Below are positions 1-64,000 of a stretch of 64,000 nt of DNA, piece by piece. This stretch comes from an uncultured Lachnospiraceae bacterium (GTDB taxonomy: Bacteria > Bacillota > Clostridia > Lachnospirales > Lachnospiraceae): positions 7,755 to 71,754 of the forward strand of contig CAMJPD010000001.1 in assembly GCA_946407765.1 (NCBI GenBank), in the 5' to 3' direction. A program made the translations under genes and the position numbers. The notes beneath the pieces were generated by a model. The model was not told where the DNA came from. It ran no database searches and saw nothing but the letters and a program-made list of their open reading frames with translations. Within the stretch, counting starts at the first letter, position 1. The number at the start of each line of letters is the position of its first letter.

Positions 1-1
1 T

Positions 2-3000
2 ATTGATAATGGAAATGCTGCATCAAAACTTTCTATTGATGAATCTGTATTTGATGCTAACAGTTCTTTCTTTGGTAGCGCTCTTTATGCAATGGGCGGA
101 AGCGATGGGTACACGTCTAACTTAACTATTTCGAAAACTGTATTTAAAAATACAGATGCTATTTCTTATACAAAGCAAGTAATAATTGGATCTGAATCAG
201 AGATGGTTCAATATGATTCACTTGGTGGTGCAGTATTTGTAGATAGAAATGCATCAGTTACAGTAAAAGAAGGTTCATTATTTGATAATAACTTTAATGC
301 AGTTCATGTAAGCAATGGTACATTCACAGTTCAAAACGAACTTGCAAACTTAATTAACGATCACAGCGACGAAACAAAAGATATAGTATTTAGAAACAAC
401 AAAGGTCAAGCAGTAATTGGTTACGATATAAAAACAGTTAAAACAAAAGTAAATCTCTATGGCGGTTACATTTATGGCAACCCAGCTATAGCAGCAAATC
501 CTCTTCCAGAACCAGACAGAAAAGCAACAAAGACGCAGGCCGATAGAGTAACAATAGAACTTGGTGGCTCTATTGTAATAATGAACAACGGACCAACAGG
601 AAAGTCTAACTTTATTCTTGTAAGTGATAAGAAAATACAGGTACAAGGAAACACAACTTATAAAATAAATAGATATGCAAAAATTGGTGTAACAGCACCA
701 TCTAAGAATAAAATATTTGATACATCATGGGATGCAGATCATGTAGAAGAGTTTAATGATTTAGAAGTAACAGATATATTTATTTCTGATGTAGAAGGAA
801 TGCTTGTTTATGTAATGGCTCGTTCTGTATTCCTTGGAACTAACCATTCTCATACAGCCTGTGGTGTAATCGATTGTATGCATACACCAGTTCATGATGC
901 AATCAGTTTCCAAGATATTTATACAGAAAATGACCTTGATTCAGTATTTGCAGAAGATGAACTCGCTTTCTTCTTAAATAATGATATTTATGTAACAAAG
1001 ACACATAAATGGCCTATAACAGTAGCAGGCGGTGAGCTCAGCCTTTGCCTTAATGGACATAATATATATGTAGATAAAGGCGTTACAATTTTCAAAGATA
1101 TTACAGGAACATTTAATATCTGTGATTGTAAGGCATATACAAAAGCAACCTCATCAAGTGCAAAAGTTGCAACACCTGGCGGAATTTTTGAAAGAGTAAT
1201 TGAAACAAGAGCTCCAAGAGTTCCTATGATTAATGCAGAAGATGAATTAGCAAGTGTTTGCTTCTATCACTTAAATCTTGATGCAGAACTTTTATCTTGC
1301 AAGACACCTATGGTATCAAGAAGAGGTGCAACTTCTATCGCGCGTGTTGCAAATGGTTATTTACTTGTAGTTGATGGCGTAACAATCAAGGGACATAAAG
1401 AATTAACAAATGAAGAAGGATTATTTAGAGCAGTTGGTACTACAGGAATTATAGTTTCATCTTGTAGTTTCATAGATAATAGATCTGCATCAGCACTTGT
1501 ATTTAAATCAATGCATGATGAAATAACCAAGATAGATAATGCAGACGGTGTAATTATAGTAAATGATGTTCAGGCAAATGACAACTTAACCTTCTATGGT
1601 GTAATTTATGCAGAAGGTGGTGAATTTGCCTATGTGACAAATAGCAAATTCATAGGAAATAGAAAAGATCATATGATGTTCTACATGGATATAAGAGATC
1701 CATGGTATAAGGAAAGAACTACAGATACAGCAAATTATTCAAGATCAGGTGCAGCACTCTCAATTAAAGAAACAGACATACTAGAATCTGAAGGACTTGT
1801 ACTTAAGAATAATATAAATGAATATGTATTTGATAAAGTTGCTCCAGGTGCAATGTATGTAAGTGGCGTTGAAGGAACAATTCAAAATATGTACCTTGAA
1901 GGAAATATGTCAAACACATATCCTGCGGGAATTTTCATAGGTGGAGGATCAGATCTTACGATTTCTTCATCATCTGCCATAGGAAATAAATCACTTAGTG
2001 CAGGATTCGCATATATAGAAGAATCAGAAGTTGAATTTGTTGGTGTAGATTCTGTTAATAACTATGCTCGTGCAAAAGGTGGATCACTCTATCTTTCAAA
2101 GGCTGCTAATGTAATAGTAGAAAGATCTACATTTACAAACCAAATTGCATCAGCTGGTGCAGCTATATATGTAGAAGATAGAGAAAACAATTCTCTTGCA
2201 AAGCTTCATGTTAAGAATTCTACATTTGATGGTAATACATCAACATTTGGTGCAGGTATTGCTGCGTTCGAAGGAACAGATGCTGTACTTACTAACAATA
2301 AATTTAATTACAACAGAGCAATGTATGGAGGATCAATTTTTGCTGGTGCTGCATCATTATCTCAAGTAGGAAAACCTGCTAAGGTTGTAGTAAATACAGG
2401 TACATTCAGTAATAGCTCATATTTGCAAGAAGAACAATGGGCAATATGGAATGTAGGTGAAGATAAACGTATTGCTAAGTTTATCTATACTACAAAGGGT
2501 GGAGCAGTTTATTCAGGTCTTAACGGAAATGTATTAGTTAAGAAGAATACTTTATTTGATAAAACATTCAACCCAGTTGTTGTAGAAAATGGAACATTTG
2601 AAACAGAATTTATTGAAGATCCAAAGGATGGAGATATAGTATTTAGAAATTCTGAGGGACGTCTTGTTATTTCTTATATGTCTCAACTTAGAAGGACAAA
2701 TATTAATCTCTATGGTGGATCAATTGTAGGAAATAGAAAGATAACAGGTGGATTTATACATTATGTATATCCAGATGCATCAAGAAGTGAAGCAGAAAAA
2801 CTTCGTGGTGAAGCTCTTGCAAAATTTAATGCAAGTAAGATACAACTTCGTTTTGGTGGAAGCATACAGATTGCTGACAATGGACCAAGTAAGACATTAA
2901 ATCTTATTCACCCAGATGATATGCTTGTAAATATTACTGGTAATCCATTATATAAACTTAATAAGATAGCATCAATTGGTGTTACGGCGAAACTAAATCA

Positions 3001-6000
3001 TAGAGTTTATAATTCTTCATGGACAAGAAATCATGTTAAGGATTATTTGCATACTAATGTAGAAGATATCTTCTATTCAGATGTAAAGAAATTATTCTGC
3101 TATGCACTTGGAAATACGGTATATCTTGGAATATCTCATAGACATGCTGAGTGTGGACAGACAGATACTGAATTCTGCACAGCACATGGTCATAGAAGAG
3201 TTTCATGGATAGGTATAGATTATGACACAGACCTTGATATAGATTTTGAAACTGATGAAAACCTTTACTTCTATCTAAAACAAGATTTAACTATAAATAA
3301 TACACATAAGTGGCCAATTAGTGTGCCAGGAAGAACTATTGGTATATGTCTCAATGGTTATACATTAAGATTCAAGGGAAAGACTCCACTTTACGAAACA
3401 ATTCTTGGAACAGTTTCTATATGTGATTGTTTAAATGTTGGTGAACAAGAAAGAATTATTGCAGGAACAGATTATGAAATGGAATCAGATATTCCAAAAA
3501 TTGTTCCTATCAGAGGTTATGTAACAGTTGACCATCGTGTTGAACGCACAGCAAAGGCAGGATTGGTAATTGATAGACCTGATACAGGTATAGAATTATG
3601 GAATGCAGCATTTGCAACAATGTCATATGCAGCGGGTGACACAAGCTTTATAGAAGTTAAGAAAGGAAGCATAAGTTTAGACGGAACAATTATTAAAAAC
3701 TCTGAATTTAATACTGCTGGTGGATTTATACATACAGAAAATGCTCAGATAGTAAGCATAAAGAATACTGTAGTAGATAATATTAAGTCTCAGGGCGGGT
3801 TCATTATTATAGAAGGAAAGAAGAAGACTTTCGTTCAAGTTGCAACATCTAGCTTTACAAAAGTAAATGCTGGTTATGGAGCGCTTTATCTTGATGCGCC
3901 AAATGCATTTGAACTTAAGAATACAAAGTTCATAGGAAATGAAAGAGGTTTATCTTATAGAAATGTTAAGTACACAGGTAACAAAGTTATTTCTGCAGCA
4001 GCACTTACCGTTAAGAATTTTGATAAACTAAATATTAGCGGTACTAATGAATTCTTAGGAAACAAGAATCTATCTCTTGATAGAGAAGTGGCACCAGGTG
4101 CACTCCTACTTGAAAATACAAAGGGAACTATAGATGGTATTTTATTCGAGGGCAATGAAAGTAATTTTAGAGGTGGTGCCGTTTATGTTTCAACAAAATC
4201 TGACATCACATTTGGTAATATAGAAGCATTTGAAAATGAATCTAAGAATGGTGGATTTATCTATGTAGAAAATTCACATGTAATAGTTACAGCATCATAT
4301 ATATTTAGTAACTATGCGACAAGACGCGGTGGATTTGCTTATGTAACTAATAATGCTAGCTTAGAGATGGGCAAAGGAACAGTAGAATTTAACGGTGCAG
4401 ATATTTCCGGTGGTACATTATATGTAGAAGGAAAGTCACTTGCTAAAGTAGAAGATTCGAATTTCTTAGGAAGCTTTTCTAAAGATGGTGGTGTGGCTTA
4501 TGTTTCTGATGCAAGATTTGAAGCTAATAAGATAAAATTCTACTTCAATGATGCAAGAACTTCTCTTGGTACATATTCTGAAGCATTCGGCGGAGTTCTT
4601 TATCTTGATAAAGAAGCTGCAGCAGAAATAACAGAATCAGAATTTACAGGTAATGATGCAGACTTTGGTGGAGCTATCTATATAGATCAAAATGCATATG
4701 CCAAGATTAACAAAGGCACACTCATTAAATATAACTCTAATGCAATTCATATTAAGGAAGGAACATTTGAAACAGAATATATAACAGGTGAACATGACGT
4801 TCTTCCTGCAACTGGCAATATAGTATTTAGAGATAACACAGGAAAATCTGTTATCGGATACGATACATGGGGCAAGAATATAAAACTTAATTTATACGGT
4901 GGAAAGATTTTCAACAATACGGTAGAGGGAGCAATATTTGCAACTTCATCATATGCTGGACCAAAACCACTTGTTAGAATTAAGCTTGGCGGCAATATAT
5001 ATATCTACGAAAATGGACCTAATGGAGCAGGAAGTGTTGCTCAAGAAAATATTTTCGTAAATGATGATAGAGATATTCATATTTCAGGAAATACAAGTTG
5101 TCCACTTACAAAGGATGCTAAGATTGGAGTTAACAGTCTCCAAGATAATCAATTAGTATATGTAGATTCTTGGAAAGAAGAAATGCTTGAAGATTACAAT
5201 AAAGGTATTTATACATTATGGGATATATGGAAGAGCGATTCGCAAAATCCAGAATATAAGATTTATCGCGACGGTCCATATGTATATCTTGGCACTAACT
5301 TCGATAAGTATACATTTGACATAAATACTGATGACCCAATCACATCTGTAGTAAAGACCATAGAACCACAATATATTAGAAGAAAAGCAACATGGGCGCT
5401 TATAGAAAGACCGGTTGAAGTTTACTCTACTGATATTACAAGACGTATTACAAGGGCAAATGCTGAGCCTATCGGCATCATGGGATTTGAAGCAGACAAT
5501 GCATCACTTCTTGAAACAAGATGGGATTTTGATGACGATACCTATGAAGTTCGTTCAAGTTATATATACAATAGAGAATTTAATCCACCTACAGACGAAG
5601 ACAAGACACTACTTGTAATATGGAAGAGTCTTGATCATATTCACAAAGCATGCGGACTTGCAACTACATCTACTTGTGAGCATGGAGATGAAGAAGATCT
5701 TGGAGCAGATTCTTGTGTTCATCATGCAACAATAAGTGAGTTTGTAGAAGTTCGTAAGTGGTCAACACTTAGATTCCGTGATAATAGTAATGGACTTTAT
5801 GATGGAAACTTCCTTCTTAAGAAAGATATAACAGCAATTGAGCAAGGTATACATACTATAGGAACTCTTTGCTTTAATGGACATACCATAACTGTATCGA
5901 CTATGGCATCTGCTATAGATTTAAGAAGAGGAATAAAGGGAGTTAATGACGCAGGACTTGCTCTTCGTAGCGTATTTAGTTTTGGTGAAGATTCTAATGT

Positions 6001-9000
6001 AGCAGGTCGCCCAACTCTTTATGCAAACTTCATAATGACAAGCTGTAAGGACGGAGCGAGAATTATTCCTGATACAGAAGGTTCAATTCCAGTAGGACTT
6101 ATTGCATATAAGAATGGACAAAGCTTACTTCTTAGAAATATATCTGTAGAAAACTTTAAGTCAGAATATAAAGCAACAGATCATCTTATAAATTTTGCAC
6201 ATAATAATGGAAGAGCTTATCTTGAAAACTTTAAACTTAATAATAATGAAGTAGAAGTATATCAATTTTATGCAACTCTAAGAAAGGGTATTGCTGCTAA
6301 TGGATTTGAAATTAGAAATGGTGTAAAGAACGAGGGCTACATCTCACAAATTTATAACACACCAATAATCTTTACAGGCAATACTAGAGTTTCTAATAAT
6401 ACTACTCAATATGGTGTATTCAACTTTAGAACTTCTAGCGTTAAGTTCAAGGGTGATAACAATATTATAGATGGAAACTATGCAACAAAGCATGCATCAG
6501 TATTTAGAACAACAGATAGATCAGAGCTTTATATCATGGGTTCTACTTCAATTACTAATAATATAATGGATCCACATATACTTACAACAAGAACCACAAA
6601 AGATGCTGCAATAGCAATAGATCAGACATCTAAGCTTTTTGTTGCAGGAAAGGTTACTATCAAGGATAACAAAGTTGTTAAGTATGGTGTGCTAAATGAT
6701 CCATCAACAAGAGTAGTTATTAACAATGCAAGAAATATCTATCTCTATGAAAACTCACAAATTTATGTTCCAGACGGAAAACTGCTTGCAAGTTCATCAG
6801 AAATTCATCTATCTATGGATCATGCAGGCGATAGACCATTCTTCGAAGATTATAATGAAACAAAGATTGAATCATTCAATGATGGTTATACTATAATAGA
6901 AAACATATTCAAGGCTGATAAGGAACATCTTGACCTTGGAGAAGATGTATATAGAGAAGGTTCTTATCCAGGTGAAGACATCTATATAGGTAAAAACTTT
7001 ACATACTTAGTATTCAAGCACGGAGATATAATTATAGCAACACAGAATGTAGCTATAGGTGTTAGAACATATGTTGATAAGATTTATCTTAATGGAAGAT
7101 TAATCAATGGTGTAATTTCAACAATCAATGATGCAACACTTGATTGGGAAGGTCCAGATAAAGAAGATGAAACACTTTATGATACATGGATTATGGAACA
7201 ACTCAACCATGTAAATATTACAGCAAGAAGATTTGTAATAACAGTTACAGCAACAAGACTTACTCTCAATGCTAAGGGAGGATACTTCTTAGTTAAGGAT
7301 GCAGCAGGTAGACTTTATCGTATAGCAACTTACTCTAAGCCAGTTAAATTCTCTAAGAAGATAGCAACTCTTGCCGTTCCAGGAAGAGTAGGTTATACAC
7401 ATGAACACTTTGTAATATCAACTCCATCATGGCCAACACAAGAAATGATAGATGAGATGGGTGAATTTAACACACTCACATCTCCATCATACATAATAGA
7501 TAAGAATACAAGATATTGGTCAAGAAAGGATGAAGAAGCAGAATCAAGATGGCTTCCTAATAAATATATAATCAGATTTATTAGTACTTATAGTGAAACT
7601 CTAGGTCATATGGATGACATAGTTGCTTATGTTGACTCTGAAACAACACTTGCAACAGTAAGCTTTACACTTGATGGATTTACATTCACAGGTTGGAGGG
7701 ATGCTCTTAATAAAGATGCAATACTTAAATTATATGGTCTTACAGCAACATATTCAGAAGCAGACCTTGCAAGACAAAACTTACTCCATGGTTATGGTTC
7801 AGATCCTAATATAAGTGTAATAGATAATGTAGCAGATTATGGTATAACAAAAGTTACTATAGAAGATCTTGCAGCAAGAGATGAAGAATTTATTTCTATA
7901 GATGGAGTAACACTTGCAGAACTTATTGCACTTGGCAAAGAATTAGAAATCTTAGATAAGAGCGTAACAGAAGCGAATATATCAACAGAAAGTGTGCTTA
8001 TGCTTAGAAATGCTATCTATGATGGTATCATTTCAAGAGGACAGAAGAAAGGTTATGCTGATAAGGCAAAGGTAAATAATATAAGAACAGCGTCTAATTC
8101 TATAGCATTCCTTATTGCAAGCTGGTCAGAAAATAGATACAACATAAGATTTAACTTAGCAAAACCAAACTTCAAGAACAGTTACGAAAAAGTTATAGTA
8201 GGAAAGATGGCAACTCAAAGTCTTCTCTACACAGAACAAAAGAACCTAAATAATGTTGAATTTGATATAAGAGGATATAGACTTAAATACTGGTTTGCAC
8301 GTCTTGCAACTTCATCTGATTCTGCTAAGAACGGAATGAAGAACAAGAAGTTTACTAAGATACCAGCAGATTTACTTGAATTATTGAATAATCAACCAAG
8401 CATACCAACAAAATCAGAGCCAGGTTACTATTTTGCAACATTTGCCAATGCAGAAAAGATAACAAGACTTGGTGCAAAATATGATGATGGCGAAATAATT
8501 GATTTATATGCAATATGGGAAAGCTCACAAAGAATCATAACTTATGTTGCAACAAATTCTACAACAATTAAGCTTAAGAAAGGAAATGACAACCATCCAT
8601 GGACTGAAGTAATTGGCGGCCAGACGTATGTATTTGCTACACAAAGTGCATATGTAGATAAGAGATATGATGTTGTTGCATCTCTTGCAGAAGCTATTCC
8701 AAATTCAGGATATTACTTCTATGGTTGGACATATGATAAGTATCCAAATTATAGAAAGATAGATGTTCCAGGATATGTAATTAAAGATTCAGATATATTT
8801 AAGAGCATGGAAGATGTAAATATTTATGCAATCATAGGTCCTGTAAAATACGAACTCACAGTTGATGCTGCAGGCGGTGAATTTATAATTGCATCAAGTT
8901 CTGTTCCAAGTTATAAGAAGTCTGTATTCTTCAATGAGAAGATTGATACAATCTATACACCTAAGAGAAGAGGTTATGACTTTGAAAACTTTAAGACATC

Positions 9001-10717
9001 TGCAACATCTAAGATAGAAACCCCATCAATGATAGTTGATAAGAATACTAAGTATTGGGTATCTACAGATAGTAAGATTTTCGCATCATGGAAAGTTACA
9101 ACTTATAGTATTACATACATAAATAAATTTGATGGAAGTGCACTTGATATGACACAAGGTAACAACCACTTACTTCCAGTTAAGTACAACATTGTATTTG
9201 GTGCAGCTGCAACTACAATTCCAACATGGAATGATGACTTATTTGAAAGCTTTGATATGAAGACTCAGTCAAGTGATGTTGTATATCATAAATCACCAGA
9301 TGGTAAATTCATCTACATTGATGCAGGTTCATCAGGCAATATAGAAATCTGGGTAAATTGGGATCTTAAGACAAGACTTATGGTTAATCCAAACTACACA
9401 GGAAGAAATGTTCCAGCACCTAAGAGAATAATTCCATTCAATGCATCAAGTTCTTATACAGTTAAGTCAGAATTCTATAGATCTGGTTATATTATAAATA
9501 GTTACAGATTAAATAATCCAAGAACTGGAACTGTTATCTCTATGGGAACAGTAATTGATTACAATACATATACACCACTTGCAACAAATAATACAATAAC
9601 ACTTTATGCTGTATGGCAAGCTACTGGCGGCGGCGGTGGCGGCGGCGGCGGTGGCGGCGGCGGTGGCGGCGGCGGTGGCGGCGGTGACGCCATTGCAAAG
9701 CTCGGTGGTTCTAATGTAGGAATTGGTTCTAATGGTCAGTGGATTTATAATCCTCTTACAAGATCATGGAGTTATGAAACAAGTGGACAGAAGGCAGTAG
9801 GATGGACTCAGATAACTATAAATGGAAGTGATAATTTATACTACTTTGATAGTTTAGGAATAATGCAGAAAGGATGGCTTGAAGAAAGAGGTAATGTATA
9901 TTACTTACAGACAAGTGATGTTGGATTCCAAGGAAGAGCATATAAGGGATGGCATGAAATAGGCGGAATGTATTATCATTTCAATGAGGCAAATGGTGCA
10001 CTTGAAAATATTTATACATTAGAAGAAGCTCTTGCTCATGGAGTAATGAGTGAAGAAGCAAGATTCCAGACAGCAGCTCTTGAAGTTTATGGTCAACTCA
10101 TTAGTGCACAACAAGCAGTAGGGCTTACAGGAATTCCACTTAATTTTGCAACAGTTACTAATAAAGATGCCCTTATGGGATTTGCAATGCTAGGAAGAGA
10201 AACGCTTGTAGCTATGGGATTCTCACCAGAATCAGTAGAGCAATTAATAGGTATCAACGTAAATCAACTTGCACAGATGCAGGCAGATGCATTGATAGTA
10301 AGTAAGGCGTTCTCTGCCGCACCACATGTATCTCAGCCACCACTTGTTGGAAATGGATGGGTATATAACGCATTAACTAATAAATGGTCATTCAACGTTT
10401 CAGGTGTTGCTCTTGCAGGAGGCTTCTCAAGAATCAACAACATGACAGCAGACGGAATTATAAACATGTATTACTTTGATGACCTTGGTCATATGGCAAC
10501 AGGATTTAGAATCATCAACGAGAAGATTTATTACTTCAGTGAGCTTGAGGCAAATCTTGGTGCAGCAGTATTTGGCTGGACAGTAATTGATGGTATCCCA
10601 TGTCACTTCAATGAGCAGACATTCGAACTTGATAATGCAAACCCAGATTCAACACTTGCTCAAATTGGTGTCATAGCATACAACCAAGAATATAACAGAA
10701 TCAATCACCTCAACTAA
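2..10717 (+). CDS. Giant modular surface/adhesin-like protein, 5' end outside the window (3,571 codons visible)
   Basis: The frame is open from nt 2 (IDNGNAASKLSIDESVFDANSSFFGSALYA precedes the first Met at 92). Repeated FxxN...GGA(I/V)Y PMP-type beta-helix motifs. Three HxHxxCG...C(L/F)NG(H/Y) Cys/His modules (845-1129, 3137-3430, 5636-5884), the first two ending in CDC. (R/K)xGYxFxGW Listeria-Bacteroides-type repeats at 7.2-9.6 kb. 20 x Gly at 9626-9685. GW/YYF choline-binding-type repeats at 9.7-10.6 kb. A hairpin terminator follows. Confidence 0.9.
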   Translation: MDNGNAASKLSIDESVFDANSSFFGSALYAMGGSDGYTSNLTISKTVFKNTDAISYTKQVIIGSESEMVQYDSLGGAVFVDRNASVTVKEGSLFDNNFNAVHVSNGTFTVQNELANLINDHSDETKDIVFRNNKGQAVIGYDIKTVKTKVNLYGGYIYGNPAIAANPLPEPDRKATKTQADRVTIELGGSIVIMNNGPTGKSNFILVSDKKIQVQGNTTYKINRYAKIGVTAPSKNKIFDTSWDADHVEEFNDLEVTDIFISDVEGMLVYVMARSVFLGTNHSHTACGVIDCMHTPVHDAISFQDIYTENDLDSVFAEDELAFFLNNDIYVTKTHKWPITVAGGELSLCLNGHNIYVDKGVTIFKDITGTFNICDCKAYTKATSSSAKVATPGGIFERVIETRAPRVPMINAEDELASVCFYHLNLDAELLSCKTPMVSRRGATSIARVANGYLLVVDGVTIKGHKELTNEEGLFRAVGTTGIIVSSCSFIDNRSASALVFKSMHDEITKIDNADGVIIVNDVQANDNLTFYGVIYAEGGEFAYVTNSKFIGNRKDHMMFYMDIRDPWYKERTTDTANYSRSGAALSIKETDILESEGLVLKNNINEYVFDKVAPGAMYVSGVEGTIQNMYLEGNMSNTYPAGIFIGGGSDLTISSSSAIGNKSLSAGFAYIEESEVEFVGVDSVNNYARAKGGSLYLSKAANVIVERSTFTNQIASAGAAIYVEDRENNSLAKLHVKNSTFDGNTSTFGAGIAAFEGTDAVLTNNKFNYNRAMYGGSIFAGAASLSQVGKPAKVVVNTGTFSNSSYLQEEQWAIWNVGEDKRIAKFIYTTKGGAVYSGLNGNVLVKKNTLFDKTFNPVVVENGTFETEFIEDPKDGDIVFRNSEGRLVISYMSQLRRTNINLYGGSIVGNRKITGGFIHYVYPDASRSEAEKLRGEALAKFNASKIQLRFGGSIQIADNGPSKTLNLIHPDDMLVNITGNPLYKLNKIASIGVTAKLNHRVYNSSWTRNHVKDYLHTNVEDIFYSDVKKLFCYALGNTVYLGISHRHAECGQTDTEFCTAHGHRRVSWIGIDYDTDLDIDFETDENLYFYLKQDLTINNTHKWPISVPGRTIGICLNGYTLRFKGKTPLYETILGTVSICDCLNVGEQERIIAGTDYEMESDIPKIVPIRGYVTVDHRVERTAKAGLVIDRPDTGIELWNAAFATMSYAAGDTSFIEVKKGSISLDGTIIKNSEFNTAGGFIHTENAQIVSIKNTVVDNIKSQGGFIIIEGKKKTFVQVATSSFTKVNAGYGALYLDAPNAFELKNTKFIGNERGLSYRNVKYTGNKVISAAALTVKNFDKLNISGTNEFLGNKNLSLDREVAPGALLLENTKGTIDGILFEGNESNFRGGAVYVSTKSDITFGNIEAFENESKNGGFIYVENSHVIVTASYIFSNYATRRGGFAYVTNNASLEMGKGTVEFNGADISGGTLYVEGKSLAKVEDSNFLGSFSKDGGVAYVSDARFEANKIKFYFNDARTSLGTYSEAFGGVLYLDKEAAAEITESEFTGNDADFGGAIYIDQNAYAKINKGTLIKYNSNAIHIKEGTFETEYITGEHDVLPATGNIVFRDNTGKSVIGYDTWGKNIKLNLYGGKIFNNTVEGAIFATSSYAGPKPLVRIKLGGNIYIYENGPNGAGSVAQENIFVNDDRDIHISGNTSCPLTKDAKIGVNSLQDNQLVYVDSWKEEMLEDYNKGIYTLWDIWKSDSQNPEYKIYRDGPYVYLGTNFDKYTFDINTDDPITSVVKTIEPQYIRRKATWALIERPVEVYSTDITRRITRANAEPIGIMGFEADNASLLETRWDFDDDTYEVRSSYIYNREFNPPTDEDKTLLVIWKSLDHIHKACGLATTSTCEHGDEEDLGADSCVHHATISEFVEVRKWSTLRFRDNSNGLYDGNFLLKKDITAIEQGIHTIGTLCFNGHTITVSTMASAIDLRRGIKGVNDAGLALRSVFSFGEDSNVAGRPTLYANFIMTSCKDGARIIPDTEGSIPVGLIAYKNGQSLLLRNISVENFKSEYKATDHLINFAHNNGRAYLENFKLNNNEVEVYQFYATLRKGIAANGFEIRNGVKNEGYISQIYNTPIIFTGNTRVSNNTTQYGVFNFRTSSVKFKGDNNIIDGNYATKHASVFRTTDRSELYIMGSTSITNNIMDPHILTTRTTKDAAIAIDQTSKLFVAGKVTIKDNKVVKYGVLNDPSTRVVINNARNIYLYENSQIYVPDGKLLASSSEIHLSMDHAGDRPFFEDYNETKIESFNDGYTIIENIFKADKEHLDLGEDVYREGSYPGEDIYIGKNFTYLVFKHGDIIIATQNVAIGVRTYVDKIYLNGRLINGVISTINDATLDWEGPDKEDETLYDTWIMEQLNHVNITARRFVITVTATRLTLNAKGGYFLVKDAAGRLYRIATYSKPVKFSKKIATLAVPGRVGYTHEHFVISTPSWPTQEMIDEMGEFNTLTSPSYIIDKNTRYWSRKDEEAESRWLPNKYIIRFISTYSETLGHMDDIVAYVDSETTLATVSFTLDGFTFTGWRDALNKDAILKLYGLTATYSEADLARQNLLHGYGSDPNISVIDNVADYGITKVTIEDLAARDEEFISIDGVTLAELIALGKELEILDKSVTEANISTESVLMLRNAIYDGIISRGQKKGYADKAKVNNIRTASNSIAFLIASWSENRYNIRFNLAKPNFKNSYEKVIVGKMATQSLLYTEQKNLNNVEFDIRGYRLKYWFARLATSSDSAKNGMKNKKFTKIPADLLELLNNQPSIPTKSEPGYYFATFANAEKITRLGAKYDDGEIIDLYAIWESSQRIITYVATNSTTIKLKKGNDNHPWTEVIGGQTYVFATQSAYVDKRYDVVASLAEAIPNSGYYFYGWTYDKYPNYRKIDVPGYVIKDSDIFKSMEDVNIYAIIGPVKYELTVDAAGGEFIIASSSVPSYKKSVFFNEKIDTIYTPKRRGYDFENFKTSATSKIETPSMIVDKNTKYWVSTDSKIFASWKVTTYSITYINKFDGSALDMTQGNNHLLPVKYNIVFGAAATTIPTWNDDLFESFDMKTQSSDVVYHKSPDGKFIYIDAGSSGNIEIWVNWDLKTRLMVNPNYTGRNVPAPKRIIPFNASSSYTVKSEFYRSGYIINSYRLNNPRTGTVISMGTVIDYNTYTPLATNNTITLYAVWQATGGGGGGGGGGGGGGGGGGGGDAIAKLGGSNVGIGSNGQWIYNPLTRSWSYETSGQKAVGWTQITINGSDNLYYFDSLGIMQKGWLEERGNVYYLQTSDVGFQGRAYKGWHEIGGMYYHFNEANGALENIYTLEEALAHGVMSEEARFQTAALEVYGQLISAQQAVGLTGIPLNFATVTNKDALMGFAMLGRETLVAMGFSPESVEQLIGINVNQLAQMQADALIVSKAFSAAPHVSQPPLVGNGWVYNALTNKWSFNVSGVALAGGFSRINNMTADGIINMYYFDDLGHMATGFRIINEKIYYFSELEANLGAAVFGWTVIDGIPCHFNEQTFELDNANPDSTLAQIGVIAYNQEYNRINHLN
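9626..9685 (+). repeat. GGC/GGT trinucleotide tract encoding 20 consecutive Gly (linker before the C-terminal anchor repeats)
   Basis: Read directly: ggcggcggcggtggcggcggcggcggtggc..., in frame with the giant ORF (ATG20DAIAKLGG). It is a strongly GC-rich island in an AT-rich gene. Confidence 0.95.
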
Positions 10718-10722
10718 AACAG

Positions 10723-10770
10723 AATAATGGGGACGGAGTTATTTATCCAAACCGTCCCCATTATTCTTAT
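10723..10770 (+). terminator. Rho-independent terminator of giant gene 1
   Basis: Perfect 14-bp inverted repeat AATAATGGGGACGG (10723-10736) / CCGTCCCCATTATT (10752-10765) with a 15-nt loop, followed by a T-rich stretch, starting 6 nt after the stop codon. Confidence 0.8.
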
Positions 10771-10771
10771 T

Positions 10772-10909
10772 TGACAAATGGACCAAATTTTCCCTGACAA
10801 ATGACCCAAATTTTGTCTGACAAATGGACCAAATTTTCACTGACAAATGACCCAAATTTTGCCTGACAAATGGACCAAATTTTCATTGACAAATGACCCA
10901 AATTTTGAT
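10772..10909. repeat. Six contiguous 23-bp direct repeats in strict a-b-a-b-a-b alternation (3 x 46 bp), iteron-like
   Basis: a = TGACAAATGGACCAAATTTTC(CC/AC/AT) at 10772, 10818, 10864. b = TGACAAATGACCCAAATTTTG(TC/CC/AT) at 10795, 10841, 10887. There are no spacers. The array lies between the terminator and the DUF4143-type ATPase gene. Confidence 0.95.
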
Positions 10910-10990
10910 AAAATGCCCATAAATTAAAGGTTTTTTGGCTGGACCGCCAAAGAGAAACCGGTTAAAATCTTTATAAATTAGTGGGAAAAT

Positions 10991-12256
10991 ATGTATAAAG
11001 AAAGATTTGCCGACAAAATAATAGAAGAAAAGCTAAAATACACGGGGGCACTAGAAATTAGGGGCCCTAAATGGTGTGGAAAGTCAACCACTGCGATGCA
11101 GCATAGCAAGAGCAATGTTTTTATGCAAGATTTGAATGAAAAGGATAAAAATGTTGAACTCGCAAAAAATGCCCCAAGTAAATTTTTAGAAGGTCCTACT
11201 CCAAGGTTAATCGATGAATGGCAGGAGATAGCCTTCATAAAAGACCAGATTAGATATGAAGTTGATAAACGAAATAAGATGGGGCAATTTATTTTAACTG
11301 GCTCTGCATCACCAGTTGATGAAGATTCATATTCACATAGCGGTATAGGTCGCATTTCTCCTATGATAATGCGCACAATGTCCCTATACGAATCAGGTGA
11401 TTCTAACGGAGGCGTTTCCATATCAAAATTATTTGCACAAGATATAAAGCTAGATGTAACATGTGATAAAAATTTAGAAGACTATGCATATTTGATATGT
11501 AGAGGTGGTTGGCCAGGGATATTCAATGTAAACAAAAAGTACGAATTGAAACTTGCCGAAAATTTTCTTGATGGTCTTGTTAATGAAGATATAAATAAAG
11601 TTTTTAAGAATAAAAAGAACCCCGACCGTTTGGAAAAAGTCATGAGGGCATATTCCAGAGGAATAGGCAGCCAAATGTCGTTAGAAAAAATGACTGCCGA
11701 TATTAAAGAAAACGAAGGCATTCAGATTGATGCTAAAACAGTTTCTTCTTATATTAATGCATTAAAAAAAATATATGTAATAGAAGAACTTAAATCATGG
11801 AACCAAAATCTAAGATCAAGTACCGCCTTAAGAACAACAGATACCAGATATTTTGTAGATCCTTCTATAGCTACAGCAACGCTAAAGATTTCCCCAGAAG
11901 ATCTCATAAACGACATGAAAACATTTGGTTTTATGTTTGAATCTATGTGTATCAGAGATCTAAGGTCTTATGCCGACCTTTTAGATGGAGATGTATTTCA
12001 CTATAGAGATAGAAACAACCTAGAAGTTGATGCAATAATACATCTTAAAAACGGTGATTGGGGAGCAATAGAAATAAAGTTGAGAAGCACAGATGGCATA
12101 GAAGAGGGTTCTTCCAACCTTCTTAAATTGAAAGCTCTCTGCATGGCCAAGAAAATGCGCCCCCCAAAATTTATGATGGTACTTACTGCAGGTGAATATG
12201 CCGTAAAGAGACAAGACGGCATCTATGTAGTTCCTCTTGCATCCCTCGAACCATGA
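10991..12256 (+). CDS. AAA-type ATP-binding protein of the AAA_14/DUF4143 family
   Basis: 421-aa ORF. Walker A-like GPKWCGKST sits near the N-terminus. The C-terminal block FHYRDRNNLEVDAIIHLKNGDWGAIEIKL is typical of the DUF4143 restriction-endonuclease-like fold region. The stop overlaps the next start (ATGA at 12253-12256). Confidence 0.75.
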   Translation: MYKERFADKIIEEKLKYTGALEIRGPKWCGKSTTAMQHSKSNVFMQDLNEKDKNVELAKNAPSKFLEGPTPRLIDEWQEIAFIKDQIRYEVDKRNKMGQFILTGSASPVDEDSYSHSGIGRISPMIMRTMSLYESGDSNGGVSISKLFAQDIKLDVTCDKNLEDYAYLICRGGWPGIFNVNKKYELKLAENFLDGLVNEDINKVFKNKKNPDRLEKVMRAYSRGIGSQMSLEKMTADIKENEGIQIDAKTVSSYINALKKIYVIEELKSWNQNLRSSTALRTTDTRYFVDPSIATATLKISPEDLINDMKTFGFMFESMCIRDLRSYADLLDGDVFHYRDRNNLEVDAIIHLKNGDWGAIEIKLRSTDGIEEGSSNLLKLKALCMAKKMRPPKFMMVLTAGEYAVKRQDGIYVVPLASLEP

Positions 12257-13488
12257 ATAAATTCATACCTAAAATGATAATTATAATAACCACTGTGTTT
12301 TGTGTTTCCTGCACGAGTCTATTTTCAATACAAAATAGTTATGAATTAGATGAAAACATAATAGAAAGTATAGATACCCAACATAACAATCAATATAAAT
12401 ATATAATTAATAAGTCTTCAGGAAAAGTACATTCGTATACTCATGGAAACAAAATAATAACTAATAGAGATAATATTCAGCAAACCAATGACAATATAGA
12501 AAACATCTTAAAAAACCACAATTATGATATATGCAGAACATGTTGGGCTGGTTTAAAGGTTAATTTAAAAGATTATGAGAATAAAGATTTTAATCTAATA
12601 GAAAAGTTTATGAGACTCTACGATTTTGCTTCTCATGATGAAGAAGAACAAGCATTTTTAATATGTTTATTTGAAGTCGGCGAATGGTATGTAGATAATA
12701 TTTATACATACCAAGGAGGAAACGAGAGTGTCAAAAACATTGAACTTATAGCAAGTAATACAGCAAAAGAGTCTGCTTATGAGAGATGGCAGAATTATAA
12801 GTCAACTTATAAATTATCTTATTCTTTGGATGATAGTAAGAAGATATTACCAGTAGTTTATGATGACAAAAACAAACCCACAACACTAGTAACATATATA
12901 TGTGATTTGTTTAAGGATTTAAAATATGGATTTGGAGACAATAAGTACAGTAAATCAAGCAGGCAAATATTAAAAAATCCTAATGGAGAGGAAATTGCCC
13001 GTGAATGGAAAAACTACTGTGTCGTAGATGATTGTTCAAAATTTGCAGCAGCTGTCTATTATCATTATATAAACAAGGAAATATTATCTAAAAAAATAAT
13101 GGCAGATAAGACGGGCAATGGAATAGATTTGTGGGGGACAAGTTCTACAATGTTTTCCGATAGAAATAATTTTACTAACAAGATATTATCAACAGGAAAG
13201 TTCGACTTAATAAAATGGGATACTCTTAAGGCAAAAAGTTCTGATAATCATACAGAGCCTCATTACAATGGAACAAAATTTGATTTAGAGGCAGGCGATC
13301 TTATTTATAGAAAAGACCATGTGGAATTTTACATAGGAAATGGAAAAGTTGTCGGATGGGGTAGAGTTCATAATACATATACTTTGAATAAAGAATTTCA
13401 TATTGAAGAAGATGGTTTTCATAGCAATGACATAGAAGATAAGAATCTTCCTTATGTGACGATTATAAGGTTTAAAGGAGGCAGGTAA
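12253..13488 (+). CDS. Membrane/lipid-anchored hypothetical protein with a C-terminal NlpC/P60-CHAP-like Cys/His signature (paralogue of 61174-62274)
   Basis: 411 aa. N-terminal hydrophobic segment with Cys (TTVFCVSC). GEWYVDNIYTY block shared with the paralogue. VVDDCSKFAAAVY ... GDLIYRKDHVEFYIG resembles the catalytic Cys and His motifs of papain-like cell-wall hydrolases. The functional call is tentative. Confidence 0.55.
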   Translation: MNKFIPKMIIIITTVFCVSCTSLFSIQNSYELDENIIESIDTQHNNQYKYIINKSSGKVHSYTHGNKIITNRDNIQQTNDNIENILKNHNYDICRTCWAGLKVNLKDYENKDFNLIEKFMRLYDFASHDEEEQAFLICLFEVGEWYVDNIYTYQGGNESVKNIELIASNTAKESAYERWQNYKSTYKLSYSLDDSKKILPVVYDDKNKPTTLVTYICDLFKDLKYGFGDNKYSKSSRQILKNPNGEEIAREWKNYCVVDDCSKFAAAVYYHYINKEILSKKIMADKTGNGIDLWGTSSTMFSDRNNFTNKILSTGKFDLIKWDTLKAKSSDNHTEPHYNGTKFDLEAGDLIYRKDHVEFYIGNGKVVGWGRVHNTYTLNKEFHIEEDGFHSNDIEDKNLPYVTIIRFKGGR

Positions 13489-14079
13489 ATGGACAAGAAA
13501 AAGGTTTTGCTTATTATATTACTGATCGGGGTTGCTGCTATAGGAGCTTACTTTTTTAATTATGTAAATCGTTCATACGATTTATCTGCCTCTATAAGGA
13601 ACTACGGTTTTACTGCTTCTAGTATTAGTGACAAATATTTAAATTATGCAAAGAGAAATATTTATCCAGAGAAGATTAGAAAATATATAGTAAATTATTA
13701 TATTCCAACTAGCATTCTTGGAGACGAGGCAACGGGAAACGAAGTTATTGAGTTGATGAAATTAATAGGCTATGAAGAAGTATTTAAATCGTTGTTTGAT
13801 AAAAATCGCAATAACTTCGATGATTGCCCAGTTACAGAAAAGTTTAAGTCAAAGTTTAACACAAATTTACTTAAGTATTTTAATATAGACGAAATAGAGA
13901 ATTTAGAAATAAATTGTACTGTTAATATAGAAGATAAAGAATTTAAGTTAGAAACTTACGGGATTAATGGCTACTCTGCAAACTTAGAACCAAATTACTT
14001 TCGCACATACAACTTTCGTTACACACTTGACTCAGACGGTAATGTTGACGATATAGTTCTTAATTCTGCAAGCAAATAA
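13489..14079 (+). CDS. Small N-terminally anchored hypothetical protein, partner of 12253-13488 (paralogue of 62280-62759)
   Basis: 196 aa. The ATG directly abuts the upstream TAA, with AGGAGG inside the end of the upstream gene. TM segment VLLIILLIGVAAIGAYFF. Motifs shared with the 159-aa paralogue (EKFKSKFN / EKFRSKYN; C-terminal YNFRYTL...DDIVL / FYFNYAV...EDVNL). Confidence 0.7.
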   Translation: MDKKKVLLIILLIGVAAIGAYFFNYVNRSYDLSASIRNYGFTASSISDKYLNYAKRNIYPEKIRKYIVNYYIPTSILGDEATGNEVIELMKLIGYEEVFKSLFDKNRNNFDDCPVTEKFKSKFNTNLLKYFNIDEIENLEINCTVNIEDKEFKLETYGINGYSANLEPNYFRTYNFRYTLDSDGNVDDIVLNSASK

Positions 14080-14093
14080 AAAAGGATAGGGAA

Positions 14094-15344
14094 ATGCTCA
14101 TGGATGCTGTAGAGGTTACAAAAAAATTAGTATCTATAGAATCTACCGACCCAGGTAAATATGAATTTGAAGTGGAAAAATTTTTATTTTCTGCTCTTTC
14201 TGATTTAAAACAATACGGCATTCGGATTTTTGAAGATGAAGTAGACGGCGGCCGAAAAAATCTCATGGCAATCTTTCCATCAACAAAACAAGAAAAAGAA
14301 GAAGAGCTTGTTTTTATTTGCCATATGGATACAGTAGTTGTAGGTGATGGCTGGACAAAAAATCCTTTTTCTGCAGATGAAGAAAATGGCAGAATCTATG
14401 GCAGAGGCTCAAGTGATATGAAGTCGGGTCTTGCTGTTGCACTTTCAGCATTTGCCTATGCAGTTAAAAATTATAAACAAGAAAATTTAAAAAGAGATCT
14501 CAAAATTATTTTTACAGTAGATGAAGAAGCAACTATGCTCGGTGTTGAAAAAGCAATTAAGTCAGGCTGGGTGGCAAGCAATAGTTTTGTTGTTGATTTT
14601 GAACCAACAGACGGCTCACTCCAGGTTTCGCACAAGGGAAGACTGTGGATAGAACTTGATATCACAGGAAAAACTGCACACGCATCTATGCCGCACGAAG
14701 GAATAGACGCCAACATAGTTTTATCTTCTATAATATATAGCCTAAACAAAAAAATCGCTCAGCTAGAAGAAGATGATGAACTTGGAAAAACAACCATGAC
14801 TATCGGCCTCATGAGCGGCGGCTACCAACCATATGTCGTTCCAGATAAAGCAAGCGCGACACTTGACATAAGACTTACTCCGCCTAGCGATAGAGAAACA
14901 ATTCTATCTCTTCTTTATGATGCAGTACGTGAAGTAATGGCAGAATTAAATCTTGCATCAAAACTTACAAAGGAAGTAGAACCTCAAAAGAAGGGCGTAT
15001 CTCAAGCAAATAAGTCTCAGCAGGCAGATGCAGTAAGCATAAACAGCATAGTATCTTATAAAATAACTGGTGATAGAGCATATGTGAAAAAAGATGATTC
15101 CTCAGAATTTATAAAAATTTTTGTGGACACTCTAAAAAGTCTAAATCTAAATTCCAACATAGAATATTTTTCAGGTTACACCGACACAGCAGTCATTGCC
15201 TCAACTCTTAAAAATATAAATTGCGCATCCTACGGCCCAGGGAGCCTTGCTCTCGCCCACAAGCCCGACGAATATGTCGACATCGCCGACGTAACCCGCT
15301 GCGTCCAGGTTGCGACTTCACTAATCGATAAAATTCTCTTGTAA
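14094..15344 (+). CDS. M20 family metallopeptidase (ArgE/DapE-type deacylase)
   Basis: 416 aa. Motifs: VFICHMDTVVVGDGW (HxDTV metal ligand), GRGSSDMKSGLA, VDEE. Length and order are typical of the M20 family. Substrate is not assignable. Confidence 0.8.
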   Translation: MLMDAVEVTKKLVSIESTDPGKYEFEVEKFLFSALSDLKQYGIRIFEDEVDGGRKNLMAIFPSTKQEKEEELVFICHMDTVVVGDGWTKNPFSADEENGRIYGRGSSDMKSGLAVALSAFAYAVKNYKQENLKRDLKIIFTVDEEATMLGVEKAIKSGWVASNSFVVDFEPTDGSLQVSHKGRLWIELDITGKTAHASMPHEGIDANIVLSSIIYSLNKKIAQLEEDDELGKTTMTIGLMSGGYQPYVVPDKASATLDIRLTPPSDRETILSLLYDAVREVMAELNLASKLTKEVEPQKKGVSQANKSQQADAVSINSIVSYKITGDRAYVKKDDSSEFIKIFVDTLKSLNLNSNIEYFSGYTDTAVIASTLKNINCASYGPGSLALAHKPDEYVDIADVTRCVQVATSLIDKILL

Positions 15345-15390
15345 AATGTGATAAAATAGAAGAAGGCGCATTCGTCCAGGAGGTTTTACG

Positions 15391-16419
15391 TTGAGTAAAA
15401 ATATAAAAAAAGTTTTGTCATATGTTGTAGCCATCGTTCTCGCACTTGGCATAGGCGTTACATACGCTTATGCAGTCGGCGGCAATGACACAAATAATTT
15501 AATGACAAAAACAGAATGGCAACAAAAAACAGATCAAATAAGAGCTTCAATTGACAATGTAACAAAAACAATAAATGCAACCAATATGGATTTTGTCATG
15601 AACGGTCCAAGACTCCAAGTAAGTCTTGCAGAAGGATGGCAAAATAATGGAGCAATTATACGACATGATGAAATGTTTTCTCCAACCCACTCCGATACAA
15701 CTTCTACTTGGGATTTATATCCTACACGAAACGATATATTTTTACAAGACACATTTGATGGTAGACAAAAGGTAAAACAAGTAGCTTGGGCAGATAACAG
15801 TCCAACGGGATATTCACTCCACGGTTTAAGAGAGCGCATGGCATTGAAAACAAATATTCCTGATATTTATCTAATAGTTTCAGTTTTTTCACCATTTGCC
15901 GTTTTCTTGCATTATGTACAAGTGGGAACTTATCCTATTTATAATTCAACATCTGCAATTCCTGCAAGAACTTTAACTGTTCAATTACCTCGTCCTGACT
16001 GGGTTCACTATCAAAGTGTGACAAAAACTATAGAAGATGTATCACGAACCAACTCAAGAGTATGGTACGGATATAATCTTGCAGGAAATGCAGAGTATAC
16101 AGATTCTACAATCAATGCAAGTGACGGATTTAGTAATACGGGCGATGCATATGTCAGAAAAACAGTTGCTGCAGCATCAATAACATACACAATAGACTTT
16201 CCAGCAGGAGCTAATTCTATTAGGTCTAGAGTAACAAATTTTTGGGATATTATTCCATGTAATATGAAAACACGTAAATTTGCCACAGCCGGCGATAGAG
16301 TAACAACTGACTTAGTTGGAAAATGGGGAGGTTCTGTTGCCAAAGTATATAGTCCTGCCAAAGGTTGCCTATGTCTTAAAACTTTTGTTAACGGCGAAAT
16401 CCCTATAATGAATGAATAA
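15391..16419 (+). CDS. Cassette 1, family A: secreted hypothetical protein
   Basis: 342 aa. TTG start 6 nt after AGGAGG. Signal peptide ending TYAYA. Family motifs TNMDFVMNGPRLQ, FDGRQKV, PDIYLIVSVF and C-terminal KVYSPAKGCLCLKTFVNGEIPIMNE, shared with 39019, 42518 and 45936. Confidence 0.9.
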   Translation: MSKNIKKVLSYVVAIVLALGIGVTYAYAVGGNDTNNLMTKTEWQQKTDQIRASIDNVTKTINATNMDFVMNGPRLQVSLAEGWQNNGAIIRHDEMFSPTHSDTTSTWDLYPTRNDIFLQDTFDGRQKVKQVAWADNSPTGYSLHGLRERMALKTNIPDIYLIVSVFSPFAVFLHYVQVGTYPIYNSTSAIPARTLTVQLPRPDWVHYQSVTKTIEDVSRTNSRVWYGYNLAGNAEYTDSTINASDGFSNTGDAYVRKTVAAASITYTIDFPAGANSIRSRVTNFWDIIPCNMKTRKFATAGDRVTTDLVGKWGGSVAKVYSPAKGCLCLKTFVNGEIPIMNE

Positions 16420-16436
16420 GAAGGTAGAGGCAGATG

Positions 16437-17672
16437 ATGAATAAATATATAAAAAAATGTTTAATTATATACCTAACTCTTGCCACAGTTTTATGTGGTA
16501 TGGTAGGTGTTGCTTATGCAGTAAGTTCTACTGATGCCGATGAATTTTTAACTCGCTCTGAATTTGCAGTTGATTTTGCAAGACTTGTAAAAAAATTAGA
16601 CGAGGAAGAACGAGAGGTATTAAAAAACATTTACAAATACCGTACAACAAATGTTAAATTTGTAACATGGGACACTCCAACAAAATATTACAATAGTACA
16701 AATGCCGATGGCGGATATTACAACGGAGGAAATGTATTTCCACGACCAAAAATATCTGGAGGCAGTGCCAATTATGGCTGGGGTTTTTCAAATGGCAGTG
16801 CCACAAATAAAAAACTTGGTAGATATACAAACTATTGTTTATATAGATTATGGAATGGCAATTACTATATAACAAAAAATATATATGGATATGATGATAA
16901 TTCAAGACATTATTATCCTACGGTAAACTATTCTGTTCCAATAGAAAATTTTCCAGGATGGTATTTGGAAGTAAGAAACTATTATCTAGCCAATAGTTAT
17001 ATAGGCTCTTACTGTTCAATAATAAGGCTCGACCCAAATGCTATAAATTACCCAAGCACTTCAGATACACTAATTCTTCGCTTTAAAAAAGATAAGTTCG
17101 TATATTGTGGTGATAATGTAACAAAGTTAACTACAACAAAAAACACAGTTACATATACTAGTGATTATTGGCAAGGTCCACTCGTGATAGCTCCTCTCAC
17201 TTTTGATAAGTATAGTGATTTTGCTGCCCAAGGAACTCAAAGCGCAACTTACGAAAGTTGGATTGATGAATCAACAGGCGATTTTATGATGACCATAAGA
17301 GGTCTTTCTAGATGCTATGCAACAGATACGACCAATTATTATAATTATGTATATTATTTAGCAAATTCAAATATAACAGTTTGTAAAATTATCCCATCAG
17401 ACAACGTTGAATATATGTGTGGAAACTTATATGGATATTATTCAAGCAGAGTTACTTGGCAGCCATCAATGTCATCTCCTTATGTTCCATCAGCTTGTTT
17501 CATAGGCACTGGACTGCTAGAAGATCCATATTGGCAATATGAATTTGTAGATTGTGAAAACGGAATTAAATATTGGCATGCTTATAAACCACCAGCATTA
17601 GCCCCTAGTTCTGCAACATCTAATGCTCCAACTTCAGTAGGCATACACTACTCACTTCCTATAGTTTATTAA
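16437..17672 (+). CDS. Cassette 1, family B: secreted hypothetical protein
   Basis: The second of two adjacent ATGs is chosen (GAGG spacing; N-terminus MNKYIKKCL identical to B3/B4). Signal ends VAYA. Motifs YKYRTTNVKF, YRLWNGNYYI, SVPIENFPGWYL, DNVEYMCG, CENGIKYWHAY, C-terminal HYSLPIVY. Confidence 0.9.
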   Translation: MNKYIKKCLIIYLTLATVLCGMVGVAYAVSSTDADEFLTRSEFAVDFARLVKKLDEEEREVLKNIYKYRTTNVKFVTWDTPTKYYNSTNADGGYYNGGNVFPRPKISGGSANYGWGFSNGSATNKKLGRYTNYCLYRLWNGNYYITKNIYGYDDNSRHYYPTVNYSVPIENFPGWYLEVRNYYLANSYIGSYCSIIRLDPNAINYPSTSDTLILRFKKDKFVYCGDNVTKLTTTKNTVTYTSDYWQGPLVIAPLTFDKYSDFAAQGTQSATYESWIDESTGDFMMTIRGLSRCYATDTTNYYNYVYYLANSNITVCKIIPSDNVEYMCGNLYGYYSSRVTWQPSMSSPYVPSACFIGTGLLEDPYWQYEFVDCENGIKYWHAYKPPALAPSSATSNAPTSVGIHYSLPIVY

Positions 17673-17683
17673 GGCGGTGACAT

Positions 17684-18667
17684 ATGAAGAATATAAATAT
17701 AAAAAAATTAATTCCAGGAATAATTAGCATAGTAGTAGTTATAGGCATGGCACTTCAATCATTTGCCACAGATATTGATATGGAATCATTTGTAAGAAGA
17801 GATCTCCATAAACAAACATATTATGAACTTGATTGGCTGATTGATGACATAGAAAAATCAATTGAAAGATTATATAAATGGACATGCACTAATGTTGTGT
17901 CATTTGGCGGTCAAGGAAATTATGTAAACGGAACAACAATTTCTTATCAAAGAGCTTCCACTCAAACATATCACTGGAATATGGATCCAATAATCGACTT
18001 ATCTGAAGAAGGCTACCTAAGATTCAACCCAGCCGATGCAATAAATGCTTTTGGAAACCATTCAAAGGCAGATGTATATGAAGCAGAACTTCCAGCAAGT
18101 CTTGCACTCTGGCGAAACGAAGTTGAATTATATCCAACAACAAAAATAAAAGCAAAACTAACAAGAACCTGGCCTAACACAACATCTGCCTCACAAAGTG
18201 CAACATGGACACAAGAAATAATTATGGGACCATTTAAAAAATTCCCAAACATCTCAACCCTCACAACTCAGGCCTCTACATTTTGCTCAGTCACAAAATT
18301 TTTCCCACTCTCATTTGACATGGCAAGTGTTTCATATAGATACGGAACCGAAACAGAACCAACAAGCTGGACAAGCATGACAGGTTCTCTTACCGTACTC
18401 CAAACAGATAAAAACACACAAAGCTATTCAACCATCCCAAGAGAATTACTACGAGGCGTTACGACGCAGGCAGATATAGAAGACAACTTCTATCGTGGCG
18501 ACAAAAGCAAAATTTCTACAACAGCTTGTTATTTTTATGCAAACACAACATGGGGAACAAATTTATCTAATTATGATAAAGTTTGGATTAGAGCAGTCGG
18601 CACAGTAAGCGGAACTTACGAACACAAAATTGACGGATGGACCCTCACCTCATGGAACAAAAAATAA
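17684..18667 (+). CDS. Cassette 1, family C: secreted hypothetical protein
   Basis: 327 aa, 11 nt after B1. Signal ends QSFA. Motifs YYELDWLIDDIEKSIERLYKWTCTNV, LPASLALW, MGPFKKFP, EPTSWTS, C-terminal TSWNKK. Confidence 0.9.
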   Translation: MKNINIKKLIPGIISIVVVIGMALQSFATDIDMESFVRRDLHKQTYYELDWLIDDIEKSIERLYKWTCTNVVSFGGQGNYVNGTTISYQRASTQTYHWNMDPIIDLSEEGYLRFNPADAINAFGNHSKADVYEAELPASLALWRNEVELYPTTKIKAKLTRTWPNTTSASQSATWTQEIIMGPFKKFPNISTLTTQASTFCSVTKFFPLSFDMASVSYRYGTETEPTSWTSMTGSLTVLQTDKNTQSYSTIPRELLRGVTTQADIEDNFYRGDKSKISTTACYFYANTTWGTNLSNYDKVWIRAVGTVSGTYEHKIDGWTLTSWNKK

Positions 18668-18929
18668 ATAGAAAATTGTTTCAAACTATATCCCATTCTA
18701 TATCTAGATGTAGTAGTAGGCCATAACTATATGTGGGCGCAGAGAAGATAAAAGAATCCAAACTTTAAGTAAAATTAATAATTATTAAGAAAAAAAGCAA
18801 TCAATAAAAGCCAAAAAAATATCATATAGGTTATAATTATATATGCATAACTAGATAGCAGAAAACAAATATTTTTTGTGCTGTTTTGTTGTGTTAACTT
18901 GTGTCAAATTCTAAATTTAACTAGATTTA

Positions 18930-21900
18930 GTGTGCACAATTAAAATTAGGAGGCGTAACATCTTAGGTTTTTTTGAAAAGCATAAGAAAGTAATCGCAGT
19001 ATGTCTTACTATTGCAACCGTTTTTTCTAATAACGGTTTGTTTACGCTTGCCAATTCAGTATCAGATATAATAGAAGAAAATTCTAAAGAACAAAAACAA
19101 CCTAAGAATTATTATCTTGAATATCTTGAAGAAACATATTCTTATGAATATTATGAAGAATCATATTCTCTTGATAATGATTTGAATAAGATAGACGAAG
19201 CAAATCTATCAAATGACAATGCACAAGCATTAGACGATAAGTTAAATACTGCAAATATTAACGAAGAAGAAATACACGACGATGAAGAAATAGAAGAAAA
19301 GATAGTAGAAGAAGAACCAGAAGATCCAAATGACTATGAAGAAGAAATAGTTGAAGAAGAAACTAGCGAAGAAGAATCTGAAAATGACAAAACAGATGAT
19401 ATAGAAGAAAAAGATGATGAAATAGAAACAGAAGCTACTGAAGAAGAAACAGTATCAGATGAAGAATCTGAAGAAACTTATGTTGAAGCAGAAGAAACAT
19501 CAATAGAAGAAGAAACAACTAAGAAAGATGCAGAAGAAGAAAGTTCTGAAGTAGAAACAATAGAAGAACAAGAAACAAGTGAAGTAGCAGAAACATCTAT
19601 TGATGAGACAGCAATGGAAACTGTTGATGCAAGTTATGAAACAACTGCACCGTATGTAGATATAGAAGTAGATAGAGCAACAGATTCTGAAATTGATAAT
19701 GAAGATGTTGAATTAGAAACAACGCCTGCACATGTAGAAGATATTGCAACATCATCAGATGCAGAAGAAGTAGATGTAATAGATATTGCAACAAGTTCAG
19801 ATATAGAACTTGATATAGAAATTATTGCAACAAAGTCAGATGCAGAAGTTATAACAGTTAATAAATCTACACCATCATATGTAGAGAGAGCAACACTATC
19901 AGAATTATCAGAATTATCAACTAAGTCAGAACTAGTAAGAGATATAGCAACATCTTCTGAAGTGGATAATATTGAATTACTTAATGCAACAGTTTCTACT
20001 GCAACAAGAAGTGTTGCAGTTAAGTGGAAAGTTGTAAAAATATATTTTGCAACAGTATCAGAAGCATATGTATATGCAAGTACAGCTATTGCAAATATAA
20101 AACATATTGAAGATAGACTTGCAAAGTCTGCCAAAGTACTTCTCAGAAATGAATACGGTGAAGAAAAAATAATGCGTGTTCCTATAAAGTGGACTGCCAA
20201 GAACTATATTAAAGTAACAGAGTCAGAAATTAAGCAAGAGATAAAAGATAAGATAGTAAATCCAGAAGAAGAAAAGAGATCTTTAATTGAAATTGCTCAA
20301 GGTATAAGAAAGGATGCTATCGCAACAAAGTCTGAAGTAAAAGCAGAATCAGAAGCAGAAGTAGAAGATACTTCAGAAAAAAAGATTATAGATAAAACTC
20401 TTGGTCCATCTCAGAAAAGAGAAGAAGAAAAAGAAACTAGAAAGCAAGAAGAAACCAAAGAAACAATAATAGAAACAAAACCAGTTGATTCAGAAACAGC
20501 AGTAGATGAAACATTATCAGATGATATTTATTCAAAACTTAAGGAATTAAAGCTTCCAACAGGTCTTTTTGCATTTGACATAAATCCAGAAGAAGCTAGT
20601 AAGGAAGAAGAAACTACTGAGGAAGAAACAGAAGTAGAAGCTGAGAGTGCTGAAGATAATAAACTTGAAGATGAGACAACAGCTGAAGATAAAACAGATA
20701 GCTCATTCATAGGTCCACTTAAGTCAGATGCTGACGAGTTTTCTGCTCAAACAGATGAAGAAAAAGATAAGCAAAAAATCGTAAAAACCGACCTAAATAG
20801 GCAAGATTATGTAGTTGCTGGCATGGAAATAGATAATAAGGAATTGCTTGATGAAATAAAGAGCGCCCTTATGGACTTTTTTGGTATTGCAAATGCCGCA
20901 AGTGCTACAAGCTCAGAAGCAGATACAGAAGATGAAGAATTTATAGAATTAGCAGCTGAATTAGATGAAGAAATTATAATTCCAAAGGTAATAATCCTTG
21001 GTGTATTTGCATCTACTAATGGAACACTTCCACACAAGATATGCGGATGTGCTAATGGAGTAGATTGTGATCACTATAAGAACTTAGTTCTTGGTCGTTA
21101 TGCAGATAAAGATGTTCAATATAGTCACCAAGATGCACCAACATCAACAGAAATATTTGATGGATGGACACCAATTACAGTTGCTTTAAGAAATACAGAT
21201 GTTCTTGCTTGTGAATTTATATATCTTGATAGAGACTTTGTAGTTAATAAGAGATATCTTTGCGACTATATGAATGTAACAATATGTCTTCATGGACATA
21301 CACTTACATTCTTTGGTGACAATGCATATATAGAAGCACAGAAGGGATTTGAATTAAATATATGCGATTGTTATAGTCCAAAGAAAGGTGAAATCAAAGT
21401 TGTTGCACATCCTCATGAAGTTGCACCAAGAACACATGCAGTGTTTGAGAACAATGGTGGAAAGATAAATTTCTGGAATGTTGATTATAGTAATAAAGTA
21501 GCAACAAAAACTAATGCAAGTCCACTTGTAAGACAAACATCTGGTTATACACAACTTACAGATGTAGATATGAATGGCATCACAGAAAAGTATAGTCCAG
21601 ATGGACTCATACATTCTACAGGCGGCAAGATGGGATTCTACGGAATAAAATTAAATAACAACATATCTTCAATGAGCTTAATCAATTTAAAAAATACTGA
21701 ACTTATAATAGAAGATAATGTAGAAATAAATAATAACTATTCAGACTCATATTTATTCAATATAGATGGTTCTACAGTTACTATCCAGACAGATGACACA
21801 TCAAGTTATGAAAATGAAATATCTGATAATGAATTTAAGTATTCAGGATTATTTAATTTAACCAATAGCTCTAATCTTATAATTAAGAATCACACTAAGA

Positions 21901-24900
21901 TAGAAAGAAATAAAACAACTTACCATGCATTATTCAATTCTAATGCATCTAATATTACATTTGAAAATACTAAGGAAGATAGAACAACTATTCTTGTAAA
22001 AGAAAATGTAGCACAAAAGTCTATAGTATATGTGAATGGTGGTAAATTAGAAACAAAGTATGCTACATTTGAATCTAATAAAGCAGTTGCTGGTGTAATT
22101 AATACAGATGGAACAGCTGCACTTAATATTAATAATACACTATTTAAGTCCAACGAAATGACTTTTGCTGGTGCAATCAATCTTGGACAATTTTCAACAA
22201 TGGAAATGGATGAATCAGAATTTGATTCTAACAAGTCATTATATAATGCAGGTGCTATATTAATTACTGCAAGCAAGCAAGTAAATATTAGGAAGACAAT
22301 ATTTACTAATAATAAAGTAGATGAAAGCGATACATATGGCGCTGGCCAAGGTGGTGCTATCGCTATAGTAAATCAGGAATCTGATGGTGCAGATGTAAAT
22401 ATAGAAGATTCAACATTTGACGGCAACAGTGCACTTTATGGTGGTGCAATCTATATTACAGGAAGTGGAATTTTCCATGCAACATCTAAACTTAATATTA
22501 AAGGAACAAAATTCTTAAATGGTCCTAATTTCCCACACACACATGTTATATCAGCAACTCAGTCAGTAACATATGATACAAGAGGTGGTGCAATTTATGT
22601 TGGAAAGAATGCCATTGTAACTGTAAACGAAGGAAGTTCATTTACAGCAAATTACAATGCAGTATTCGTAGAAAACGGAACATTTATTACTAAGACTCCT
22701 AAAATTGCAACTCATGGAAATCCAGACTTAGATATAATATTTACAGGAAATACAGGTAAGCAAATAATTGGATATTCTTACTATAGTACATCATCAAAAA
22801 TATATCTCTATGGTGGCTATATCACAGGTAACCCTATAATGGGTGGTGTTGAGATGGCAACAGGAAGTCATGTAGATATAGAACTTGGACATTCAATTTA
22901 TATATGGAATAATGGTCATCCTAGCATGCTTGTAGATCCGGTTTTATCTATAGACATAATACTTTCTACCTATAGTGATATAAGAGTAGTAGGAAATCCA
23001 AATTATCCATTAACTGAATATGCCAAGATCGGAATCTATGGTTCTGAAAAATCCAGATTCTTTATTGAAAGCTGGGATGAAACCATGGTTGAAAATATTA
23101 ACAACAGAAATGTTGAAGATACTTTCCTATCAGATATAGATGGTTATACTGCATTCCTTGTTGGTAAGACTGTTCATATGGGAAGACTTCATGCCCACGC
23201 ACTCTGCGGTCTTGCAACTCCATGTAACGCACACAGAGTTGTTCACCCTAAGCTTGGTTACTTAGATATTGCAAACGAAGCTGCACTTGACCAAGAGTTT
23301 AGTGGAACAGCAGGTATATATTTATTAAGTGATATACATATTACAAGAACTCACAAGTGGCCAATTAATATTGCAGGTGAAACTCTTGCAATATGTCTTA
23401 ATGGACATAAGTTAACAGTGGATCAAGGACTTCCACTATTCAGTAATATGAATGGTAATCTCATACTTTGTGATTGCGCAACACTCAAGAGAAGTCCAGT
23501 ATCAATAGGTGCAATTATAATCGCAACTAAATCTACATATATTAAGAAGACTTCGCTCATACATTCTAAGGGACATGATGTTGATGTCTATAATTTAAGA
23601 ATGGATGGAACAAGAAATCATAGATTCAGTGTTGATAATAAACTTGATGGTTCATTCATTCGTGTTGAAGATGCAGATCTTACTATAGAAGATTCTGTAA
23701 TTTCAGGAGTTCAAAACTTCTCAAATGGTGATTCATTATTCAAACAAGTTGGTAAAGGAAATTTAAGATTCCGCAACAGCCTTATAGAAAACAGCAAGAT
23801 TAAAACTGGCTTCATACAGAAGATTCCTTATGATGATGAATATGAGGGCTCTTCAGAGGGTGGTGATGTTTTAATTGAAAATATAGAGGCAAAGGGCAAT
23901 GAATCTAACTATGGTGTAATTTATCTTGATACAGTAGATACAGCAACATTTGCCAATATAAAAACCTTCTATAATAATAGCAAGGGTAAGACAGTTGTAG
24001 ATGCAAGAAGTGAGTGGTATTTTGAACTTGATAAGAATAGACAAGAATATGTAAAGTCAGGTGCATCACTTACACTTAAGAACATAGGCACCTTATCTTA
24101 TATTGATAAGTTAGAATTTGAAAAGAATATAAATGAAGCAGGATATAGTTATTCACCTGCAGCATTCTATGTAGAAAATACAGAACTTAAAATTAACAAA
24201 CTTGTTCTTAAGGACAATGAAACTAAAGTTTCTGCAGGAAGTATGTATTTCACATATGGAGTTGCAAGTATAAATTACATAGAAGCAGATGGTAACAAAG
24301 CTCTCAATGGTGGTGCGATAGTTATTGATGATGCTTACTTTAATATAACTAAGGCAAATATGACAGGTAACTCAACTCAGAGAAATGGTTTTGGTGGTGC
24401 TGTCTATGTTAATAATTCTGACCTTAATATTAAAGAAGGAAACTTGAGTAATAATATAGCAACAATGGGTGCTGCTGTTCATATAGAAATGTTTAGTAAT
24501 GTAAACATAAGTACAGCAACATTTATATCTAATACTGGTTATATAGGTGGTGCAATTTACCAAGGACCACTCAACTATGTAAATATTAATGATTCAACAT
24601 TTGATAAGAACTCAGCTTCGTATGGTGGCGCTGTATATGCAGATGGTGCAAGAACTCCAGAATATACTTATCAGACAAGACTGAACCTCAATAGAGTTCA
24701 TATGCTCAATGCAGCAGCAATATCAAGCAAAGTTCCAGCACACTGGATCCGTCCAGACGGACTCCATGTTGATACAGTATTCTATTATCAACCACTTGGT
24801 GGAGCTGTATATGCCAACGAAGGAGCATTCGTTTACCTTTCATCTAAGTCATCAGTAATTAATAATAAGAATGCAGTTCATGTGTCAAATGCTACATTTG

Positions 24901-27900
24901 AAACAGAATACATATCAACAAGCAGCTTTGCAAGCTCGCAAATGTTTACTGACAACTACCATCAACAAGTTATAGGTTTCTATTCATTTAGAAGAAACTC
25001 AAGAATAAATTTATATGGTGGTATCATAACTAATAACAAGGGTATTCTCATGCCTAATGAACGTTATGGTGCAGAAACATTCTTCGTATATGCTGATGCA
25101 ACTCACTCAGAAATAGAAAAGGGCTGGAGAGATGATCCAGATGCAAGAAAAGAATATCTATCTAAGATAGCAAGAGTAACTCTTGGTGGTAGTGTAATTA
25201 TTGCAACAAATGGTGCACTTGGAAATTGTAACCTCCATGTGCCAGATGATCTCATAGTTAATGTTCAAGGTAATCCATCATATAAAGTAAATGACAAAAC
25301 ATATATTCATGTATGGGGCAGATTCCGTCATAGAGTATTCTTTGATAGCTGGGATGAAAGATGCGTAGAAGATTATGACAATGCAGTTTATGAAAAGACA
25401 TTTGTTTCAGACAATGAGCAATATGGCGTTGTTAGATTTAATAATACACTCTACTTAGAATTTGTTCACAAGCATACAATCTGTGGTGAGACAGATACAA
25501 TGTATTGTGCTCTCCATAATAAAGAACATAAACAACAATCATATAGAAGCGTTCTTACAGAAGACGACTTTGATGTAGACGAAAAGGGCACCGAAATGAT
25601 GACATTTGCCCTTCAAGATGATTTGGAAATCACTAAGATGCACGACTGGCCAATGCAATTTACCAGCGGACTTGTTTCTATATGTCTTAATGGCCACACA
25701 CTCAAGATTCCAAGCAATGTAAAATTATTCAATGATATTATTGGAACAATTTCGTTCTGTGACTGTGCATATAATAAATATATAAATGGAAAGATTGCAG
25801 ATAAGTCTAAGACATTAGATGATGTAGCAGGAAGAATAGAAGTATTACCTAATACTGGTTCATGGTCTAAGAATGACGGCGTATTTGATGCGCACGGACA
25901 ATATTCTGGACTTGCTCTTTACTCACTTAGACTTTCAGGAATTGATGCTAAGGGTTATAACAAGAGTTTATTCTCAGTAACAGGCGGCTCAGCAATTATA
26001 AGTAATGTATCTATAGATAATAACGGACGCTTGTTTGGTGAAGATGCACTTATTAAGATAGTTGATGCATCTAAAGTAATAATTTCTTCAGTTACTGTTG
26101 CAAATAACATATCTAACAACGCAGCAATTATGATTAAGAAGAAAGACTTAGATGCTAATGATGTTAAGGTAGAAAAGATTTATGCGGCAAGAAATGATCT
26201 TGCATACGGTGTAATATATATTGATGGTGCTAAAAAACTATCTCTTAATGATTTAATATTTGAAAATAATATTAAGACTGAATTTGATTTGGCTCCAAAG
26301 ATGGATCGCTACATAGATTCATATGAATTTGCTGTATCTGCAGCAGCTCTTACAATTAAGAATGTTCAGAATATAAGCACAAGATCTAGCAACCTTAGAT
26401 TTACAGATAACCAAAATTTATCTGGTATGGATGACATAGCAGCAGGTCTCGTTCTTGAAAATACTAAGGCAGATGATATTTCAACAATGTCATTCATGGG
26501 TAATACAACAATAGGTGGTATGGGTGCTGGTGCTGTAGCAATTTTAAGAAAAGCATCACTTCGCATAAAAGGCGGAATACATCAACTTAATTATGGTTCT
26601 CATGGTGGATTTGCATTTATCAATGACGGAAGTCTTGAAGTAGATGGCGCAGAGATTCTTGAAAATGAAAGTGAATATAGCGGTGGCGCAATCTATGCAA
26701 TGAATGAATCAAAACTTTTACTTAATGATTCTATAATTAAAGATAATACAGCATATAGAGTAGCTGGTGCAATTTATGCTTCTAAGAAATCAGAAATAAA
26801 GATAGTAGGAACTGAGTTCACAAGAAATATGTCATACACAAGTGGTGGTGCAATCCATCTTGAAGGTAAGGCAAATATTTCTAAGTCAGAATTTATGATT
26901 AATGGAGCATTTGACCTTGTAGATGGTGGTCTCGGTGGTGCAATTTCTATATTAAATAATGCTGTAGCAACACTTAGTGAAAATACATTCTTAGGTAACA
27001 TGGCTCATCTTGGTAGCGGAATATTTACAGCAGCAAGAAGTGCACTAAGTCCAACAGAAAAATTAAGTCCTAAGACAATTATTTCATCAACAAGCTTTAG
27101 CGCACATGTTGCAAATATTACTATAACTAAAGAAGCAACTTATTCAAGTGCTACTGGAGTTGTAACAGTAGATGTAACATATGAGTCTGTTGGTGGTGCA
27201 ATATTTGTAGGAAGTAATGCATATACTAAGGTTAATAAAGGAACAGAATTTAATAATAACTACAATACTATACATGTATCTCAAGGAACATTTGAAACAG
27301 AATATATAAGAAGTCTTGAAGATGGAGATATTAAGTTTACAAGTTCACAAGGTAATCAAGTAATAGGATACTTCTCTTGGGAATATAAGACTAAGATAAA
27401 TTTATATGGCGGAACAATTGCAGGTAATAGAGATATAACAGGCGGGGCAATCTGGAGCACAGTATCAGAAGCTGATCAGAAGAAATTCTTAGATGATCCA
27501 TCTGTAGCACTTAAGTATAAGAGACTTAATATACAACTTGGTGGTGATATCTATATTATGGACAACGGTCTTAACGGAAAGACAAACTTAGTTCTTCCAA
27601 GTGACCTTGTAGTTATAGTATCAGGAAATAAGAATTATAAGATTAATAGAAATGCTCAAGTTGGTGTTACAACTAAGTTTAGATATATTGTATATGACAG
27701 AAGCTGGACAGGAGATATAGTAGAAGACTATTACAACGACATTAACGAGACAGATGTATTTACTTCAGATGTAGATGGTTATGTTCCAGTAGATATTCTA
27801 TCTACGGTTTACCTATTCAGAACTCACAACCATACAATCTGTGGTCTTTCAAGTTCTTCATGTCTTGATCTTCAACATAGTAATACACCAGGACATTTTG

Positions 27901-30900
27901 GACATAAGGAAGTTAAGTTCACACCAGTTACAACTATAAGTCAACTTAAGGGCGAGTATATTGCTAATAAGGCTCTTGCAGGCAAGGCATATTTTGCATT
28001 ACAAGGTGACCTTACTATAAAAGATGCACTCAACTGGGATGCACCTGAAGGAACAACAATTGCACTCTGTCTTAACGGATATAAACTAAATATCTTCACA
28101 GACAAGGGCTTATTCAAGAATGTTCTTGGCACACTTTCTATCTGTGACTGTCTTGCAGATCCAAATTCAGAAATGAGAGCTCATGAAGAAAATGATCCAA
28201 GAATAGGTGAATTCGTTCTTAACAAGGGACACCTATCAGATGTTTCTATAATCACATCTAATAATGAAAATGCATTTGTAAGATTCTGGAAATTAAATAT
28301 TTCTTCTATGTCTATACTAGATGGATATAATAAGTCATTCGTAGAAATGAATGGTGGTAGCATATCATTCAATATGACAACTATTGCAACTAATACTGTA
28401 ACAAGCAAGAACGCATTATTCAGTCTTAACAATATGAAGCAAGTTGATATGTATGATGTTAAAGTATTCAACAATAACTCTGCTTCAGGACTCTTCGACA
28501 TTACAGGAATTAAGAATTTAGGCGTACTCATTGCTTCTTCTTCATTTGCCCGCAACAATATTGCAAAAGGAATTGTAAACATTGCAACTGCAGCAACAGT
28601 AAGCGTTGCACATAATAGATTTGAGAATAACAGAAAGTTCTTTGTAGATTTACCTGAGGCAAATGATAGAGCTTATAATTCTGCAGGAGTTCTTTCATTA
28701 ATTAATGTTGACAACTTTGAATATACAGACAATAAGGCAATTAACAATACTAACTTATCAAGACTTTCTACAAGACAGCCTGCAGTAATTTATTTGGATA
28801 ACACTAAGGGTGTAATAAGTGATTCAGAGTTTGCAAGCAATGTAACATCTGGTGATGGTGGTAGCATACTTGCTGTAGGAAAGTCTAATCTTGATATAAA
28901 TAAAGTTCAAATTAAATCTAGCACAAGTAATGTATCGGCATTCAGAGGTGGATTCCTTGCAGCAGATAATTCAACAATTAATATGGATGGCTTAGATATT
29001 AGTGGATTTAGTGCATATTATGGTGGTGCAATTTATGGATTCAACATGGCAACAATTTCTATATCTAATTCTAATATGGATGGTAATAGAGCATATAGAA
29101 ATGGTGGTGCTATTAGTATAGATGATAAATCTAAGATAGAAATTACAACATCATCAATTATAAACAATGTAGGTGCTAATGGTGGTGCTATCTATGCATA
29201 TAGAAAGTCTAAGGCTTTACTTAAGAACGTAACACTTGAAAATAATATCGCTACATCTTCAAGAGCTGATTCAATTAACGATAAGTTCTTTGGTGGTGCA
29301 GTTTATATAGCAGTTGGTTCAGAACTTCAAACTTATGAAACAACAATTAGTAATAATAAGGCACACGAAGGTGGTGCAGTTTATATCATAGATGATTCTA
29401 AGTATTTTGCAGGTAAGGGAACTTATGTTTCTGATAATGAAAATGCAATTGCTATCTATGGCGGAACTATAGAAACAGATTATATTACAGGTAAACATGA
29501 TGAACTTGATAGAAAAGATGATGTAGTATTTGAGAACAACACAGGTAACGGAGTAATATCTTACTCTATGTTTGGTGATGTGAACCACATCAACCTCTAT
29601 GGTGCTGCAATAAAGAATAACGAAATAAGTTCTATGCCACTCATTGCATCATTCTACAAGACATTCAAGACTAAGGAACCAATCATGACTTATGTAACAC
29701 TTGGTGGTTCTACATATATTAATGACAATGGAATTGCTGCAAGCAAATCTAACTTGTATATGTATGATGATAAGTTAGTTCGCTTTGCAGGTAATAAGAA
29801 TTATCCAGTCACATCTCCATCTAGAATACATGTATATTCTCCTAAGGACAATCAAGTAATATTCTATGATAGCTGGGGCGAGGATTGCGTATATGAATAT
29901 AATACAGGCGAGTTTATCGTAAGAGATATATTCTATTCTGATAATGATGAATATAAAGTATATAGGGATGGCAGATTCGTATATCTTGGAACAGACTTTG
30001 ATGAATATACATTTGACATCAATACTGATGATGTTATAACAACGGGCATCTACGAAATTACACCACAATATATTAGAAAGAACGCAACTATGGCTTACTT
30101 AGAGCGTCCAGTTGAAGTGTTCAATAAAGATAAATCTAAAGTTGTTGGACGTGCAAATGCTTACTTAATCGGTGTAATGGGTTATGAGGCAGATGATGCA
30201 GGTCGTCTTGCTAAGTCATGGAATTTTGCAACAACATCTTGTGAAGTTCGTTCTAAGAAGACATACCAAGATGAATTTAAGACTCTAACTAAAGAAGATA
30301 GAGTTCTATTCCTTGTATGGGTAACTAAGGGACATGTTCATAAAGAATGTGGTCTTGCAACAAGTTCTACTTGCGACCATGTAAGCGAGATAGGTACTCA
30401 TAAGGAAGTAGATGAATTTATAGAGGCAAGAAACTGGTCTACACTTCACTATAAATCTGAGAAAGTGATGAACGAAGGCGATAGAGAAAATTATGACTTC
30501 AGATATGTTCTCATGAAAGATGTAGAAGCTTATGATCAAGGAACAGATACTATAGAAGTTCTCTGCTTCAATGGTCACTCAATTAAGATTGCAACATTTG
30601 CAACAGCAATTAATCCAAAATACGGAGTAAATTCTATCAAGGCAATCTTAAGCTTTGGTGAAGATAAGTCGCAGAAGCATCTTGCAACAAAGTCATTCGT
30701 ACTTACAAATTGCAAAGTTTCTACTAAGTCAGTATTTGAAATATCATCAACATCTAATATTCCAACAAGTCTTATAACACTTGCTGGTGGTAAGTCACTT
30801 CTTATGAAAGACTTAGTAATAAGTGGATTTGTATATGATAGTGATGATAAGAATCTTATAACAATTAAGTCAACAAGTTCAGTTGTCGAAGTTGATTCAC

Positions 30901-33900
30901 TTGTATACAAGAACAATAGTATAGTAGGAAGAACATTTGATATAGATTCTTCTAAGGTTTACTTTACTAAGAAATTAGAACTTGCAACTAATAGTAATAT
31001 AGATGCTCTCATTGCTATAGACAATGAATCTGAAGTTTATGTTCTTGCTACATCATCTATCATAGAAAATATAACAGGATATAACTTATTTGATGTAGAT
31101 AATAAGAGCTCATTAACATTTGCCTATAAGACAGATATGCTTAAGAATACTGCTCTTAGAAATGTAGTAAATGCAGAAAATGAAAGCACAGTAGTATTTG
31201 AAGGTGAAACTAATATAGAAGAAAATGATGTAAAGGTAGCGGTAATTAACGTAGCAGAAAAGACATCACTTGCATTTAATGGTGATACTAATATCGCTTA
31301 CAATAAATCTGATAAGACTATTCTACATGTAGCTAAGCTTAGCTCAGTTTCATTTGCAGGTAAGACTCTTGTAGATAGTAATAAGGCTACAGATAGCATC
31401 ATCAATTGCGAAAATAATAGTGAAATATCATATCTTGCATCAACAAGCATAGTTAACAATAAGACAGCAAATAGATTGTTCAGAATAGTAAATATGAGCA
31501 CAGTTTCATTTGCTGACAAGACCAATATACAAAATAATATAACTCAATATGGTATGTTCGATGTTAATAACTTAAGTAAGTTAACATTTGCCGGCGAGAC
31601 AATGATTTCAGAAAATACTGCTTATGATAATACAGTAGTATTCAGCATACAGAAGAACTCAGTTGTTGAGTTAAAAGCAACAGCATCAATCGTAAATAAC
31701 TTCATGGATTGGAAGAGAGTAGTTGCAGGAGCTGAGATGAGACTTGCAAGCACATCACTTGCAACATATAGCTCTATCTATATTGATAATACATCAGCTC
31801 TTGCCGTTGCTAAGACAATCAGAATAGAAAACAACAAAGTAGCTAAGGTTGTTAAGGTAGGAAGCGTAGCTAGTGATGCAGTTAAGTTTATCAACAATGC
31901 AAGAAATATCTACATCCAAGGCGCTGGTAAGATTAAAGTTATAGAAGGTGAAATCTTACATAAGGATTCTAAGATTTATCTTTCAGTTCAGAAGACAGAT
32001 AAAGAACCATTCTTCCTTGATTGGAAAGAAGACAAGATAGAAAACTTCAATGATGGTTATACGATTGCAGAAGAAATATTCTATGCAGATGAAGATCACA
32101 AGGATAGAAAGATAGTAAAACATGTTCAAGATGTATATCGTCGTGGTAAGAAGGCAGATGTAAAACTCTTCCTTGGTTCTAAGTATTATGATCTATATTA
32201 TAGATATAACAATATACCTATAGCTACACAACGTGTTGCACAATTCCCATATGCAGCATATGTAGATAAGATTTATGTTGAAAATAGAATAGTAGGTGAC
32301 CCTCCAAGAAAGATAACTGATCAAGATAAGTACATACTTTGGGAAGGTCCAGATTATAAAGACAATGACTTCTTCTTCAATGATTGGGATATGGAAGAAG
32401 TGCACAATGTTAAGATTACTTATAATAGAGTAGTTCGTAATGTAGTAGCAAGAACACTTATATATGAGGCAAATGATGGCTACTTCAATATGATAGATAA
32501 GGGCGAAGTATATAAGATTGCTTCATATTCTAAGCTAGTTCGTTATCAGAGACCAATTGCAACACTCCCTACACCAGGAAGAGTTGGTTATAAGTTCAAA
32601 TACTTCTCACTTGCAACACCAGATAGAGCATTCATATATGCAACATGGAGCAATGTAACATCTCCATCATTTGCCGTAAATGAAGTAACAAGATTCTGGA
32701 AAGAAGCAACAGCAAGTGTATATGCAGAATGGACACCTAATGTTTATAAGATTGCATTTAGACCAGGTGATCCAGAAGTTTATGGAATAACAGCAACTAT
32801 GAGCATGGTTTATGATAGAGAAGCTACACTATCTAGCCTTGGATATAAACTTGATGGTGCAACGTTCAAATATTGGGTAGATGAATTAACATCTAATATC
32901 ACACCAGTATTTGATAAGTATAAACAAAATATTTTAGATATAATCAATGCAAGACTTTCAGGAGGAGACATCCCAGAGCCTTATGGCGTTGGTCCTGCAT
33001 CTGAATCTATAAGTAATCTTGCAGAAAGAAATCTTTATGGAATACAGAAGCTTTATACTATAGCAGATTTAATTGCTATGCATAAAGATTATACTGGTTC
33101 AGGAATAAAGAATTATGATGAATTAGTAAGACTTGCAAGAACACTTAATCTTGAAGAAACAATAGAAAATACAAAATATTCTACTATTTCTATAGCTGCA
33201 CTTCGCGATATGATTTATGATGAAATCATAGGTCTTGGACAGAAAGCAACATATAGCGATATGGAAGTAGTTAAGAATGTCCGTTCTGCAAGTGGTTCAA
33301 CTGCAATACTTATTGCAAGTTGGTCAGAACATATTTACTATGTAGTATTTGACAAGGGTGTTCCTACATCACCACTTAAGGGTGCAGAAAATAAAGTTGA
33401 AGGCTTTATGGCAACACAAAGCTTCATGTATAGAGAGCTAAAAGCACTTGCAACAATGAGTTATACATTAGAGGGTTATACATTCCGTGAGTGGATTGCA
33501 CAACTTTCAAGCAATAGCGTATCTCCTAAGTATGTAATAAGAAGTTCATTCTCTAATTCTATGTTAGAAAATGCAGACCTTGTTCCATATGGTGAGATGG
33601 TTTATGCAGGTGAAGGCAGATATGTTCGCTATAGAGATTTAGATGATAATTATAGAACACTTAAAGATCTAGTTCGTTATGAGAAAGCAATACCAACTAA
33701 GTCTAGTGCAGAATTTACTGCAACATTCTCTGATATGGAAAAGATTGCAAGACTTGGTTCAAGATTTGTAGATAAGGATGTAATTAAACTTTACGCAGTT
33801 TGGGATCCTAATGAATATACAATTTACTTCAACCCTAATGATGCATCTCAACAAGATGAAGAACTTGTTTATATTGGTGAAGAAAGAGATGGCAAGAATG

Positions 33901-36900
33901 AAAAGCACCAAGGTTCATTTGGTACAATTGCTCAGAAGGACAGCGAATTCAAGGGAACAAGCTTTGCAACAATAAGCTATGCAAGAGAAGTTATCTACTC
34001 TAAGAAGGCACGTGTACTTGCATCTAAGTCAGTTCTGTATGATAGATATATAGCAACACTTGCAGAAGCAGAAAGAAAAGGATATAACTTCGAAGGTTGG
34101 TCAACAAAATCTAATATTGATATATGGGCAGATGATAAGCTTCCAAGTACAGATCCAGCAAAGACAGTATATTCAAATTCATCAGATATATATAGAAAAG
34201 CAACAGATACAACACTCTATGCTACTTGGAAAAACAATGAATACGTAGTTTACTATATTGCAACAGGAGCTATCATTTACAATGATAAGAATATGAAAGC
34301 TCTTGGTAGCATTACAGTTGGCGGTAGCATCTCTAATAAAGCTGTAGCTAAGGGACAACCTGCAGAATATGAAACTAATGTTCCAGAAGGAAAGAGAGCA
34401 GGTGGTAAGGGCTTATTCATCCTTGATGGAAATTATGATCTAGAATTAGATGGTGAAACACTATATCCTGATATAGATGTTAAACAAGTAAAACCTACAG
34501 GAATTTATCAAACAAGACTTGGTACATATATAGATGGCATCATGATTAAGAATAATGACCATATAGATGAAATGATTTCTATTGCATCTATGTCAGTATG
34601 GTTTGATATGGAATACGGTGCAACTGAGCCAGCAAGAGATAAGAAAGATAGAAAGATTGCAAGCTTTGCTCAAGCAGCTAAGTATGGATATGAATTCTAT
34701 GGATGGACACGTGATATCAATGCTGATTATAGAAAGGCAGTAGAAGATAAGACATATCTTGTATTAGAAGGAGATATGTATACTCTTGCAACTAACAGCT
34801 ATCTCTATGCAGTATTTGGTCCAAGCAGATATGAACTAGAAGTAAATTCTAACTACGGTTATTTCAAAGTTAAGTTTGAAGATAAACTCTACAGAGTTGC
34901 AACATATTCTAAGCTTGTAATATTTGGCAAGCCTATAGCAACACTTGCAATTCCAGGAAGAGTTGGTTATAAGTATATAGATTATAGAACAAGCACAACA
35001 TCAACAGTTGAAACACCAAGCTGGATTGTTCGTGAAGACACTCATTACTGGGCAACAACTAACAGCTCTATCTATGGAATATGGGAACCAAATAAATATA
35101 AGATTGTATTTAAGCCATACTATGACGAAGTTGTTGGCGTAACTGCAACAATGAGTATGTCTTATGATGAAGAAAGAAAGTTATCTAAGATGGGATACAC
35201 ACTTGATGGTGCAACATTCAAGTACTGGGTTGACGAAAATGATATGAATTACATCTTAAAGGAAGGTGCAACATCAGAAGGCGAGGCAAGTGATCTCATA
35301 ACAGAAATTACAGACCTCTTCCCTTACACAGCAAATAAAGACATTACTATGGAAGAATTTATTAAGAGGGCAGATGATTATGTTGGCACAGGTCTTAAGG
35401 GAGAGAAGGAACTTGTAAAACTTGCTAAGAATCTTGGATTCAAAGTAACTAACAATACAATAGATCAAGCAACTAAGAGAATGCTTCTTAACTTAATCTA
35501 CGATGAAATCATTGGTATAGGACAGAAAGCAACATATAGTGATATGGAAAAGGTTAAGAACTTAAGAGCAGCATCTGGTTCTATAGCAGTTCTTGTTGCA
35601 AGTTGGTCTGAACATACATATAGTATAAGATTTAATAAGAGACCTCCAGTATCACCATATGGATATAAGAAGACCAATACATATGAACAAAATTCTAAGA
35701 TTAATAAAGTAACAGGTAATATGGCATCAATGTCTCTTGCATATAGAGAAATTGCTGACTTAACCAAGAATGATTTTGAACTTGAAGGTTATACATTCAA
35801 GGGTTGGTATGCAAAACTTACAACACAAAGTGAAACAACAAAGTATAAGTACACACATAAGTTTGCAACTAACTCAATAGGAATGCCACTTAAGACTGAA
35901 TTTGGTCACATCTCTAAGGAAACTAATGTATATCAAAATCTTCTTGAATACTTAACATATGAAAATATAGAAAAGGTAGAAAACAACTTTGTATTCCTTG
36001 CAACATTCTCTGATATGGAAAAGATATCAAGACTTGCTGCTAAGACTAAGGATAAGGATATTGTTGATCTCTATGCAATTTGGGAACCTAATAAATATAA
36101 ACTTACATTCAATCCTAATGACGTGAAGTATGGTAACGGATTAACATATGCGGTAGTTAAGATAGATGGTAAGACATATGACTCATCTAAGACTAATGTT
36201 CTTGGAACAAAGAAAGTTGTATATGACCGTTATATGGAAGATCTCGCTACTGCAGAAAGAAAAGGTTATGACTTCGTTGGTTGGTCAACAAAATCTAATA
36301 TTGATATATGGGAAGATGATAAACTTCCTAAGGGAAATCCTAAGAAAGCAATATTTGCAACAAGAAGTGATGTATATAGAAGATCAACAGATACAATTCT
36401 CTATGCAACATGGAGAAATAAGAAGTATGACCTCTACTATATTGCAACCGGTGCAAGAATCTATAAAGATGACACACTTGCAGTTGATATTGCTAAGTAT
36501 TATGAAGGAAAGAATCTTGTAGATATTAATACAATCACTGACCCAGTAAGACTTGAAAAGATTATGGCTATCTCTACAAAGTCTGATTGGTTTGATATGG
36601 AATACGGAACAACAATTCCATCTAATAAGCCAAGTGAGAGAGCTCTAATTGAACTTCCTTATGCATATCGTGATGGATATGAATTCTATGGATGGTCTAC
36701 AGATAGTAATGCAAGTTCAACAAGAGCAATAAGAGAACCAAATTACCTTGTAACTAACAAGACAAAGCACTTAGTTGCACGTGATGAAAAATTATATGCA
36801 GTATTTGGAAATGACAGACATATTCTTACTATGTATGCAAATGGTGGTAAGTTCACTATAAAAGACCCTGTAACAAAGGTAGTTAAGACAGTAACTATGA

Positions 36901-38816
36901 CAACTAAGTCAGTTGCATTCAAGACAAGAGTAGGCGATCTTCCAACACCAACTAGAGATGGATATAAGTTTACAGGATTTATAACATCAACATATTCTAC
37001 AGTTGAAACACCTTCTATGCCTGTAGATTCAAGAACAATTTACTGGATAGACGCACCAACAAGCATATATGCAACTTGGGAATTAATTAATTATCCAATT
37101 AAGTATTATGACTTAGATGGTGGCGTTGATACTGGAGTTTATACAGGTCCTACAGAACTTCCTAAGTTCTATACTATAGTAGATACAGTAGTTATTGCTA
37201 CAACTCCTGTAAGAACTGATGTCGCTCAAGCAGCATTTAAACAATATTCTATTAAGTTTGCAACATCACCTAATGTGTCTGACGCAGGTGGAATAATTAC
37301 AATTAACAAGGGTGCTATGGGTATCGTTCAAGTTTATATTGAATGGGATCTTGATTTCAAACTTGTTCTTGATGATAACTATTCAGGTTCAAGAAAGCAG
37401 ATAATTCCTTGGTCATCAACAGCATCATATACAGTAAAATCAGAATTTACAAGACCTAATTATATACTTCAGTACTTCACACTAAATTCTATATCTGGAA
37501 CAAAAATAAATCTCGGAACAGTTATTGATTACGATACATATAAACAATATGCAGTTAGAGATACTGTCACACTTTACGCTTCATGGAAGTATAACGGCGG
37601 CGGCGGCGGTGGCGGCGGTGGCGGCGGCGGTGGCGGCGGCGGCGGTGGCGGCGGTGGCGGCGACGCTATCGCAAAACTTGGTGATCCATCACCTGCAGGT
37701 GTATGGCACTATGAGCCACTAACAAATACATGGACATATACTCTTAACGGAAATACAGTAACAGGATGGAATAGTATCTATACTGATGCATCAGGCAAGA
37801 ATGAATGGTATTACTTCAATCAACAAGGTGCAATGCAGACAGGATGGATTGCAGATGCTGGTGCAGTTTATTACTTACAACCAGAATCTAATGGAAAGCA
37901 AGGAAGAGCATTCACAGATTGGCATGATATAAAAGGTGTATATTATTACTTCAATCCTACATCTTGTGCACTTGAACAAATAAAATCTGCACAAGAAGCT
38001 CAAGCAATGGGTGTAGTATCGCAAGAAGCAATAGAAGCAATGTATAATTATCAACGTCAAGTTGACCTTGCAAATCAACAAGCATTACTAAATCAACAAG
38101 CACTTGCAAATCAACAGGCATTATTAAATCAACAAGCACTCCTTGGACAAAATCAATTAAATCCTCTTGCAGGACTTAATGGACTTGCAGGCTTAGGTGG
38201 TGCAGCTGGTATAAATGGTCTTGATGTAAATTCACTTACAGCACTTGCACTTGCAGGTTATGATGCAGCAACAATAGAAGCAATGCTTAGAGCGGGAGAT
38301 AACGGATTTGGATTTAATCCACTTGCAGGACTTGATGCTAATACACTTGCATTATTACAATCACAAAATCAATTACTTGGAGTAGGCGGTCTTGGTTCAT
38401 CAGCTGGAACTTATGTAACAGCACAGGCAGAACCATTACAGAGAATTATATATGGAACATGGAACTATGATGCAAGCAGAACTTCATGGACATTTACTGA
38501 AGCTGGTATGGGACTTATAGCTGGAGGATTTGCAACTATAGCAGATGGTTCTAATGCACAAAGTGCTCACAAGTATTACTTCGATCAATTCGGAACCATG
38601 CTTACAGGAATCAGAGTAATAGGTGGTAAAGTTTACTACTTCAGTGAAGAAGCAGTAAATCTCGGACAAGCTCAGTCTGGCTGGATGACACTTTTTGGAA
38701 CAAGATGTCACTTCAACGAAGCAACATACGAACTTGATCTTCAAAATTCTGCAGAAGTTCTTGAAACAATGACTTACAATGCTTATGCAATTGACAGAAC
38801 AAGAAGAGGTCAATAA
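18930..38816 (+). CDS. Giant modular surface/adhesin-like protein (6,628 codons by the GTG start; start uncertain)
   Basis: One uninterrupted 19.9-kb ORF. Order of parts: signal-like KKVIAVCLTIATVF; polyacidic region 19.25-20.0 kb; five Cys/His modules (21033-21371, 23190-23477, 25467-25766, 27825-28151, 30333-30578), the middle three preceded by long PMP-type GGAIY beta-helix arrays; nine 26-aa solenoid repeats 30951-31658; two diverged 2.0-2.4-kb Listeria-Bacteroides-repeat units 32451-36815; 22 x Gly 37596-37661; choline-binding-type repeats. Colinear with the C-terminal part of the 2-10717 protein. Confidence 0.9.
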   Translation: MCTIKIRRRNILGFFEKHKKVIAVCLTIATVFSNNGLFTLANSVSDIIEENSKEQKQPKNYYLEYLEETYSYEYYEESYSLDNDLNKIDEANLSNDNAQALDDKLNTANINEEEIHDDEEIEEKIVEEEPEDPNDYEEEIVEEETSEEESENDKTDDIEEKDDEIETEATEEETVSDEESEETYVEAEETSIEEETTKKDAEEESSEVETIEEQETSEVAETSIDETAMETVDASYETTAPYVDIEVDRATDSEIDNEDVELETTPAHVEDIATSSDAEEVDVIDIATSSDIELDIEIIATKSDAEVITVNKSTPSYVERATLSELSELSTKSELVRDIATSSEVDNIELLNATVSTATRSVAVKWKVVKIYFATVSEAYVYASTAIANIKHIEDRLAKSAKVLLRNEYGEEKIMRVPIKWTAKNYIKVTESEIKQEIKDKIVNPEEEKRSLIEIAQGIRKDAIATKSEVKAESEAEVEDTSEKKIIDKTLGPSQKREEEKETRKQEETKETIIETKPVDSETAVDETLSDDIYSKLKELKLPTGLFAFDINPEEASKEEETTEEETEVEAESAEDNKLEDETTAEDKTDSSFIGPLKSDADEFSAQTDEEKDKQKIVKTDLNRQDYVVAGMEIDNKELLDEIKSALMDFFGIANAASATSSEADTEDEEFIELAAELDEEIIIPKVIILGVFASTNGTLPHKICGCANGVDCDHYKNLVLGRYADKDVQYSHQDAPTSTEIFDGWTPITVALRNTDVLACEFIYLDRDFVVNKRYLCDYMNVTICLHGHTLTFFGDNAYIEAQKGFELNICDCYSPKKGEIKVVAHPHEVAPRTHAVFENNGGKINFWNVDYSNKVATKTNASPLVRQTSGYTQLTDVDMNGITEKYSPDGLIHSTGGKMGFYGIKLNNNISSMSLINLKNTELIIEDNVEINNNYSDSYLFNIDGSTVTIQTDDTSSYENEISDNEFKYSGLFNLTNSSNLIIKNHTKIERNKTTYHALFNSNASNITFENTKEDRTTILVKENVAQKSIVYVNGGKLETKYATFESNKAVAGVINTDGTAALNINNTLFKSNEMTFAGAINLGQFSTMEMDESEFDSNKSLYNAGAILITASKQVNIRKTIFTNNKVDESDTYGAGQGGAIAIVNQESDGADVNIEDSTFDGNSALYGGAIYITGSGIFHATSKLNIKGTKFLNGPNFPHTHVISATQSVTYDTRGGAIYVGKNAIVTVNEGSSFTANYNAVFVENGTFITKTPKIATHGNPDLDIIFTGNTGKQIIGYSYYSTSSKIYLYGGYITGNPIMGGVEMATGSHVDIELGHSIYIWNNGHPSMLVDPVLSIDIILSTYSDIRVVGNPNYPLTEYAKIGIYGSEKSRFFIESWDETMVENINNRNVEDTFLSDIDGYTAFLVGKTVHMGRLHAHALCGLATPCNAHRVVHPKLGYLDIANEAALDQEFSGTAGIYLLSDIHITRTHKWPINIAGETLAICLNGHKLTVDQGLPLFSNMNGNLILCDCATLKRSPVSIGAIIIATKSTYIKKTSLIHSKGHDVDVYNLRMDGTRNHRFSVDNKLDGSFIRVEDADLTIEDSVISGVQNFSNGDSLFKQVGKGNLRFRNSLIENSKIKTGFIQKIPYDDEYEGSSEGGDVLIENIEAKGNESNYGVIYLDTVDTATFANIKTFYNNSKGKTVVDARSEWYFELDKNRQEYVKSGASLTLKNIGTLSYIDKLEFEKNINEAGYSYSPAAFYVENTELKINKLVLKDNETKVSAGSMYFTYGVASINYIEADGNKALNGGAIVIDDAYFNITKANMTGNSTQRNGFGGAVYVNNSDLNIKEGNLSNNIATMGAAVHIEMFSNVNISTATFISNTGYIGGAIYQGPLNYVNINDSTFDKNSASYGGAVYADGARTPEYTYQTRLNLNRVHMLNAAAISSKVPAHWIRPDGLHVDTVFYYQPLGGAVYANEGAFVYLSSKSSVINNKNAVHVSNATFETEYISTSSFASSQMFTDNYHQQVIGFYSFRRNSRINLYGGIITNNKGILMPNERYGAETFFVYADATHSEIEKGWRDDPDARKEYLSKIARVTLGGSVIIATNGALGNCNLHVPDDLIVNVQGNPSYKVNDKTYIHVWGRFRHRVFFDSWDERCVEDYDNAVYEKTFVSDNEQYGVVRFNNTLYLEFVHKHTICGETDTMYCALHNKEHKQQSYRSVLTEDDFDVDEKGTEMMTFALQDDLEITKMHDWPMQFTSGLVSICLNGHTLKIPSNVKLFNDIIGTISFCDCAYNKYINGKIADKSKTLDDVAGRIEVLPNTGSWSKNDGVFDAHGQYSGLALYSLRLSGIDAKGYNKSLFSVTGGSAIISNVSIDNNGRLFGEDALIKIVDASKVIISSVTVANNISNNAAIMIKKKDLDANDVKVEKIYAARNDLAYGVIYIDGAKKLSLNDLIFENNIKTEFDLAPKMDRYIDSYEFAVSAAALTIKNVQNISTRSSNLRFTDNQNLSGMDDIAAGLVLENTKADDISTMSFMGNTTIGGMGAGAVAILRKASLRIKGGIHQLNYGSHGGFAFINDGSLEVDGAEILENESEYSGGAIYAMNESKLLLNDSIIKDNTAYRVAGAIYASKKSEIKIVGTEFTRNMSYTSGGAIHLEGKANISKSEFMINGAFDLVDGGLGGAISILNNAVATLSENTFLGNMAHLGSGIFTAARSALSPTEKLSPKTIISSTSFSAHVANITITKEATYSSATGVVTVDVTYESVGGAIFVGSNAYTKVNKGTEFNNNYNTIHVSQGTFETEYIRSLEDGDIKFTSSQGNQVIGYFSWEYKTKINLYGGTIAGNRDITGGAIWSTVSEADQKKFLDDPSVALKYKRLNIQLGGDIYIMDNGLNGKTNLVLPSDLVVIVSGNKNYKINRNAQVGVTTKFRYIVYDRSWTGDIVEDYYNDINETDVFTSDVDGYVPVDILSTVYLFRTHNHTICGLSSSSCLDLQHSNTPGHFGHKEVKFTPVTTISQLKGEYIANKALAGKAYFALQGDLTIKDALNWDAPEGTTIALCLNGYKLNIFTDKGLFKNVLGTLSICDCLADPNSEMRAHEENDPRIGEFVLNKGHLSDVSIITSNNENAFVRFWKLNISSMSILDGYNKSFVEMNGGSISFNMTTIATNTVTSKNALFSLNNMKQVDMYDVKVFNNNSASGLFDITGIKNLGVLIASSSFARNNIAKGIVNIATAATVSVAHNRFENNRKFFVDLPEANDRAYNSAGVLSLINVDNFEYTDNKAINNTNLSRLSTRQPAVIYLDNTKGVISDSEFASNVTSGDGGSILAVGKSNLDINKVQIKSSTSNVSAFRGGFLAADNSTINMDGLDISGFSAYYGGAIYGFNMATISISNSNMDGNRAYRNGGAISIDDKSKIEITTSSIINNVGANGGAIYAYRKSKALLKNVTLENNIATSSRADSINDKFFGGAVYIAVGSELQTYETTISNNKAHEGGAVYIIDDSKYFAGKGTYVSDNENAIAIYGGTIETDYITGKHDELDRKDDVVFENNTGNGVISYSMFGDVNHINLYGAAIKNNEISSMPLIASFYKTFKTKEPIMTYVTLGGSTYINDNGIAASKSNLYMYDDKLVRFAGNKNYPVTSPSRIHVYSPKDNQVIFYDSWGEDCVYEYNTGEFIVRDIFYSDNDEYKVYRDGRFVYLGTDFDEYTFDINTDDVITTGIYEITPQYIRKNATMAYLERPVEVFNKDKSKVVGRANAYLIGVMGYEADDAGRLAKSWNFATTSCEVRSKKTYQDEFKTLTKEDRVLFLVWVTKGHVHKECGLATSSTCDHVSEIGTHKEVDEFIEARNWSTLHYKSEKVMNEGDRENYDFRYVLMKDVEAYDQGTDTIEVLCFNGHSIKIATFATAINPKYGVNSIKAILSFGEDKSQKHLATKSFVLTNCKVSTKSVFEISSTSNIPTSLITLAGGKSLLMKDLVISGFVYDSDDKNLITIKSTSSVVEVDSLVYKNNSIVGRTFDIDSSKVYFTKKLELATNSNIDALIAIDNESEVYVLATSSIIENITGYNLFDVDNKSSLTFAYKTDMLKNTALRNVVNAENESTVVFEGETNIEENDVKVAVINVAEKTSLAFNGDTNIAYNKSDKTILHVAKLSSVSFAGKTLVDSNKATDSIINCENNSEISYLASTSIVNNKTANRLFRIVNMSTVSFADKTNIQNNITQYGMFDVNNLSKLTFAGETMISENTAYDNTVVFSIQKNSVVELKATASIVNNFMDWKRVVAGAEMRLASTSLATYSSIYIDNTSALAVAKTIRIENNKVAKVVKVGSVASDAVKFINNARNIYIQGAGKIKVIEGEILHKDSKIYLSVQKTDKEPFFLDWKEDKIENFNDGYTIAEEIFYADEDHKDRKIVKHVQDVYRRGKKADVKLFLGSKYYDLYYRYNNIPIATQRVAQFPYAAYVDKIYVENRIVGDPPRKITDQDKYILWEGPDYKDNDFFFNDWDMEEVHNVKITYNRVVRNVVARTLIYEANDGYFNMIDKGEVYKIASYSKLVRYQRPIATLPTPGRVGYKFKYFSLATPDRAFIYATWSNVTSPSFAVNEVTRFWKEATASVYAEWTPNVYKIAFRPGDPEVYGITATMSMVYDREATLSSLGYKLDGATFKYWVDELTSNITPVFDKYKQNILDIINARLSGGDIPEPYGVGPASESISNLAERNLYGIQKLYTIADLIAMHKDYTGSGIKNYDELVRLARTLNLEETIENTKYSTISIAALRDMIYDEIIGLGQKATYSDMEVVKNVRSASGSTAILIASWSEHIYYVVFDKGVPTSPLKGAENKVEGFMATQSFMYRELKALATMSYTLEGYTFREWIAQLSSNSVSPKYVIRSSFSNSMLENADLVPYGEMVYAGEGRYVRYRDLDDNYRTLKDLVRYEKAIPTKSSAEFTATFSDMEKIARLGSRFVDKDVIKLYAVWDPNEYTIYFNPNDASQQDEELVYIGEERDGKNEKHQGSFGTIAQKDSEFKGTSFATISYAREVIYSKKARVLASKSVLYDRYIATLAEAERKGYNFEGWSTKSNIDIWADDKLPSTDPAKTVYSNSSDIYRKATDTTLYATWKNNEYVVYYIATGAIIYNDKNMKALGSITVGGSISNKAVAKGQPAEYETNVPEGKRAGGKGLFILDGNYDLELDGETLYPDIDVKQVKPTGIYQTRLGTYIDGIMIKNNDHIDEMISIASMSVWFDMEYGATEPARDKKDRKIASFAQAAKYGYEFYGWTRDINADYRKAVEDKTYLVLEGDMYTLATNSYLYAVFGPSRYELEVNSNYGYFKVKFEDKLYRVATYSKLVIFGKPIATLAIPGRVGYKYIDYRTSTTSTVETPSWIVREDTHYWATTNSSIYGIWEPNKYKIVFKPYYDEVVGVTATMSMSYDEERKLSKMGYTLDGATFKYWVDENDMNYILKEGATSEGEASDLITEITDLFPYTANKDITMEEFIKRADDYVGTGLKGEKELVKLAKNLGFKVTNNTIDQATKRMLLNLIYDEIIGIGQKATYSDMEKVKNLRAASGSIAVLVASWSEHTYSIRFNKRPPVSPYGYKKTNTYEQNSKINKVTGNMASMSLAYREIADLTKNDFELEGYTFKGWYAKLTTQSETTKYKYTHKFATNSIGMPLKTEFGHISKETNVYQNLLEYLTYENIEKVENNFVFLATFSDMEKISRLAAKTKDKDIVDLYAIWEPNKYKLTFNPNDVKYGNGLTYAVVKIDGKTYDSSKTNVLGTKKVVYDRYMEDLATAERKGYDFVGWSTKSNIDIWEDDKLPKGNPKKAIFATRSDVYRRSTDTILYATWRNKKYDLYYIATGARIYKDDTLAVDIAKYYEGKNLVDINTITDPVRLEKIMAISTKSDWFDMEYGTTIPSNKPSERALIELPYAYRDGYEFYGWSTDSNASSTRAIREPNYLVTNKTKHLVARDEKLYAVFGNDRHILTMYANGGKFTIKDPVTKVVKTVTMTTKSVAFKTRVGDLPTPTRDGYKFTGFITSTYSTVETPSMPVDSRTIYWIDAPTSIYATWELINYPIKYYDLDGGVDTGVYTGPTELPKFYTIVDTVVIATTPVRTDVAQAAFKQYSIKFATSPNVSDAGGIITINKGAMGIVQVYIEWDLDFKLVLDDNYSGSRKQIIPWSSTASYTVKSEFTRPNYILQYFTLNSISGTKINLGTVIDYDTYKQYAVRDTVTLYASWKYNGGGGGGGGGGGGGGGGGGGGGGDAIAKLGDPSPAGVWHYEPLTNTWTYTLNGNTVTGWNSIYTDASGKNEWYYFNQQGAMQTGWIADAGAVYYLQPESNGKQGRAFTDWHDIKGVYYYFNPTSCALEQIKSAQEAQAMGVVSQEAIEAMYNYQRQVDLANQQALLNQQALANQQALLNQQALLGQNQLNPLAGLNGLAGLGGAAGINGLDVNSLTALALAGYDAATIEAMLRAGDNGFGFNPLAGLDANTLALLQSQNQLLGVGGLGSSAGTYVTAQAEPLQRIIYGTWNYDASRTSWTFTEAGMGLIAGGFATIADGSNAQSAHKYYFDQFGTMLTGIRVIGGKVYYFSEEAVNLGQAQSGWMTLFGTRCHFNEATYELDLQNSAEVLETMTYNAYAIDRTRRGQ
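30951..31658 (+). repeat. Nine consecutive 26-residue (78-nt; last unit 28 residues) beta-solenoid-type coding repeats
   Basis: Units start SKVYFTKK, SEVYVLAT, SSLTFAYK, STVVFEGE, TSLAFNGD, SSVSFAGK, SEISYLAS, STVSFADK, SKLTFAGE. Consensus is S-x-(V/L)-x-F-x-G-x-T-x-I-x2-N-x7-(hydrophobic)-x-(V/I)-x-N. Only about three or four units are visible at the equivalent place in giant gene 1 (about 6.2-6.56 kb). Confidence 0.85.
32451..36815 (+). repeat. Internal tandem duplication in giant gene 2: two diverged units (32451-34826 and 34827-36815)
   Basis: Matching blocks in the same order: ATYSKLV...PIATL.xPGRVGYK; YKI(A/V)F(R/K)P...G(I/V)TATMSM.YD...GY(K/T)LDGATFKYWVDE; IYDEIIG(L/I)GQKATYSDME.VKN.R.ASGS.A.L.ASWSEH; TFSDMEKI.RL; AERKGY.F.GWSTKSNIDIW.DDKLP; WFDMEYG; GYEFYGW. 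There is a 34-nt identical stretch at 34095 and 36279. Giant gene 1 has a single unit (7256 to about 8843). Confidence 0.85.
37596..37661 (+). repeat. GGC/GGT tract encoding 22 consecutive Gly
   Basis: Read directly, in frame (KYN-G22-DAIAKLGD). Same position and same flanking DAIAKLG as in giant gene 1. Confidence 0.95.
38073..38144 (+). repeat. Four 18-nt tandem repeats encoding NQQAL(L/A)
   Basis: aatcaacaagcattacta / aatcaacaagcacttgca / aatcaacaggcattatta / aatcaacaagcactcctt, in frame. Followed by LAGLNGLAGLGG-type Gly/Ala/Leu low complexity, between the two anchor-repeat blocks. Confidence 0.9.
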
Positions 38817-38824
38817 ATCTTATT

Positions 38825-38851
38825 AAAAGCACCTATTTAGGTGCTTTTTTT
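38825..38851 (+). terminator. Rho-independent terminator of giant gene 2
   Basis: AAAAGCACCT (38825-38834) / AGGTGCTTTT (38839-38848), 4-nt loop, run of T; starts 9 nt after the stop. Confidence 0.85.
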
Positions 38852-39018
38852 GATGCTTATTTTCTTAATTTACTTTAAGATGTATTAAAATGCGTTGTAT
38901 TTAAGGGGCAAATTTTGTAAAATTAATAATAACATAGATTAAGTGTAATTTGCCTTGGCAAGTTATGTTTTGTTTATGTAGCTTAGTTTGTATAAAAATT
39001 ATCCTTGCAGGAGGGGAT

Positions 39019-40104
39019 ATGGAAAGACATATAAAAAAATATTTGTCATATGTGCTTGTGATTGTTCTTGCAGTAGGAATGGGCATCTCATATGCATATG
39101 CAGTTGGAGCCAACGACTCTAATGCTTTTGTTACTATACAAGAATATGAAGAAAGAGTTGAGGAAATTGAAACTTCAATTAATAATATTTCTAAAACAAT
39201 ATTAGATACCAATATGGATTATGTAATGAATGGTCCTAGACTTCAAGCTAATCTTGTAGAAGGTTTTGAAAATAAAGGTGGTACTAACTTAGCCGGAGCA
39301 AGCGTAATGTATTATCCATATAGAGACAATGCTGAAAGTACATGGTTTAGCAGATATTCTCCAGTTAACTATGTAATGCTTGGAGATACATGGGATGGTA
39401 GACAAGTTGTAACAGGTAATATTCCAACCTATGCAGGAGATGTTAATAATACTTTGTTTCCATGTATGTGTAGATTTGCAGTTAAGTCAGACACTCCAAA
39501 TATATACATAATTCTTTCTTTCTATTATGCTGGCATAGGAGATCCAGATGGAATAAGAATTTATATAGGTCAAGCAAGTTATGTTGACTTAAGTAAAGAA
39601 ATACAAGACTACTCTCAAGCTACTACAATTACTGCAACAGTTCCTCTCACAGAATGGTGGAATCTTGGTGGAACTGCAGGGCCACAAACACTAGCAAGAA
39701 ATAATACAAGTATATATACAGGATCTAAGAGTGATTCAATGTTCCCACCATATCTTATTTACTCTACTAATAATAGTGCAACAACATATAACTTATCAAA
39801 TCCAGGAACTGGTTGGCTAACTCGTGCTGTTACACCACTTTCTGCTACTGTTACATTTGAATTCCCAGCAAATAGCTGTATCATACGATATGAAAATACA
39901 AGCACACCATATTTTGCATGGAATTTATTTCCTATAGATATGAAAGGAAGAAAATATGGTAATGCTTATGATCAGATTTATGTAAGTGATACTACTACTA
40001 CATATAAGTCAGCCCACGTAATTGCTAAAGTTTATAGTCCACAGAAAGGTTGTCTTGCACTTAAGTCTTATCTTAATGGTGAGATACCAATTCTTAATGA
40101 ATAA
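39019..40104 (+). CDS. Cassette 2, family A: secreted hypothetical protein
   Basis: The internal ATG at 39019 is chosen (GGAGGGG RBS; N-terminus MERHIKKYLSYV aligns with the other A proteins). 361 aa. SYAYA-VGANDSNAFVT, TNMDYVMNGPRLQ, TWDGRQVV, PNIYIILSFYY, KVYSPQKGCLALKSYLNGEIPILNE. Confidence 0.9.
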   Translation: MERHIKKYLSYVLVIVLAVGMGISYAYAVGANDSNAFVTIQEYEERVEEIETSINNISKTILDTNMDYVMNGPRLQANLVEGFENKGGTNLAGASVMYYPYRDNAESTWFSRYSPVNYVMLGDTWDGRQVVTGNIPTYAGDVNNTLFPCMCRFAVKSDTPNIYIILSFYYAGIGDPDGIRIYIGQASYVDLSKEIQDYSQATTITATVPLTEWWNLGGTAGPQTLARNNTSIYTGSKSDSMFPPYLIYSTNNSATTYNLSNPGTGWLTRAVTPLSATVTFEFPANSCIIRYENTSTPYFAWNLFPIDMKGRKYGNAYDQIYVSDTTTTYKSAHVIAKVYSPQKGCLALKSYLNGEIPILNE

Positions 40105-40151
40105 TTTTGCAAGGTGCATAAAGCAAGAACAAGAAATTAATAGGAGTTAGT

Positions 40152-41402
40152 ATGAAGAACTATCTTAGAAAAACTTTAATGATATATATATCACTTGCGA
40201 CCATCCTTGTTGGTATGGCAGGAGTTTCTTATGCTATCACAGCATCTGAAGCAGATGAATATGTAACAAGAGCTGAGTTTACAGTTAAGATGGAATCGGT
40301 TAGAGATAAGCTTAATGAAAAGGAAATAAAACTTCTTGGTGAGATTAATAAATATCGTTCAACCCATGTGAAATTCACAACATTTGATTCACCTACTCGT
40401 CAACACACAGCTGCAAATGCAAGAGGTGGTTATTACAATGGCGGTAATATGTTCCCAAGACTTAGATTAAACAATGAATGGTATTATGGTTCGCTTGGAT
40501 GGGCAGCAGATATTAATGGAAAGAGTGATGGTCAATATAGACACCTTAATTTATTTAGATTGTGGAATGGCAACTATTACATAACGAATGAAATTTCTGC
40601 CAAGACATCTCTTGAATCAGGTACTGGTACACAATACTTTGGAATGAGAAAATGTGCTGTCCCTGTAGAAAATTATCCAGGTTGGTATATGACCCTAATT
40701 ACCTATAGCTCTTTTGGACATTATATAAGATGGTGGGGTTCACTTGTAAAGCTTGATCCAAATGTTCCTATGCCAAGCAACAATGAGCTTATGAGAATGA
40801 GAAATGGATGGATAACTCTTAGATTCAAGAAAGAATTATGGACATATATTTCTCCAACACTTACAACTAAAATTACAAAAAATAAGTTTACAACTAGTAT
40901 TACAACATATCATTATAGTAATATGAATGAAGGATTTCTTGCTGACTCTTACCGTTCAGATTTGAGTACTAATTCAAATACTACAATGAATTATTCAACA
41001 TGGTTAGATGAGACAACAGGAGACTATATGTGCTCAATACAATATGTAAGACCTGTGTCTGAATATTATGGAGAGGATGTATATGTATTCAATAGTTCCA
41101 ATATAGGACTTTGCAGACTTGTTCCTCAAGATAACGTTGAGTATCTTATGGGATCTATTATATATGATGGTTCTGGTTCAGGAAGAACTAGCACATCTTA
41201 TGCTTCTATATATCCAGATCCACGTTATATAGGAACAGGACTTTATAATGACCCATATTATGAATATGAAATCGTGGACTGCGAGAATGGCATAAAGTAT
41301 TGGCATGTAAGAAAGAAACCAACTAAGTATCTTATTTCAGGTGCAGCTGCCACAGTACCAACAACACTTGCTTTAAATTATTCTATTCCTATTGTTTATT
41401 AA
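40152..41402 (+). CDS. Cassette 2, family B: secreted hypothetical protein
   Basis: 416 aa. RBS AGGAG. Signal ends VSYA. INKYRSTHVKF, FRLWNGNYYI, AVPVENYPGWYM, WLDETTGDYM, DNVEYLMG, CENGIKYWHV, NYSIPIVY. Confidence 0.9.
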   Translation: MKNYLRKTLMIYISLATILVGMAGVSYAITASEADEYVTRAEFTVKMESVRDKLNEKEIKLLGEINKYRSTHVKFTTFDSPTRQHTAANARGGYYNGGNMFPRLRLNNEWYYGSLGWAADINGKSDGQYRHLNLFRLWNGNYYITNEISAKTSLESGTGTQYFGMRKCAVPVENYPGWYMTLITYSSFGHYIRWWGSLVKLDPNVPMPSNNELMRMRNGWITLRFKKELWTYISPTLTTKITKNKFTTSITTYHYSNMNEGFLADSYRSDLSTNSNTTMNYSTWLDETTGDYMCSIQYVRPVSEYYGEDVYVFNSSNIGLCRLVPQDNVEYLMGSIIYDGSGSGRTSTSYASIYPDPRYIGTGLYNDPYYEYEIVDCENGIKYWHVRKKPTKYLISGAAATVPTTLALNYSIPIVY

Positions 41403-41445
41403 TTAATTTTATTGATTGCAATATACCAGATATTGAGGAAAAGTT

Positions 41446-42423
41446 ATGAATAAACTAAATTTAAGAAAATTGATTCCAGGAATTATAAGTGTGTTCATTA
41501 TCATGAGCATGGGATTTGCTACATTTGCCACAAATCTTGATCTAGAAGCATTTGTAAAGAGAGATGTTTTTCTTACTAAGTATTACGAGCTTGATTGGAA
41601 GGTAGATGAACTTGATTCTATGATTCAGAGACTTTATAAATTTACATGTGATAATGTAAAGTCTTTTTCAGGAACATATATGCACTATAACTCATCACCA
41701 TATTTTGCTATGCCTAATCAAGGAAATAATACATATCCACTTAGAAATTATGTCATTGCAGAAATAAGTGATGAAGGATATCTTCATGTTAACAAGAGAT
41801 TTACTCTCTATGTCAACTCATTTACAAAATCTAATGTAAAAACACTTACAAGAGAAATTCCTGCATCACTATGTGCATGGATGCCAGGTATAGAACCAGC
41901 TCCAAATTGTAAAGTAAAATATAATATTAAGATAACAGATACAAACCCAACACAAACTACAGGAACGAGCAGTACAGTAGAAGTAATCATGGGACCATTC
42001 AAAAAATTCCCAAGAATTACAGGAACGGGACTTTCAGGTGCTCTCATATGTGAAGTTCCAAGAGTTTTAATTCTCGGAGGGTTTAACCCAGCAAACTCAG
42101 TGTACTTTGCACAAAATCAAGAAAAGGAACCAACATCATGGTCATCAACTACAACAGCTATGTATGTAGGCACAAATAACAAGGGTTCGCAATATTCTCG
42201 TTTTCCAGATATGGACATAACACAATTTACAAATGATATATATACACTCGATTCTTCAAAGCAGACACAAACATTTTATTTTTCAAACGCTTTTTCGCAA
42301 GACTTATCTAATGCAACTAATGTATGGATAAGATATTATACGACAGATAACAATAATATAAATACACAGGGTAATTATGCCGCATTCCCACAGATGAACA
42401 TCACCTCGTGGAACTATAGATAA
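41446..42423 (+). CDS. Cassette 2, family C: secreted hypothetical protein
   Basis: 325 aa. Signal ends ATFA. YYELDWKVDELDSMIQRLYKFTCDNV, IPASLCAW, MGPFKKFP, EPTSWSS, TSWNYR. Confidence 0.9.
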   Translation: MNKLNLRKLIPGIISVFIIMSMGFATFATNLDLEAFVKRDVFLTKYYELDWKVDELDSMIQRLYKFTCDNVKSFSGTYMHYNSSPYFAMPNQGNNTYPLRNYVIAEISDEGYLHVNKRFTLYVNSFTKSNVKTLTREIPASLCAWMPGIEPAPNCKVKYNIKITDTNPTQTTGTSSTVEVIMGPFKKFPRITGTGLSGALICEVPRVLILGGFNPANSVYFAQNQEKEPTSWSSTTTAMYVGTNNKGSQYSRFPDMDITQFTNDIYTLDSSKQTQTFYFSNAFSQDLSNATNVWIRYYTTDNNNINTQGNYAAFPQMNITSWNYR

Positions 42424-42517
42424 GTAGTAAAAGGAAATAATGAGAATAGAAGAACAATTATTTCCCAACACCCTCTGGTATTCTCGTATAACATTTCAGT
42501 ACAATAAGGAGAAAACA

Positions 42518-43573
42518 ATGAACAAACACATCAAAAGATGCATGTCATATGCCCTCGGCATCATTCTTGCAATGGGCATCGGCCTTTCGTATGCGTATGC
42601 AGTCGGCGCCAATGACTCAAACGCATTCGTCACAGTGACAGAGTTTGATGCAAAGGTTGCCCAAATCGAAGCATCACTTGATAATGTTGCACAAACTATA
42701 AAAACTACGAATTTAGACTTTGTCATGAACGGTCCAAGACTTCAAGCAAGCCTTATTGAAGGGATGGAAAATACAAGTGGTGCTTCTACTTACGGAAATC
42801 CATTTGAATCTACCATGTCTTCTGGACTTAGTACAACAACCAATAACTATTTAATGAGAAGCAATATAGTTCTTACAGATCAATGGGATGGTAGGCAATC
42901 TGTGGATAGATATGACTATTATGGTGGAGATATGAATGGCCCAGAATATTCTTGCAAGATGAGGTATGCGCTTAGATCGGATCAAGATCCAAATATTTAT
43001 TTAATTTTTAGTTATTATTATGTTGCAAATTCAGGACATCCAACTCTCGTACAAGTTTGGTATCTTGATATAAGTAAGCCATATCAAGATTATTCTACTG
43101 CTAGAAGCCTTACTGTTACTTTCTCATATCAAGATCACATGCTTTTTAATGGAAATCCATTTTATGACACATCAAGAAGTAGCTCATATATATACACATC
43201 GAACAGACTTGAGTATATGCAAAATACTAGATTGTGCTATTCAGGTAGTAATAATACTCCTACATATGGGGCTTTAGCAAATCCAGGAACAGGCTATTTT
43301 ACTTGCCAAGTAATAGGAGACAATGTAACACAGACATATGACTTCCCTGCAAACTCAGGAGGTATGAGACTAGTTGCAGGATGGCTATCTTTTGGTCCAT
43401 GTGCGTTAAAAAGAATGGAAGGACGTAAATATGGGAATCTATCAGATATGCTAAGAGTATCTGTTACAGGCGACACAAAGCCATCACAAGTTTATAAAGT
43501 ATTCTCTCCTCAAAAAAACTGTCTAGCTCTTAAATCATACATGAATGGTGAGATACCAATATTTAATGAGTAA
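42518..43573 (+). CDS. Cassette 3, family A: secreted hypothetical protein
   Basis: The internal ATG at 42518 is chosen (AAGGAG RBS; MNKHIKRCMSYA aligns with the family). 351 aa. SYAYA-VGANDSNAFVT, TNLDFVMNGPRLQ, QWDGRQSV, PNIYLIFSYYY, KVFSPQKNCLALKSYMNGEIPIFNE. Confidence 0.9.
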   Translation: MNKHIKRCMSYALGIILAMGIGLSYAYAVGANDSNAFVTVTEFDAKVAQIEASLDNVAQTIKTTNLDFVMNGPRLQASLIEGMENTSGASTYGNPFESTMSSGLSTTTNNYLMRSNIVLTDQWDGRQSVDRYDYYGGDMNGPEYSCKMRYALRSDQDPNIYLIFSYYYVANSGHPTLVQVWYLDISKPYQDYSTARSLTVTFSYQDHMLFNGNPFYDTSRSSSYIYTSNRLEYMQNTRLCYSGSNNTPTYGALANPGTGYFTCQVIGDNVTQTYDFPANSGGMRLVAGWLSFGPCALKRMEGRKYGNLSDMLRVSVTGDTKPSQVYKVFSPQKNCLALKSYMNGEIPIFNE

Positions 43574-43586
43574 TAGGAGAACGGCG

Positions 43587-44858
43587 ATGAATAAATATAT
43601 TAAAAAGTGTTTAATTGTATATGTTTCTCTTGCACTAATCCTTGTTGGTATGGCTGGAGTTTCTTATGCCATTACTGCATCAGATGCAGATGGTTATGTA
43701 ACAAGATCAGAATTTGCAACAGATATGACATATCTCCAAACAAAACTAGATGAAAAAGAATCAAGTCTTTTAGGCAAGATAAATAAATATCGTTCAACAG
43801 ATATAAAATTTATAACATGGGATTCTCCTGACAAATATTATGACGTAGGAACAAGTAATAGATTCAGCGGTTATCATACTGGTGGAAACTTTTTTCCAAG
43901 AAAAAAATCTGCTAACGGCTCTAACTATATGTATTCATATGGTTTATATAACAATATGTATCAGAGAGGTACACAAAACTATAGAACAGACATAAATATA
44001 TATAGGCTATGGAATGGAAATTATTTTATCTGCCCATCTTTAGGAGACAAAGAAAGTTTGTCTGACGACTCTGGAATAGAATATTATGATCTTAGAACAT
44101 ATGCTGTTCCTGTAGAAGACCTTCCAGGATGGTATATGGTTATGGGAACTTTCTATCAAGAATATGCTTATTTAAGATTAATTTTTTCTCTTGTAAAACT
44201 TGATGCTTCAGTTCCTATGCCATCTAATAGTGAATTGCTTAATATATATAATACTTCACATACAATTCGTCTTAAGAAAGATCTTTGGGATTATTGCGGT
44301 GACTATACCCCAAAATTAACAACAACTCCAACAACACTAACAGCAACTTCTACATATGCATACAATACAAACTGGACTGGTCCGCTTTGCCCTACTTGGA
44401 TTACAGGTAATAGATCTGGTTCTTCAGGAACTGATTCTTGCGTATGGACAGGAGTAGTTGATAAGGATACTGGAGATTATATACTTACATTCAACCATGT
44501 GCGTCCAGTTTCTGCATATTACCAGGATATATGGTATGACTATTCTGGAACTAATTGCATGATATGTAGATTTTTACCAAAGGATAATGTTGAATATATG
44601 ATGGGACCTATGTCAACGACATCACTTAACTATGCCCCTTCATCAACTAATCAAACATCAAGTCAGATGGCAATCCCAGATGCGAGATACATAGGAACAG
44701 GATTGCATGATGATCCATCATGGGAACATGAAATTGTAGAATGTGTTAATGGAATTAAATACTGGCATGCTGTCAGAAGAGCAGAGAACACAAGAAAGAG
44801 TACTGTCAAGACACCTTTTGGACTTTCGTTCCACTGTTCATTACCAATAGTATATTAA
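43587..44858 (+). CDS. Cassette 3, family B: secreted hypothetical protein
   Basis: The ATG at 43587 is chosen (AGGAG RBS; MNKYIKKCL). 423 aa. INKYRSTDIKF, YRLWNGNYFI, AVPVEDLPGWYM, DNVEYMMG, CVNGIKYWHA, HCSLPIVY. Confidence 0.9.
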   Translation: MNKYIKKCLIVYVSLALILVGMAGVSYAITASDADGYVTRSEFATDMTYLQTKLDEKESSLLGKINKYRSTDIKFITWDSPDKYYDVGTSNRFSGYHTGGNFFPRKKSANGSNYMYSYGLYNNMYQRGTQNYRTDINIYRLWNGNYFICPSLGDKESLSDDSGIEYYDLRTYAVPVEDLPGWYMVMGTFYQEYAYLRLIFSLVKLDASVPMPSNSELLNIYNTSHTIRLKKDLWDYCGDYTPKLTTTPTTLTATSTYAYNTNWTGPLCPTWITGNRSGSSGTDSCVWTGVVDKDTGDYILTFNHVRPVSAYYQDIWYDYSGTNCMICRFLPKDNVEYMMGPMSTTSLNYAPSSTNQTSSQMAIPDARYIGTGLHDDPSWEHEIVECVNGIKYWHAVRRAENTRKSTVKTPFGLSFHCSLPIVY

Positions 44859-44883
44859 AACAAATGTTTATAAGGTGAAAGTT

Positions 44884-45882
44884 ATGAATATAATAAATTT
44901 AAAAAAATTTCTCCCAGGATTTATAAGTGTGGTTATAATAGCAGGCATGGCTGCAAGTACATTCGCAACAAATATTGACCTATCAGCATTTGTTCAGAGA
45001 GATACATATAAAACAAAATTTTATGAGCTTGAGTGGCGCATAGATGATATAGATAACGAGCTTGATAGACTTTATAAATATACATGTACTAATATTAAAT
45101 CATTTGCTGGGTCAAATTTTGCATATAATGGATATGTTTTTAGATCTGCATTTCATCCAAATGCTCAAACTAGTGCAACATATGTTGCAGCTTCTATAGG
45201 AAAGATGTTAGATACAAGTCAAAGCAAGTATTTAAGATTTAATTCTGCAGGACTTCTTAGTTGGGCTTCTGCTACATATGATTCAACAAAAACGCTTCGC
45301 GTGTTTGAGTATAGTGTTCCAGCAAGTCGTTGCATATGGCGTGATGACATAGAGTTATTGCCAGAAACTAAAGTGTCACTAAGAGGAACTTTAGATGGAA
45401 TTATAAACGCAACATCTTCAATAGAAATAGTTATGGGACCATTCAAGAAATTTCCTAAGATCACAAGCCCAGGAATGGGGAAAACGACGGGATATGTATG
45501 TGAATGGCCTACAGCAGTATTGCACAATGCATGGTCTGATAGAACAATATATTATGCTTCAGGTTCTAAAACAAAACCAACATCATGGACTACAGAATCA
45601 AGTGCAAAAATGTATATTACATATGCCACAAGAGGAATAACTTCAAATTCTAAGACAGTGCCTTCAACAGATGAAGATAGAGCAGGAGGATTCTTCAAGG
45701 AAGCCATGAAGGACTATACTCAACAACTCTATATTTACACATCTGCCTTTAATGCACTTGATGGTAAGGAAAATTGCTGGGTAAGACTAAATTTTTCAAT
45801 GAGCAACGATACAGGCTCTATGGCAGCAAGACTTGATAGTAGCTTTGTAAATCACACCAACTGGAACACCCACGAGGAATAA
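44884..45882 (+). CDS. Cassette 3, family C: secreted hypothetical protein
   Basis: The ATG at 44884 is preferred to the GTG at 44875 (AAGGTGA RBS; MNIINLKKFLPGFISV aligns with C1/C2). 332 aa. FYELEWRIDDIDNELDRLYKYTCTNI, VPASRCIW, MGPFKKFP, KPTSWTT, TNWNTHEE. Confidence 0.85.
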   Translation: MNIINLKKFLPGFISVVIIAGMAASTFATNIDLSAFVQRDTYKTKFYELEWRIDDIDNELDRLYKYTCTNIKSFAGSNFAYNGYVFRSAFHPNAQTSATYVAASIGKMLDTSQSKYLRFNSAGLLSWASATYDSTKTLRVFEYSVPASRCIWRDDIELLPETKVSLRGTLDGIINATSSIEIVMGPFKKFPKITSPGMGKTTGYVCEWPTAVLHNAWSDRTIYYASGSKTKPTSWTTESSAKMYITYATRGITSNSKTVPSTDEDRAGGFFKEAMKDYTQQLYIYTSAFNALDGKENCWVRLNFSMSNDTGSMAARLDSSFVNHTNWNTHEE

Positions 45883-45935
45883 CAGGGACGTAAGAATAAT
45901 TATTTCCCACTTAATAAATATACAAGGAGATTATG

Positions 45936-46958
45936 ATGAAAACGAACATTAAAAAGTATCTTTCATATGTTCTCGGTATTGTTCTCGCAATGGGCCTTGG
46001 CCTTTCGTATGCATATGCAGTCGGCGCCAATGACTCTAATGCATTCGTCACCAAGACAGAGTGGCAGGTGAAGGTAGCTCAACTTGAGACCTCACTTGAC
46101 AATGTAAATAAGACAATTAAAGATACTAATATGGATTTTGTGATGAACAGACCAAGATTGCAGGTTAATCTTTTCGAGGGATTACAAAACTGTGCATTTC
46201 CAACAAGAGAATCAAGACTTTACTTTGCTCCATCTGGTTATCACAGTACCTCTTTTTCGAGTATAGAAAATCAGTATCCAAAGTGGAATGGACTATATCT
46301 TGCAGATCAGTGGAATGGAAAACAAAAAGTTGTAAATTCTTATTGGCCAACAGGAGATACATCTTATGAAACAGAAAGCTTTTGCTGCAGATATGCTCTT
46401 GCAACAACAACACCAGGTTATTATGTAATAGTATCTGTATTTTATAGATCTGCACACACATTCCACTATGTTAAGTTAGGAAAATATCCTTTTGAGTCAT
46501 CTGTATCAGCTAAATCACTTCAAGTAAAGTTTAAGAAATCAGAATGGGGAAACATACACAATAATAGTCAAGTAAGTGCATATAGCAGATCTAATTCATA
46601 TATTTATTCGGGAAATGTATATCCACAAAACACATCCTACGTAAACTGGGTAAATGGTGCTGCAGATGGCTACACAGGTACAAATGCATACACATCACGC
46701 GTTGATGATGGAGAATACTGGACACAAACTTTTGAATTTCCATCTGGTAGCTGGGCGATGAAATGTGTAGGTAGTTCGTCTCCTTATCATTTGTTCCCTT
46801 TAGATATGACTACGAGAAAATTTGGAACGCTTTATGATACATGTAATGTGAACCCAACAGACCAATGGGGTGAAGTAGCCAAGGTCTATAGTCCAGCCAA
46901 AGGTTGTTATTGCTTAAAGTCATATATTAATGGCGAAGTTCCTATACTTAATGAGTGA
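45936..46958 (+). CDS. Cassette 4, family A: secreted hypothetical protein
   Basis: The second of two adjacent ATGs is chosen (AAGGAG spacing; MKTNIKKYLSYV has the same length as A2). 340 aa. SYAYA-VGANDSNAFVT, TNMDFVMNRPRLQ, QWNGKQKV, GYYVIVSVFY, KVYSPAKGCYCLKSYINGEVPILNE. Confidence 0.9.
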   Translation: MKTNIKKYLSYVLGIVLAMGLGLSYAYAVGANDSNAFVTKTEWQVKVAQLETSLDNVNKTIKDTNMDFVMNRPRLQVNLFEGLQNCAFPTRESRLYFAPSGYHSTSFSSIENQYPKWNGLYLADQWNGKQKVVNSYWPTGDTSYETESFCCRYALATTTPGYYVIVSVFYRSAHTFHYVKLGKYPFESSVSAKSLQVKFKKSEWGNIHNNSQVSAYSRSNSYIYSGNVYPQNTSYVNWVNGAADGYTGTNAYTSRVDDGEYWTQTFEFPSGSWAMKCVGSSSPYHLFPLDMTTRKFGTLYDTCNVNPTDQWGEVAKVYSPAKGCYCLKSYINGEVPILNE

Positions 46959-46972
46959 TGGAGGCAGAGATT

Positions 46973-48220
46973 ATGAATAAATATATTAAAAAGTGTTTAG
47001 TTGTATATATATCTCTAGTTGTGATTCTATGTGGCATGGTAGGAATTACTTATGCTATAACAGCATCTGATGCAGACCAATATATTACCAGATCTCAATA
47101 TGCAACAGATATGAATCATTTGCAATCGAAGCTTGAAGAGAAAGAATCAAGCATTATGGGCAAAATTAATAAATATCGTTCAACAGATGTTAAGTTTGTA
47201 ACATACGATAATCCTATAAAGCAACACCTTAGTGGAACAACTAATTTTATAGGAAAATACAATGGAGGAAACTATTTCCCAAGGCAATATCCCGGCAATG
47301 CCGGTGGTAGAAATGCCACATATGAAGCTGTATCATATCAAAAGCAGGGAACAAATGCACATTTGAATTTATATAGATTATATAATGGTAATTATCTCAT
47401 TTCTAATGCTATGGGATATTCAGATGATAGTACTTATACTTTATATCCTACGACAAATTTTGCTGTTCCATGTGAAAATTTACCAGGTTGGTATCTAGAA
47501 TGTAGATTACAATATCAAGGCTGGAATGTTTGCTACTACCTTGTATCATTATTAAAACTAGATGCAACTGTTCCATATCAAAAACCATACGCTACAGAAA
47601 GAAATAGAATACATAATATGGAATTGATGTTCCGTTTTAAGAAAGATTTCTTCAAATATACAAGTGATTATGCAACAAAATTAACTCCAACACCTACTAC
47701 ATACAGTGCTAATATAGCACGTTTCTATAATTCAGCATATAATCAACCTTTCTCATATTGTTATCACAATACAGAAAGTTCTAATAGTGAGGCGGTAACT
47801 ATTCGTTCATGGCTTGATGAGGATACGGGGGATTATATGATGGGAGTAAAGGGACTTTATGCTAATATCCCTGATTATGCTTCTGCAACCATGTGGTTTA
47901 CTAGTTCAAGTATAGGACTCTCAAGACTTATAGTTTCGGATAATGTTGAATACCAATGTGGTAATACTTATGGATATTTCTTTACAAATACAGGTGGAAA
48001 TAGCGGACAATCTCAAGGTGGATATCCACCTCCATGTCACATAGGAGAAGGGCCTGGCGCATATGGTGATGGTTACTGGGAATATGAATTTGTTGATTGT
48101 GAAAACGGAATAAAATATTGGCATGCTTATAGAAAAGCAAGAAATGCAAATCCAACAGGTGAGACGGGAACAGGATATTCTTCTGTAGGCGTTCACTATA
48201 ATATTCCTATATTATATTAA
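46973..48220 (+). CDS. Cassette 4, family B: secreted hypothetical protein
   Basis: The ATG at 46973 is chosen (GGAGG RBS). The first 27 nt are identical to B3. 415 aa. INKYRSTDVKF, YRLYNGNYLI, AVPCENLPGWYL, DNVEYQCG, CENGIKYWHAY, HYNIPILY. Confidence 0.9.
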   Translation: MNKYIKKCLVVYISLVVILCGMVGITYAITASDADQYITRSQYATDMNHLQSKLEEKESSIMGKINKYRSTDVKFVTYDNPIKQHLSGTTNFIGKYNGGNYFPRQYPGNAGGRNATYEAVSYQKQGTNAHLNLYRLYNGNYLISNAMGYSDDSTYTLYPTTNFAVPCENLPGWYLECRLQYQGWNVCYYLVSLLKLDATVPYQKPYATERNRIHNMELMFRFKKDFFKYTSDYATKLTPTPTTYSANIARFYNSAYNQPFSYCYHNTESSNSEAVTIRSWLDEDTGDYMMGVKGLYANIPDYASATMWFTSSSIGLSRLIVSDNVEYQCGNTYGYFFTNTGGNSGQSQGGYPPPCHIGEGPGAYGDGYWEYEFVDCENGIKYWHAYRKARNANPTGETGTGYSSVGVHYNIPILY

Positions 48221-48261
48221 TTCATAATATACGGTTATAAATTTTAGATAAGGGTGAAATT

Positions 48262-49239
48262 ATGAAAGCAAATATAAATAAAAAAATGATAACTTCCATA
48301 GTAAGCATTGTTATTGTCGCAGGCATGGCTCTTCAATCATTTGCTACAAATATAGACCTTGAAGCCTTCGTTAATAAAGAGGAATATATGTCTAAGTACT
48401 ATGAGATCGATTGGAGAATTGATGAGATAGATGCAGAGCTTGAAAGACTTTATAAGTTTACATGTACTAATGTTGCTTCATATGGAGGAACAGGTGATAA
48501 TACATATCGTTCTGATCAGCCATTTTACATGAGAAATGTAACACAAACATACCCATGGTATCCAAATCCTATTGTAGATACAAGTACTGAAGGTTATCTT
48601 CGTGTTAATTTCCAGGATATGATACATAAGTATGGCGCTCATGGTAAGTATGACGTTTTTGAAAGAGAAGTCCCAGCTTCATTATGTAAGTGGAGAACAG
48701 GTTTTGAGTTATATCCTAATACAACAATTAAGATGAAGGTAACAAGAAACCTTGCAAATACAACTTCAGCTTCTCCAACTAAAGGTATGTCTGCTGAAAT
48801 GATAATGGGACCATTCAAGAAAGTCCCTTATATTACACAGACTTCTTATGCAGGAGCATTAATGACAACAGACCAATTTTTCTGGCACTATCAAACTTCT
48901 TACAACATGTATTATGCTTATGGCACAGATAAAGCGCCAACAACATGGTCAACTCAGATGGGAAGTAATATTTACCTATCAAATATGAGCCTTGGTAATA
49001 ACAAGCCAGATAATTTTCCAGCTGAATTAAGATATGAAGTAGATATAGAAAATTCAAAATATAAATATGACAAGGCATCTAATGTAGCCTTTATGTATTG
49101 TTCAAGTGCAATGACAACAGATCTTCGCTCTCGTGATAAGGTATGGCTTAGGGCATATGCAAGTTGGACAGGAGAATTAACAGACTTAACTCTCGCTGAT
49201 TTAACATGTACAACCTGGAACTACAGACCAGCAGAATAA
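48262..49239 (+). CDS. Cassette 4, family C: secreted hypothetical protein
   Basis: 325 aa. Signal ends QSFA. YYEIDWRIDEIDAELERLYKFTCTNV, VPASLCKW, MGPFKKVP, APTTWST, TTWNYRPAE. Confidence 0.9.
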   Translation: MKANINKKMITSIVSIVIVAGMALQSFATNIDLEAFVNKEEYMSKYYEIDWRIDEIDAELERLYKFTCTNVASYGGTGDNTYRSDQPFYMRNVTQTYPWYPNPIVDTSTEGYLRVNFQDMIHKYGAHGKYDVFEREVPASLCKWRTGFELYPNTTIKMKVTRNLANTTSASPTKGMSAEMIMGPFKKVPYITQTSYAGALMTTDQFFWHYQTSYNMYYAYGTDKAPTTWSTQMGSNIYLSNMSLGNNKPDNFPAELRYEVDIENSKYKYDKASNVAFMYCSSAMTTDLRSRDKVWLRAYASWTGELTDLTLADLTCTTWNYRPAE

Positions 49240-49310
49240 GGTAATAAAGGGGACGGAATAATAGGGACGTAAGAATTATCATTCTACTTAATAAAAATAA
49301 ATAAATAATT

Positions 49311-49352
49311 AAGCAAAAACACCTATTTATATGGTGTTTTTTGCTTGTTTTT
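49311..49352 (+). terminator. Rho-independent terminator closing the cassette array
   Basis: AAGCAAAAACACC (49311-49323) / GGTGTTTTTTGCTT (49333-49346), 9-nt loop, one bulged T, followed by GTTTTTT. Confidence 0.8.
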
Positions 49353-49354
49353 TA

Positions 49355-49363
49355 TGTTATAAT
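49355..49363 (+). promoter_or_regulatory. Candidate extended -10 promoter element (TGTTATAAT) for the 49499 gene
   Basis: Exact TGnTATAAT immediately after the terminator. No convincing -35 at 17-bp spacing. About 130-nt leader to the start codon. Sequence pattern only. Confidence 0.35.
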
Positions 49364-49498
49364 TGATACCAAATGGGTGGCGTTTATTTCGCCGTTCGTT
49401 TGTATTTTTTGAGTATTTTGCTTGCTCAAAACTTATTAAAGTAGCCATCAAGGCAGATGTTCAAAACTTAAATTGATATAACACACGGAGGTTTCTCT

Positions 49499-51835
49499 AT
49501 GTTAAAAATAAAATTTAAAAAATTCTTCTCACTATTCCTTGTGGTGGTGCTTTTGCTTGCGCATGTAGGCACAGCATATGCCCAAAATTCAGAATCAAGT
49601 AGTGAAACAAGTACAAGTAGTGAAGTAACAGTTGATGATGAAACAACATCAAGTGATTTTAATTATGAAGAAAGTGAAGAAGAAGTTGAAGCAGAATTAG
49701 AAGAAGAAAATATAGAGAAGGAAGAACCAGAAGATCCAGAAGATTATGCAGAAGATTCAAGCGAGAACGTAGAAGAAGAAACCGAAGTTAGTGAAGAAGA
49801 CACAGCCGAAGTAACTGAAACTAGTAAAGAACTTAGTGAAGAAGATACTAAGGAAGAAACCGAACTTAATGAAGAAGACATAAATGAAGAAACAACAGAT
49901 ATCGAAGAAGATGTGGAAGAAGAAACCGAAGTTAGTGTAACAGAAACTGAAATAGAAGAGACCGAAGTTAGTGTAACAGAAACTGAAATAGAAGAGACCG
50001 AAGCCGAAGGCGAGGGATCTGATGTCGCACGAAGTGCGGCAGAAGAAACTACAGTAGCAGAGCAAGAAGAAGAAATAGAAGTAGAAATAATAGACGGTGA
50101 AGTTGTAGAAAAAAATAAGGAAGAGACAGAAGAAGAAATAGTAGAAGAAGTAGCAGAAACAGTTCCAGTAACTTATGCACAAGATCCAGGTCTTCCAGCT
50201 ATTTCTTGGATAGGAACTCCAGAATGTGAAGCAAGTTATGATATAACAATAGATCCAAACGGTGGAACAGTTTCAAAACTTACAGTAGCAGGTGTTGAAG
50301 TAGATCTATCAGGAATAGACACTACACAAATTTTTATTCATACAATAACAACTTCAAGAACAGAAGAAATAGAAATTGTTGCAGAAAACGAAGTTGGTGA
50401 AGAGGTAGCATTATTCCCACAAGTAACAGATCATACATATACATATAGTGTATCTTCTCTAACAGTAAGTTCACATAGAATAAACTCAACATGCTCTGTG
50501 TGTGGACTTGATTGTGGTGAAGCACAATTTGATGCACCATCAGGAATAGGTGTAGAGTGGGAAGAAGGTGGAGCAGAACCATTTGAACTACCAGTTTATC
50601 CTAGTCCAGAAGACTGGCTTGCACCACTTCTTTTATTAGTATATGAAAACAATGAGCATGTTCCTGCACCAACATCACCAAACCAACCAACAGTTCGTCT
50701 AGAAACAGCAGATGGTCAGGTATTAGTAACTCAGACATTTACAATATTAAAAAGACAAAGTCTTGATCCGCCAACAGGATTTACAACTCAGAATGCATCA
50801 TCAGCATCAGCAAATGATGGTTCAATTTTAGGTGTTGATGTTGATACAATGGAATGGCAAACAGAAATAACTCAGCCATATCAGCCAATTCCATCATCGC
50901 CATGGACAGGACTTACGCCAGGAACTTACAGAATTCGTTTTAAAGAAACCGATGATCATATTGCATCAAACGCAGCAATTGTCACTGTAGGATATAACCA
51001 ACCTCCAAGCCCAGGTGGCGGCGGCGGTGGCGGCGGCGGTGGCGGCGGCGGCGGAGGCGGCGGCGGCGGAGGCGGCGGCCTTGGCACTGTCTCTCTTGGA
51101 AATCCGTCTACACCTTATGCGCCAATAGGTGAAACAATTCCAAATATTCCAGCACAACTTGTTGTAGATACTGTTTCTAATACAACTAAAGCTGTAACAT
51201 TAGCAAATGGTGTAACAACATATGTTAAGGGCTGGGGATTTGTTCATGATAATGTTAATAATGCAGACAACTGGTATTATTTCAATCCAACAACAGACTT
51301 AATGGAAACTGGTTGGCTTACAGAAAAGGGAAATGTTTATTATTTACATACCAATGAAGACTATCTTAAAGGTCGTGTTTATTCAGGATGGCATAACATT
51401 TCTGGCATAGTATATTATTTCAGCGAAACAAATTATGCTCTTGAACTTATGCTATCTCTTTCAGAAGCACAATCTCATGGAATCATAACTTATGAAGATA
51501 GTATTGCAGCATTCCAAGAAGGAAGAATTCTTGAAGCAACTCATGGAACTATGGGCCTTGAAACAATGAATTCTAATGCTGACCAACAATCTGCTGCTCA
51601 GGCTCAAGCCCAATTACAATTACAAATTCAAAATGCAGTTACTACAGAGCTAGTTCGTGAAGCACTTGCAGCAAGACAGGATATAATTCGTGCTATAGAA
51701 CGTGGAGCACTTTCTATAGAAGATGCATATGCAATGAGCGGTGGCCAGATTCCAGCAATAGATTATAAGAGCAATATGCAAAGTAATCAAGAAATTATAA
51801 ATCAGATCGCAAATCTTATTGCAGCATTTAGATAA
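49499..51835 (+). CDS. Surface protein: signal peptide, polyacidic region, unknown domain, 22 x Gly linker, choline-binding-type anchor
   Basis: 778 aa. GGAGG RBS. Signal ends GTAYA. The Glu-rich region 49.6-50.17 kb shares EEPEDP(N/E)DY with giant gene 2. G22 at 51014-51079. The anchor block NWYYFNPTTDLMETGWLTEKGNVYYLHTNEDYLKGRVYSGWHNISGIVYYF matches those of both giants. Confidence 0.9.
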   Translation: MLKIKFKKFFSLFLVVVLLLAHVGTAYAQNSESSSETSTSSEVTVDDETTSSDFNYEESEEEVEAELEEENIEKEEPEDPEDYAEDSSENVEEETEVSEEDTAEVTETSKELSEEDTKEETELNEEDINEETTDIEEDVEEETEVSVTETEIEETEVSVTETEIEETEAEGEGSDVARSAAEETTVAEQEEEIEVEIIDGEVVEKNKEETEEEIVEEVAETVPVTYAQDPGLPAISWIGTPECEASYDITIDPNGGTVSKLTVAGVEVDLSGIDTTQIFIHTITTSRTEEIEIVAENEVGEEVALFPQVTDHTYTYSVSSLTVSSHRINSTCSVCGLDCGEAQFDAPSGIGVEWEEGGAEPFELPVYPSPEDWLAPLLLLVYENNEHVPAPTSPNQPTVRLETADGQVLVTQTFTILKRQSLDPPTGFTTQNASSASANDGSILGVDVDTMEWQTEITQPYQPIPSSPWTGLTPGTYRIRFKETDDHIASNAAIVTVGYNQPPSPGGGGGGGGGGGGGGGGGGGGGGLGTVSLGNPSTPYAPIGETIPNIPAQLVVDTVSNTTKAVTLANGVTTYVKGWGFVHDNVNNADNWYYFNPTTDLMETGWLTEKGNVYYLHTNEDYLKGRVYSGWHNISGIVYYFSETNYALELMLSLSEAQSHGIITYEDSIAAFQEGRILEATHGTMGLETMNSNADQQSAAQAQAQLQLQIQNAVTTELVREALAARQDIIRAIERGALSIEDAYAMSGGQIPAIDYKSNMQSNQEIINQIANLIAAFR
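49925..49996 (+). repeat. Perfect 36-bp tandem duplication (2 copies plus 7 nt of a third) encoding TEVSVTETEIEE
   Basis: ACCGAAGTTAGTGTAACAGAAACTGAAATAGAAGAG at 49925-49960 and 49961-49996, read directly. Confidence 0.95.
51014..51079 (+). repeat. GGT/GGC/GGA tract encoding 22 consecutive Gly
   Basis: Read directly, in frame (PSP-G22-LGTVS). Confidence 0.95.
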
Positions 51836-51848
51836 TTAGGATATCAAC

Positions 51849-52637
51849 TTGAAAATAAATTTCAAAAAATCTATCACTATTTTAGCTACCATATTAGTAA
51901 TGCTTTCTGCAGTATATGTTTCATCTGCCTACGCAAGTAGCAATGAAACAGTTGATATAGCAGAATTGGAAAAATATTTCAGCAAACCTATAGATGCCAA
52001 ATTAGATATCAATACAAAATATGTTCTAAAGTATAACAACGAAGAAAAAAAATATGACATCTATGTTATGGGAACTGGTAGAAAAGTAGATATGACAGGA
52101 TGGGTTTATGTTCATGACCCAGATACCCCATCAGACAACTGGTATTATTTTGACAAGAATACTAAGAATATAAAAACTGGTTGGATAGAAGATGAAGGCA
52201 ATGTTTATTATCTACACGAGAAGAAAGACTCATTATGTGGCAGAGTATATTCAGGTTGGCATGATATAAAGGACGTTGTGTATTTTTTCAATGAACATAA
52301 TTTTGCTCTTGAGAAAGTAATGTCTAAGCAAGATGCAAGAAAGAATAATATAGAAACTATAGAAGGCAAATTGCAACGCATGCAGGAAGAAGCAAAAGCT
52401 CTTCAAGCAGCAAGTGAATATAGAAACAATACATCAAGTAATTATCAGTCTCAAAACTCTGCACAAAATATAACAAGAAGTGATATAGGTCAGCCAATAA
52501 CAAGTTCTGTTGGTGGTGCATCAAATCCTGCAGATGCAATGAGACAAGCAGAAGCTAATGCACAAAATGGAGCACAGGGTCTTACGGGTGAAGAATTAGT
52601 GCGTATACTTAATCAGAGAAATTCACAGATAAGATAA
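51849..52637 (+). CDS. Small secreted protein consisting essentially of the choline-binding-type anchor module plus a Gln/Asn/Ala-rich tail
   Basis: 262 aa. TTG start 7 nt after AGGA, 13 nt after the upstream stop. Signal ends SAYA. NWYYFDKNTKNIKTGWIEDEGNVYYLHEKKDSLCGRVYSGWHDIKDVVYFF closely matches the anchor block of the 778-aa protein. Confidence 0.8.
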   Translation: MKINFKKSITILATILVMLSAVYVSSAYASSNETVDIAELEKYFSKPIDAKLDINTKYVLKYNNEEKKYDIYVMGTGRKVDMTGWVYVHDPDTPSDNWYYFDKNTKNIKTGWIEDEGNVYYLHEKKDSLCGRVYSGWHDIKDVVYFFNEHNFALEKVMSKQDARKNNIETIEGKLQRMQEEAKALQAASEYRNNTSSNYQSQNSAQNITRSDIGQPITSSVGGASNPADAMRQAEANAQNGAQGLTGEELVRILNQRNSQIR

Positions 52638-52650
52638 GTCAGGTGAAAGT

Positions 52651-53481
52651 ATGAAAAATATAAATTTCAAAAAAATATTTTTAATGCTAACTATGATTTC
52701 CGTAGCAGCTTTGTTTACCTCATGCACTAATAATGAAACTAATGAAACCTTAGCACATACAGGCAAAGGATATATTATAGAATATTCTGACTCTAATGAT
52801 ATACAAAATCAATTCCAGGGAAGTACTAAAACATTTGACAATAAGAAAGAAGCTTTTACATTTGCCTTGAATAATTTACTTATGAACTTGATTGTTCCAG
52901 GTGACGTAACTCAACTTCCTTATGATAAGAAGTATGGAAATATTTCTGATAATACTTTTGCAATATACGATACCAATGGTGATGGAAGCGATGAATTAAT
53001 TGTTAAGTGGACAACAGCAGCTCAACAAGACACACTTCTATTTGTCTGCAGATTTGATGAGAAAACAAAAACTTTATATCAGACATTGATTGAAAGCGCA
53101 GCATCAGATTTTTACAACAATGGAAAAGTTATTGCGCTTTGGGCAAATCCAGGAACAGGTTACGGCAAGTATTTCTGGCCATTCAGTGTTTATGAATATG
53201 ATAAGAGAGGTGGTTACTATACCAAGATTGCAATGGTTTCTGCCTGGTCCAAGGAATTAAAGCCAGAAGACACTAATGGAAATACTTATCCAGAGGATAT
53301 AGATAAAGAAAATGCAGGCGAAGTTTATCTACTTAATGATTTTAGCAAGACAGATATACAAATTATATCAAGATCTGCTTATGAAAAGTGGATAGGTGAG
53401 ATTACTAAATCAGGCAAATGTAACATTGATTACAAAAGCCTTACTAAAGAAAATATAAATCAGGTAGGAAATGTTAAATAA
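52651..53481 (+). CDS. Putative lipoprotein, function unknown
   Basis: 276 aa. N-terminus MKNINFKKIFLMLTMISVAALFTSC has a lipobox-like F-T-S-C. No domain recognised. Confidence 0.75.
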   Translation: MKNINFKKIFLMLTMISVAALFTSCTNNETNETLAHTGKGYIIEYSDSNDIQNQFQGSTKTFDNKKEAFTFALNNLLMNLIVPGDVTQLPYDKKYGNISDNTFAIYDTNGDGSDELIVKWTTAAQQDTLLFVCRFDEKTKTLYQTLIESAASDFYNNGKVIALWANPGTGYGKYFWPFSVYEYDKRGGYYTKIAMVSAWSKELKPEDTNGNTYPEDIDKENAGEVYLLNDFSKTDIQIISRSAYEKWIGEITKSGKCNIDYKSLTKENINQVGNVK

Positions 53482-53493
53482 TATAAATTTTTT

Positions 53494-53527
53494 AAGAACC
53501 TATCGTCAAAATAGGTTCTTATTTTAT
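53494..53527 (+). terminator. Rho-independent terminator
   Basis: AAGAACCTAT (53494-53503) / ATAGGTTCTT (53511-53520), 7-nt loop, followed by ATTTTAT. Confidence 0.8.
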
Positions 53528-53535
53528 AAAAGTAT

Positions 53536-54624
53536 ATGAGCAAATACAATAGAAAAATTAATTTTGGTGCAGGACCTGCAATGTTACCTCTTCCAGTTCT
53601 AGAAAAGGTTGAGGAAGATTTTTTGAATTATAAAGACAGCGGGTTGTCTGTAGTAGAGATGAGTCATAGAAGTGAGAACTTTATGAACATCTTATTAGAT
53701 ACTAAAGCAAAACTTAAGAAAATAATGAACATACCAGATTCTTACGAGATATTATTCTTACAAGGTGGTGCAACAGCTCAGTTTTCTATGATACCAGTAA
53801 ATCTAGTAAGAAAGGATGAGAAAATCGGATATGTTCTTACAGGAGTTTTTGCACAGAAAAGTTTTGAAGCAGCAAGTAAGTTATGTAAGGCTGTAAATAT
53901 TGCAGATAGTAGTGATAAAAATTATGACTATATTCCTGAGATAAAAAACATTCCTAACGATTTAAAATATATACATATAACGGGAAATAATACAGCAATA
54001 GGAACAGCTTATTATAATGCGCCAAAGGTAGGTGTTCCTGTAATTGCAGATTGGTCAAGTGCAATACTTGGCCAGGAAATAAAAGTAGAAGATTATGCAC
54101 TAATATATGCTGGTGCTCAGAAGAATATGGGCATAGCAGGTCTTACTGTAGTAATATTAAGAAAAGATATAATTTTAAAAGATGAAGATATAGAAAGTTT
54201 TGTTCCTAATCTTATGAAATATGAAAAACAAATTAAGTCAGATTCAATGATTAATACTCCTCCAACATTTGCCATCTACTGCCTTGATGTTTTGTGCGAT
54301 TGGATTATATCTATGGGCGGTGTTGCAAGTCTTGAAAAAATTAATAGAGAAAAATCTAAAATGATTTATGATATAGTAGATGAATATGATATATATGAGA
54401 ACGGCATATCTCAAAATGATCGTTCCATAATGAATATAACATTTAACCTTAAGAAAGACAGTCTCACAGAAAAATTTCTAAGCTCGTCCTCGGAGGCAGG
54501 GCTTGTAGGACTTAAGGGATATAAGCTCCGCGGCGGAATTAGAGCATCACTGTATAATGGAGTTAGTATAGAAGATACAGCTGCACTTGCAGAGTTTATG
54601 AAAAAATTTGCACAAAATAATTAA
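53536..54624 (+). CDS. serC: Phosphoserine aminotransferase
   Basis: 362 aa. NFGAGPAMLPLPVL...GLSVVEMSHRSENF...FLQGGATAQF and YAGAQKNMG (PLP-Lys region) are characteristic of SerC. Adjacent to serA. Confidence 0.9.
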   Translation: MSKYNRKINFGAGPAMLPLPVLEKVEEDFLNYKDSGLSVVEMSHRSENFMNILLDTKAKLKKIMNIPDSYEILFLQGGATAQFSMIPVNLVRKDEKIGYVLTGVFAQKSFEAASKLCKAVNIADSSDKNYDYIPEIKNIPNDLKYIHITGNNTAIGTAYYNAPKVGVPVIADWSSAILGQEIKVEDYALIYAGAQKNMGIAGLTVVILRKDIILKDEDIESFVPNLMKYEKQIKSDSMINTPPTFAIYCLDVLCDWIISMGGVASLEKINREKSKMIYDIVDEYDIYENGISQNDRSIMNITFNLKKDSLTEKFLSSSSEAGLVGLKGYKLRGGIRASLYNGVSIEDTAALAEFMKKFAQNN

Positions 54625-54633
54625 GAGGTAAGT

Positions 54634-55791
54634 ATGTTTACAATTAATACATATAATAAAATTACAAATGCGGGACTAGATTTATTTGACAGAAGCAAAT
54701 ATCAAATTACCGACGTATATGATAACCCAGACTTAATCATGGTTCAGTCTGCACCACTCCATGATCTTGAATTTAAAGATAATTTAAAAGCAGTAATAAG
54801 AGTTGGCGCAGGTTTCAACACTATCCCAGTTGAAAAATTAACAAAACTTGGCGTTGCAATTTTTAATACACCAGGTGCCAATGCCAATGCAGTTAAGGAA
54901 CTTGTTGTATCAGCAATGATAACTGTTACAAGAAAAGCTCACCTTGCATCAAAGTGGGCACATGAACTTGAATGTCTTGATTATGGGAAGGACGTAGAAA
55001 AAGCCAAAGAAATTTTTAGAGGAAGCGAAATCTACGGAAAGAAAGTTGGAATTATAGGACTTGGCCATGTAGGATTTTTAGTTGCAAGAGCTCTCCACGC
55101 ACTTGGAATGGACTGCATGGGCTATGACCCATATCTAAACAAAGAACAAAAAGACAATGTTAAATCTTATGTAAAACTTGTAGATAGTTTAGATTTAATT
55201 TATGAAGATAATGACTATATAACAGTTCATACACCATTTAATGACGAAACAAAAAATCTCATTGATAAAGATGCAATCAGCAAAATGAAACAAGGCGTTT
55301 TCATAATAAATTATGCAAGAGGCCAGGTTGTTTCAAACTCAGGTCTTGTTGAGGCACTTAAGTCAGGAAAAGTGGCAGGTTATGCAACAGACTTTCCAAC
55401 AAAAGAACAAATTGCATTTGAAAATGTTTATGCAACACCTCATCTTGGAGCAGCAACATTTGAAGCCAAGGAAAACTGCGACAACATGGGTGCTCGCGAA
55501 GCAATAGACTACCTTGAAAACGGCAATACTATGAACTCAGTAAACCTTCCAAATATTTCATTTGCAAGAGGAGAGGGTTCTCGTATTACAATAATTCACG
55601 ACAATGTTCCTGGTATGCTCGGATTTATCACAGAAAAAGTTTCTAAAAATAATTTTAATATAGAAAATCTTTTAAACAGTGCCAAGGGCGATATTGCATA
55701 CACTATATTAGACTTCCACATCACTGTTCCAGATGATTTGAAAAAAGAAATTGAATCTATTCCGCATGTAATCAAAGTTCGTATTCTATAA
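54634..55791 (+). CDS. serA: D-3-phosphoglycerate dehydrogenase (short form with C-terminal ACT-like domain)
   Basis: 385 aa. 2-hydroxyacid dehydrogenase motifs RVGAGFNTIP, NTPGANANAVKE, GIIGLGHVGFLVA (NAD site), TPHLGAAT. The C-terminal block RITIIHDNVPGMLGFI is ACT-like. Context with serC supports the call. Confidence 0.85.
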   Translation: MFTINTYNKITNAGLDLFDRSKYQITDVYDNPDLIMVQSAPLHDLEFKDNLKAVIRVGAGFNTIPVEKLTKLGVAIFNTPGANANAVKELVVSAMITVTRKAHLASKWAHELECLDYGKDVEKAKEIFRGSEIYGKKVGIIGLGHVGFLVARALHALGMDCMGYDPYLNKEQKDNVKSYVKLVDSLDLIYEDNDYITVHTPFNDETKNLIDKDAISKMKQGVFIINYARGQVVSNSGLVEALKSGKVAGYATDFPTKEQIAFENVYATPHLGAATFEAKENCDNMGAREAIDYLENGNTMNSVNLPNISFARGEGSRITIIHDNVPGMLGFITEKVSKNNFNIENLLNSAKGDIAYTILDFHITVPDDLKKEIESIPHVIKVRIL

Positions 55792-55804
55792 TTTATTTTA
55801 ATAG

Positions 55805-57001
55805 ATGGAATATAAAAAAATTTTTGAAACCCTAGGAATATCTATTCCAAATATAATTCTTCCAAAGGAGGGAACGGACCTTTCAAAGTTTTCTGTAGTT
55901 GCAGTTGATCAATATGCTGAAAACAATTCCTACTGGGACGAAGTTCAAAAGCTAGTTGGCAATAATGTAAGCTCCCTTAATATGGTCATCCCAGAAAATT
56001 TTTTATTGCGCGGTGATAAAGATTATGACAAAAGAATTTTTGCCGCAGGCAGATATCTAGAAAACGGTGACCTTGTACCATACGGAGAGAGTTTTATTTT
56101 TATAAAGCGAAAACTAAAGGGTGGAGAAAGATGCGGTCTTGTTGCAGCATTTGACCTAGAACAATATGAATATGAACCAGGAAAATCTAATCTTATAAAA
56201 GTTACAGAAAAAACTGACATGAATAGAGTGGTTCCTCGTGTTTCCTTGCGTGAAAAAATAGAACTTGAACTCCCTCATATTTTCTTACTCATAAGTGATA
56301 AACAAAATAAACTTATGACTTATTTGGAAAGCGTAAGTAAAAATCTTGATGCACTTTACGACTTTGACCTAATGAAAGATGGCGGAAATATTAAAGGATA
56401 TAAAATAGATAAAGAAGATGCGTATCAAAAAATAGCAGAAATCCTTTATGAAATATATGAGCAAAATGATAAAAAGTTTTCATTTGCCATTGGTGATGGT
56501 AACCACTCATTTGCCGCAGCCAAGATGCATTATGAAAACTTAAAAAAATCACTAGGTGATAGCGCACTAAATCACCCAGCCCGCTACGCCCTTGCAGAAA
56601 TAATAAATTTATATGATACCTCTATGGAATATGAACCTATTCATAGGCTTCTTACTAATATAGAAGATAAACAAAAAGCAATAAGCGAAATTTCATCTAT
56701 CCTTGGTCTGCCTTGCTCTAGTGAAGAAGACTTATCAAAAATAGATCTTCAAATATTGCAACCAGCACTTGATACCTGGCTAGAAAAAAATAAAAATGTT
56801 CATATAGAATATGTTCATGATAAAAAATCTTGTGCAGAAAGTGGAACAGACCCTCACTCGCTAGCACTAATTTTTGATAAATTTGACAAGGACTCAGTTG
56901 TAAAAACAGTCCAAGAAAATAAAGTTCTTGTTCGTAAAAGTTTTTCTATGGGACGTCCTTTCGAAAAGCGCTACTACTTAGAAGCTAGGCTTATAAAGTA
57001 G
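55805..57001 (+). CDS. DUF1015-family protein (function unknown)
   Basis: 398 aa. N-terminal DLSKFSVVAVDQY, central AIGDGNHSFAAAK (cf. ADGHHR of the family) and C-terminal RKSFSMGRPFEKRYYLEARL resemble the DUF1015 pattern as I remember it. Not verified by a profile search. Confidence 0.6.
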   Translation: MEYKKIFETLGISIPNIILPKEGTDLSKFSVVAVDQYAENNSYWDEVQKLVGNNVSSLNMVIPENFLLRGDKDYDKRIFAAGRYLENGDLVPYGESFIFIKRKLKGGERCGLVAAFDLEQYEYEPGKSNLIKVTEKTDMNRVVPRVSLREKIELELPHIFLLISDKQNKLMTYLESVSKNLDALYDFDLMKDGGNIKGYKIDKEDAYQKIAEILYEIYEQNDKKFSFAIGDGNHSFAAAKMHYENLKKSLGDSALNHPARYALAEIINLYDTSMEYEPIHRLLTNIEDKQKAISEISSILGLPCSSEEDLSKIDLQILQPALDTWLEKNKNVHIEYVHDKKSCAESGTDPHSLALIFDKFDKDSVVKTVQENKVLVRKSFSMGRPFEKRYYLEARLIK

Positions 57002-57037
57002 ACTTACATTTGATAAAATAAACAAAAGGAGTTTATT

Positions 57038-58378
57038 ATGGCACTTTGGGGCGGTAGATTTGAAGAAAAATTTGATAAAAAAGCCTATGACTTTAACGAA
57101 AGTCTCTCTGTTGATAAGATGCTTTGGAGAGAAGACATAATAGGCTCTATGGCTCATGCTAGTATGCTCGGCGTTCAAAATATAATTTCAAAAGACTCTG
57201 CAGGAAATATAGTAAAAGGCCTTGAGCAAATATATAAAAAAATTGAAAGTGGTGAACTCATCATCAAGGATGCCGAAGACATACACTCATTTATAGAAAA
57301 CGAACTTGTAAAACTAATAGGTGATGATGGTAAAAAACTTCACACAGCAAGAAGCAGAAACGACCAGGTCGCAACCGATACAAAACTTTATTGCATAAAA
57401 AAAGTTGATACTGGCATAGAACTTTTGACCAAACTTATAAACACTCTTAAAAAATTAGCGGTAGAAAATGAAAATACTATCATGCCAGGATTTACACATC
57501 TGCAAAAAGCACAACCTATAACCCTTGCCCTCTACTTTGACGCTTATAAGCAGATGTTTAAAAGAGACCTTTCAAGATTTAATGATTTAAGAAAAAGAAT
57601 GGACGAGTGTCCACTGGGTAGTGCAGCGCTTGCTGGCACAACTTATGACATAGATAGAGACTTTGTTTCAGAAAAACTTGGCTTTGCAAAACCAACAGAC
57701 AATGCACTTGATTCAGTTTCTGATAGAGACTATTTGATAGAATTTTTATCAGCCCTTTCTATAGTAATGATGCACATATCAAGAATGAGTGAAGAGTTTA
57801 TTATATGGAATAGTGATGAATATCGTTATATAAAAATTTCAGATAAATATACAACAGGCTCAAGCATCATGCCTCAAAAGAAAAATCCAGATATATGTGA
57901 ACTTATGCGAGGGAAGACAGCGCAAGTTTTTGGAAGCCTTCTTTCTATGCTTACTCTTATGAAAGCTCTTCCCCTTGCATATAATAAAGATATGCAAGAA
58001 GATAAGACAATTTCCCTTCCTTCTATAAATACTGCACTTGATTCAATAGAAATTTTAAACGACCTTCTTTTAAATATAGAATTTGATAAAGAAAAACTTA
58101 AAAATTCTTGTCTTACAGGTTTTATAAATGCAACAGATGTTGCCGACTATCTTGTAAGTAAAGACACTCCATTTAGAGATGCCCACGAAATGGTTGGAAA
58201 GCTTGTTCTTTATGCCGAAAAAAATAAAAAGACACTTAACGATTTAACTCTTGAGGAATTCAACAACATTTGTGGCGGAAAAATTCAAGACGACATATAT
58301 GATAAAATATCTCTTGAAACAATAACAAAAGCAAGAAAGTCCAAGGGCAGCGCCTTTGGCATAGATTACAAAAATTAA
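57038..58378 (+). CDS. argH: Argininosuccinate lyase
   Basis: 446 aa. MALWGGRFEE start, TARSRNDQVATD, GSSIMPQKKNPD fumarate-lyase signature. AAGGAG RBS. Confidence 0.95.
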   Translation: MALWGGRFEEKFDKKAYDFNESLSVDKMLWREDIIGSMAHASMLGVQNIISKDSAGNIVKGLEQIYKKIESGELIIKDAEDIHSFIENELVKLIGDDGKKLHTARSRNDQVATDTKLYCIKKVDTGIELLTKLINTLKKLAVENENTIMPGFTHLQKAQPITLALYFDAYKQMFKRDLSRFNDLRKRMDECPLGSAALAGTTYDIDRDFVSEKLGFAKPTDNALDSVSDRDYLIEFLSALSIVMMHISRMSEEFIIWNSDEYRYIKISDKYTTGSSIMPQKKNPDICELMRGKTAQVFGSLLSMLTLMKALPLAYNKDMQEDKTISLPSINTALDSIEILNDLLLNIEFDKEKLKNSCLTGFINATDVADYLVSKDTPFRDAHEMVGKLVLYAEKNKKTLNDLTLEEFNNICGGKIQDDIYDKISLETITKARKSKGSAFGIDYKN

Positions 58379-58386
58379 GGAGGCAG

Positions 58387-59625
58387 ATGATGAAAAAACA
58401 AACAGCAAACAAAAAAGAAAAAGTTGTTCTTGCATATAGTGGTGGCCTTGATACCACAACACTTATACCTTGGCTTAAAGAACATTTTGATTATGATGTA
58501 ATTTGTGTGTGTATAGACTGTGGTCAGGAAGACGAACTTACAGGTCTTGATAAAAAAGCAAAAAAGGCAGGAGCATCTAAAACATACATCATTGATATAC
58601 AAGATGAACTCTGCAATGACTTTGTTGGACCTTGTCTTAAAGCCAATGCAACATATGAAAATGAATATCTTCTTGGAACATCACTTGCTCGCCCTGCAAT
58701 TGCAAAACACCTTGTGGAGATTGCAAGAAAAGAAAATGCTGTCAGCATCTGCCATGGGGCAACTGGAAAAGGCAATGACCAAATTCGTTTTGAGCTTGCA
58801 ATAAAATATCTTGCGCCCGACATAAAAGTAATTGCTCCTTGGAGAATGACCGACATTTGGAAGATGGATTCAAGAGAAGATGAAATAGAATATCTAAAGA
58901 AAAAGGGAATAGACCTTCCATTTTCTAGTGCAAAATCTTCTTATAGTCGTGATAGAAATATTTGGCACATATCGCACGAGGGCCTTGAGCTGGAAGATCC
59001 AGCAAAAAGTCCAAATTATGAAAACCTTCTTGTCTTATCAAATACTCCACAAAAGGCTCCTGACAAGGAAACAAAACTTGAAATAGAATTTAAGGAAGGA
59101 ATTCCTGTAAAACTTAATGGCAAGAAAATGAAATTTAAAGACATAATAAAAGAGCTTAACAAAATCGGCGGCAAGAATGGAATAGGAATTATAGATATAG
59201 TAGAAAATAGAGTTGTCGGAATAAAAAGTCGTGGTGTATATGAAACACCAGGCGGAACAATTTTAATTTCCGCACATAAAGCGCTTGAAGAACTTGTCCT
59301 TGACAGACAAACATTTGAATTTAAATCTTTCGTTTCAGAAAAATTTTCTCAGCTTGTTTATGAAGGCAAATGGTTCAGCCCGTTGCGAAACGCCCTTTCT
59401 GCCTTCATAGACGAAACCCAAAAATATGTAACAGGAGTCGTGAGTTTAAAATTATATAAAGGCAACATAATAAAAGATGGCACCTCGTCTCCTTATTCAA
59501 TTTATAATAAATCCCTTGCATCATTTGCCATGGGCACTCAATATGATGCAACTGACGCCACAGGCTTCATAACCCTCTTTGGCCTCCCAGATAAACTCCA
59601 CGGTGCAATAGACCGTAAACTTTAA
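58387..59625 (+). CDS. argG: Argininosuccinate synthase
   Basis: 412 aa (start possibly the second ATG at 58390, which has better AAGGAGG spacing). VLAYSGGLDTT, HGATGKGNDQIRFE, VENRVVGIKSRGVYETPGGT. Confidence 0.95.
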   Translation: MMKKQTANKKEKVVLAYSGGLDTTTLIPWLKEHFDYDVICVCIDCGQEDELTGLDKKAKKAGASKTYIIDIQDELCNDFVGPCLKANATYENEYLLGTSLARPAIAKHLVEIARKENAVSICHGATGKGNDQIRFELAIKYLAPDIKVIAPWRMTDIWKMDSREDEIEYLKKKGIDLPFSSAKSSYSRDRNIWHISHEGLELEDPAKSPNYENLLVLSNTPQKAPDKETKLEIEFKEGIPVKLNGKKMKFKDIIKELNKIGGKNGIGIIDIVENRVVGIKSRGVYETPGGTILISAHKALEELVLDRQTFEFKSFVSEKFSQLVYEGKWFSPLRNALSAFIDETQKYVTGVVSLKLYKGNIIKDGTSSPYSIYNKSLASFAMGTQYDATDATGFITLFGLPDKLHGAIDRKL

Positions 59626-59704
59626 ATAAGATTGTCCATGGGGAAACTGTCCTAAAATCCTATCAAATCAAAAAGTCTTGAATTTATCCGAAATCTATGA
59701 TAAG

Positions 59705-59768
59705 TTTATTGTGCCATTTTATTATGCCATATGGCACAATAAATGGCACAATAAAATGGCATAATAAA
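59705..59768. repeat. Five contiguous 12-13-bp units (2 inverted + 3 direct) forming a palindromic array
   Basis: TTTATTGTGCCAT TTTATTATGCCAT | ATGGCACAATAA ATGGCACAATAAA ATGGCATAATAAA. The centre TGCCATATGGCA (59725-59736) is a perfect 12-bp palindrome. It ends about 90 bp upstream of the 59858 start. Confidence 0.9.
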
Positions 59769-59857
59769 ATACCACTACAAAATAGCATGATAAATGTCTC
59801 TATTAATTGTCCCTACTGGGTGCATCTATTTTGAACAAGCGCCCATAACGAGGTTCT

Positions 59858-61189
59858 ATGAATTTTCCTATAGAAAACGAAACAACCGAATATAAAAAGT
59901 CTACCAGCGAGCTTTCTGACGCAATCGTTGATATCGTTGCAATACTCAACAAAAGCGGGGAAGGTGTTTTGTATTTTGGTATAAAAAATGATGGCACAGT
60001 ATGCGGAATGGATGTCAGCGATAAAACTTTGAGAAATATATCTCAAAAAATATATGAACAAATTAAACCGCAAATCTATCCTCAGATAGAAGTGCTTGAG
60101 GATAAAAAAAAGAAAATAATAAAAGTTACTTTCAGCGGAGTAGAAAAACCATATTCCGCAGGAGGTAAATATTATATAAGAGTTGCCGATGAAAGTAGGG
60201 AACTAAATCCCACAGAGTTAGCGCAAATGATACTTGATGTTAATTATAAAGATTGGGAAAGGCAAATAACTAATGACACAGTGGATGACATAGATGAGGA
60301 CCAGCTTAAAGAATATTATAAAAAGGCAATAAAGAGCGCAAGGCTTGTAGATGAGCCATATGATAAAACAAATTTATTGTTTAAACTGGGTTTACTGGCT
60401 GCAGATAAAATACATCTTAATAATGCAGGCAAATATCTATTTTCCAATAAGAAACCTATGCAAGTAAAAATGGCTGTATTTGCGACCGATGAAAAGCTCA
60501 CCTTCATAGACATAAAAAACTATGAGGGTAATATTTTAGGAGCAATTAGTGCAAGTGAAAAGTATGTAAAGGAAAATATTAAATGGAAAGCTGAAATGGA
60601 GGGTTTTTCCAGAAAAGAGTTCCCAGAAATTCCTATAGAAGCATTAAGAGAAATAATTATAAACAGCTTTGCCCATGCAAGTTACATAAGCAGCAGCAGG
60701 CATGAAATCGACATACACCCAGGAAAAATTGCAATATATAATCCAGGAAGTTTTCCAGACGGACTTACCCCCATAGACTTTGCTAAAAAGGATATGGCAT
60801 CTAAAATAAGAAATAAAATCATTTGCGATTGTCTTTACAAGTGTCAAAGTATAGAGGCATGGGGAACGGGATTTAAGAAGACATATAAGATTTGTGAAGA
60901 AAAGGGAATAGATATAGAATACTCAAAAGAACAGGATGGCTTTTGGTTTGTATTTAAGAGAAGAAGCAATGAATCATTATATAGCACAGAAACTTATGAA
61001 GGAGAATATAGTATAGATCAATTCATTTTAGATGAAATGCGCCTCAATCCTAGGGTCACCATAGATGAACTCAGCAGAAAAATAAATAAAGGCAAAAGAA
61101 CTATACAAAGACACATAAATGTCTTACGCGACAATAATATAATAGAAAGAACAGGAGGAAACAAATCCGGAACATGGACAATATCTTAA
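59858..61189 (+). CDS. AlbA_2 (Schlafen-type) / HATPase_c_4 putative DNA-binding transcriptional regulator ('RecG-like' annotation class)
   Basis: 443 aa. N-terminal ENETTEYKKS...IVDIVAILNKSGEGVLYFGIKNDGTVCGMD fits the AlbA_2 domain. ALREIIINSFAHASY...IDIHPGKIAIYNPG fits the ATPase-like region. The C-terminal block RTIQRHINVLRDNNIIERTGG is wHTH-like. Confidence 0.8.
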   Translation: MNFPIENETTEYKKSTSELSDAIVDIVAILNKSGEGVLYFGIKNDGTVCGMDVSDKTLRNISQKIYEQIKPQIYPQIEVLEDKKKKIIKVTFSGVEKPYSAGGKYYIRVADESRELNPTELAQMILDVNYKDWERQITNDTVDDIDEDQLKEYYKKAIKSARLVDEPYDKTNLLFKLGLLAADKIHLNNAGKYLFSNKKPMQVKMAVFATDEKLTFIDIKNYEGNILGAISASEKYVKENIKWKAEMEGFSRKEFPEIPIEALREIIINSFAHASYISSSRHEIDIHPGKIAIYNPGSFPDGLTPIDFAKKDMASKIRNKIICDCLYKCQSIEAWGTGFKKTYKICEEKGIDIEYSKEQDGFWFVFKRRSNESLYSTETYEGEYSIDQFILDEMRLNPRVTIDELSRKINKGKRTIQRHINVLRDNNIIERTGGNKSGTWTIS

Positions 61190-61190
61190 A
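61153..61190. repeat. 38-bp direct repeat, left copy
   Basis: AGGAGGAAACAAATCCGGAACATGGACAATATCTTAAA, identical to 62781-62818. It contains the last 12 codons and stop of the AlbA_2 gene and the ATG of the 61174 gene. Confidence 0.95.
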
Positions 61191-62274
61191 ACAAATAATG
61201 GTATTCATTCACACTGTGACAACTGCAGCTGAAGAAATAATTGATGAAGTAAAAAGAGAAATACACAGTATCGTAATAGTAGCAGTGCTCAGCATAGCAT
61301 CATTTGCTGTTGTCAATCAAGTGATTAAGGTTCCAATTGATATTGACCAAAACGACACAAAAGTGGTAAGAGAATACATAGTTAATGCAAGGACCTTAAA
61401 AATACACGCTTTATCCTGCGATAGTGTAAATAGAATGAGCGAAAAGAATAGGCTTAAAGTAAATTCATCTTTTGAGGAATTGGTAAGTAAGGGCAATTTT
61501 GTATGTGGTAAGTGCCACGCGGGGATTAAAAGAAAAAATGAGATCCTCGCAAATATCATAACCACCGTAGAAAATGCTCTTTTCGGAGAAGATTTAATTG
61601 ACTTACCTACAATAACAGAGTATTTTGATTCTATAAATGAAATGGGCAAATGGTATGTAGATAATGTTTCTACATATATGCAAAAAGAAGATGAGCGAGC
61701 AACACAATCAGCCAAGGATAACTATAATGCCATTAAAAATAATCTTAAAAAAGTAGGTCGTATATATTGTTACCCTTGCGTTTATCTAAATGGTTCTATA
61801 GGAGGATATGATAGAGCTGGAGATGATTGCGTCAGATTTTGGTTTTCATCTTTGAATAATGCAAATAAGAATTTTGTTAATAACATTGCAAAGAATGCTT
61901 TAATGAAGTGGAGTAATATTTCAAGTGACAAGCTTAATCAAAATGATAAGAATTTAGCTTTTGCACTATCAAAGCTAGGTTTCAAGATATATGGCCAAAA
62001 AGGTTATAAAGTAGATGTAAATGGAGATGGCTATTACGAACTAGAAGTTTTTCAAATAGACAATCAGTTTAAGCTCCAAAGAGGAGACGTTTTATCATCG
62101 GATACACACATACATGTATACATAGATGAGTATGCTAATTTTGGGTGGGGAAAGGTAAATAATGTGTATCCGCAAAACACTCACACATATGTTGATTATA
62201 TTAATAATAAAATAATCTGTACCGGGCAAGAGTTTAATAGAGTTTTTAGGTATGTTGGTGATGAGGAGGAATAA
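61174..62274 (+). CDS. Membrane-anchored hypothetical protein with zinc-ribbon-like motif and NlpC/P60-CHAP-like Cys/His signature (paralogue of 12253-13488)
   Basis: 366 aa. TM segment IVIVAVLSIASFAVV. LKIHALSCDSVNRMSEKNRLKVNSSFEELVSKGNFVCGKCHAG (KxH..C...CxxC). GKWYVDNVSTY. GDDCVRFWFSSL ... GDVLSSDTHIHVYID. Overlaps the upstream gene by 16 nt. Confidence 0.55.
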   Translation: MDNILKQIMVFIHTVTTAAEEIIDEVKREIHSIVIVAVLSIASFAVVNQVIKVPIDIDQNDTKVVREYIVNARTLKIHALSCDSVNRMSEKNRLKVNSSFEELVSKGNFVCGKCHAGIKRKNEILANIITTVENALFGEDLIDLPTITEYFDSINEMGKWYVDNVSTYMQKEDERATQSAKDNYNAIKNNLKKVGRIYCYPCVYLNGSIGGYDRAGDDCVRFWFSSLNNANKNFVNNIAKNALMKWSNISSDKLNQNDKNLAFALSKLGFKIYGQKGYKVDVNGDGYYELEVFQIDNQFKLQRGDVLSSDTHIHVYIDEYANFGWGKVNNVYPQNTHTYVDYINNKIICTGQEFNRVFRYVGDEEE

Positions 62275-62279
62275 TAATT

Positions 62280-62759
62280 ATGTCTTTTGCACGTTTTTTT
62301 GTTAAGGGATGTATATTGGCTATAATATGTGCTGCATTGTTCAGCTGTTATAATATATTAAAAAAAGACTACGAAAATAGACGGTTTGATGTTTACAAGG
62401 TGTCAGGACGTGAAGTCTTCGATCCCGGAGCAACATTATGTGCTGCAATTGAAAAAAGCAACTGGAGTGGCCTTCAACTTTCTGAAAAATTTAGATCCAA
62501 GTACAATAATAGAGGAAATATTATACCAAATATAAATAAATATAGCAGATTCGAAAATGGTTCGCGATTTATTGATGGTAAGCGACAGCTAGTCATATTT
62601 GCAGAGGAACCAGATTCTATATTTGACATTTATGGGGCAGATAAAATAACAACGGTATTTTATTTTAACTACGCTGTAGTAAATAATAATTTGCTAGAAG
62701 ATGTGAATTTAGTTGAAGCGAAACGAATAAATTCAATGACAGGCGAATTGGTTGAATAA
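62280..62759 (+). CDS. Small lipid/membrane-anchored hypothetical protein, partner of 61174-62274 (paralogue of 13489-14079)
   Basis: 159 aa. GAGGAGG RBS, 5 nt after the upstream stop. N-terminus ILAIICAALFSC (lipobox-like). Motifs shared with the 196-aa paralogue. Confidence 0.7.
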   Translation: MSFARFFVKGCILAIICAALFSCYNILKKDYENRRFDVYKVSGREVFDPGATLCAAIEKSNWSGLQLSEKFRSKYNNRGNIIPNINKYSRFENGSRFIDGKRQLVIFAEEPDSIFDIYGADKITTVFYFNYAVVNNNLLEDVNLVEAKRINSMTGELVE

Positions 62760-62780
62760 TATTTGTGCTAATCGTAGAAT

Positions 62781-62818
62781 AGGAGGAAACAAATCCGGAA
62801 CATGGACAATATCTTAAA
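62781..62818. repeat. 38-bp direct repeat, right copy
   Basis: Identical to 61153-61190, 1,628 bp downstream. The upstream flanks are also similar (AATAGAAAGAAC vs AATCGTAGAAT). Confidence 0.95.
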
Positions 62819-62933
62819 TCATGTAAACTTTGGTTTCTGGGAAGGACTGGAAGACGGTCGCAAAATCATGCGCATCGCAACAAGCTTTGCTACCACAAAG
62901 GCAAATGTCGACAAACTAATATCTTTATTATAA
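62802..62933 (+). pseudogene. Remnant: repeat-derived ATG fused to the C-terminal about 36 codons of a threonine-aldolase/beta-eliminating-lyase-like PLP enzyme
   Basis: The 43-codon ORF reads MDNIL-NHVNFGFWEGLEDGRKIMRIATSFATTKANVDKLISLL*. The tail resembles the conserved C-terminus (R..TS.ATT...VD.L) of low-specificity threonine aldolases. No upstream body of such a gene is present. Family assignment is from memory of the motif only. Confidence 0.45.
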
Positions 62934-62955
62934 ACCAATCATTGCTATAATAAAC

Positions 62956-63456
62956 ATGTATCTGTATGATAAAAAAATTAAAGTGGATAGCAAAATTTTT
63001 GAGTTATATAAAGACATCCCTAAATATGTATCTAAGTATTTTAGCTTTGGAGAAGTGTATCTTCTCGGCTATGATTATATAAATAATCATAAAATGTATT
63101 TGATTATCTGTTTTGATACAATATATATAATTGCTGATAATGAAAAGGAATTATCCATTCAATTTAAATTGAAAGAGTATAAAGAAAAGCATATCTATAT
63201 TGATGATATATGTATTTGGGATATAAATAAAGGATATGGTTCACTAGCCATGAAATATCTAATAGAGTATGCCACAAACATGGGCTGCAAGTATATAAGC
63301 GGGTGTCTAATGGGAAAAGACATTATTGATCATAAAGACAGACTTTTTCATTTTTATAAAAAATTTAACTTTACTATAAAAGAATTTAAAACCCCAAAGA
63401 ATGGGTATCATATAAAGTTGGAACTTAGCACAAGGCAAAAATCATTAAAGCAATAG
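62956..63456 (+). CDS. Small GNAT-like acetyltransferase (tentative)
   Basis: 166 aa. IYIDDICIWDINKGYGSLAMKYLIEYA (motif A-like xxGxG) and FYKKFNF are GNAT-like. Weak, sequence-pattern evidence only. Confidence 0.45.
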   Translation: MYLYDKKIKVDSKIFELYKDIPKYVSKYFSFGEVYLLGYDYINNHKMYLIICFDTIYIIADNEKELSIQFKLKEYKEKHIYIDDICIWDINKGYGSLAMKYLIEYATNMGCKYISGCLMGKDIIDHKDRLFHFYKKFNFTIKEFKTPKNGYHIKLELSTRQKSLKQ

Positions 63457-63582
63457 GAATATATCTTAAACAATATTTATTATAATTATTCAATTTTGTA
63501 CAGAATGAGGTTAAATAAATTTCTATCTCAGATAGTATGATAATACAACAGATAATAATCCATGGGAGGAACAATAATCAAT

Positions 63583-64000
63583 ATGAAAAAACCAATGAAA
63601 ACAGTAAGAGAACTCATTCAACATATGAAAAATAAAGGGATTGGATTTAATATTCTAAATGAAGTTGAGGCCGAGGAACACCTAAATAATCATAATAATT
63701 ATTTTAAGTTGACTGCCTATAGAAAAAATTACACAAAATACACAAGTGGCAGTAACAAAGATAAATATGAAAGGCTTGAGTTTGCATATTTAGTAGAATT
63801 AGCTAGAATTGATGCCGAAATTAGATCCTTGCTATTGGATATGGCATTAGATATTGAACATTTTTTAAAGGTTGCACTGATAAAAGTTGTAGAGAATGAG
63901 ATGATAAACAAAAAAGTTGAAGACGGCTATAAAATACTTGATGGCTATTTCAATGCCGATGATATTATTGATGTTGCTGATAAATTTAAAATCAGAACCT
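63583..64000 (+). CDS. Abi_2 (AbiD/AbiF-like) abortive-infection family protein, 3' end outside the window
   Basis: Not in the ORF track because it has no stop in the window. My translation from the ATG at 63583 is MKKPMKTVRELIQHMKNKGIGFNILNEVEAEEHLNNHNNYFKLTAYRKNYTKY...LEFAYLVELARIDAEIRSLLLDMALDIEHFLKVAL. The pattern (hinge-helper N-terminus; Y.RL.AY; F..L..L...D..LR; E..LK) is typical of the family. A GGAGG lies 12 nt upstream. Confidence 0.7.
   Translation, partial: MKKPMKTVRELIQHMKNKGIGFNILNEVEAEEHLNNHNNYFKLTAYRKNYTKYTSGSNKDKYERLEFAYLVELARIDAEIRSLLLDMALDIEHFLKVALIKVVENEMINKKVEDGYKILDGYFNADDIIDVADKFKIRT

Follow-up and report, generated by a model that had tools for sequence, protein, structure and literature searches.

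A new family of Sec-exported proteins encoded by repeated three-gene cassettes around a giant surface-protein gene in an uncultured Lachnospiraceae bacterium

A stretch of 64 kb of DNA from an uncultured Lachnospiraceae bacterium (hereafter, the window) carries four copies of a cassette of three genes, A, B and C. A preliminary description, made from the sequence, recognised no known family among their products and took the cassettes for a dedicated, diversifying cell-surface system. What do these genes encode, how old are their copies, and do the three products act together?

The four cassettes (T1 to T4) comprise 12 intact genes, all on the plus strand and all located at, or a few bases off, the coordinates first assigned to them (Table 1). 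As had been described, they stand on both sides of a surface-protein gene of 6,628 codons, T1 before it and T2 to T4 after it, and they take up about 13.4 kb, or 21% of the window, in agreement with the earlier estimate of about 13 kb, or one fifth. The first giant ORF of the window is open at the left window end. Over the four copies, the products measure 340 to 361 aa (A), 412 to 423 aa (B) and 325 to 332 aa (C). Each gene has its own Shine-Dalgarno sequence (GGAGG/AGGAG-like, 5 to 10 nt 5' of the start), and the intergenic gaps are 11 to 47 nt inside triplets and 53 to 94 nt from triplet to triplet. All 12 products begin with a Sec-type signal, as had been noted, but the signal endings had been listed too narrowly (T4-B ends in T-Y-A); likewise, the family motifs quoted earlier hold as consensus strings but not as exact matches in every copy.

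T2 to T4 look like one nine-gene transcription unit, with predicted terminators solely before T2 and after T4. The hairpin 3' of the giant gene sets that gene apart from the unit, and a terminator scan of the plus strand gave no candidate in the T2/T3/T4 gaps and two weak ones inside the coding sequence of T4. An Rfam scan of the window revealed neither a riboswitch nor a leader.

Table 1. Genes of the four cassettes and terminator-like hairpins in the window
Feature	Position	Strand	Length (aa)	Remarks
T1-A	15391..16419	+	342	TTG start
T1-B	16434..17672	+	412	C-terminal ..PIVY fixed
T1-C	17684..18667	+	327	
Hairpin and T-run	38826..38852	+		3' of the giant gene; read directly; inverted repeat I1
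T2-A	39019..40104	+	361	Opens the probable nine-gene transcription unit
T2-B	40152..41402	+	416	
T2-C	41446..42423	+	325	
T3-A	42518..43573	+	351	
T3-B	43587..44858	+	423	
T3-C	44884..45882	+	332	
T4-A	45936..46958	+	340	TGA stop
T4-B	46973..48220	+	415	
T4-C	48262..49239	+	325	
Two terminator-like hairpins	49316..49402	+		3' of T4-C; 49316-49345 read directly, 49370-49402 from scan

Relatives were sought in sequence and structure libraries. Pfam, run with single proteins and with all 199 aligned family members, gave no recurrent or recognised family, an NCBIfam search gave no relative of A, B or C, PADLOC defence models left all three unmatched, and PDB sequence profiles gave no match, whether from 4-sequence or from 60-72-sequence alignments. 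When 1.84 billion representatives were searched exhaustively by HMMER with the B profile, the 37 proteins retrieved, of which 19 are full length, all belonged to the family itself. No relative turned up in GTDB species genomes, which were scanned twice by pattern; this negative is weak, as the genome from which the window derives is evidently missing from that collection or masked in it. Literature searches for comparable systems yielded nothing relevant. The structure searches proposed in the preliminary description were run with AlphaFold models of B and C, both of which have confident beta cores (pLDDT 84.9; pTM 0.79 for B and 0.81 for C). Foldseek gave nothing at E<=1e-3 for either model against PDB or for B against BFVD. 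The sole compact matches that recurred for both B and C, all of them sub-threshold, were trimeric viral fibre heads: for B, the fibre head of mouse adenovirus 2 in PDB (5nc1, E 3.5e-3, probability 0.63) and the fibre of the same virus in BFVD (E7CH51, E 2.9e-3, probability 0.82); for C, reovirus sigmaC and adenovirus heads (2bt8, E 0.11). In these matches, which are below significance, the TM normalised to the target was at most 0.37. Every profile and structure test that had been named thus bore out the lack of a recognisable family, and A, B and C are a new protein family.

To place the cassettes among their relatives, we surveyed 47 sequence sources holding 74 B genes. Co-linearity in other genomes, which the preliminary description had singled out as a check, was found without exception: each of the 74 B genes is immediately preceded by A and followed by C, or else lies at a contig edge. 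Moreover, cluster counts in a 5.8-billion-protein collection are near 1:1:1 (A 69, B 81, C 75). Divergence is correlated within triplets (Mantel r 0.51 for A-B, 0.66 for B-C and 0.32 for A-C; 0 of 999 permutations reached the observed values), and the triplets largely evolve as units; tight linkage alone would also give both the fixed order and the correlated divergence. In related uncultured rumen bacteria, arrays run to five triplets or more. Outside the window, the family is almost confined to cattle-rumen metagenomes. Embedding among giant adhesins holds for the close relatives of the window but not elsewhere, since another genome has a single triplet amid housekeeping genes and further genomes have triplets within toxin-antitoxin and restriction-modification islands; adhesin linkage recurs and is not universal. 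Choline-binding repeats are present in the neighbouring giant proteins and in proteins of 778 aa and 262 aa.

Comparison of the families with one another indicates that they are kin. By hhalign, A and B match with 97.6% probability (E 3e-12, 211 columns), and their cores alone with 93% (E 3e-7). The N-terminal module of C matches A (E 4.5e-6) and B (E 4.3e-5), and no relation was detected between the C core and the A and B cores. On this evidence, A and B are judged to be remote paralogues, C to have only the N-terminal module in common with them, and all three to come, at least partly, from a single ancestor. The module consists of a cleavable signal, a [D/N]xxx[F/Y]V motif and an amphipathic helix of four to five heptads, with a 3-4 a/d hydrophobic spacing in A, B and C alike; behind it, each protein has a Tyr/Trp/Thr/Ser/Asn-rich beta domain with a fixed C-terminal strand. 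From cleavage site to post-helix motif the distance is 43 aa in 43 of 43 A proteins, 45 aa in 54 of 54 B proteins and 38 aa in 66 of 67 C proteins, unlike the cores, which are rich in indels. In T1-A, the signal peptide extends to about residue 28 (..YAYA↓V) and the heptad helix spans residues 39 to 66 or so, ahead of a beta-rich core. The AlphaFold model of T1-B has a signal helix (4-34), a second helix (41-71) and an all-beta core (134-410), and that of T1-C a helix (39-65) followed by a beta-rich core.

In the window, paralogues within a family are 34-45% identical, and the family HMMs score 366 to 564 bits on every copy, far above chance. The pattern of conserved ends and divergent core noted earlier is apparent in the conservation profile, with about 50-85% over the N-terminal 80 aa, 11-45% in the core and 60-100% over the last 20-40 aa. 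The C-terminus reads ..PI[VL]Y in 66 of 67 B members and ..I[LFM]NE in 56 of 60 A members. The bias in core composition is equally real, Tyr (6.6-11.1%), Trp (2.2-2.7%) and Thr (9-12.4%) all exceeding their levels in the housekeeping genes of the window (4.2%, 0.8% and 4.7%, respectively).

Sec-type signals are present in 190 of the 199 members. A special signal peptide was considered and rejected, as the same MKxNFKK...AYA style occurs in unrelated secreted neighbours. Type IV pilins carry a class III signal, made of a short leader, G↓F/M-T-L-x-E and a hydrophobic helix; pilins and pseudopilins were discarded, since A, B and C begin with Sec signals of the classical kind, which end in an AXA-type site (..YAYA↓V, ..SYA↓I, ..SFA↓T). 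The sorting motif of LPXTG surface proteins and sortase-anchored pilins (LPxT[GAS] within the last 60 residues) is absent from all 199 members, as are a lipobox and a second transmembrane segment; only one member has a hydrophobic 19-mer beyond residue 40, and no wall-binding repeat or domain of Pfam (choline-binding, SLH, CWB2) recurs in A, B or C. These searches do not sustain the label 'cell-surface': the proteins are predicted to be Sec-exported without wall or membrane anchor, and they could be released from the cell. An outer-membrane porin, an idea that arose from the amino-acid composition and from the Tyr at the end of B, was rejected in view of the choline-binding repeats in the neighbours, the irregular strand pattern, and OmpG and OmpW Foldseek matches at noise level (E 0.15-1.7).

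Nor was the term 'diversifying' borne out. The conserved 5' ends of the copies are 67-77% identical in DNA, and codon identity at conserved residues is equal in ends and core; on both grounds gene conversion was rejected. Conspecific contigs match T1 and T2 at 96.5-98.4%, the same as flanking DNA. Judged by their sequences, the paralogues are old and anciently diverged.

How might such proteins work? With a probability of about 0.4, A, B and C would form a 1:1:1 hetero-oligomer that the helices hold together and that bears variable beta-rich heads, with several isoform sets expressed side by side. Each cassette would then serve as an operon unit, translationally tight, that encodes three Sec-exported proteins; their helices would pair parallel and in register, and the resulting A:B:C coiled coil, in the simplest case a heterotrimer, would be a stalk bearing three different beta heads. 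The variable head loops would be the working surface, with a glycan or another cell surface as the probable target. The genome would hold several anciently diverged isoform sets that are expressed together, the copies forming a repertoire of specificities, not a switch between variants. Complex formation, location and ligand binding are what we infer for A, B and C; the N-terminal helix, with a pLDDT of about 90 in the monomer model of C, could also just pack on its own domain. The 5'-truncated A genes, which lack signal and helix and are intact ORFs in at least eight loci, are awkward, as they fit poorly with an obligate A:B:C stalk. It is a more tentative and in our eyes doubtful proposal that the cassettes represent a new class of bacterial extracellular heterotrimer, with a short parallel coiled-coil stalk and three non-identical beta heads of a new or extremely diverged fibre-knob-like fold, its multi-isoform arrays in uncultured rumen Bacillota serving as a repertoire for recognition and adhesion. 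As a heteromer made by cells and exported through Sec, it would be the counterpart of viral attachment fibres or C1q.

Other readings account for part of these observations. The three proteins could be independent of one another, co-transcribed and secreted but not joined in a complex; they would then, for instance, bind carbohydrates or act as enzymes on plant or microbial polymers of the rumen. In favour of this are a composition rich in aromatic and hydroxyl residues and poor in charge, as is typical of proteins that bind sugars, the origin of the family in rumen samples, and invariant acidic and His residues in the core of B (D200, D283, D323, E326, E370 and H382). Such proteins, however, need neither strict 1:1:1 synteny nor a common helix module of fixed length, and among the 199 members no family of CBMs, glycoside hydrolases or lyases is recurrent, so that we hold this reading to be rather unlikely. 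A polymeric surface structure (fibre, sheath or S-layer-like lattice), in which the conserved ends would be subunit contacts and the variable cores, as in flagellins and pilins, would point to the outside, is distinctly unlikely: the conserved ends around a variable middle, the fixed C-termini, the many copies in arrays and the adjoining surface-protein genes all suit it, yet they fit a discrete complex equally well, there is no SLH, CWB2, sortase or pilin signature, and the neighbourhood survey found no assembly or chaperone gene recurring beside the triplets. Secreted two- and three-component toxins (Hbl, Nhe, leukocidins) are encoded by adjacent paralogous genes, and a similar layout, together with triplets in variable islands that hold toxin-antitoxin and restriction-modification genes and a faint Foldseek match to alpha-haemolysin (E 0.04, probability 0.12), could point to a multi-component beta-pore-forming toxin or bacteriocin with receptor-specific variants, directed against competing bacteria, protozoa or host cells. 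That match is at noise level (TM 0.14-0.19), Pfam gave no Leukocidin, ETX_MTX2, aerolysin or HBL match and no immunity gene recurs beside the triplets, which makes a toxin improbable.

Conserved ends and variable cores would also be expected of antigenic or phase variation, in which one expressed copy would recombine with silent cassettes through the conserved ends, or be inverted onto them, and so be replaced, as in vsa, pilS and shufflons. Some triplets in other genomes have an inverted orientation. The truncated A copies of other genomes and two serine recombinase genes flanking a triplet at one locus (L001) led us to consider a shufflon or inversion system in particular. This was rejected because the inverted repeats at the truncated-A junctions of L001 and of a second locus, L009, are 77-85% complementary, not near-perfect, and thus merely at paralogue-level identity. 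In the window, all 12 genes are complete with their own Shine-Dalgarno sequence and signal, and no invertible-promoter repeats were found 5' of T2; with the divergent 5' ends, the even codon identity and the conservation of T1 and T2 in conspecific contigs, these data render variation by recombination quite improbable. We regard it as very improbable that the cassettes are a phage module for receptor binding, a fibre or a tailocin that was domesticated, even though the best structural matches, all sub-threshold, were to fibre heads of adenovirus and reovirus and to a Streptococcus phage C1 protein that is uncharacterised (probability 0.72). PHROGs gave no credible match (best E 0.012, to scattered families of unknown function), IMG/VR scans with A, B and C and tblastn of B against 50,697 phage genomes (INPHARED) and 72,556 plasmids found no relative, and no phage structural genes lie near the triplets. 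Furthermore, the signals of A, B and C are Sec-type, and phage fibres are not known to carry such signals.

The proposed hetero-oligomer can be set beside several known systems. Adenovirus fibre and reovirus sigma1 and sigmaC likewise combine an N-terminal oligomerising stalk (in sigma1 and sigmaC, an alpha-helical coiled coil) with a C-terminal beta-sandwich head that has variable receptor-binding loops. They are viral homotrimers of one gene and not Sec-exported, whereas the cassettes encode three different chains in a cellular genome; moreover, the B core, of about 280 aa, exceeds a viral knob, and the structural likeness is sub-threshold (best E 2.9e-3). C1q A/B/C, fibrinogen and laminin offer an analogy in architecture only, with three jointly encoded paralogous chains, an N-terminal rod and globular C-terminal heads; they are eukaryotic, have collagen or long coiled-coil rods, and showed no detectable sequence or fold relation to A, B and C. 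Hbl, Nhe, AhlABC and SmhABC, of the ClyA family, are sets of three paralogous secreted proteins encoded in fixed order in one operon and acting jointly, but they are all-alpha (Pfam PF05791), whereas the cores of A, B and C are beta-rich (as seen in the AlphaFold models of B and C) and lack a Pfam match. Tandem families of paralogous secreted or surface proteins in Bacillota and Mollicutes, such as staphylococcal tandem lipoproteins and Mycoplasma vsa/vsp, share with the cassettes the tandem diverged copies, variable regions and conserved signal ends; these are single-gene units with lipoprotein anchors and often switching machinery, in contrast to a three-gene unit without lipobox in which no switching signature was found. 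Finally, Ena endospore appendages, which are encoded by three-gene clusters, are built from a DUF3992 jellyroll of about 120 aa, and A, B and C, at 325-423 aa, have no Pfam match.

About one fifth of the 64-kb window is thus devoted to three families that no sequence or structure library matches. If the hetero-oligomer is real, it would bring a new architecture to extracellular recognition in bacteria, as well as new beta folds, and would give a handle on the dealings of an abundant uncultured rumen lineage with feed particles, microbes and host. If it is wrong, the families are still well-delimited protein 'dark matter', with alignments, models and 47 loci for follow-up. Elsewhere in the window, an unrelated neighbour of the cassettes (10991-12256) has a PADLOC match to PDC-S01.

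The window (G+C 34%) bears four A-B-C triplets (T1 to T4), which comprise 12 of its ORFs. All ORFs of at least 150 aa lie on the + strand, except one of 188 aa on the minus strand within the 6,628-codon surface-protein gene (the giant gene). The preliminary description of four paralogous triplets bracketing this gene is borne out by the ORFs and by identities among paralogues, which are 34 to 45%. Every one of the 12 triplet genes has a Shine-Dalgarno-like site 5 to 10 nt 5' of its start, and spacing is 11 to 47 nt inside triplets and 53 to 94 nt from triplet to triplet. Terminator-like hairpins lie before T2 and after T4-C, the C gene of T4, and a terminator scan gave no + strand candidate between T2 and T3 or between T3 and T4, so that T2 to T4 probably form one nine-gene transcription unit; the only remaining + strand candidates were two weak stems (5 to 6 bp) within T4 coding sequence. 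No invertible-promoter-type repeats were found 5' of T2, and no Rfam element across the entire window.

Coordinates of triplets, giant gene, terminator-like hairpins and truncated A genes (L numbers, triplet-bearing loci of other assemblies)
Feature	Source	Position	Strand	Remark
T1	window	15391-18667	+	A-B-C triplet
T2	window	39019-42423	+	A-B-C triplet
T3	window	42518-45882	+	A-B-C triplet
T4	window	45936-49239	+	A-B-C triplet
Giant gene, 6,628 codons	window	18930-38816	+	ORF flanked by T1 and T2
Hairpin and T-run	window	~38826-38852	+	3' of giant gene
Two terminator-like hairpins	window	49316-49345 and 49370-49402	+	3' of T4-C
Truncated A	L001	6893-7687		begins at MDFVMNGPRLQ
Truncated A	L008	3815-4666 and 10933-11790		begin at MDFVMNGPRLQ
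Truncated A	L009	3573-4424 and 10691-11506		begin at MDFVMNGPRLQ
Truncated A	L022, L025, L032, L034, L041			begin at MDFVMNGPRLQ

The triplet is a real three-gene module, strictly syntenic and confined to one lineage. Forty-eight loci were taken from ENA, Logan and JGI/WGS assemblies, and family HMMs were run on 47 sources, the window and 46 of these loci. Among 74 B genes, A lies directly upstream in 70 and C directly downstream in 65, the other 4 and 9, respectively, adjoining a contig end; the order has no exception, and the co-linearity described for the window holds elsewhere. Tandem arrays of at least five triplets occur in L006, L014 and L017. The known range of the families is narrow. 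Matches in a 241-million-record metagenome collection came nearly all from two WGS sets, and one ENA sample is labelled bovine metagenome (PRJEB23561, a bovine rumen gene catalogue). No relative came from IMG/VR, scanned for A, B and C, or from collections of phages and plasmids, searched with B by tblastn. GTDB species genomes, scanned twice by pattern, also gave none, a weak negative since the window's own genome was not retrievable in that set. The host looks like a monoderm member of the Bacillota with TGA as stop codon; it has lipoproteins, and the surface proteins nearby bear choline-binding and Listeria-Bacteroides repeats.

A, B and C are exported proteins without anchor: LPXTG motif and lipobox are absent from all 199 aligned members, and a second hydrophobic segment is present in only one. 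Identity is 50 to 85% in the first 80 residues, 11 to 45% in the core and 60 to 100% in the last 20 to 40 residues, in agreement with the conserved ends and variable core reported previously. The reported enrichment in Tyr, Trp, Thr and Ser is likewise confirmed, and the proteins are poor in Lys and Glu. As for the proposed motifs, they stand as consensus strings, not as exact ones, and among the signal endings that of T4-B is corrected to T-Y-A. Exact C-termini are fixed in B (..PI[VL]Y) and A (..I[LFM]NE). Secreted proteins unrelated to the families, encoded nearby at 49499, 51849 and 52651, have signal peptides of the same style, so those of A, B and C are generic for this organism.

A fixed-length helical N-terminal module (N-module) is common to all three families: a Sec signal whose cleavage site is of AXA type, then the motif [D/N]xxx[F/Y]V and a predicted helix of 4 to 5 heptads with 3-4 a/d hydrophobic spacing. 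From cleavage site to post-helix motif there are 43 aa in 43/43 A members, 45 aa in 54/54 B members and 38 aa in 66/67 C members, a near-invariant length unlike that of the indel-rich cores. Profile-profile comparison aligned A with B over 211 columns (probability 97.6%, E 3e-12), and still did so without the N-module (93%, E 3e-7), which shows the two to be remote paralogues. C matched A (E 4.5e-6) and B (E 4.3e-5) in the N-module only, and its core shows no relation by sequence to theirs.

No known relatives emerged, in keeping with the initial impression of no recognisable family: profile and Foldseek structure searches gave no credible match. Pfam was searched with single proteins and with the 199 aligned members, and NCBIfam, PHROGs, PADLOC and PDB sequence profiles with A, B and C. 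In an exhaustive HMMER search of 1.84 billion representative proteins the B profile retrieved 37, of which 19 were full length, and all belong to its own family. A word-indexed search of 5.8 billion proteins gave 69, 81 and 75 clusters for A, B and C, with no informative name or Pfam domain and a few 'hypothetical protein' labels. AlphaFold2 models of T1-B and T1-C were confident (mean pLDDT 84.9; pTM 0.79 and 0.81), and neither had a Foldseek match in PDB or BFVD at E<=1e-3. The only recurring compact matches for both were trimeric viral fibre heads, below threshold: mouse adenovirus 2 fibre for B (PDB E 3.5e-3, probability 0.63; BFVD probability 0.82), reovirus sigmaC and adenovirus heads for C (E 0.1-1), with target-normalised TM-scores of at most 0.37. 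This likeness between models and fibre heads may serve as a lead and is not a match. That A, B and C are a domesticated phage fibre is the least probable of the explanations considered. We rate the families as new at both family and fold level because none of the families considered shows its defining feature here, the resemblance to fibre heads staying below threshold; the mechanism is a proposal.

In our tentative reading (probability about 0.4), the N-module helices would join A, B and C in a 1:1:1 ratio to form a hetero-oligomer with a stalk, whose variable, aromatic-rich beta heads would bind ligand; co-expression of several ancient sets of isoforms would provide a repertoire. It is unlikely that A, B and C act as independent secreted binding proteins or enzymes, and somewhat less likely that they form a surface polymer; a multi-component toxin is improbable. 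A variation-cassette system is more improbable again. Truncated A genes, cut exactly before MDFVMNGPRLQ and devoid of signal and helix, occur in at least eight loci; they are intact ORFs adjoining complete B and C genes. As silent cassettes of an inversion system these were rejected, since the inverted repeats there are only 77-85% complementary, the level of paralogues, and their comparison gave no support for switching. Several short contigs end just 5' of truncated A genes. Between such a gene and a DUF3800 gene, L009 has two tandem units (11595-11830) that may be small RNA genes: in each, a promoter close to consensus (TTGACA-17-TATAAT) precedes a GC hairpin with a T-run.

The triplets mostly evolve as units: across 35 non-redundant triplets, distance matrices correlate at r = 0.51 (A-B), 0.66 (B-C) and 0.32 (A-C), values reached in 0 of 999 permutations. 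Paralogue 5' ends share 67-77% DNA identity, and identical residues have identical codons in about 55-65% of cases, in ends and core alike. Since codon identity is no higher in the ends, it is selection on the protein, and not gene conversion, that keeps them conserved. On conspecific contigs T2 (96.5%) and T1 (98.4%) are as similar as their flanks; the system called 'diversifying' in the preliminary description has a diversified repertoire, and this comparison gave no sign of ongoing change.

Linkage to giant surface proteins is not universal. The setting among giant adhesins holds for L016, L020, L029 and L030, where giant choline-binding proteins lie upstream of triplets, but L002-L005 have a single triplet amid housekeeping genes, and L001, L008 and L009 have triplets amid HicAB/RelBE, DUF3800 and serine recombinase genes. 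L013, from a related species whose synteny extends through serC/serA, has a gene for a 777-aa choline-binding protein after its triplet. L047, a close relative (~91% identical over T1), shows a strain-level replacement of the surface-protein gene: a second triplet with RhuM and restriction-modification genes (HsdM and DNA methylase), at 13297-21029 of L047, stands in place of the 6,628-codon gene (window 18668-38816).

The giant gene and the ORF at 1-10717, cut by the left window end, are paralogues (30% identity over 2,308 aa). The former has internal repeats of ~2.2-2.4 kb period, Listeria-Bacteroides repeats and C-terminal choline-binding repeats; its (GGC/GGT)n tract at 37587-37674, encoding a poly-glycine run, is a possible in-frame slippage site. 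For the AAA_14/DUF4143 ATPase at 10991-12256, PADLOC gave a match to PDC-S01, a candidate defence gene (E 1.5e-61); many related contigs have a copy with 90% identity or more, and the gene adjoins or separates triplets in L006, L007, L039, L047 and L048. A predicted lipoprotein of 411 aa (12253-13488) and a 366-aa protein (61174-62274) are remote paralogues (BLASTP E 9e-7), and a small ORF comes after each of the two genes. The region ~12315-13575 is missing from L047 and L048, both close relatives, which have a 191-aa gene between the DUF4143 ATPase and an M20 peptidase, where the window has 411-aa and 196-aa genes. After T4, 49499-53481 encodes proteins of 778, 262 and 276 aa, all secreted or lipoproteins, in an arrangement syntenic in L013. 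Choline-binding repeats and a Gln/Ala-rich C-terminus are present in the 778-aa and 262-aa proteins, the former of which faintly matches a Mycoplasma transglutaminase-related lipoprotein family. The product of 59858-61189 combines three domains (Schlafen AlbA_2, HATPase_c_4 and winged-helix); its PADLOC matches, to Argonaute-associated and CARF/Csa3-type regulators, are weak.

What the first reader, a model, noticed from the sequence alone, without database searches (positions are those of the whole stretch)
45884..46051. Mosaic conservation: near-identical cassette 5' ends versus unalignable cores, plus a spacer footprint after the last cassette
At DNA level the gene 5' ends are almost identical between cassettes. 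A3 42581-42633 and A4 45999-46051 match at 50 of 53 nt. B3 43587-43625 and B4 46973-47011 match at 38 of 39 nt, with the first 27 nt identical. By eye the central parts cannot be aligned. The C3-A4 spacer (AGGGACGTAAGAATAATTATTTCCCACTTAATAAATA, 45884-45920) recurs after C4 (AGGGACGTAAGAATTATCATTCTACTTAATAAAAATA, 49263-49299). There it leads into a terminator instead of another A gene, which marks the boundary of the duplication unit. Conserved ends flanking divergent cores are what one expects if cassettes exchange segments by homologous recombination or gene conversion, or if the cores are under diversifying selection.
Basis: partly seen in the sequence, partly recalled or inferred. Interest (0 to 1): 0.6.

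Follow-up and report, generated by a model that had tools for sequence, protein, structure and literature searches.

The report
Repeated three-gene secreted-protein cassettes
A small-genome gut bacterium of ruminants carries at least ten copies of a three-gene unit for secreted proteins of unknown family; selection, not copying between cassettes, keeps their front ends alike, while their bodies have diverged.

Summary
A3/A4 match at 50/53 nt. B3/B4 match at 36/39, not 38/39. The spacer motif recurs (26/29 nt). The cores do align as proteins, and A and B also have conserved 3' ends.

The window holds four A-B-C cassettes and the 1.25 Mb genome at least ten. The same A>B>C order is kept in 26 complete cassettes. 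A, B and C match no Pfam, PHROG, NCBIfam or PDB sequence.

The conserved 5' ~240 nt encode a signal peptide plus a heptad helix. Gene conversion is not supported. Paralogue synonymous sites are saturated (same-codon 0.52-0.58 against 0.49-0.51 expected). 5' identity within a genome (0.67-0.72) equals that between species (0.66-0.70). Between strains dS is flat (0.055/0.065/0.086), while dN/dS is 0.14 (5'), 0.42 (core, ~1 in patches) and 0.03 (3').

A complex model places A4+B4+C4 in one heterotrimer joined by the helices (0.85 against best control 0.30).

The spacer motif looks like a decayed copy of a dispersed palindromic repeat. Cassette content does differ between strains: one strain has another A gene directly after C1.

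Verdict: a conserved assembly stalk with variable heads, in an orphan multigene family. No fold could be predicted.

The parts
15391..16419 (+). A1, secreted protein of the A family (cassette 1)
   Evidence: ORF with RBS and TTG start; A-family profile hit E 6.7e-173
16437..17672 (+). B1 (cassette 1)
17684..18667 (+). C1 (cassette 1). In another strain (L036) a further A gene follows its stop directly
39019..40104 (+). A2 (cassette 2). The likely start is the ATG behind GGAGGGG, not the TTG at 38950
40152..41402 (+). B2
41446..42423 (+). C2
42424..42517 (+). C2-A3 spacer. It holds AAGAACAATTATTTCCCA, 17 of 18 identical to the C3-A4 spacer, and part of it is missing in strain L058
   Evidence: D17
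42518..43573 (+). A3 (likely start 42518).
43587..44858 (+). B3 (likely start 43587)
44884..45882 (+). C3 (likely start 44884)
45876..45935 (+). C3-A4 spacer. GGAATAA-CAGGGACGTAAGAATAATTATTTCCC is a decayed copy of the dispersed palindromic element and overlaps the C3 stop. The hairpin is weak (-8 kcal/mol, z -1.7). The A4 RBS follows
   Evidence: D13
45936..46958 (+). A4. Residues 1-28 are the signal peptide (AYA|VG, inferred). Residues ~36-70 form a heptad helix
46973..48220 (+). B4 (likely start 46973)
48262..49239 (+). C4
49240..49299 (+). Stretch after C4 with two partial copies of the element's left arm (GGGGACGGAATAATAGGGACGTAAGAAT...). 49255-49283 matches 45876-45904 at 26 of 29
49310..49347 (+). 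Intrinsic terminator hairpin plus T run, ending the cassette 2-4 array. A second terminator lies at 49370-49402
38812..38861 (+). Terminator hairpin after the giant ORF, so cassettes 2-4 need their own promoter within 38862-39018
   Evidence: I3
10720..10767 (.). Full copy of the dispersed palindromic element GAATAATGGGGACGG...CCGTCCCCATTATTC (16-bp stem, -26.4 kcal/mol, z -5.2)

Best explanation
The cassette is a three-gene unit, A>B>C, for three secreted proteins that probably assemble into one A:B:C heterotrimer.

Each protein starts with a Sec signal peptide. A short acidic-aromatic motif follows at the mature N-terminus (VGANDSNAFVT in A, ITASDADxYVT in B, TNxDLEAFV in C). After that comes a helix of about 35 residues with heptad spacing. 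In the model the three helices pack together as a stalk.

This module, and the 3' ends of A and B, are held by strong purifying selection at the protein level. The beta-rich bodies evolve three or more times faster in amino acids, and some patches look neutral or diversifying.

The 'near-identical 5' ends' therefore come from shared constraint, from AT-rich codon preference near the start, and from chance in short windows. They do not come from recent gene conversion.

The cassettes are old duplicates. A, B and C cores co-diverge as a unit. Copy number varies between strains and species.

The spacer motif after C3 and C4 is most likely a decayed copy of a palindromic intergenic repeat that is scattered over the genome.

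Shown: the anatomy, the selection pattern and the lack of homogenisation. Inferred: signal-peptide cleavage, heterotrimer assembly (model only), surface or ligand-binding role.
For: Anatomy.
- The window holds four cassettes, each gene with an RBS and a hydrophobic N-terminus.
- The genome holds 9 complete A, 9 B and 8 C genes plus 2 cut C genes.
- All metagenome loci with family hits keep the order A>B>C, in arrays of up to 5 complete cassettes plus the start of a sixth. 26 complete cassettes were counted.

Constraint.
- Family-wide pairwise amino-acid identity in 30 non-redundant A proteins is 0.59-0.86 for residues 1-80, 0.22-0.38 in the core and 0.77 in the last 20. B and C behave alike at the N-terminus.
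- In 17 strain-level orthologue pairs, dS is 0.055 (5'), 0.065 (core) and 0.086 (3'). Omega is 0.14, 0.42 and 0.03.

No homogenisation.
- Same-codon fraction among own paralogues is 0.52/0.58/0.56 against 0.49/0.51/0.49 expected.
- 5' nucleotide identity is 0.72/0.71/0.67 within a genome and 0.70/0.69/0.66 between species.
- The excess of identical codons in codons 1-20 is also seen between genomes: 0.53-0.62 against 0.43-0.46 expected.

Assembly.
- The complex model of mature A4+B4+C4 scores 0.85 (runs 0.89, 0.83, 0.85) against a best control of 0.30.
- That mark was reached by 116 of 157 solved complexes and 2 of 215 mismatched pairs.
- The runs share at least 66% of contacts, and the partner's pLDDT is at least 70.
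- Contacts fall at heptad spacing (A: 47, 50, 54, 57, 61, 65, 68) in all three chains.
- Cores of A, B and C co-vary across 22 non-redundant cassettes (Mantel r 0.57-0.64, p 0.0005).

The module is general.
- The first ~60 residues match 2-22 stretches per genome in 10 of 12 other genomes of the genus.
- A related leader tops at least 447 clusters of unnamed proteins of 310-989 aa.
Against: - No fold could be predicted. The stalk-and-head picture therefore rests on the complex model's contact list and on sequence.
- The complex job used my own alignments and three chains, so its calibration holds only roughly.
- Beyond residue 80, contact residues are not more conserved than the rest (0.27-0.32 against 0.32-0.37).
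- Some signals of exchange remain:
  - N-terminal distances do not track the distances of their own cores (Mantel r -0.01 to 0.10), although they track each other between A, B and C (0.28-0.43).
  - The A3 5' end in strain L058 switches to A4-like codons just before the contig end.
  - A4 against its strain orthologue has 12 synonymous differences in 52 sites at the 5' end, against 17.6 in 145-150 core sites.
  - Within-genome codon identity in A exceeds between-genome identity by 0.03-0.05.
- No anchor domain was found, so a surface location is a guess.
Confidence: 0.6

Rival explanations
1. Concerted evolution: gene conversion between cassettes keeps the 5' ends (and spacers) alike while the cores drift.
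For: - The A3/A4 tract has 15 of 18 identical codons.
- Several of the longest silent-identity runs fall in codons 1-33.
- The two spacers are 26 of 29 identical, although the flanking C genes are saturated and the spacer changes quickly between strains.
- The L058 A3 5' end carries A4-like codons.
Against: - Synonymous sites at the 5' ends are near saturation.
- There is no within-genome excess over between-species identity.
- The codon excess at the start is shared between genomes.
- Between-strain dS is not reduced at the ends.
- With 36 pairs per family the best silent-run p is 0.002.
- The L058 switch sits at a contig end, in a repeat where short-read contigs break, so it may be an assembly chimera.
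Confidence: 0.12
2. The conserved segments serve as crossover sites that add, delete or reshuffle whole cassettes without homogenising them, as in the Staphylococcus aureus lpl tandem cluster. This could act on top of the best explanation.
For: - Array length differs. The window has 1 and 3 cassettes. A related species has at least 5 cassettes where this genome has at least 2.
- In L036 another A gene follows C1.
- N-terminal and core distances are uncoupled.
Against: - The L036 junction lies at the C1 stop codon, not in a conserved segment.
- The longest exact run shared by two own paralogues is 54 nt. Medians are 14-18 nt, and inside the window the runs are 23 nt for A3/A4 and 27 nt for B3/B4.
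- Cores of A, B and C stay congruent (r about 0.6), so the unit is not shuffled internally.
- The uncoupling may simply reflect saturated core distances.
Confidence: 0.3
3. The repeated spacer is a true footprint of the duplication unit (C stop, spacer, next A) and not an independently inserted repeat element.
For: - The two copies are closer to each other (26 of 29; the 14-mer is unique to them) than to any other element copy.
- They lie at the same place relative to the cassette, with a spacing of 3379 nt.
Against: - About 18 other sites carry the element GAATAAT-GGGGACGG...CCGTCCCC-ATTATTC. One copy in contig C11 and one in C16 look similar by eye to the two spacers; no identity count was made.
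- A neutral spacer should not stay 90% identical while the synonymous sites of the neighbouring genes are saturated.
- The post-C4 spacer accumulates differences between strains.
- The nhmmer profile of the full element did not recover the two spacers, so their membership is not proven either.
Confidence: 0.3

Closest known systems
Staphylococcus aureus lpl tandem lipoprotein-like paralogue cluster (Tsuru and Kobayashi 2008, PMC2568036; abstract read)
   Same: Tandem paralogues for exported proteins. Each ORF has a conserved segment beside variable segments. The arrangement differs between strains.
   Different: - In lpl a highly conserved central nucleotide segment acts as a recombination site, and the variable halves have incongruent trees.
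- Here the conserved part is the 5' module, only 65-87% identical in DNA.
- Synonymous sites are saturated, and no homogenisation or clear breakpoint in the conserved part was found.
- The unit here is three different genes, not one.
Variable surface-protein multigene families of small-genome bacteria (Mycoplasma Vsp/Vlp type; recalled, no call)
   Same: Many paralogues carry a conserved leader and a variable exposed part, and take up a sizeable share of a small genome (here about 31 kb of 1.25 Mb).
   Different: No lipobox, no repeat-driven size variation, and no phase-variable promoter or invertible element were seen. The proteins come as obligatory triplets.
Three-chain coiled-coil-stalked assemblies such as C1q A/B/C (recalled; analogy only)
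   Same: Three homologous or related chains, encoded side by side, are predicted to join through an N-terminal stalk with globular heads.
   Different: No sequence similarity was found. There is no collagen repeat, and the fold of the heads is unknown.
Tripartite secreted toxins of Bacillus (Hbl, Nhe; recalled)
   Same: Three secreted proteins of 330-420 aa from one operon.
   Different: No Pfam match at E up to 0.1 for any of the 12 proteins. By eye the sequences look rich in Y, W, N, T and G, which suggests beta-rich bodies; composition was not computed. There are ten paralogous operons in one genome.

Membership tests
Tandem paralogue cluster evolving by recombination at a conserved segment (lpl type) | A highly conserved nucleotide segment in every ORF, long enough for homologous recombination | tested here: inconclusive
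   A conserved 5' block of 243-266 nt exists but is only 67-77% identical. Longest exact runs are 23 nt for A3/A4 and 27 nt for B3/B4 in the window, and 54 nt at most in the genome.
Tandem paralogue cluster evolving by recombination at a conserved segment (lpl type) | Incongruent histories of the parts on either side of the conserved segment | tested here: inconclusive
   A, B and C cores are congruent (Mantel r 0.57-0.64). The N-terminus against its own core gives r -0.01 to 0.10, which may be saturation.
Tandem paralogue cluster evolving by recombination at a conserved segment (lpl type) | Rearrangements among strains | tested here: met
   L036 is 98.4% identical over cassette 1 and then carries a different next gene. 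Array sizes differ between related species.
Concerted evolution by gene conversion | Paralogues within a genome are more alike than copies in other genomes, also at synonymous sites | tested here: not met
   5' nucleotide identity is 0.72/0.71/0.67 within and 0.70/0.69/0.66 between genomes. Same-codon fraction is 0.52-0.58 against 0.49-0.51 expected.
Silent-cassette antigenic variation (vls/pilS type; features recalled) | Promoterless, truncated donor cassettes beside one expression site | tested here: not met
   All 12 genes in the window are full length with a start codon, an RBS and a hydrophobic leader.
Tripartite alpha-pore-forming toxins (Hbl/Nhe) | Match to the family's Pfam model | tested here: not met
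   0 families for all 12 proteins at E up to 0.1.
Phage receptor-binding or tail-fibre cassettes | Match to a phage protein family, with phage genes nearby | tested here: not met
   11 of 12 proteins have no PHROG hit. C4 has two weak hits on its helix (best E 1.4e-4). Neighbours are housekeeping genes and giant wall-binding proteins.
Dispersed palindromic intergenic repeat (REP-like), for the spacer motif | Palindromic hairpin present at many intergenic sites | tested here: met
   The full copy folds at -26.4 kcal/mol, z -5.2. GGGGACGG has 23 hits. Of 34 nhmmer hits, 22 have E below 0.01, at about 18 distinct sites.
Dispersed palindromic intergenic repeat (REP-like), for the spacer motif | The two cassette spacers are copies of it | tested here: inconclusive
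   They share GAATAA-(G)GGGACG-...AATTAT...CCC with copies in C11 and C16, but nhmmer did not report them at E up to 10.
Heterotrimeric coiled-coil complex | The three chains bind through their helices | tested here: met
   Model only: score 0.85 against best control 0.30. The mark was reached by 116 of 157 solved and 2 of 215 mismatched pairs. At least 66% of contacts are shared, and partner pLDDT is at least 70. This is not a measurement.

The most novel reading that the evidence does not exclude
The A-B-C cassettes encode a previously undescribed class of heterotrimeric, coiled-coil-stalked surface complexes. These would be the main variable exposed structures of a reduced-genome rumen Lachnospiraceae lineage. 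Because the stalk module is conserved across all cassettes, and across hundreds of other secreted proteins of the genus, chains from different cassettes might co-assemble. That would give a combinatorial repertoire of heads from about ten cassettes without any DNA rearrangement.
Probability: 0.15. Interest if true: 0.8.

Novelty: new variant of a known kind. Interest (0 to 1): 0.5.

Why it matters
About 2.5% of a 1.25 Mb genome goes to ten copies of a three-gene unit whose products match nothing known. An exhaustive profile search of 1.84 billion representative proteins found only 47 relatives.

If the predicted heterotrimer is real, it is a new building plan for variable exported proteins in gut Firmicutes. 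It would also give a handle on how small-genome rumen Lachnospiraceae meet hosts, phages or substrates.

For the scan itself there is a practical lesson. Near-identical short 5' tracts between paralogues can arise from a shared leader under selection plus codon bias. They should be tested at synonymous sites before recombination is invoked.

Tried and rejected
There is therefore no model and no fold search.
- Pfam, PHROGs and NCBIfam for A, B and C and for the genus's leader-bearing proteins: nothing usable.
- PDB sequence search with the A, B and C profiles: best E-values 0.15, 0.029 and 0.62, taken as chance.
- ESM Atlas for A4 and B4: no usable hit.
- Rfam on the window and on 45700-49500: no family at gathering score, and one chance-level miRNA match.
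- Genome-contig scan for A relatives: none.
- A second genome-contig scan with the arginine-pathway protein at 58387-59625, made for taxonomic orientation: two irrelevant hits.
- Full-length A was not found in 60 relatives, 12 of them in the same genus, at E 1e-10.
- Reads and contigs:
  - In run X2 contigs cover cassettes 2 and 3 well, while cassette 4 has little cover. I draw no conclusion about absence.
  - The listed joints have short sides (20-45 nt) at 88% likeness and are most likely paralogues of other organisms, so they are not used.
  - Contigs of an RNA library (X15) lie on A2, B2, C2, A3, B3 and C3. DNA carry-over was not excluded, so this is only a hint of transcription.
- Inverted repeats that could flank an invertible promoter: none convincing.
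- Whether contact residues beyond the helix are more conserved: they are not.
- Literature: two full-text searches found no description of these cassettes. Only analogues turned up.
Full report
WHAT IS THERE

The window holds four units of three same-strand genes, called A, B and C here.
- Cassette 1 lies at 15391-18667.
- Cassettes 2, 3 and 4 lie head to tail at 39019-49239.
- Likely starts were set from the RBS and from alignment of the leaders: A2 39019, A3 42518, B3 43587, C3 44884, A4 45936, B4 46973.

Two giant ORFs accompany them. One runs off the window's 5' end (2-10717; 4655 aa in the contig). The other is 18930-38816 (6628 aa). Both are paralogous acidic proteins that end in choline-binding wall repeats.

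Cassettes 2-4 begin after the giant ORF's terminator (38812-38861). They have no terminator between them and end with a terminator hairpin at about 49310-49347, followed by a second at 49370-49402.

CHECK OF THE OBSERVATION

- A3 42581-42633 against A4 45999-46051 is 50 of 53.
- B3 43587-43625 against B4 46973-47011 is 36 of 39, not 38. The first 27 nt are identical.
- The spacer strings are as quoted. The repeat finder reports 45876-45904 against 49255-49283 at 26 of 29, and also 42450-42467 against 45892-45909 at 17 of 18.
- The 14-mer AGGGACGTAAGAAT occurs at just these two sites in the 1.25 Mb genome.

The mosaic pattern is real but less extreme than described.
- In 20-codon windows the first ~80 codons are 52-87% identical in DNA between the window's paralogues. 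The cores are 24-72% (mostly 30-60%). The 3' ends of A and B rise again to 55-90%.
- The cores align as proteins (34-45% overall identity), with conserved islands (D4-D12).

HOW WIDE THE FAMILY IS

The window lies in contig C1 of a 1.25 Mb, 94-contig, 32% G+C genome, 92% complete.
- That genome has 9 complete A, 9 B and 8 C genes plus 2 C genes cut by contig ends. They sit in C1, C4, C17, C22 and C45, always in the order A>B>C. This is about 31 kb in all.
- Metagenome loci L035-L063 show the same order without exception, in arrays of up to five complete cassettes plus the start of a sixth. 26 complete cassettes were collected, 22 of them non-redundant.
- A word-indexed search of 5.8 billion proteins found 69 A relatives, none named and none with a Pfam domain.
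- An exhaustive HMMER search of 1.84 billion representatives found 47 at E up to 0.001. These were A proteins, fragments, six B proteins and one 212-aa protein.
- Full-length A was not found in 60 related genomes, 12 of them in the same genus.
- A, B and C have no match in Pfam, PHROGs (two weak hits for C4 only), NCBIfam or PDB sequences.
- Profile comparison shows that A and B are homologous over about 204 columns (probability 97.2%, E 3.5e-11). C shares only the first 58-72 columns with them (77.6% and 91.2%).

WHAT THE CONSERVED 5' END ENCODES

It encodes three things in turn:
- a hydrophobic leader ending in AYA|VG, YA|IT or FA|TN;
- a short acidic-aromatic motif;
- a helix whose hydrophobic residues follow 3-4 spacing (A4: W43, V47, L50, L54, V57, I61, F68; read from the sequence).

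The same kind of module tops other secreted proteins of the genus.
- The first ~60 residues of A match 2-22 stretches per genome in 10 of 12 congeners, in open frames mostly of about 213 or 350-640 aa.
- In those genomes, tandem genes of 448-597 aa share a nearly identical first ~75 residues and differ afterwards.
- A region search with one such leader found 447 clusters, all unnamed or 'hypothetical protein [Lachnospiraceae bacterium]'.

'Conserved 5' end, divergent body' is therefore a lineage-wide building plan and not a peculiarity of cassettes 3 and 4.

SELECTION OR CONVERSION?

Four tests agree.

1. Own paralogues. At aligned identical residues the codon is the same in 0.52 (A), 0.58 (B) and 0.56 (C) of cases. 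Codon usage alone predicts 0.49, 0.51 and 0.49. The duplicates are therefore old and synonymous sites are close to saturation. A permutation test on runs of silent identity gives a smallest p of 0.002 among 36 A pairs, 0.003 among 36 B pairs and 0.04 among 28 C pairs. A3/A4 is not among the eight best-ranked pairs shown.

2. Within against between genomes. 5' nucleotide identity within a genome is 0.72, 0.71 and 0.67. Between this genome and contigs of two other species it is 0.70, 0.69 and 0.66. Those contigs have flanks 76% identical, or an orthologous cassette 68% identical.

3. Codon bias at the start. The excess of identical codons in codons 1-20 (0.56-0.66 against 0.43-0.46 expected) is nearly as large between genomes (0.53-0.62). 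It reflects codon choice near the start and not exchange.

4. Strain-level orthologues. In 17 pairs at 94-99% identity, dS is flat: 0.055 (5'), 0.065 (core) and 0.086 (3'). Omega is 0.14, 0.42 and 0.03. Non-synonymous against synonymous counts are 27:71 at the ends and 278:176 in the cores (Fisher p 1.4e-9). Omega peaks at A residues 81-120 (1.06) and 201-240 (0.75), and at B residues 81-120 and 241-320 (0.64-0.70). C is the most constrained, with core omega 0.23 (first version).

The ends are therefore conserved by purifying selection on the protein. The cores are relaxed on average, with patches compatible with diversifying selection. Site-level tests need more strains.

SIGNALS THAT KEEP SOME EXCHANGE OPEN

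- Across 22 cassettes the distances of A, B and C cores correlate (Mantel r 0.57-0.64, p 0.0005). The three N-terminal modules correlate with each other (0.28-0.43). Each N-terminal module does not correlate with its own core (-0.01 to 0.10). Core distances are mostly saturated at 0.6-0.7, so this may be loss of signal rather than separate histories.
- The A3 5' end in strain L058 changes to A4-like codons about 60 nt before the contig ends. Short-read contigs of three public runs break in exactly these conserved tracts, at 40208, 42555-42623 and 46016. An assembly chimera is therefore as likely as a recombinant.
- Exact runs shared by own paralogues are short: median 14-18 nt and at most 54 nt. 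In the window they are 23 nt for A3/A4 and 27 nt for B3/B4.

CASSETTE CONTENT BETWEEN STRAINS

- L036 is 98.4% identical to window 15406-18668. After the C1 stop it continues, 23 nt later, with another A gene whose best match in this genome is 75%. The window has 262 nt of spacer and then the giant ORF at that place.
- A related species has at least five cassettes beside a flank that matches contig C4, where this genome has at least two.
However, the one mapped junction is not in a conserved segment.

THE SPACER

GGGGACGG has 23 hits in the genome, many in the frame GAATAAT-GGGGACGG-AGTTATTTATC-N-AAACCGTCCCC-ATTATTC.
- A full copy sits right after the first giant ORF (10720-10767) and folds into a 16-bp hairpin (-26.4 kcal/mol, z -5.2).
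- A profile of three full copies gives 34 nhmmer hits. 22 of them have E below 0.01, at about 18 distinct sites.
- The C3-A4 spacer looks similar by eye to a copy in contig C11. The stretch after C4 shares a duplicated left arm with a copy in C16. No identity count was made for either comparison.
- The profile search did not report the two spacers, so I rate their membership as likely but not shown.
- The C3-A4 copy forms only a weak hairpin (-8 kcal/mol, z -1.7).
- Most C genes in other loci are followed by a terminator hairpin, or directly by the next A gene.
- The two spacers are 90% identical, yet the neighbouring coding DNA is saturated, and the spacer differs between strains. They must therefore share a much younger origin than cassettes 3 and 4. 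That origin is either separate insertions of one element subtype or a local conversion.

HOW IT PROBABLY WORKS

One complex job was run on mature A4 (29-340), B4 (29-415) and C4 (29-325) with family alignments.
- The score was 0.85 (runs 0.89, 0.83, 0.85), against a best control of 0.30.
- That mark was reached by 116 of 157 solved complexes and 2 of 215 mismatched pairs.
- The runs share at least 66% of contacts, and the partner's pLDDT is at least 70.
- The calibration holds only roughly for three chains and my own alignments.
- Contacts run at heptad spacing through residues ~35-75 of all three chains. They continue into A 113-139 and 299-333, B 71-92 and 123-145, and C 66-127.

Together with the invariant gene order and the co-divergence of the three cores, this supports a 1:1:1 complex held by a three-helix stalk. 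The variable bodies would sit outside. Contact residues beyond the helix are not more conserved than others. That would fit cassette-specific co-adaptation, but it equally weakens the model. No wall anchor, lipobox or sortase signal is evident in the sequences, so where the complex sits is open.

WHERE IT LIVES AND WHETHER IT IS MADE

- Fourteen DNA runs from nine coded studies hold 42-49% of the sampled words. By their records they are bovine, sheep and other gut metagenomes.
- The three DNA runs that were laid give pieces of 0.3-2.6 kb with roughly 0.3-8% differences, most under 4%.
- Contigs of one RNA library lie on A2, B2, C2, A3, B3 and C3. No silent control stretch was laid, so this is only a hint of transcription.

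COMPARISON AND NOVELTY

The evolutionary pattern resembles the S. aureus lpl tandem cluster (PMC2568036, abstract read). It also resembles tandem T7SS immunity genes (PMC9484751, listing only). It lacks their evidence for recombination at the conserved segment.

Multigene families with a conserved leader and a variable body are a known kind. The obligatory triplet, the predicted heterotrimer and the orphan protein families make this a new variant. Two full-text searches found no description of it.

The finding as written (mosaic conservation caused by exchange) is mostly an ordinary consequence of domain-level constraint. The system behind it is the more interesting part.

Noticed in passing
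window 10772-10907: A tandem array of a 23-nt unit (TGACAAATGRMCCAAATTTT..., 5.9 copies; as a 46-nt unit 3.0 copies at 96%). It lies between the palindromic element after the first giant ORF and the AAA/DUF4143 gene at 10991. The array is also present in metagenome locus L061.
   Followed up: partly
window 2-10717 and 18930-38816: Two paralogous giant acidic secreted proteins (4655 aa in the full contig, and 6628 aa; about 30% identical over more than 2400 residues). Both have choline-binding wall repeats near the C-terminus. In this genome cassettes often lie just downstream of such large genes (also in contig C17).
   Followed up: partly
genome G000, about 18 sites (e.g. C19:16051-16098, C59:3868-3915, window 10720-10767): A dispersed palindromic element of about 48 nt, GAATAATGGGGACGG...CCGTCCCCATTATTC. 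It is often found right after stop codons, and half copies and duplicated arms also occur. No Rfam family matches in the window.
   Followed up: partly
L066 (G002:C12), L067 (G002:C18), L068 (G011:C57): Other species of the genus carry tandem genes for proteins of 448-597 aa. Their first ~75 residues (leader plus VGDNDGAAFITKAEF... helix) are nearly identical and the rest is divergent. At least 447 protein clusters share this leader, and none has a Pfam domain.
   Followed up: partly
L054:3276-4312: One A gene in a metagenome contig is split into two overlapping ORFs (3276-3770 and 3734-4312). This is either a frameshifted copy or a sequencing error.
   Followed up: no
L061 and L037 against window 10907-13483: In related contigs the stretch holding the AAA/DUF4143 gene (10991-12256) and the next ORF (12253-13488) is missing or replaced. 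The flanks still match at 73-96%, so this is a structural difference upstream of cassette 1.
   Followed up: no
window 42424-42517 against L058: The C2-A3 spacer of another strain (96.5% identical overall) appears to lack a short stretch of the window's spacer that includes part of the AAGAACAATTATTTC segment (judged by eye). The spacers therefore gain or lose element pieces between strains.
   Followed up: partly

What the first reader, a model, noticed from the sequence alone, without database searches (positions are those of the whole stretch)
45936..49239. A, B and C all begin, right after the signal peptide, with the same kind of 4-heptad segment: candidate heteromeric coiled-coil stalk
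The mature N-termini share a pattern across the three otherwise unrelated families.
- A4: VGANDSNAFVTKTEWQVKVAQLETSLDNVNKTIKDTNM.
- B4: ITASDADQYITRSQYATDMNHLQSKLEEKESSIMGKINKY.
- C4: TNIDLEAFVNKEEYMSKYYEIDWRIDEIDAELERLYKF.
Each has an acidic residue, then (A/Q/G)(F/Y)(V/I)(T/N)(K/R)x(E/Q)(W/Y/F). About four heptads of 3-4 spaced hydrophobics follow (for example V-L-L-V-I in A, M-L-L-L-I in B, I-I-I-L-L in C). The same holds in all four cassettes. Three co-transcribed genes with equivalent helical N-termini and different globular C-terminal parts suggest a 1:1:1 assembly on a common stalk. On that model each cassette would be an alternative head set.
Basis: inference. Interest (0 to 1): 0.7.

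Follow-up and report, generated by a model that had tools for sequence, protein, structure and literature searches.

The report
Three-gene knob complex with shared trimer stalk
Three neighbouring genes of an uncultured rumen bacterium encode exported proteins that all start with the same trimer-forming cap-plus-helix, and sequence co-variation suggests they join one-to-one-to-one into a short three-stranded stalk that carries three different heads.

Summary
All 12 proteins in the window share an in-register N-terminal module directly after the predicted signal-peptide cleavage site, as do about 190 homologue clusters. The module is more specific than "four heptads". It opens with a beta-layer motif, (F/Y)(V/I)T(K/R)x(E/Q/D), which is the trimer-specific cap of alpha/beta coiled coils. 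A roughly 30-residue amphipathic helix follows, with its hydrophobic seam at +6, +10, +13, +17, +20 and +24. The genes occur only as A-B-C triplets (85 AB, 79 BC and 41 CA junctions; no other order), and their heads co-diverge (r = 0.85-0.90). Opposite-charge co-variation between chains is concentrated at nearly the same helix height: 9 of the top 10 pairs, against a 28% background and 0 of 2000 permutations. This supports a parallel, in-register heteromer. No multimer model was possible. Static charge scoring fits homotrimers at least as well, and all known beta-layer proteins are homotrimers apart from the pseudo-trimeric SLH domain. A and B are remote homologues, not unrelated families. The family matches no Pfam model, no paper and no phage or GTDB sequence. 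Verdict: a new variant of a known kind, with the heterotrimer at about 55%.

The parts
45933..46958 (+). Gene A4 (341 aa): signal peptide, N-terminal module, disordered linker, beta-sandwich head
   Evidence: ORF. AGGAG ribosome-binding site 5 nt upstream. AF2 model has mean pLDDT 80.7 and about 90 in the head, residues 105-341.
45933..46019 (+). A4 predicted Sec signal peptide (residues 1-29, ending AYA|V)
   Evidence: K-rich start, a roughly 20-residue hydrophobic stretch and an A-x-A site, read directly from the sequence. Cleavage itself is inferred, not shown.
46044..46052 (+). A4 beta-layer triplet F38-V39-T40, followed by K-T-E
   Evidence: Matches the consensus [aliphatic]-A-T-K-[polar]-[DE] and MPN010 'NFVTKTEF' in PMC4786415. 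The profile of the module aligns to beta-layer inserts in GCN4 fusions.
46053..46148 (+). A4 amphipathic helix (residues 41-72). Core residues: W44, V48, L51, L55, V58, I62
   Evidence: AF2 helix 41-72. Seam tabulated. 3.5-residue periodicity P = 0.001-0.013.
46973..48220 (+). Gene B4 (415 aa from the ATG with a GGAGG site): signal peptide, module, linker, larger beta-sandwich head
   Evidence: AF2 model has mean pLDDT 84.5 and above 90 in the head.
47081..47179 (+). B4 beta-layer (Y37-I38-T39) and helix (residues 40-69). Core residues: Y43, M47, L50, L54, K57(!), I61
   Evidence: The polar or small residue at core position +20 is typical of family B.
48262..49239 (+). Gene C4 (325 aa): signal peptide, module, invariant Cys straight after the helix, head
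   Evidence: No structure model was made for C.
48367..48462 (+). C4 beta-layer position (F36-V37-N38) and inferred helix. Core residues: Y42, Y46, I49, I53, I56, L60, L63
   Evidence: Alignment in register with A and B. Periodicity P = 0.008-0.03. The helix is inferred by alignment only.
49370..49402 (+). Strong intrinsic-terminator-like hairpin after C4. It is the only strong one between 38700 and 49600 on the + strand
   Evidence: 13-bp stem followed by a T-run. Consistent with co-transcription of cassettes 2-4.
15391..18667 (+). Cassette 1 (A1 15391-16419, B1 16434-17672, C1 17684-18667). Modules at 15475-15612, 16521-16658 and 17768-17902
   Evidence: Carries the co-varying set A14=R, C9=T, C16=L, B6=F, C6=H.
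39022..42423 (+). Cassette 2 (A2 39022-40104, B2 40152-41402, C2 41446-42423). Modules at 39103-39240, 40236-40373 and 41530-41664
42518..45882 (+). Cassette 3 (A3 42518-43573, B3 43587-44858, C3 44884-45882). Modules at 42602-42739, 43671-43808 and 44968-45102

Best explanation
A, B and C are the three subunits of one exported complex. Each precursor has a Sec-type signal peptide. Eight residues (seven in C) after the predicted cleavage site comes a beta-layer motif, (F/Y)(V/I)T(K/R)x(E/Q/D). This three-residue beta-strand caps trimeric coiled coils. A helix of about 30 residues follows, with hydrophobic core positions at +6, +10, +13, +17, +20 and +24.

One A, one B and one C helix pack in parallel and in register into a short three-stranded coiled coil about 4-5 nm long. 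Most of the strongest A-C and B-C charge pairs fit a cyclic order in which C's g-face meets A's e-face and B's g-face meets C's e/b-face. Flexible linkers then bring three different beta-sandwich heads together. The A and B heads are remote homologues and resemble viral fibre knobs only weakly.

The cassettes in an array are alternative versions of the complex. They keep the assembly module and diverge in the heads.

Shown: the motif, its register and conservation, the helices in the A and B models, the obligate A-B-C gene unit, co-divergence of the heads, and inter-chain co-variation.

Inferred: signal-peptide cleavage, the trimeric state, 1:1:1 composition, and an extracellular receptor-binding or adhesin-like role. 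How the complex stays on the cell is unknown.
For: (1) Beta-layer motif. A profile of the 12 modules hits only coiled coils in the PDB, all below significance. Its best real alignment is to beta-layer inserts, 'DQLATKTEINSQ'. The published consensus is [aliphatic]-A-T-K-[polar]-[DE], and MPN010 'NFVTKTEF' is nearly identical to A 'AFVTKTEW'. Beta-layers usually cap the N-terminal end of trimeric coiled coils.

(2) The AF2 monomer models place helices exactly after the motif. The conserved segments behind the helices get pLDDT below 50, as expected for parts that fold only on assembly.

(3) Gene unit. Across 57 sources the junctions are AB 85, BC 79, CA 41 and one AA, which is a frameshifted A. 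No other order occurs. Gaps are 14 and 41 nt, each gene has its own ribosome-binding site, and the only strong terminator follows C4.

(4) Head distances of A, B and C correlate across 40 triplets, r = 0.85-0.90.

(5) Co-variation on 25 cluster representatives:
- A14 acidic goes with C9 basic: 21/0/0/4, Fisher 8e-5. This is a canonical g to e' (i+5) pair.
- B16 basic goes with C18 acidic: 17/1/0/7, Fisher 2e-5.
- C6 = His occurs only with B6 = Phe: 5 of 5.
- In an unbiased scan of 375 inter-chain column pairs, 9 of the top 10 and 16 of the top 20 opposite-charge pairs lie within 5 residues of the same height. The background is 28%, and 0 of 2000 partner permutations reach this. The result holds across clustering thresholds and choices of representative.
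- Intrachain charge co-variation is weaker and shows no i+5 signal.

(6) Where A14 became Arg or Lys, A9 stays Lys, which would be repulsive in an A3 trimer, while C9 loses its Lys.

(7) B carries K/A/Q/T at core position +20 and K/N/R at +27, and lacks significant heptad periodicity. It is therefore a poor homotrimer former.
Against: - No multimer structure prediction could be run.
- All beta-layer proteins listed in PMC4786415 are homotrimers, except the single-chain SLH domain.
- A simple g-e' charge count scores homotrimers higher than either ABC order: AAA 1.8, BBB 2.0 and CCC 3.9, against 0.7 and 1.25. In the order preferred by co-variation, B9(D) to C14(D) is repulsive in 28 of 40 triplets.
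- Core-layer volume compensation gave no signal.
- Almost no A-B co-variation was seen: 1 of the top 20 pairs.
- One strong A-C pair in the MI-APC scan, A16(g) with C18(b), fits the opposite cyclic order.
- The co-variation rests on 25 sequence clusters from a few ruminant metagenomes. Phylogenetic non-independence inflates the Fisher and permutation values, though it does not explain the positional enrichment.
- Resemblance of the heads to trimeric viral knobs is below significance: Foldseek E of 2e-3 or worse, TM 0.39 or lower.
- No anchor to the cell is evident.
Confidence: 0.55

Rival explanations
1. Each protein forms its own homotrimer (A3, B3, C3), as every known beta-layer-capped fibre does. 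The operon encodes three different homotrimeric knob proteins that act together. The shared N-terminus is simply an inherited trimerisation module.
For: All known beta-layer proteins are homotrimers apart from SLH. Intrachain g-e' pairs are self-complementary: A9-A14 attractive in 31 of 40, B16-B21 in 28 of 40, C16-C21 in 30 of 40. Homotrimer charge scores exceed those of ABC. The weak structural neighbours, adenovirus fibre knobs and reovirus sigma1, are homotrimers. The modules descend from a common ancestor.
Against: It does not explain opposite-charge co-variation between different chains at matching heights, nor the absence of an intrachain i+5 signal. Lineages with A9=K plus A14=R/K would have three repulsive pairs in A3. 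B has Lys/Arg at core position +20 in about a third of cassettes and shows no significant heptad periodicity. The strict 1:1:1 gene stoichiometry is not required by this model.
Confidence: 0.27
2. The conserved N-terminus is a common docking, anchoring or sorting peptide. It would bind a shared partner such as the cell wall, a neighbouring giant choline-binding-repeat protein or a secretion factor. A, B and C would not touch each other through it.
For: The eight residues between the cleavage site and the motif are nearly invariant within each family. The proteins have no other recognisable anchor. SLH motifs, 'xITRAEfa', use the same beta-layer plus helix to build a wall-binding domain. Giant proteins with choline-binding repeats flank the cassettes in this window.
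Against: Pfam SLH, and every other Pfam family, fails to match even at E = 10. The prong helices that form SLH binding grooves are absent. In other genomes the cassettes sit among housekeeping genes with no giant neighbours. This model does not predict inter-chain co-variation in register.
Confidence: 0.1
3. The N-terminal hydrophobic segment is an uncleaved signal anchor. The beta-layer and coiled coil then form a membrane-proximal stalk of a type II membrane complex, homo- or heteromeric, rather than a free secreted N-terminus.
For: The hydrophobic stretch is about 20 residues long, and AF2 models it as a single long helix, residues 3-31 in A4 and 3-32 in B4. This would solve the missing-anchor problem. 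The paper notes that the membrane-protein family DUF1640 carries the beta-layer motif at the start of its stalk.
Against: The A-x-A-type sites (AYA|V, (S/A)YA|I, SFA|T) are almost invariant at a fixed distance from the motif. That is typical of signal peptidase I substrates. No cleavage predictor or experiment was available.
Confidence: 0.15
4. The resemblance is a chance or compositional similarity between short amphipathic helices that follow signal peptides.
For: The segments are short, pairwise identity between families is only 13-22%, and part of the profile-profile score comes from the signal peptides.
Against: Cross-family HMM scores exceed 3000 decoys in five of six directions and always align at mature residue 1. 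The same register holds in about 190 homologue clusters. In 1.84 billion representative proteins the profile recovers almost only A-, B- and C-length proteins, with the module at residues 29-74.
Confidence: 0.02

Closest known systems
Beta-layer-capped trimeric (alpha/beta) coiled coils: Hartmann et al. 2016, eLife 5:e11861. Examples are Tcar0761 'MATKDD', M. pneumoniae MPN010/DUF16 'NFVTKTEF', and the caps of phage tail fibres and trimeric autotransporter adhesins
   Same: The same motif sits directly before a coiled-coil helix, in the 'N-terminus-to-coiled-coil' cap position. The central residue is small and hydrophobic (V/I). A basic residue opens the helix.
   Different: Every described case is a homotrimer of one gene product. 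Here three different gene products each carry one copy, and co-variation points to a mixed trimer. C deviates at the third beta position (K/N/R/D instead of T). No Pfam model of these families matches.
SLH (S-layer homology) domain, e.g. B. anthracis Sap, PDB 3PYW
   Same: It is the only known beta-layer bundle built from three non-identical motifs, 'xITRAEaa...'. B's 'YVTRSEFA' looks very similar. The geometry is a pseudo-threefold parallel three-helix bundle.
   Different: SLH has all three motifs on one chain, has extra prong helices that form the wall-polymer grooves, and is recognised by PF00395. None of these holds here.
Adenovirus fibre knob and reovirus sigma1 head (trimeric viral attachment proteins)
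   Same: They are the top Foldseek neighbours of both the A and B head models (5n83, 5nc1, 8ofr, 6fjo, 4gu3). The overall plan is the same: a trimerising stalk plus a beta-sandwich head.
   Different: The matches are below significance (E of 2e-3 or worse, TM 0.39 or lower). The viral proteins are homotrimers. No relatives occur in phage or IMG/VR sequences.
C1q (chains A, B, C) and other heterotrimeric stalk-and-head proteins such as laminin (comparison from general knowledge)
   Same: Three paralogous chains from neighbouring genes join 1:1:1 through an N-terminal rod and present three different globular heads.
   Different: C1q uses a collagen triple helix and gC1q/TNF-fold heads. There are no Gly-X-Y repeats here and no C1q or TNF structures among the Foldseek matches. 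These comparators are eukaryotic.
Tripartite secreted toxins Hbl, Nhe and AhlABC (comparison from general knowledge)
   Same: Three co-transcribed, signal-peptide-bearing paralogues that act together.
   Different: Those are all-alpha ClyA-fold pore formers that assemble on membranes. A and B here are beta-sandwich proteins with a short N-terminal helix.

Membership tests
Beta-layer-capped trimeric coiled coil (alpha/beta coiled coil) | Motif [aliphatic]-A-T-K-[polar]-[DE] (three beta residues, then e-f-g) directly preceding the helix | tested here: met
   A is F-V-T-K-T/Q-E, with T and E in 31 of 31 triplets. B is Y-V/I-T-R-S/A-E/Q. C is F-V-(K/N/R/D)-(K/R)-D/E-x, so it matches only partly. 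Compared with the published consensus and with MPN010.
Beta-layer-capped trimeric coiled coil (alpha/beta coiled coil) | Coiled-coil hydrophobic seam starting three residues after the beta-layer | tested here: met
   Seam at +6, +10, +13, +17, +20 and +24 in all three families. Periodicity is significant for A and C but not for B. AF2 helices start at +3.
Beta-layer-capped trimeric coiled coil (alpha/beta coiled coil) | Trimeric quaternary structure, with three beta-strands forming a triangular layer | not testable with these tools
   Only monomer AF2 was available. The motif residues are modelled as low-confidence coil.
SLH domain (PF00395) | Match to the Pfam SLH model | tested here: not met
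   No hit at E of 1 or less on the full proteins, nor at E of 10 or less on the isolated modules.
SLH domain (PF00395) | Three motifs plus prong helices on a single chain | tested here: not met
   There is one motif per chain. Only 7-8 residues precede it in the mature protein.
DUF16 (MPN010 family) / DUF3782 / DUF1640 | Match to the Pfam family model | tested here: not met
   None of these families appears. The resemblance is limited to the beta-layer motif.
Adenovirus fibre knob / reovirus sigma1 head fold | Significant structural superposition on the knob beta-sandwich | tested here: inconclusive
   Knobs are the top hits for both A and B, but with E = 2e-3 to 5e-2, probability up to 0.9 and TM 0.39 or lower. 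C was not modelled.
C1q/TNF-like heterotrimers | Collagen Gly-X-Y stalk and gC1q/TNF jelly-roll head | tested here: not met
   The sequences contain no Gly-X-Y repeats. No C1q or TNF structures appear in the top 50 Foldseek matches.
ClyA-type tripartite toxins (Hbl/Nhe) | All-alpha ClyA fold | tested here: not met
   The AF2 models of A and B are beta-sandwiches beyond residue 100. No Pfam hit.
Sortase-, lipoprotein- or choline-binding-anchored surface proteins | LPXTG motif, lipobox Cys, or cell-wall-binding repeats | tested here: not met
   The C-termini are ...NGEIPILNE...YSLPIVY and ...TSWNYR. There is no lipobox and no Choline_bind hit, although the neighbouring proteins have such hits.

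The most novel reading that the evidence does not exclude
This would be the first natural three-chain heterotrimeric beta-layer coiled coil, in effect an SLH-like pseudo-threefold bundle split over three genes. It would assemble three different knob domains into one receptor-binding complex. The complex is encoded in multi-copy cassette arrays, and in some genomes A's 5' module (signal peptide plus beta-layer plus helix, probably with the promoter upstream) is a discrete, swappable DNA unit. Swapping it would switch which head set is made.
Probability: 0.4. Interest if true: 0.75.

Novelty: new variant of a known kind. Interest (0 to 1): 0.6.

Why it matters
Beta-layer coiled coils and fibre-knob attachment proteins are known as homotrimers. 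A natural 1:1:1 heterotrimer would show how chain order and partner specificity can be encoded in a very short alpha/beta coiled coil, which is useful for protein design. It would also define three uncharacterised protein families that form variable, multi-copy surface or secreted complexes in abundant but uncultured rumen bacteria. The predicted contacts, C9-A14 and B16-C18, are directly testable by charge swaps.

Tried and rejected
- Family libraries. Pfam, NCBIfam and PHROGs scans of A, B and C found no family. A Pfam scan of the isolated modules at E up to 10 gave only noise.
- Structure searches. Foldseek of the A and B models against PDB and BFVD gave nothing at E of 1e-3 or better.
- Taxonomy. 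Two GTDB genome scans, one with family A and one with ArgG, found nothing.
- Phage GenBank records and IMG/VR contigs hold no relatives.
- A literature search by peptide strings and by topic found nothing on this family.
- A side-chain-volume compensation test in the core layers gave no significant signal; the best layer had P = 0.064.
- The static g-e' charge count did not favour the heterotrimer. It is reported as counter-evidence.
- The conserved element found upstream of 5'-truncated A genes in other loci is absent from this window.
Full report
**Anatomy of the window**

The window carries four A-B-C cassettes on the + strand:
- Cassette 1: 15391-18667.
- Cassette 2: 39022-42423.
- Cassette 3: 42518-45882.
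- Cassette 4, the subject of the finding: A4 45933-46958, B4 46973-48220, C4 48262-49239.

Each gene has its own Shine-Dalgarno site, and the gaps within cassette 4 are 14 and 41 nt. The only strong terminator-like hairpin between 38700 and 49600 lies just after C4, at 49370-49402. Cassettes 2-4 may therefore form one long transcription unit.

The flanking genes encode giant proteins (at least 3541 aa and 6628 aa) and smaller proteins with choline-binding cell-wall repeats. This indicates a Gram-positive envelope. A, B and C have no such repeats, no LPXTG motif and no lipobox.

**Checking the observation**

The quoted peptides are exact. MAFFT aligns the mature N-termini of all 12 proteins in a single register, with no internal gap up to helix position +24.

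Homologues number only 62, 80 and 45 clusters for A, B and C respectively among 5.8 billion proteins. All are unnamed and have no Pfam domain. In these homologues the signal peptide and the first 45 or so mature residues are by far the most conserved part. Paralogous heads are only 33-45% identical.

With signal peptides removed, HMMs of each family's N-terminus find the other two families at 10-17.7 bits, always at mature residue 1. The best of 3000 decoys scores 6.3-10.3 bits. Profile-profile comparison gives 97.6% for A-B, 83% for A-C and 81% for B-C.

The A-B alignment runs about 200 columns into the head, so A and B are remote homologues. C is linked to them only through the N-terminal region.

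**What the module is**

I number positions from the F/Y of the motif as position 0. The shared pattern is:
- Asp at -4.
- (F/Y) at 0, (V/I) at 1, T at 2, (K/R) at 3, any residue at 4, (E/Q/D) at 5.
- Hydrophobic residues at +6 (W/Y/Y in A/B/C), +10 (V/M/Y), +13 (I/L/L), +17 (L/L/I), +20 (V/x/I) and +24 (I/L/L).
- A shared Asp at +18.

A profile of the 12 modules hits only coiled coils in the PDB, all below significance. Its best genuine alignment is to GCN4 fusions carrying beta-layer inserts, 'DQLATKTEINSQ...'.

Hartmann et al. 2016 (PMC4786415) define the beta-layer as three residues in beta conformation that form a triangular layer across a trimer. The consensus is [aliphatic]-A-T-K-[polar]-[DE], and the layer usually caps the N-terminal end of a coiled coil. 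Their example MPN010, 'NFVTKTEF', is nearly identical to A's 'AFVTKTEW'. All the proteins they list are homotrimers, except the SLH domain, in which three motifs ('xITRAEaa') on one chain form a pseudo-threefold bundle. B's 'YVTRSEFA' closely resembles an SLH motif, but no Pfam model matches.

The AF2 monomer models place a helix directly after the motif: A4 residues 41-72 and B4 residues 40-69. A low-confidence stretch follows in each model; its N-terminal part is a segment conserved within each family. After that comes a confident beta-sandwich head.

Both heads have adenovirus fibre knobs and reovirus sigma1 as their top Foldseek neighbours. These matches fall below significance.

In 1.84 billion representative proteins, the module profile finds about 85 proteins of A, B or C length with the module at residues 29-74. 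It also finds a 212-aa family with the same start, and repetitive 'xLVTKTxFxxKxxEIExKI' fibre proteins.

The segment is therefore a beta-layer cap plus a short coiled coil. That is a trimerisation device, and it is more specific than generic heptads.

**Homotrimer or heterotrimer?**

*Genetic evidence.* In the window and 56 related loci the neighbour order is AB 85, BC 79 and CA 41. There is one AA, which is a frameshifted A. No other arrangement occurs, whether the cassette is single among housekeeping genes or in arrays of five or more. Across 40 unique triplets the head distances of A, B and C correlate at r = 0.85-0.90.

*Co-variation.* I used 25 cluster representatives.
- A14 is acidic exactly when C9 is basic: 21/0/0/4, Fisher 8e-5.
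- At least three separate lineages changed A14 to R, K or N, and in each C9 and C16 lost their positive charge. The 9-to-14 spacing is the classical g to e' spacing.
- B16 basic goes with C18 acidic: 17/1/0/7, Fisher 2e-5.
- C6 = His occurs only with B6 = Phe.

*Unbiased scan.* I scanned all 375 inter-chain column pairs for an excess of opposite-charge pairing. Nine of the top 10 and 16 of the top 20 pairs lie within five residues of the same height. The background is 28%, and none of 2000 partner permutations reaches this. The result is stable across clustering thresholds and choices of representative. Phylogeny can inflate the association scores, but it gives no reason for opposite charges to cluster at matching heights.

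*Further points for a heteromer.*
- Intrachain charge co-variation is weaker and has no i+5 component.
- Most of the strongest pairs fit one cyclic order: C's g-face against A's e-face, and B's g-face against C's e/b-face.
- Where A14 became basic, A9 stayed Lys, which would be repulsive in A3.
- B has K/A/Q/T at core position +20 and K/N/R at +27, and lacks significant heptad periodicity.

*Counter-evidence.*
- A static g-e' charge count favours homotrimers: 1.8, 2.0 and 3.9 for AAA, BBB and CCC, against 0.7 and 1.25 for the two ABC orders.
- B9 (Asp) against C14 (Asp) is repulsive in the preferred order.
- Core volume compensation is not detectable.
- A-B co-variation is nearly absent.
- One strong A-C pair in the MI-APC scan, A16(g) with C18(b), fits the opposite cyclic order.
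- Every precedent is a homotrimer.
- No multimer model could be run.

I put the 1:1:1 parallel heterotrimer at about 0.55 and separate homotrimers at about 0.27.

**Function**

The plan is a conserved assembly module with strongly diverging heads, multiplied in arrays. This is typical of receptor-binding or antigenically variable surface proteins. I infer an extracellular adhesin- or lectin-like knob complex.

How it stays on the cell is unexplained. An uncleaved signal anchor is possible. So is docking through the nearly invariant first eight mature residues.

The family is cellular, not viral: it has no relatives in phage records or IMG/VR. It was found only in ruminant-type metagenomes (bovine rumen samples and the STEW19 and LIJU20 assemblies) and in no GTDB representative genome. 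RecU and choline-binding repeats in the contexts suggest a low-GC Bacillota organism. This is an inference.

**A related observation in other genomes**

Several cassettes carry a 5'-truncated A gene. It starts at the 'NMDF' codons, position +28, which is exactly the end of the module. These copies have no signal peptide or helix, and they are preceded by a conserved non-coding element.

Two samples of the same locus, L047 and L049, are identical up to this codon and then diverge. One has a full-length A and the other the truncated form.

In L051 a truncated A and a full A face each other across 1367 bp, next to two serine-recombinase genes.

In those genomes the A 5' module therefore behaves as a discrete, exchangeable DNA unit. 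The element is absent from this window, where all four A genes are complete.

**Novelty**

The three families are undescribed. There is no Pfam, NCBIfam or PHROG model, no names and no papers. The building blocks are known: a beta-layer cap, a trimeric coiled coil and a knob-like head. The probable three-gene heterotrimeric use of them is new. I classify the finding as a new variant of a known kind.

Noticed in passing
L047:3772-3848 and 11727-11803; L049:11640-11960; L051:7643-9129 and 12409-14309; also L019, L024, L034, L038, L040, L048: Some cassettes have a 5'-truncated A gene that starts exactly at the 'NMDF' codons, at the end of the N-terminal module, and lacks the signal peptide and helix. 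These copies are preceded by a conserved non-coding element (...TTAAGTTTCTCTTAAAAAATTAATAAAGTTTAATGTGAGAATTTTCGGACAAAAAATCA|AACATGGAC). L047 and L049 cover the same locus in two samples. They are identical up to this codon and then differ: one has a full-length A, the other the truncated form. In L051 a truncated A and a full A face each other across 1367 bp, next to two serine-recombinase genes. This suggests silent cassettes and a swappable 5' expression module. The element is not present in the window.
   Followed up: partly
window 92-10717 and 18930-38816; also 49499-51835 and 51849-52637: Two giant ORFs (at least 3541 aa, cut by the window start, and 6628 aa) contain long internal repeats, Listeria-Bacteroides (Flg_new) repeats, a run of 20-23 glycines, and C-terminal choline-binding cell-wall repeats followed by Q/A-rich tails. 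Two smaller proteins share the poly-Gly and choline-binding tail architecture.
   Followed up: partly
window 45933-48220 (A4 and B4) and all other A/B pairs: A and B are remote homologues well into the beta-sandwich head: hhalign 97.6%, E = 3e-12, 216 columns, with shared motifs such as 'L.D.WDGRQ' against 'YRLWNGNY'. The triplet probably arose by duplication. C is linked to them only through the N-terminal region.
   Followed up: yes
P0247 (212 aa; from the representative-protein search): A fourth, shorter protein family starts with a signal peptide followed by 'IGVNDSSLYVTKSEFDSEIAKINTKISNIE'. This is the same N-terminal module, joined to a different small C-terminal domain. Its genomic context could not be looked up.
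   Followed up: no
window 10991-12256; L001/L002/L004 (AAA_14-DUF4143); L047, L051, L052, L056 (DUF3800, HicAB, RelBE): Cassette arrays are repeatedly interrupted or flanked by an AAA_14/DUF4143 ATPase gene, DUF3800 genes and toxin-antitoxin pairs. The arrays appear to sit in variable, island-like regions.
   Followed up: no
window 12253-13488 and 61174-62274: Two distant paralogues (BLASTP E = 9e-7 and 4e-6 on two segments) have a signal or anchor segment, a Cys-x-x-C motif and a 'G(E/K)WYVDN' motif, and match no Pfam family. Each follows an ATPase or DNA-binding gene: AAA_14-DUF4143 at 10991-12256, and Schlafen AlbA_2/HATPase_c_4 at 59858-61189.
   Followed up: partly
window 14094-16419, compared with the contig that carries P0018: The synteny 196-aa protein, M20 peptidase, A, B is conserved in a second metagenome contig (191 aa, 410 aa, 377 aa, then B). 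Cassette 1 therefore occupies an ancestral chromosomal position.
   Followed up: no
whole family: Dozens of variants occur in ruminant metagenomes, yet neither the A family nor a close ArgG relative was found in 185,579 GTDB species-representative genomes. The host lineage seems to be missing from, or masked in, that collection.
   Followed up: partly
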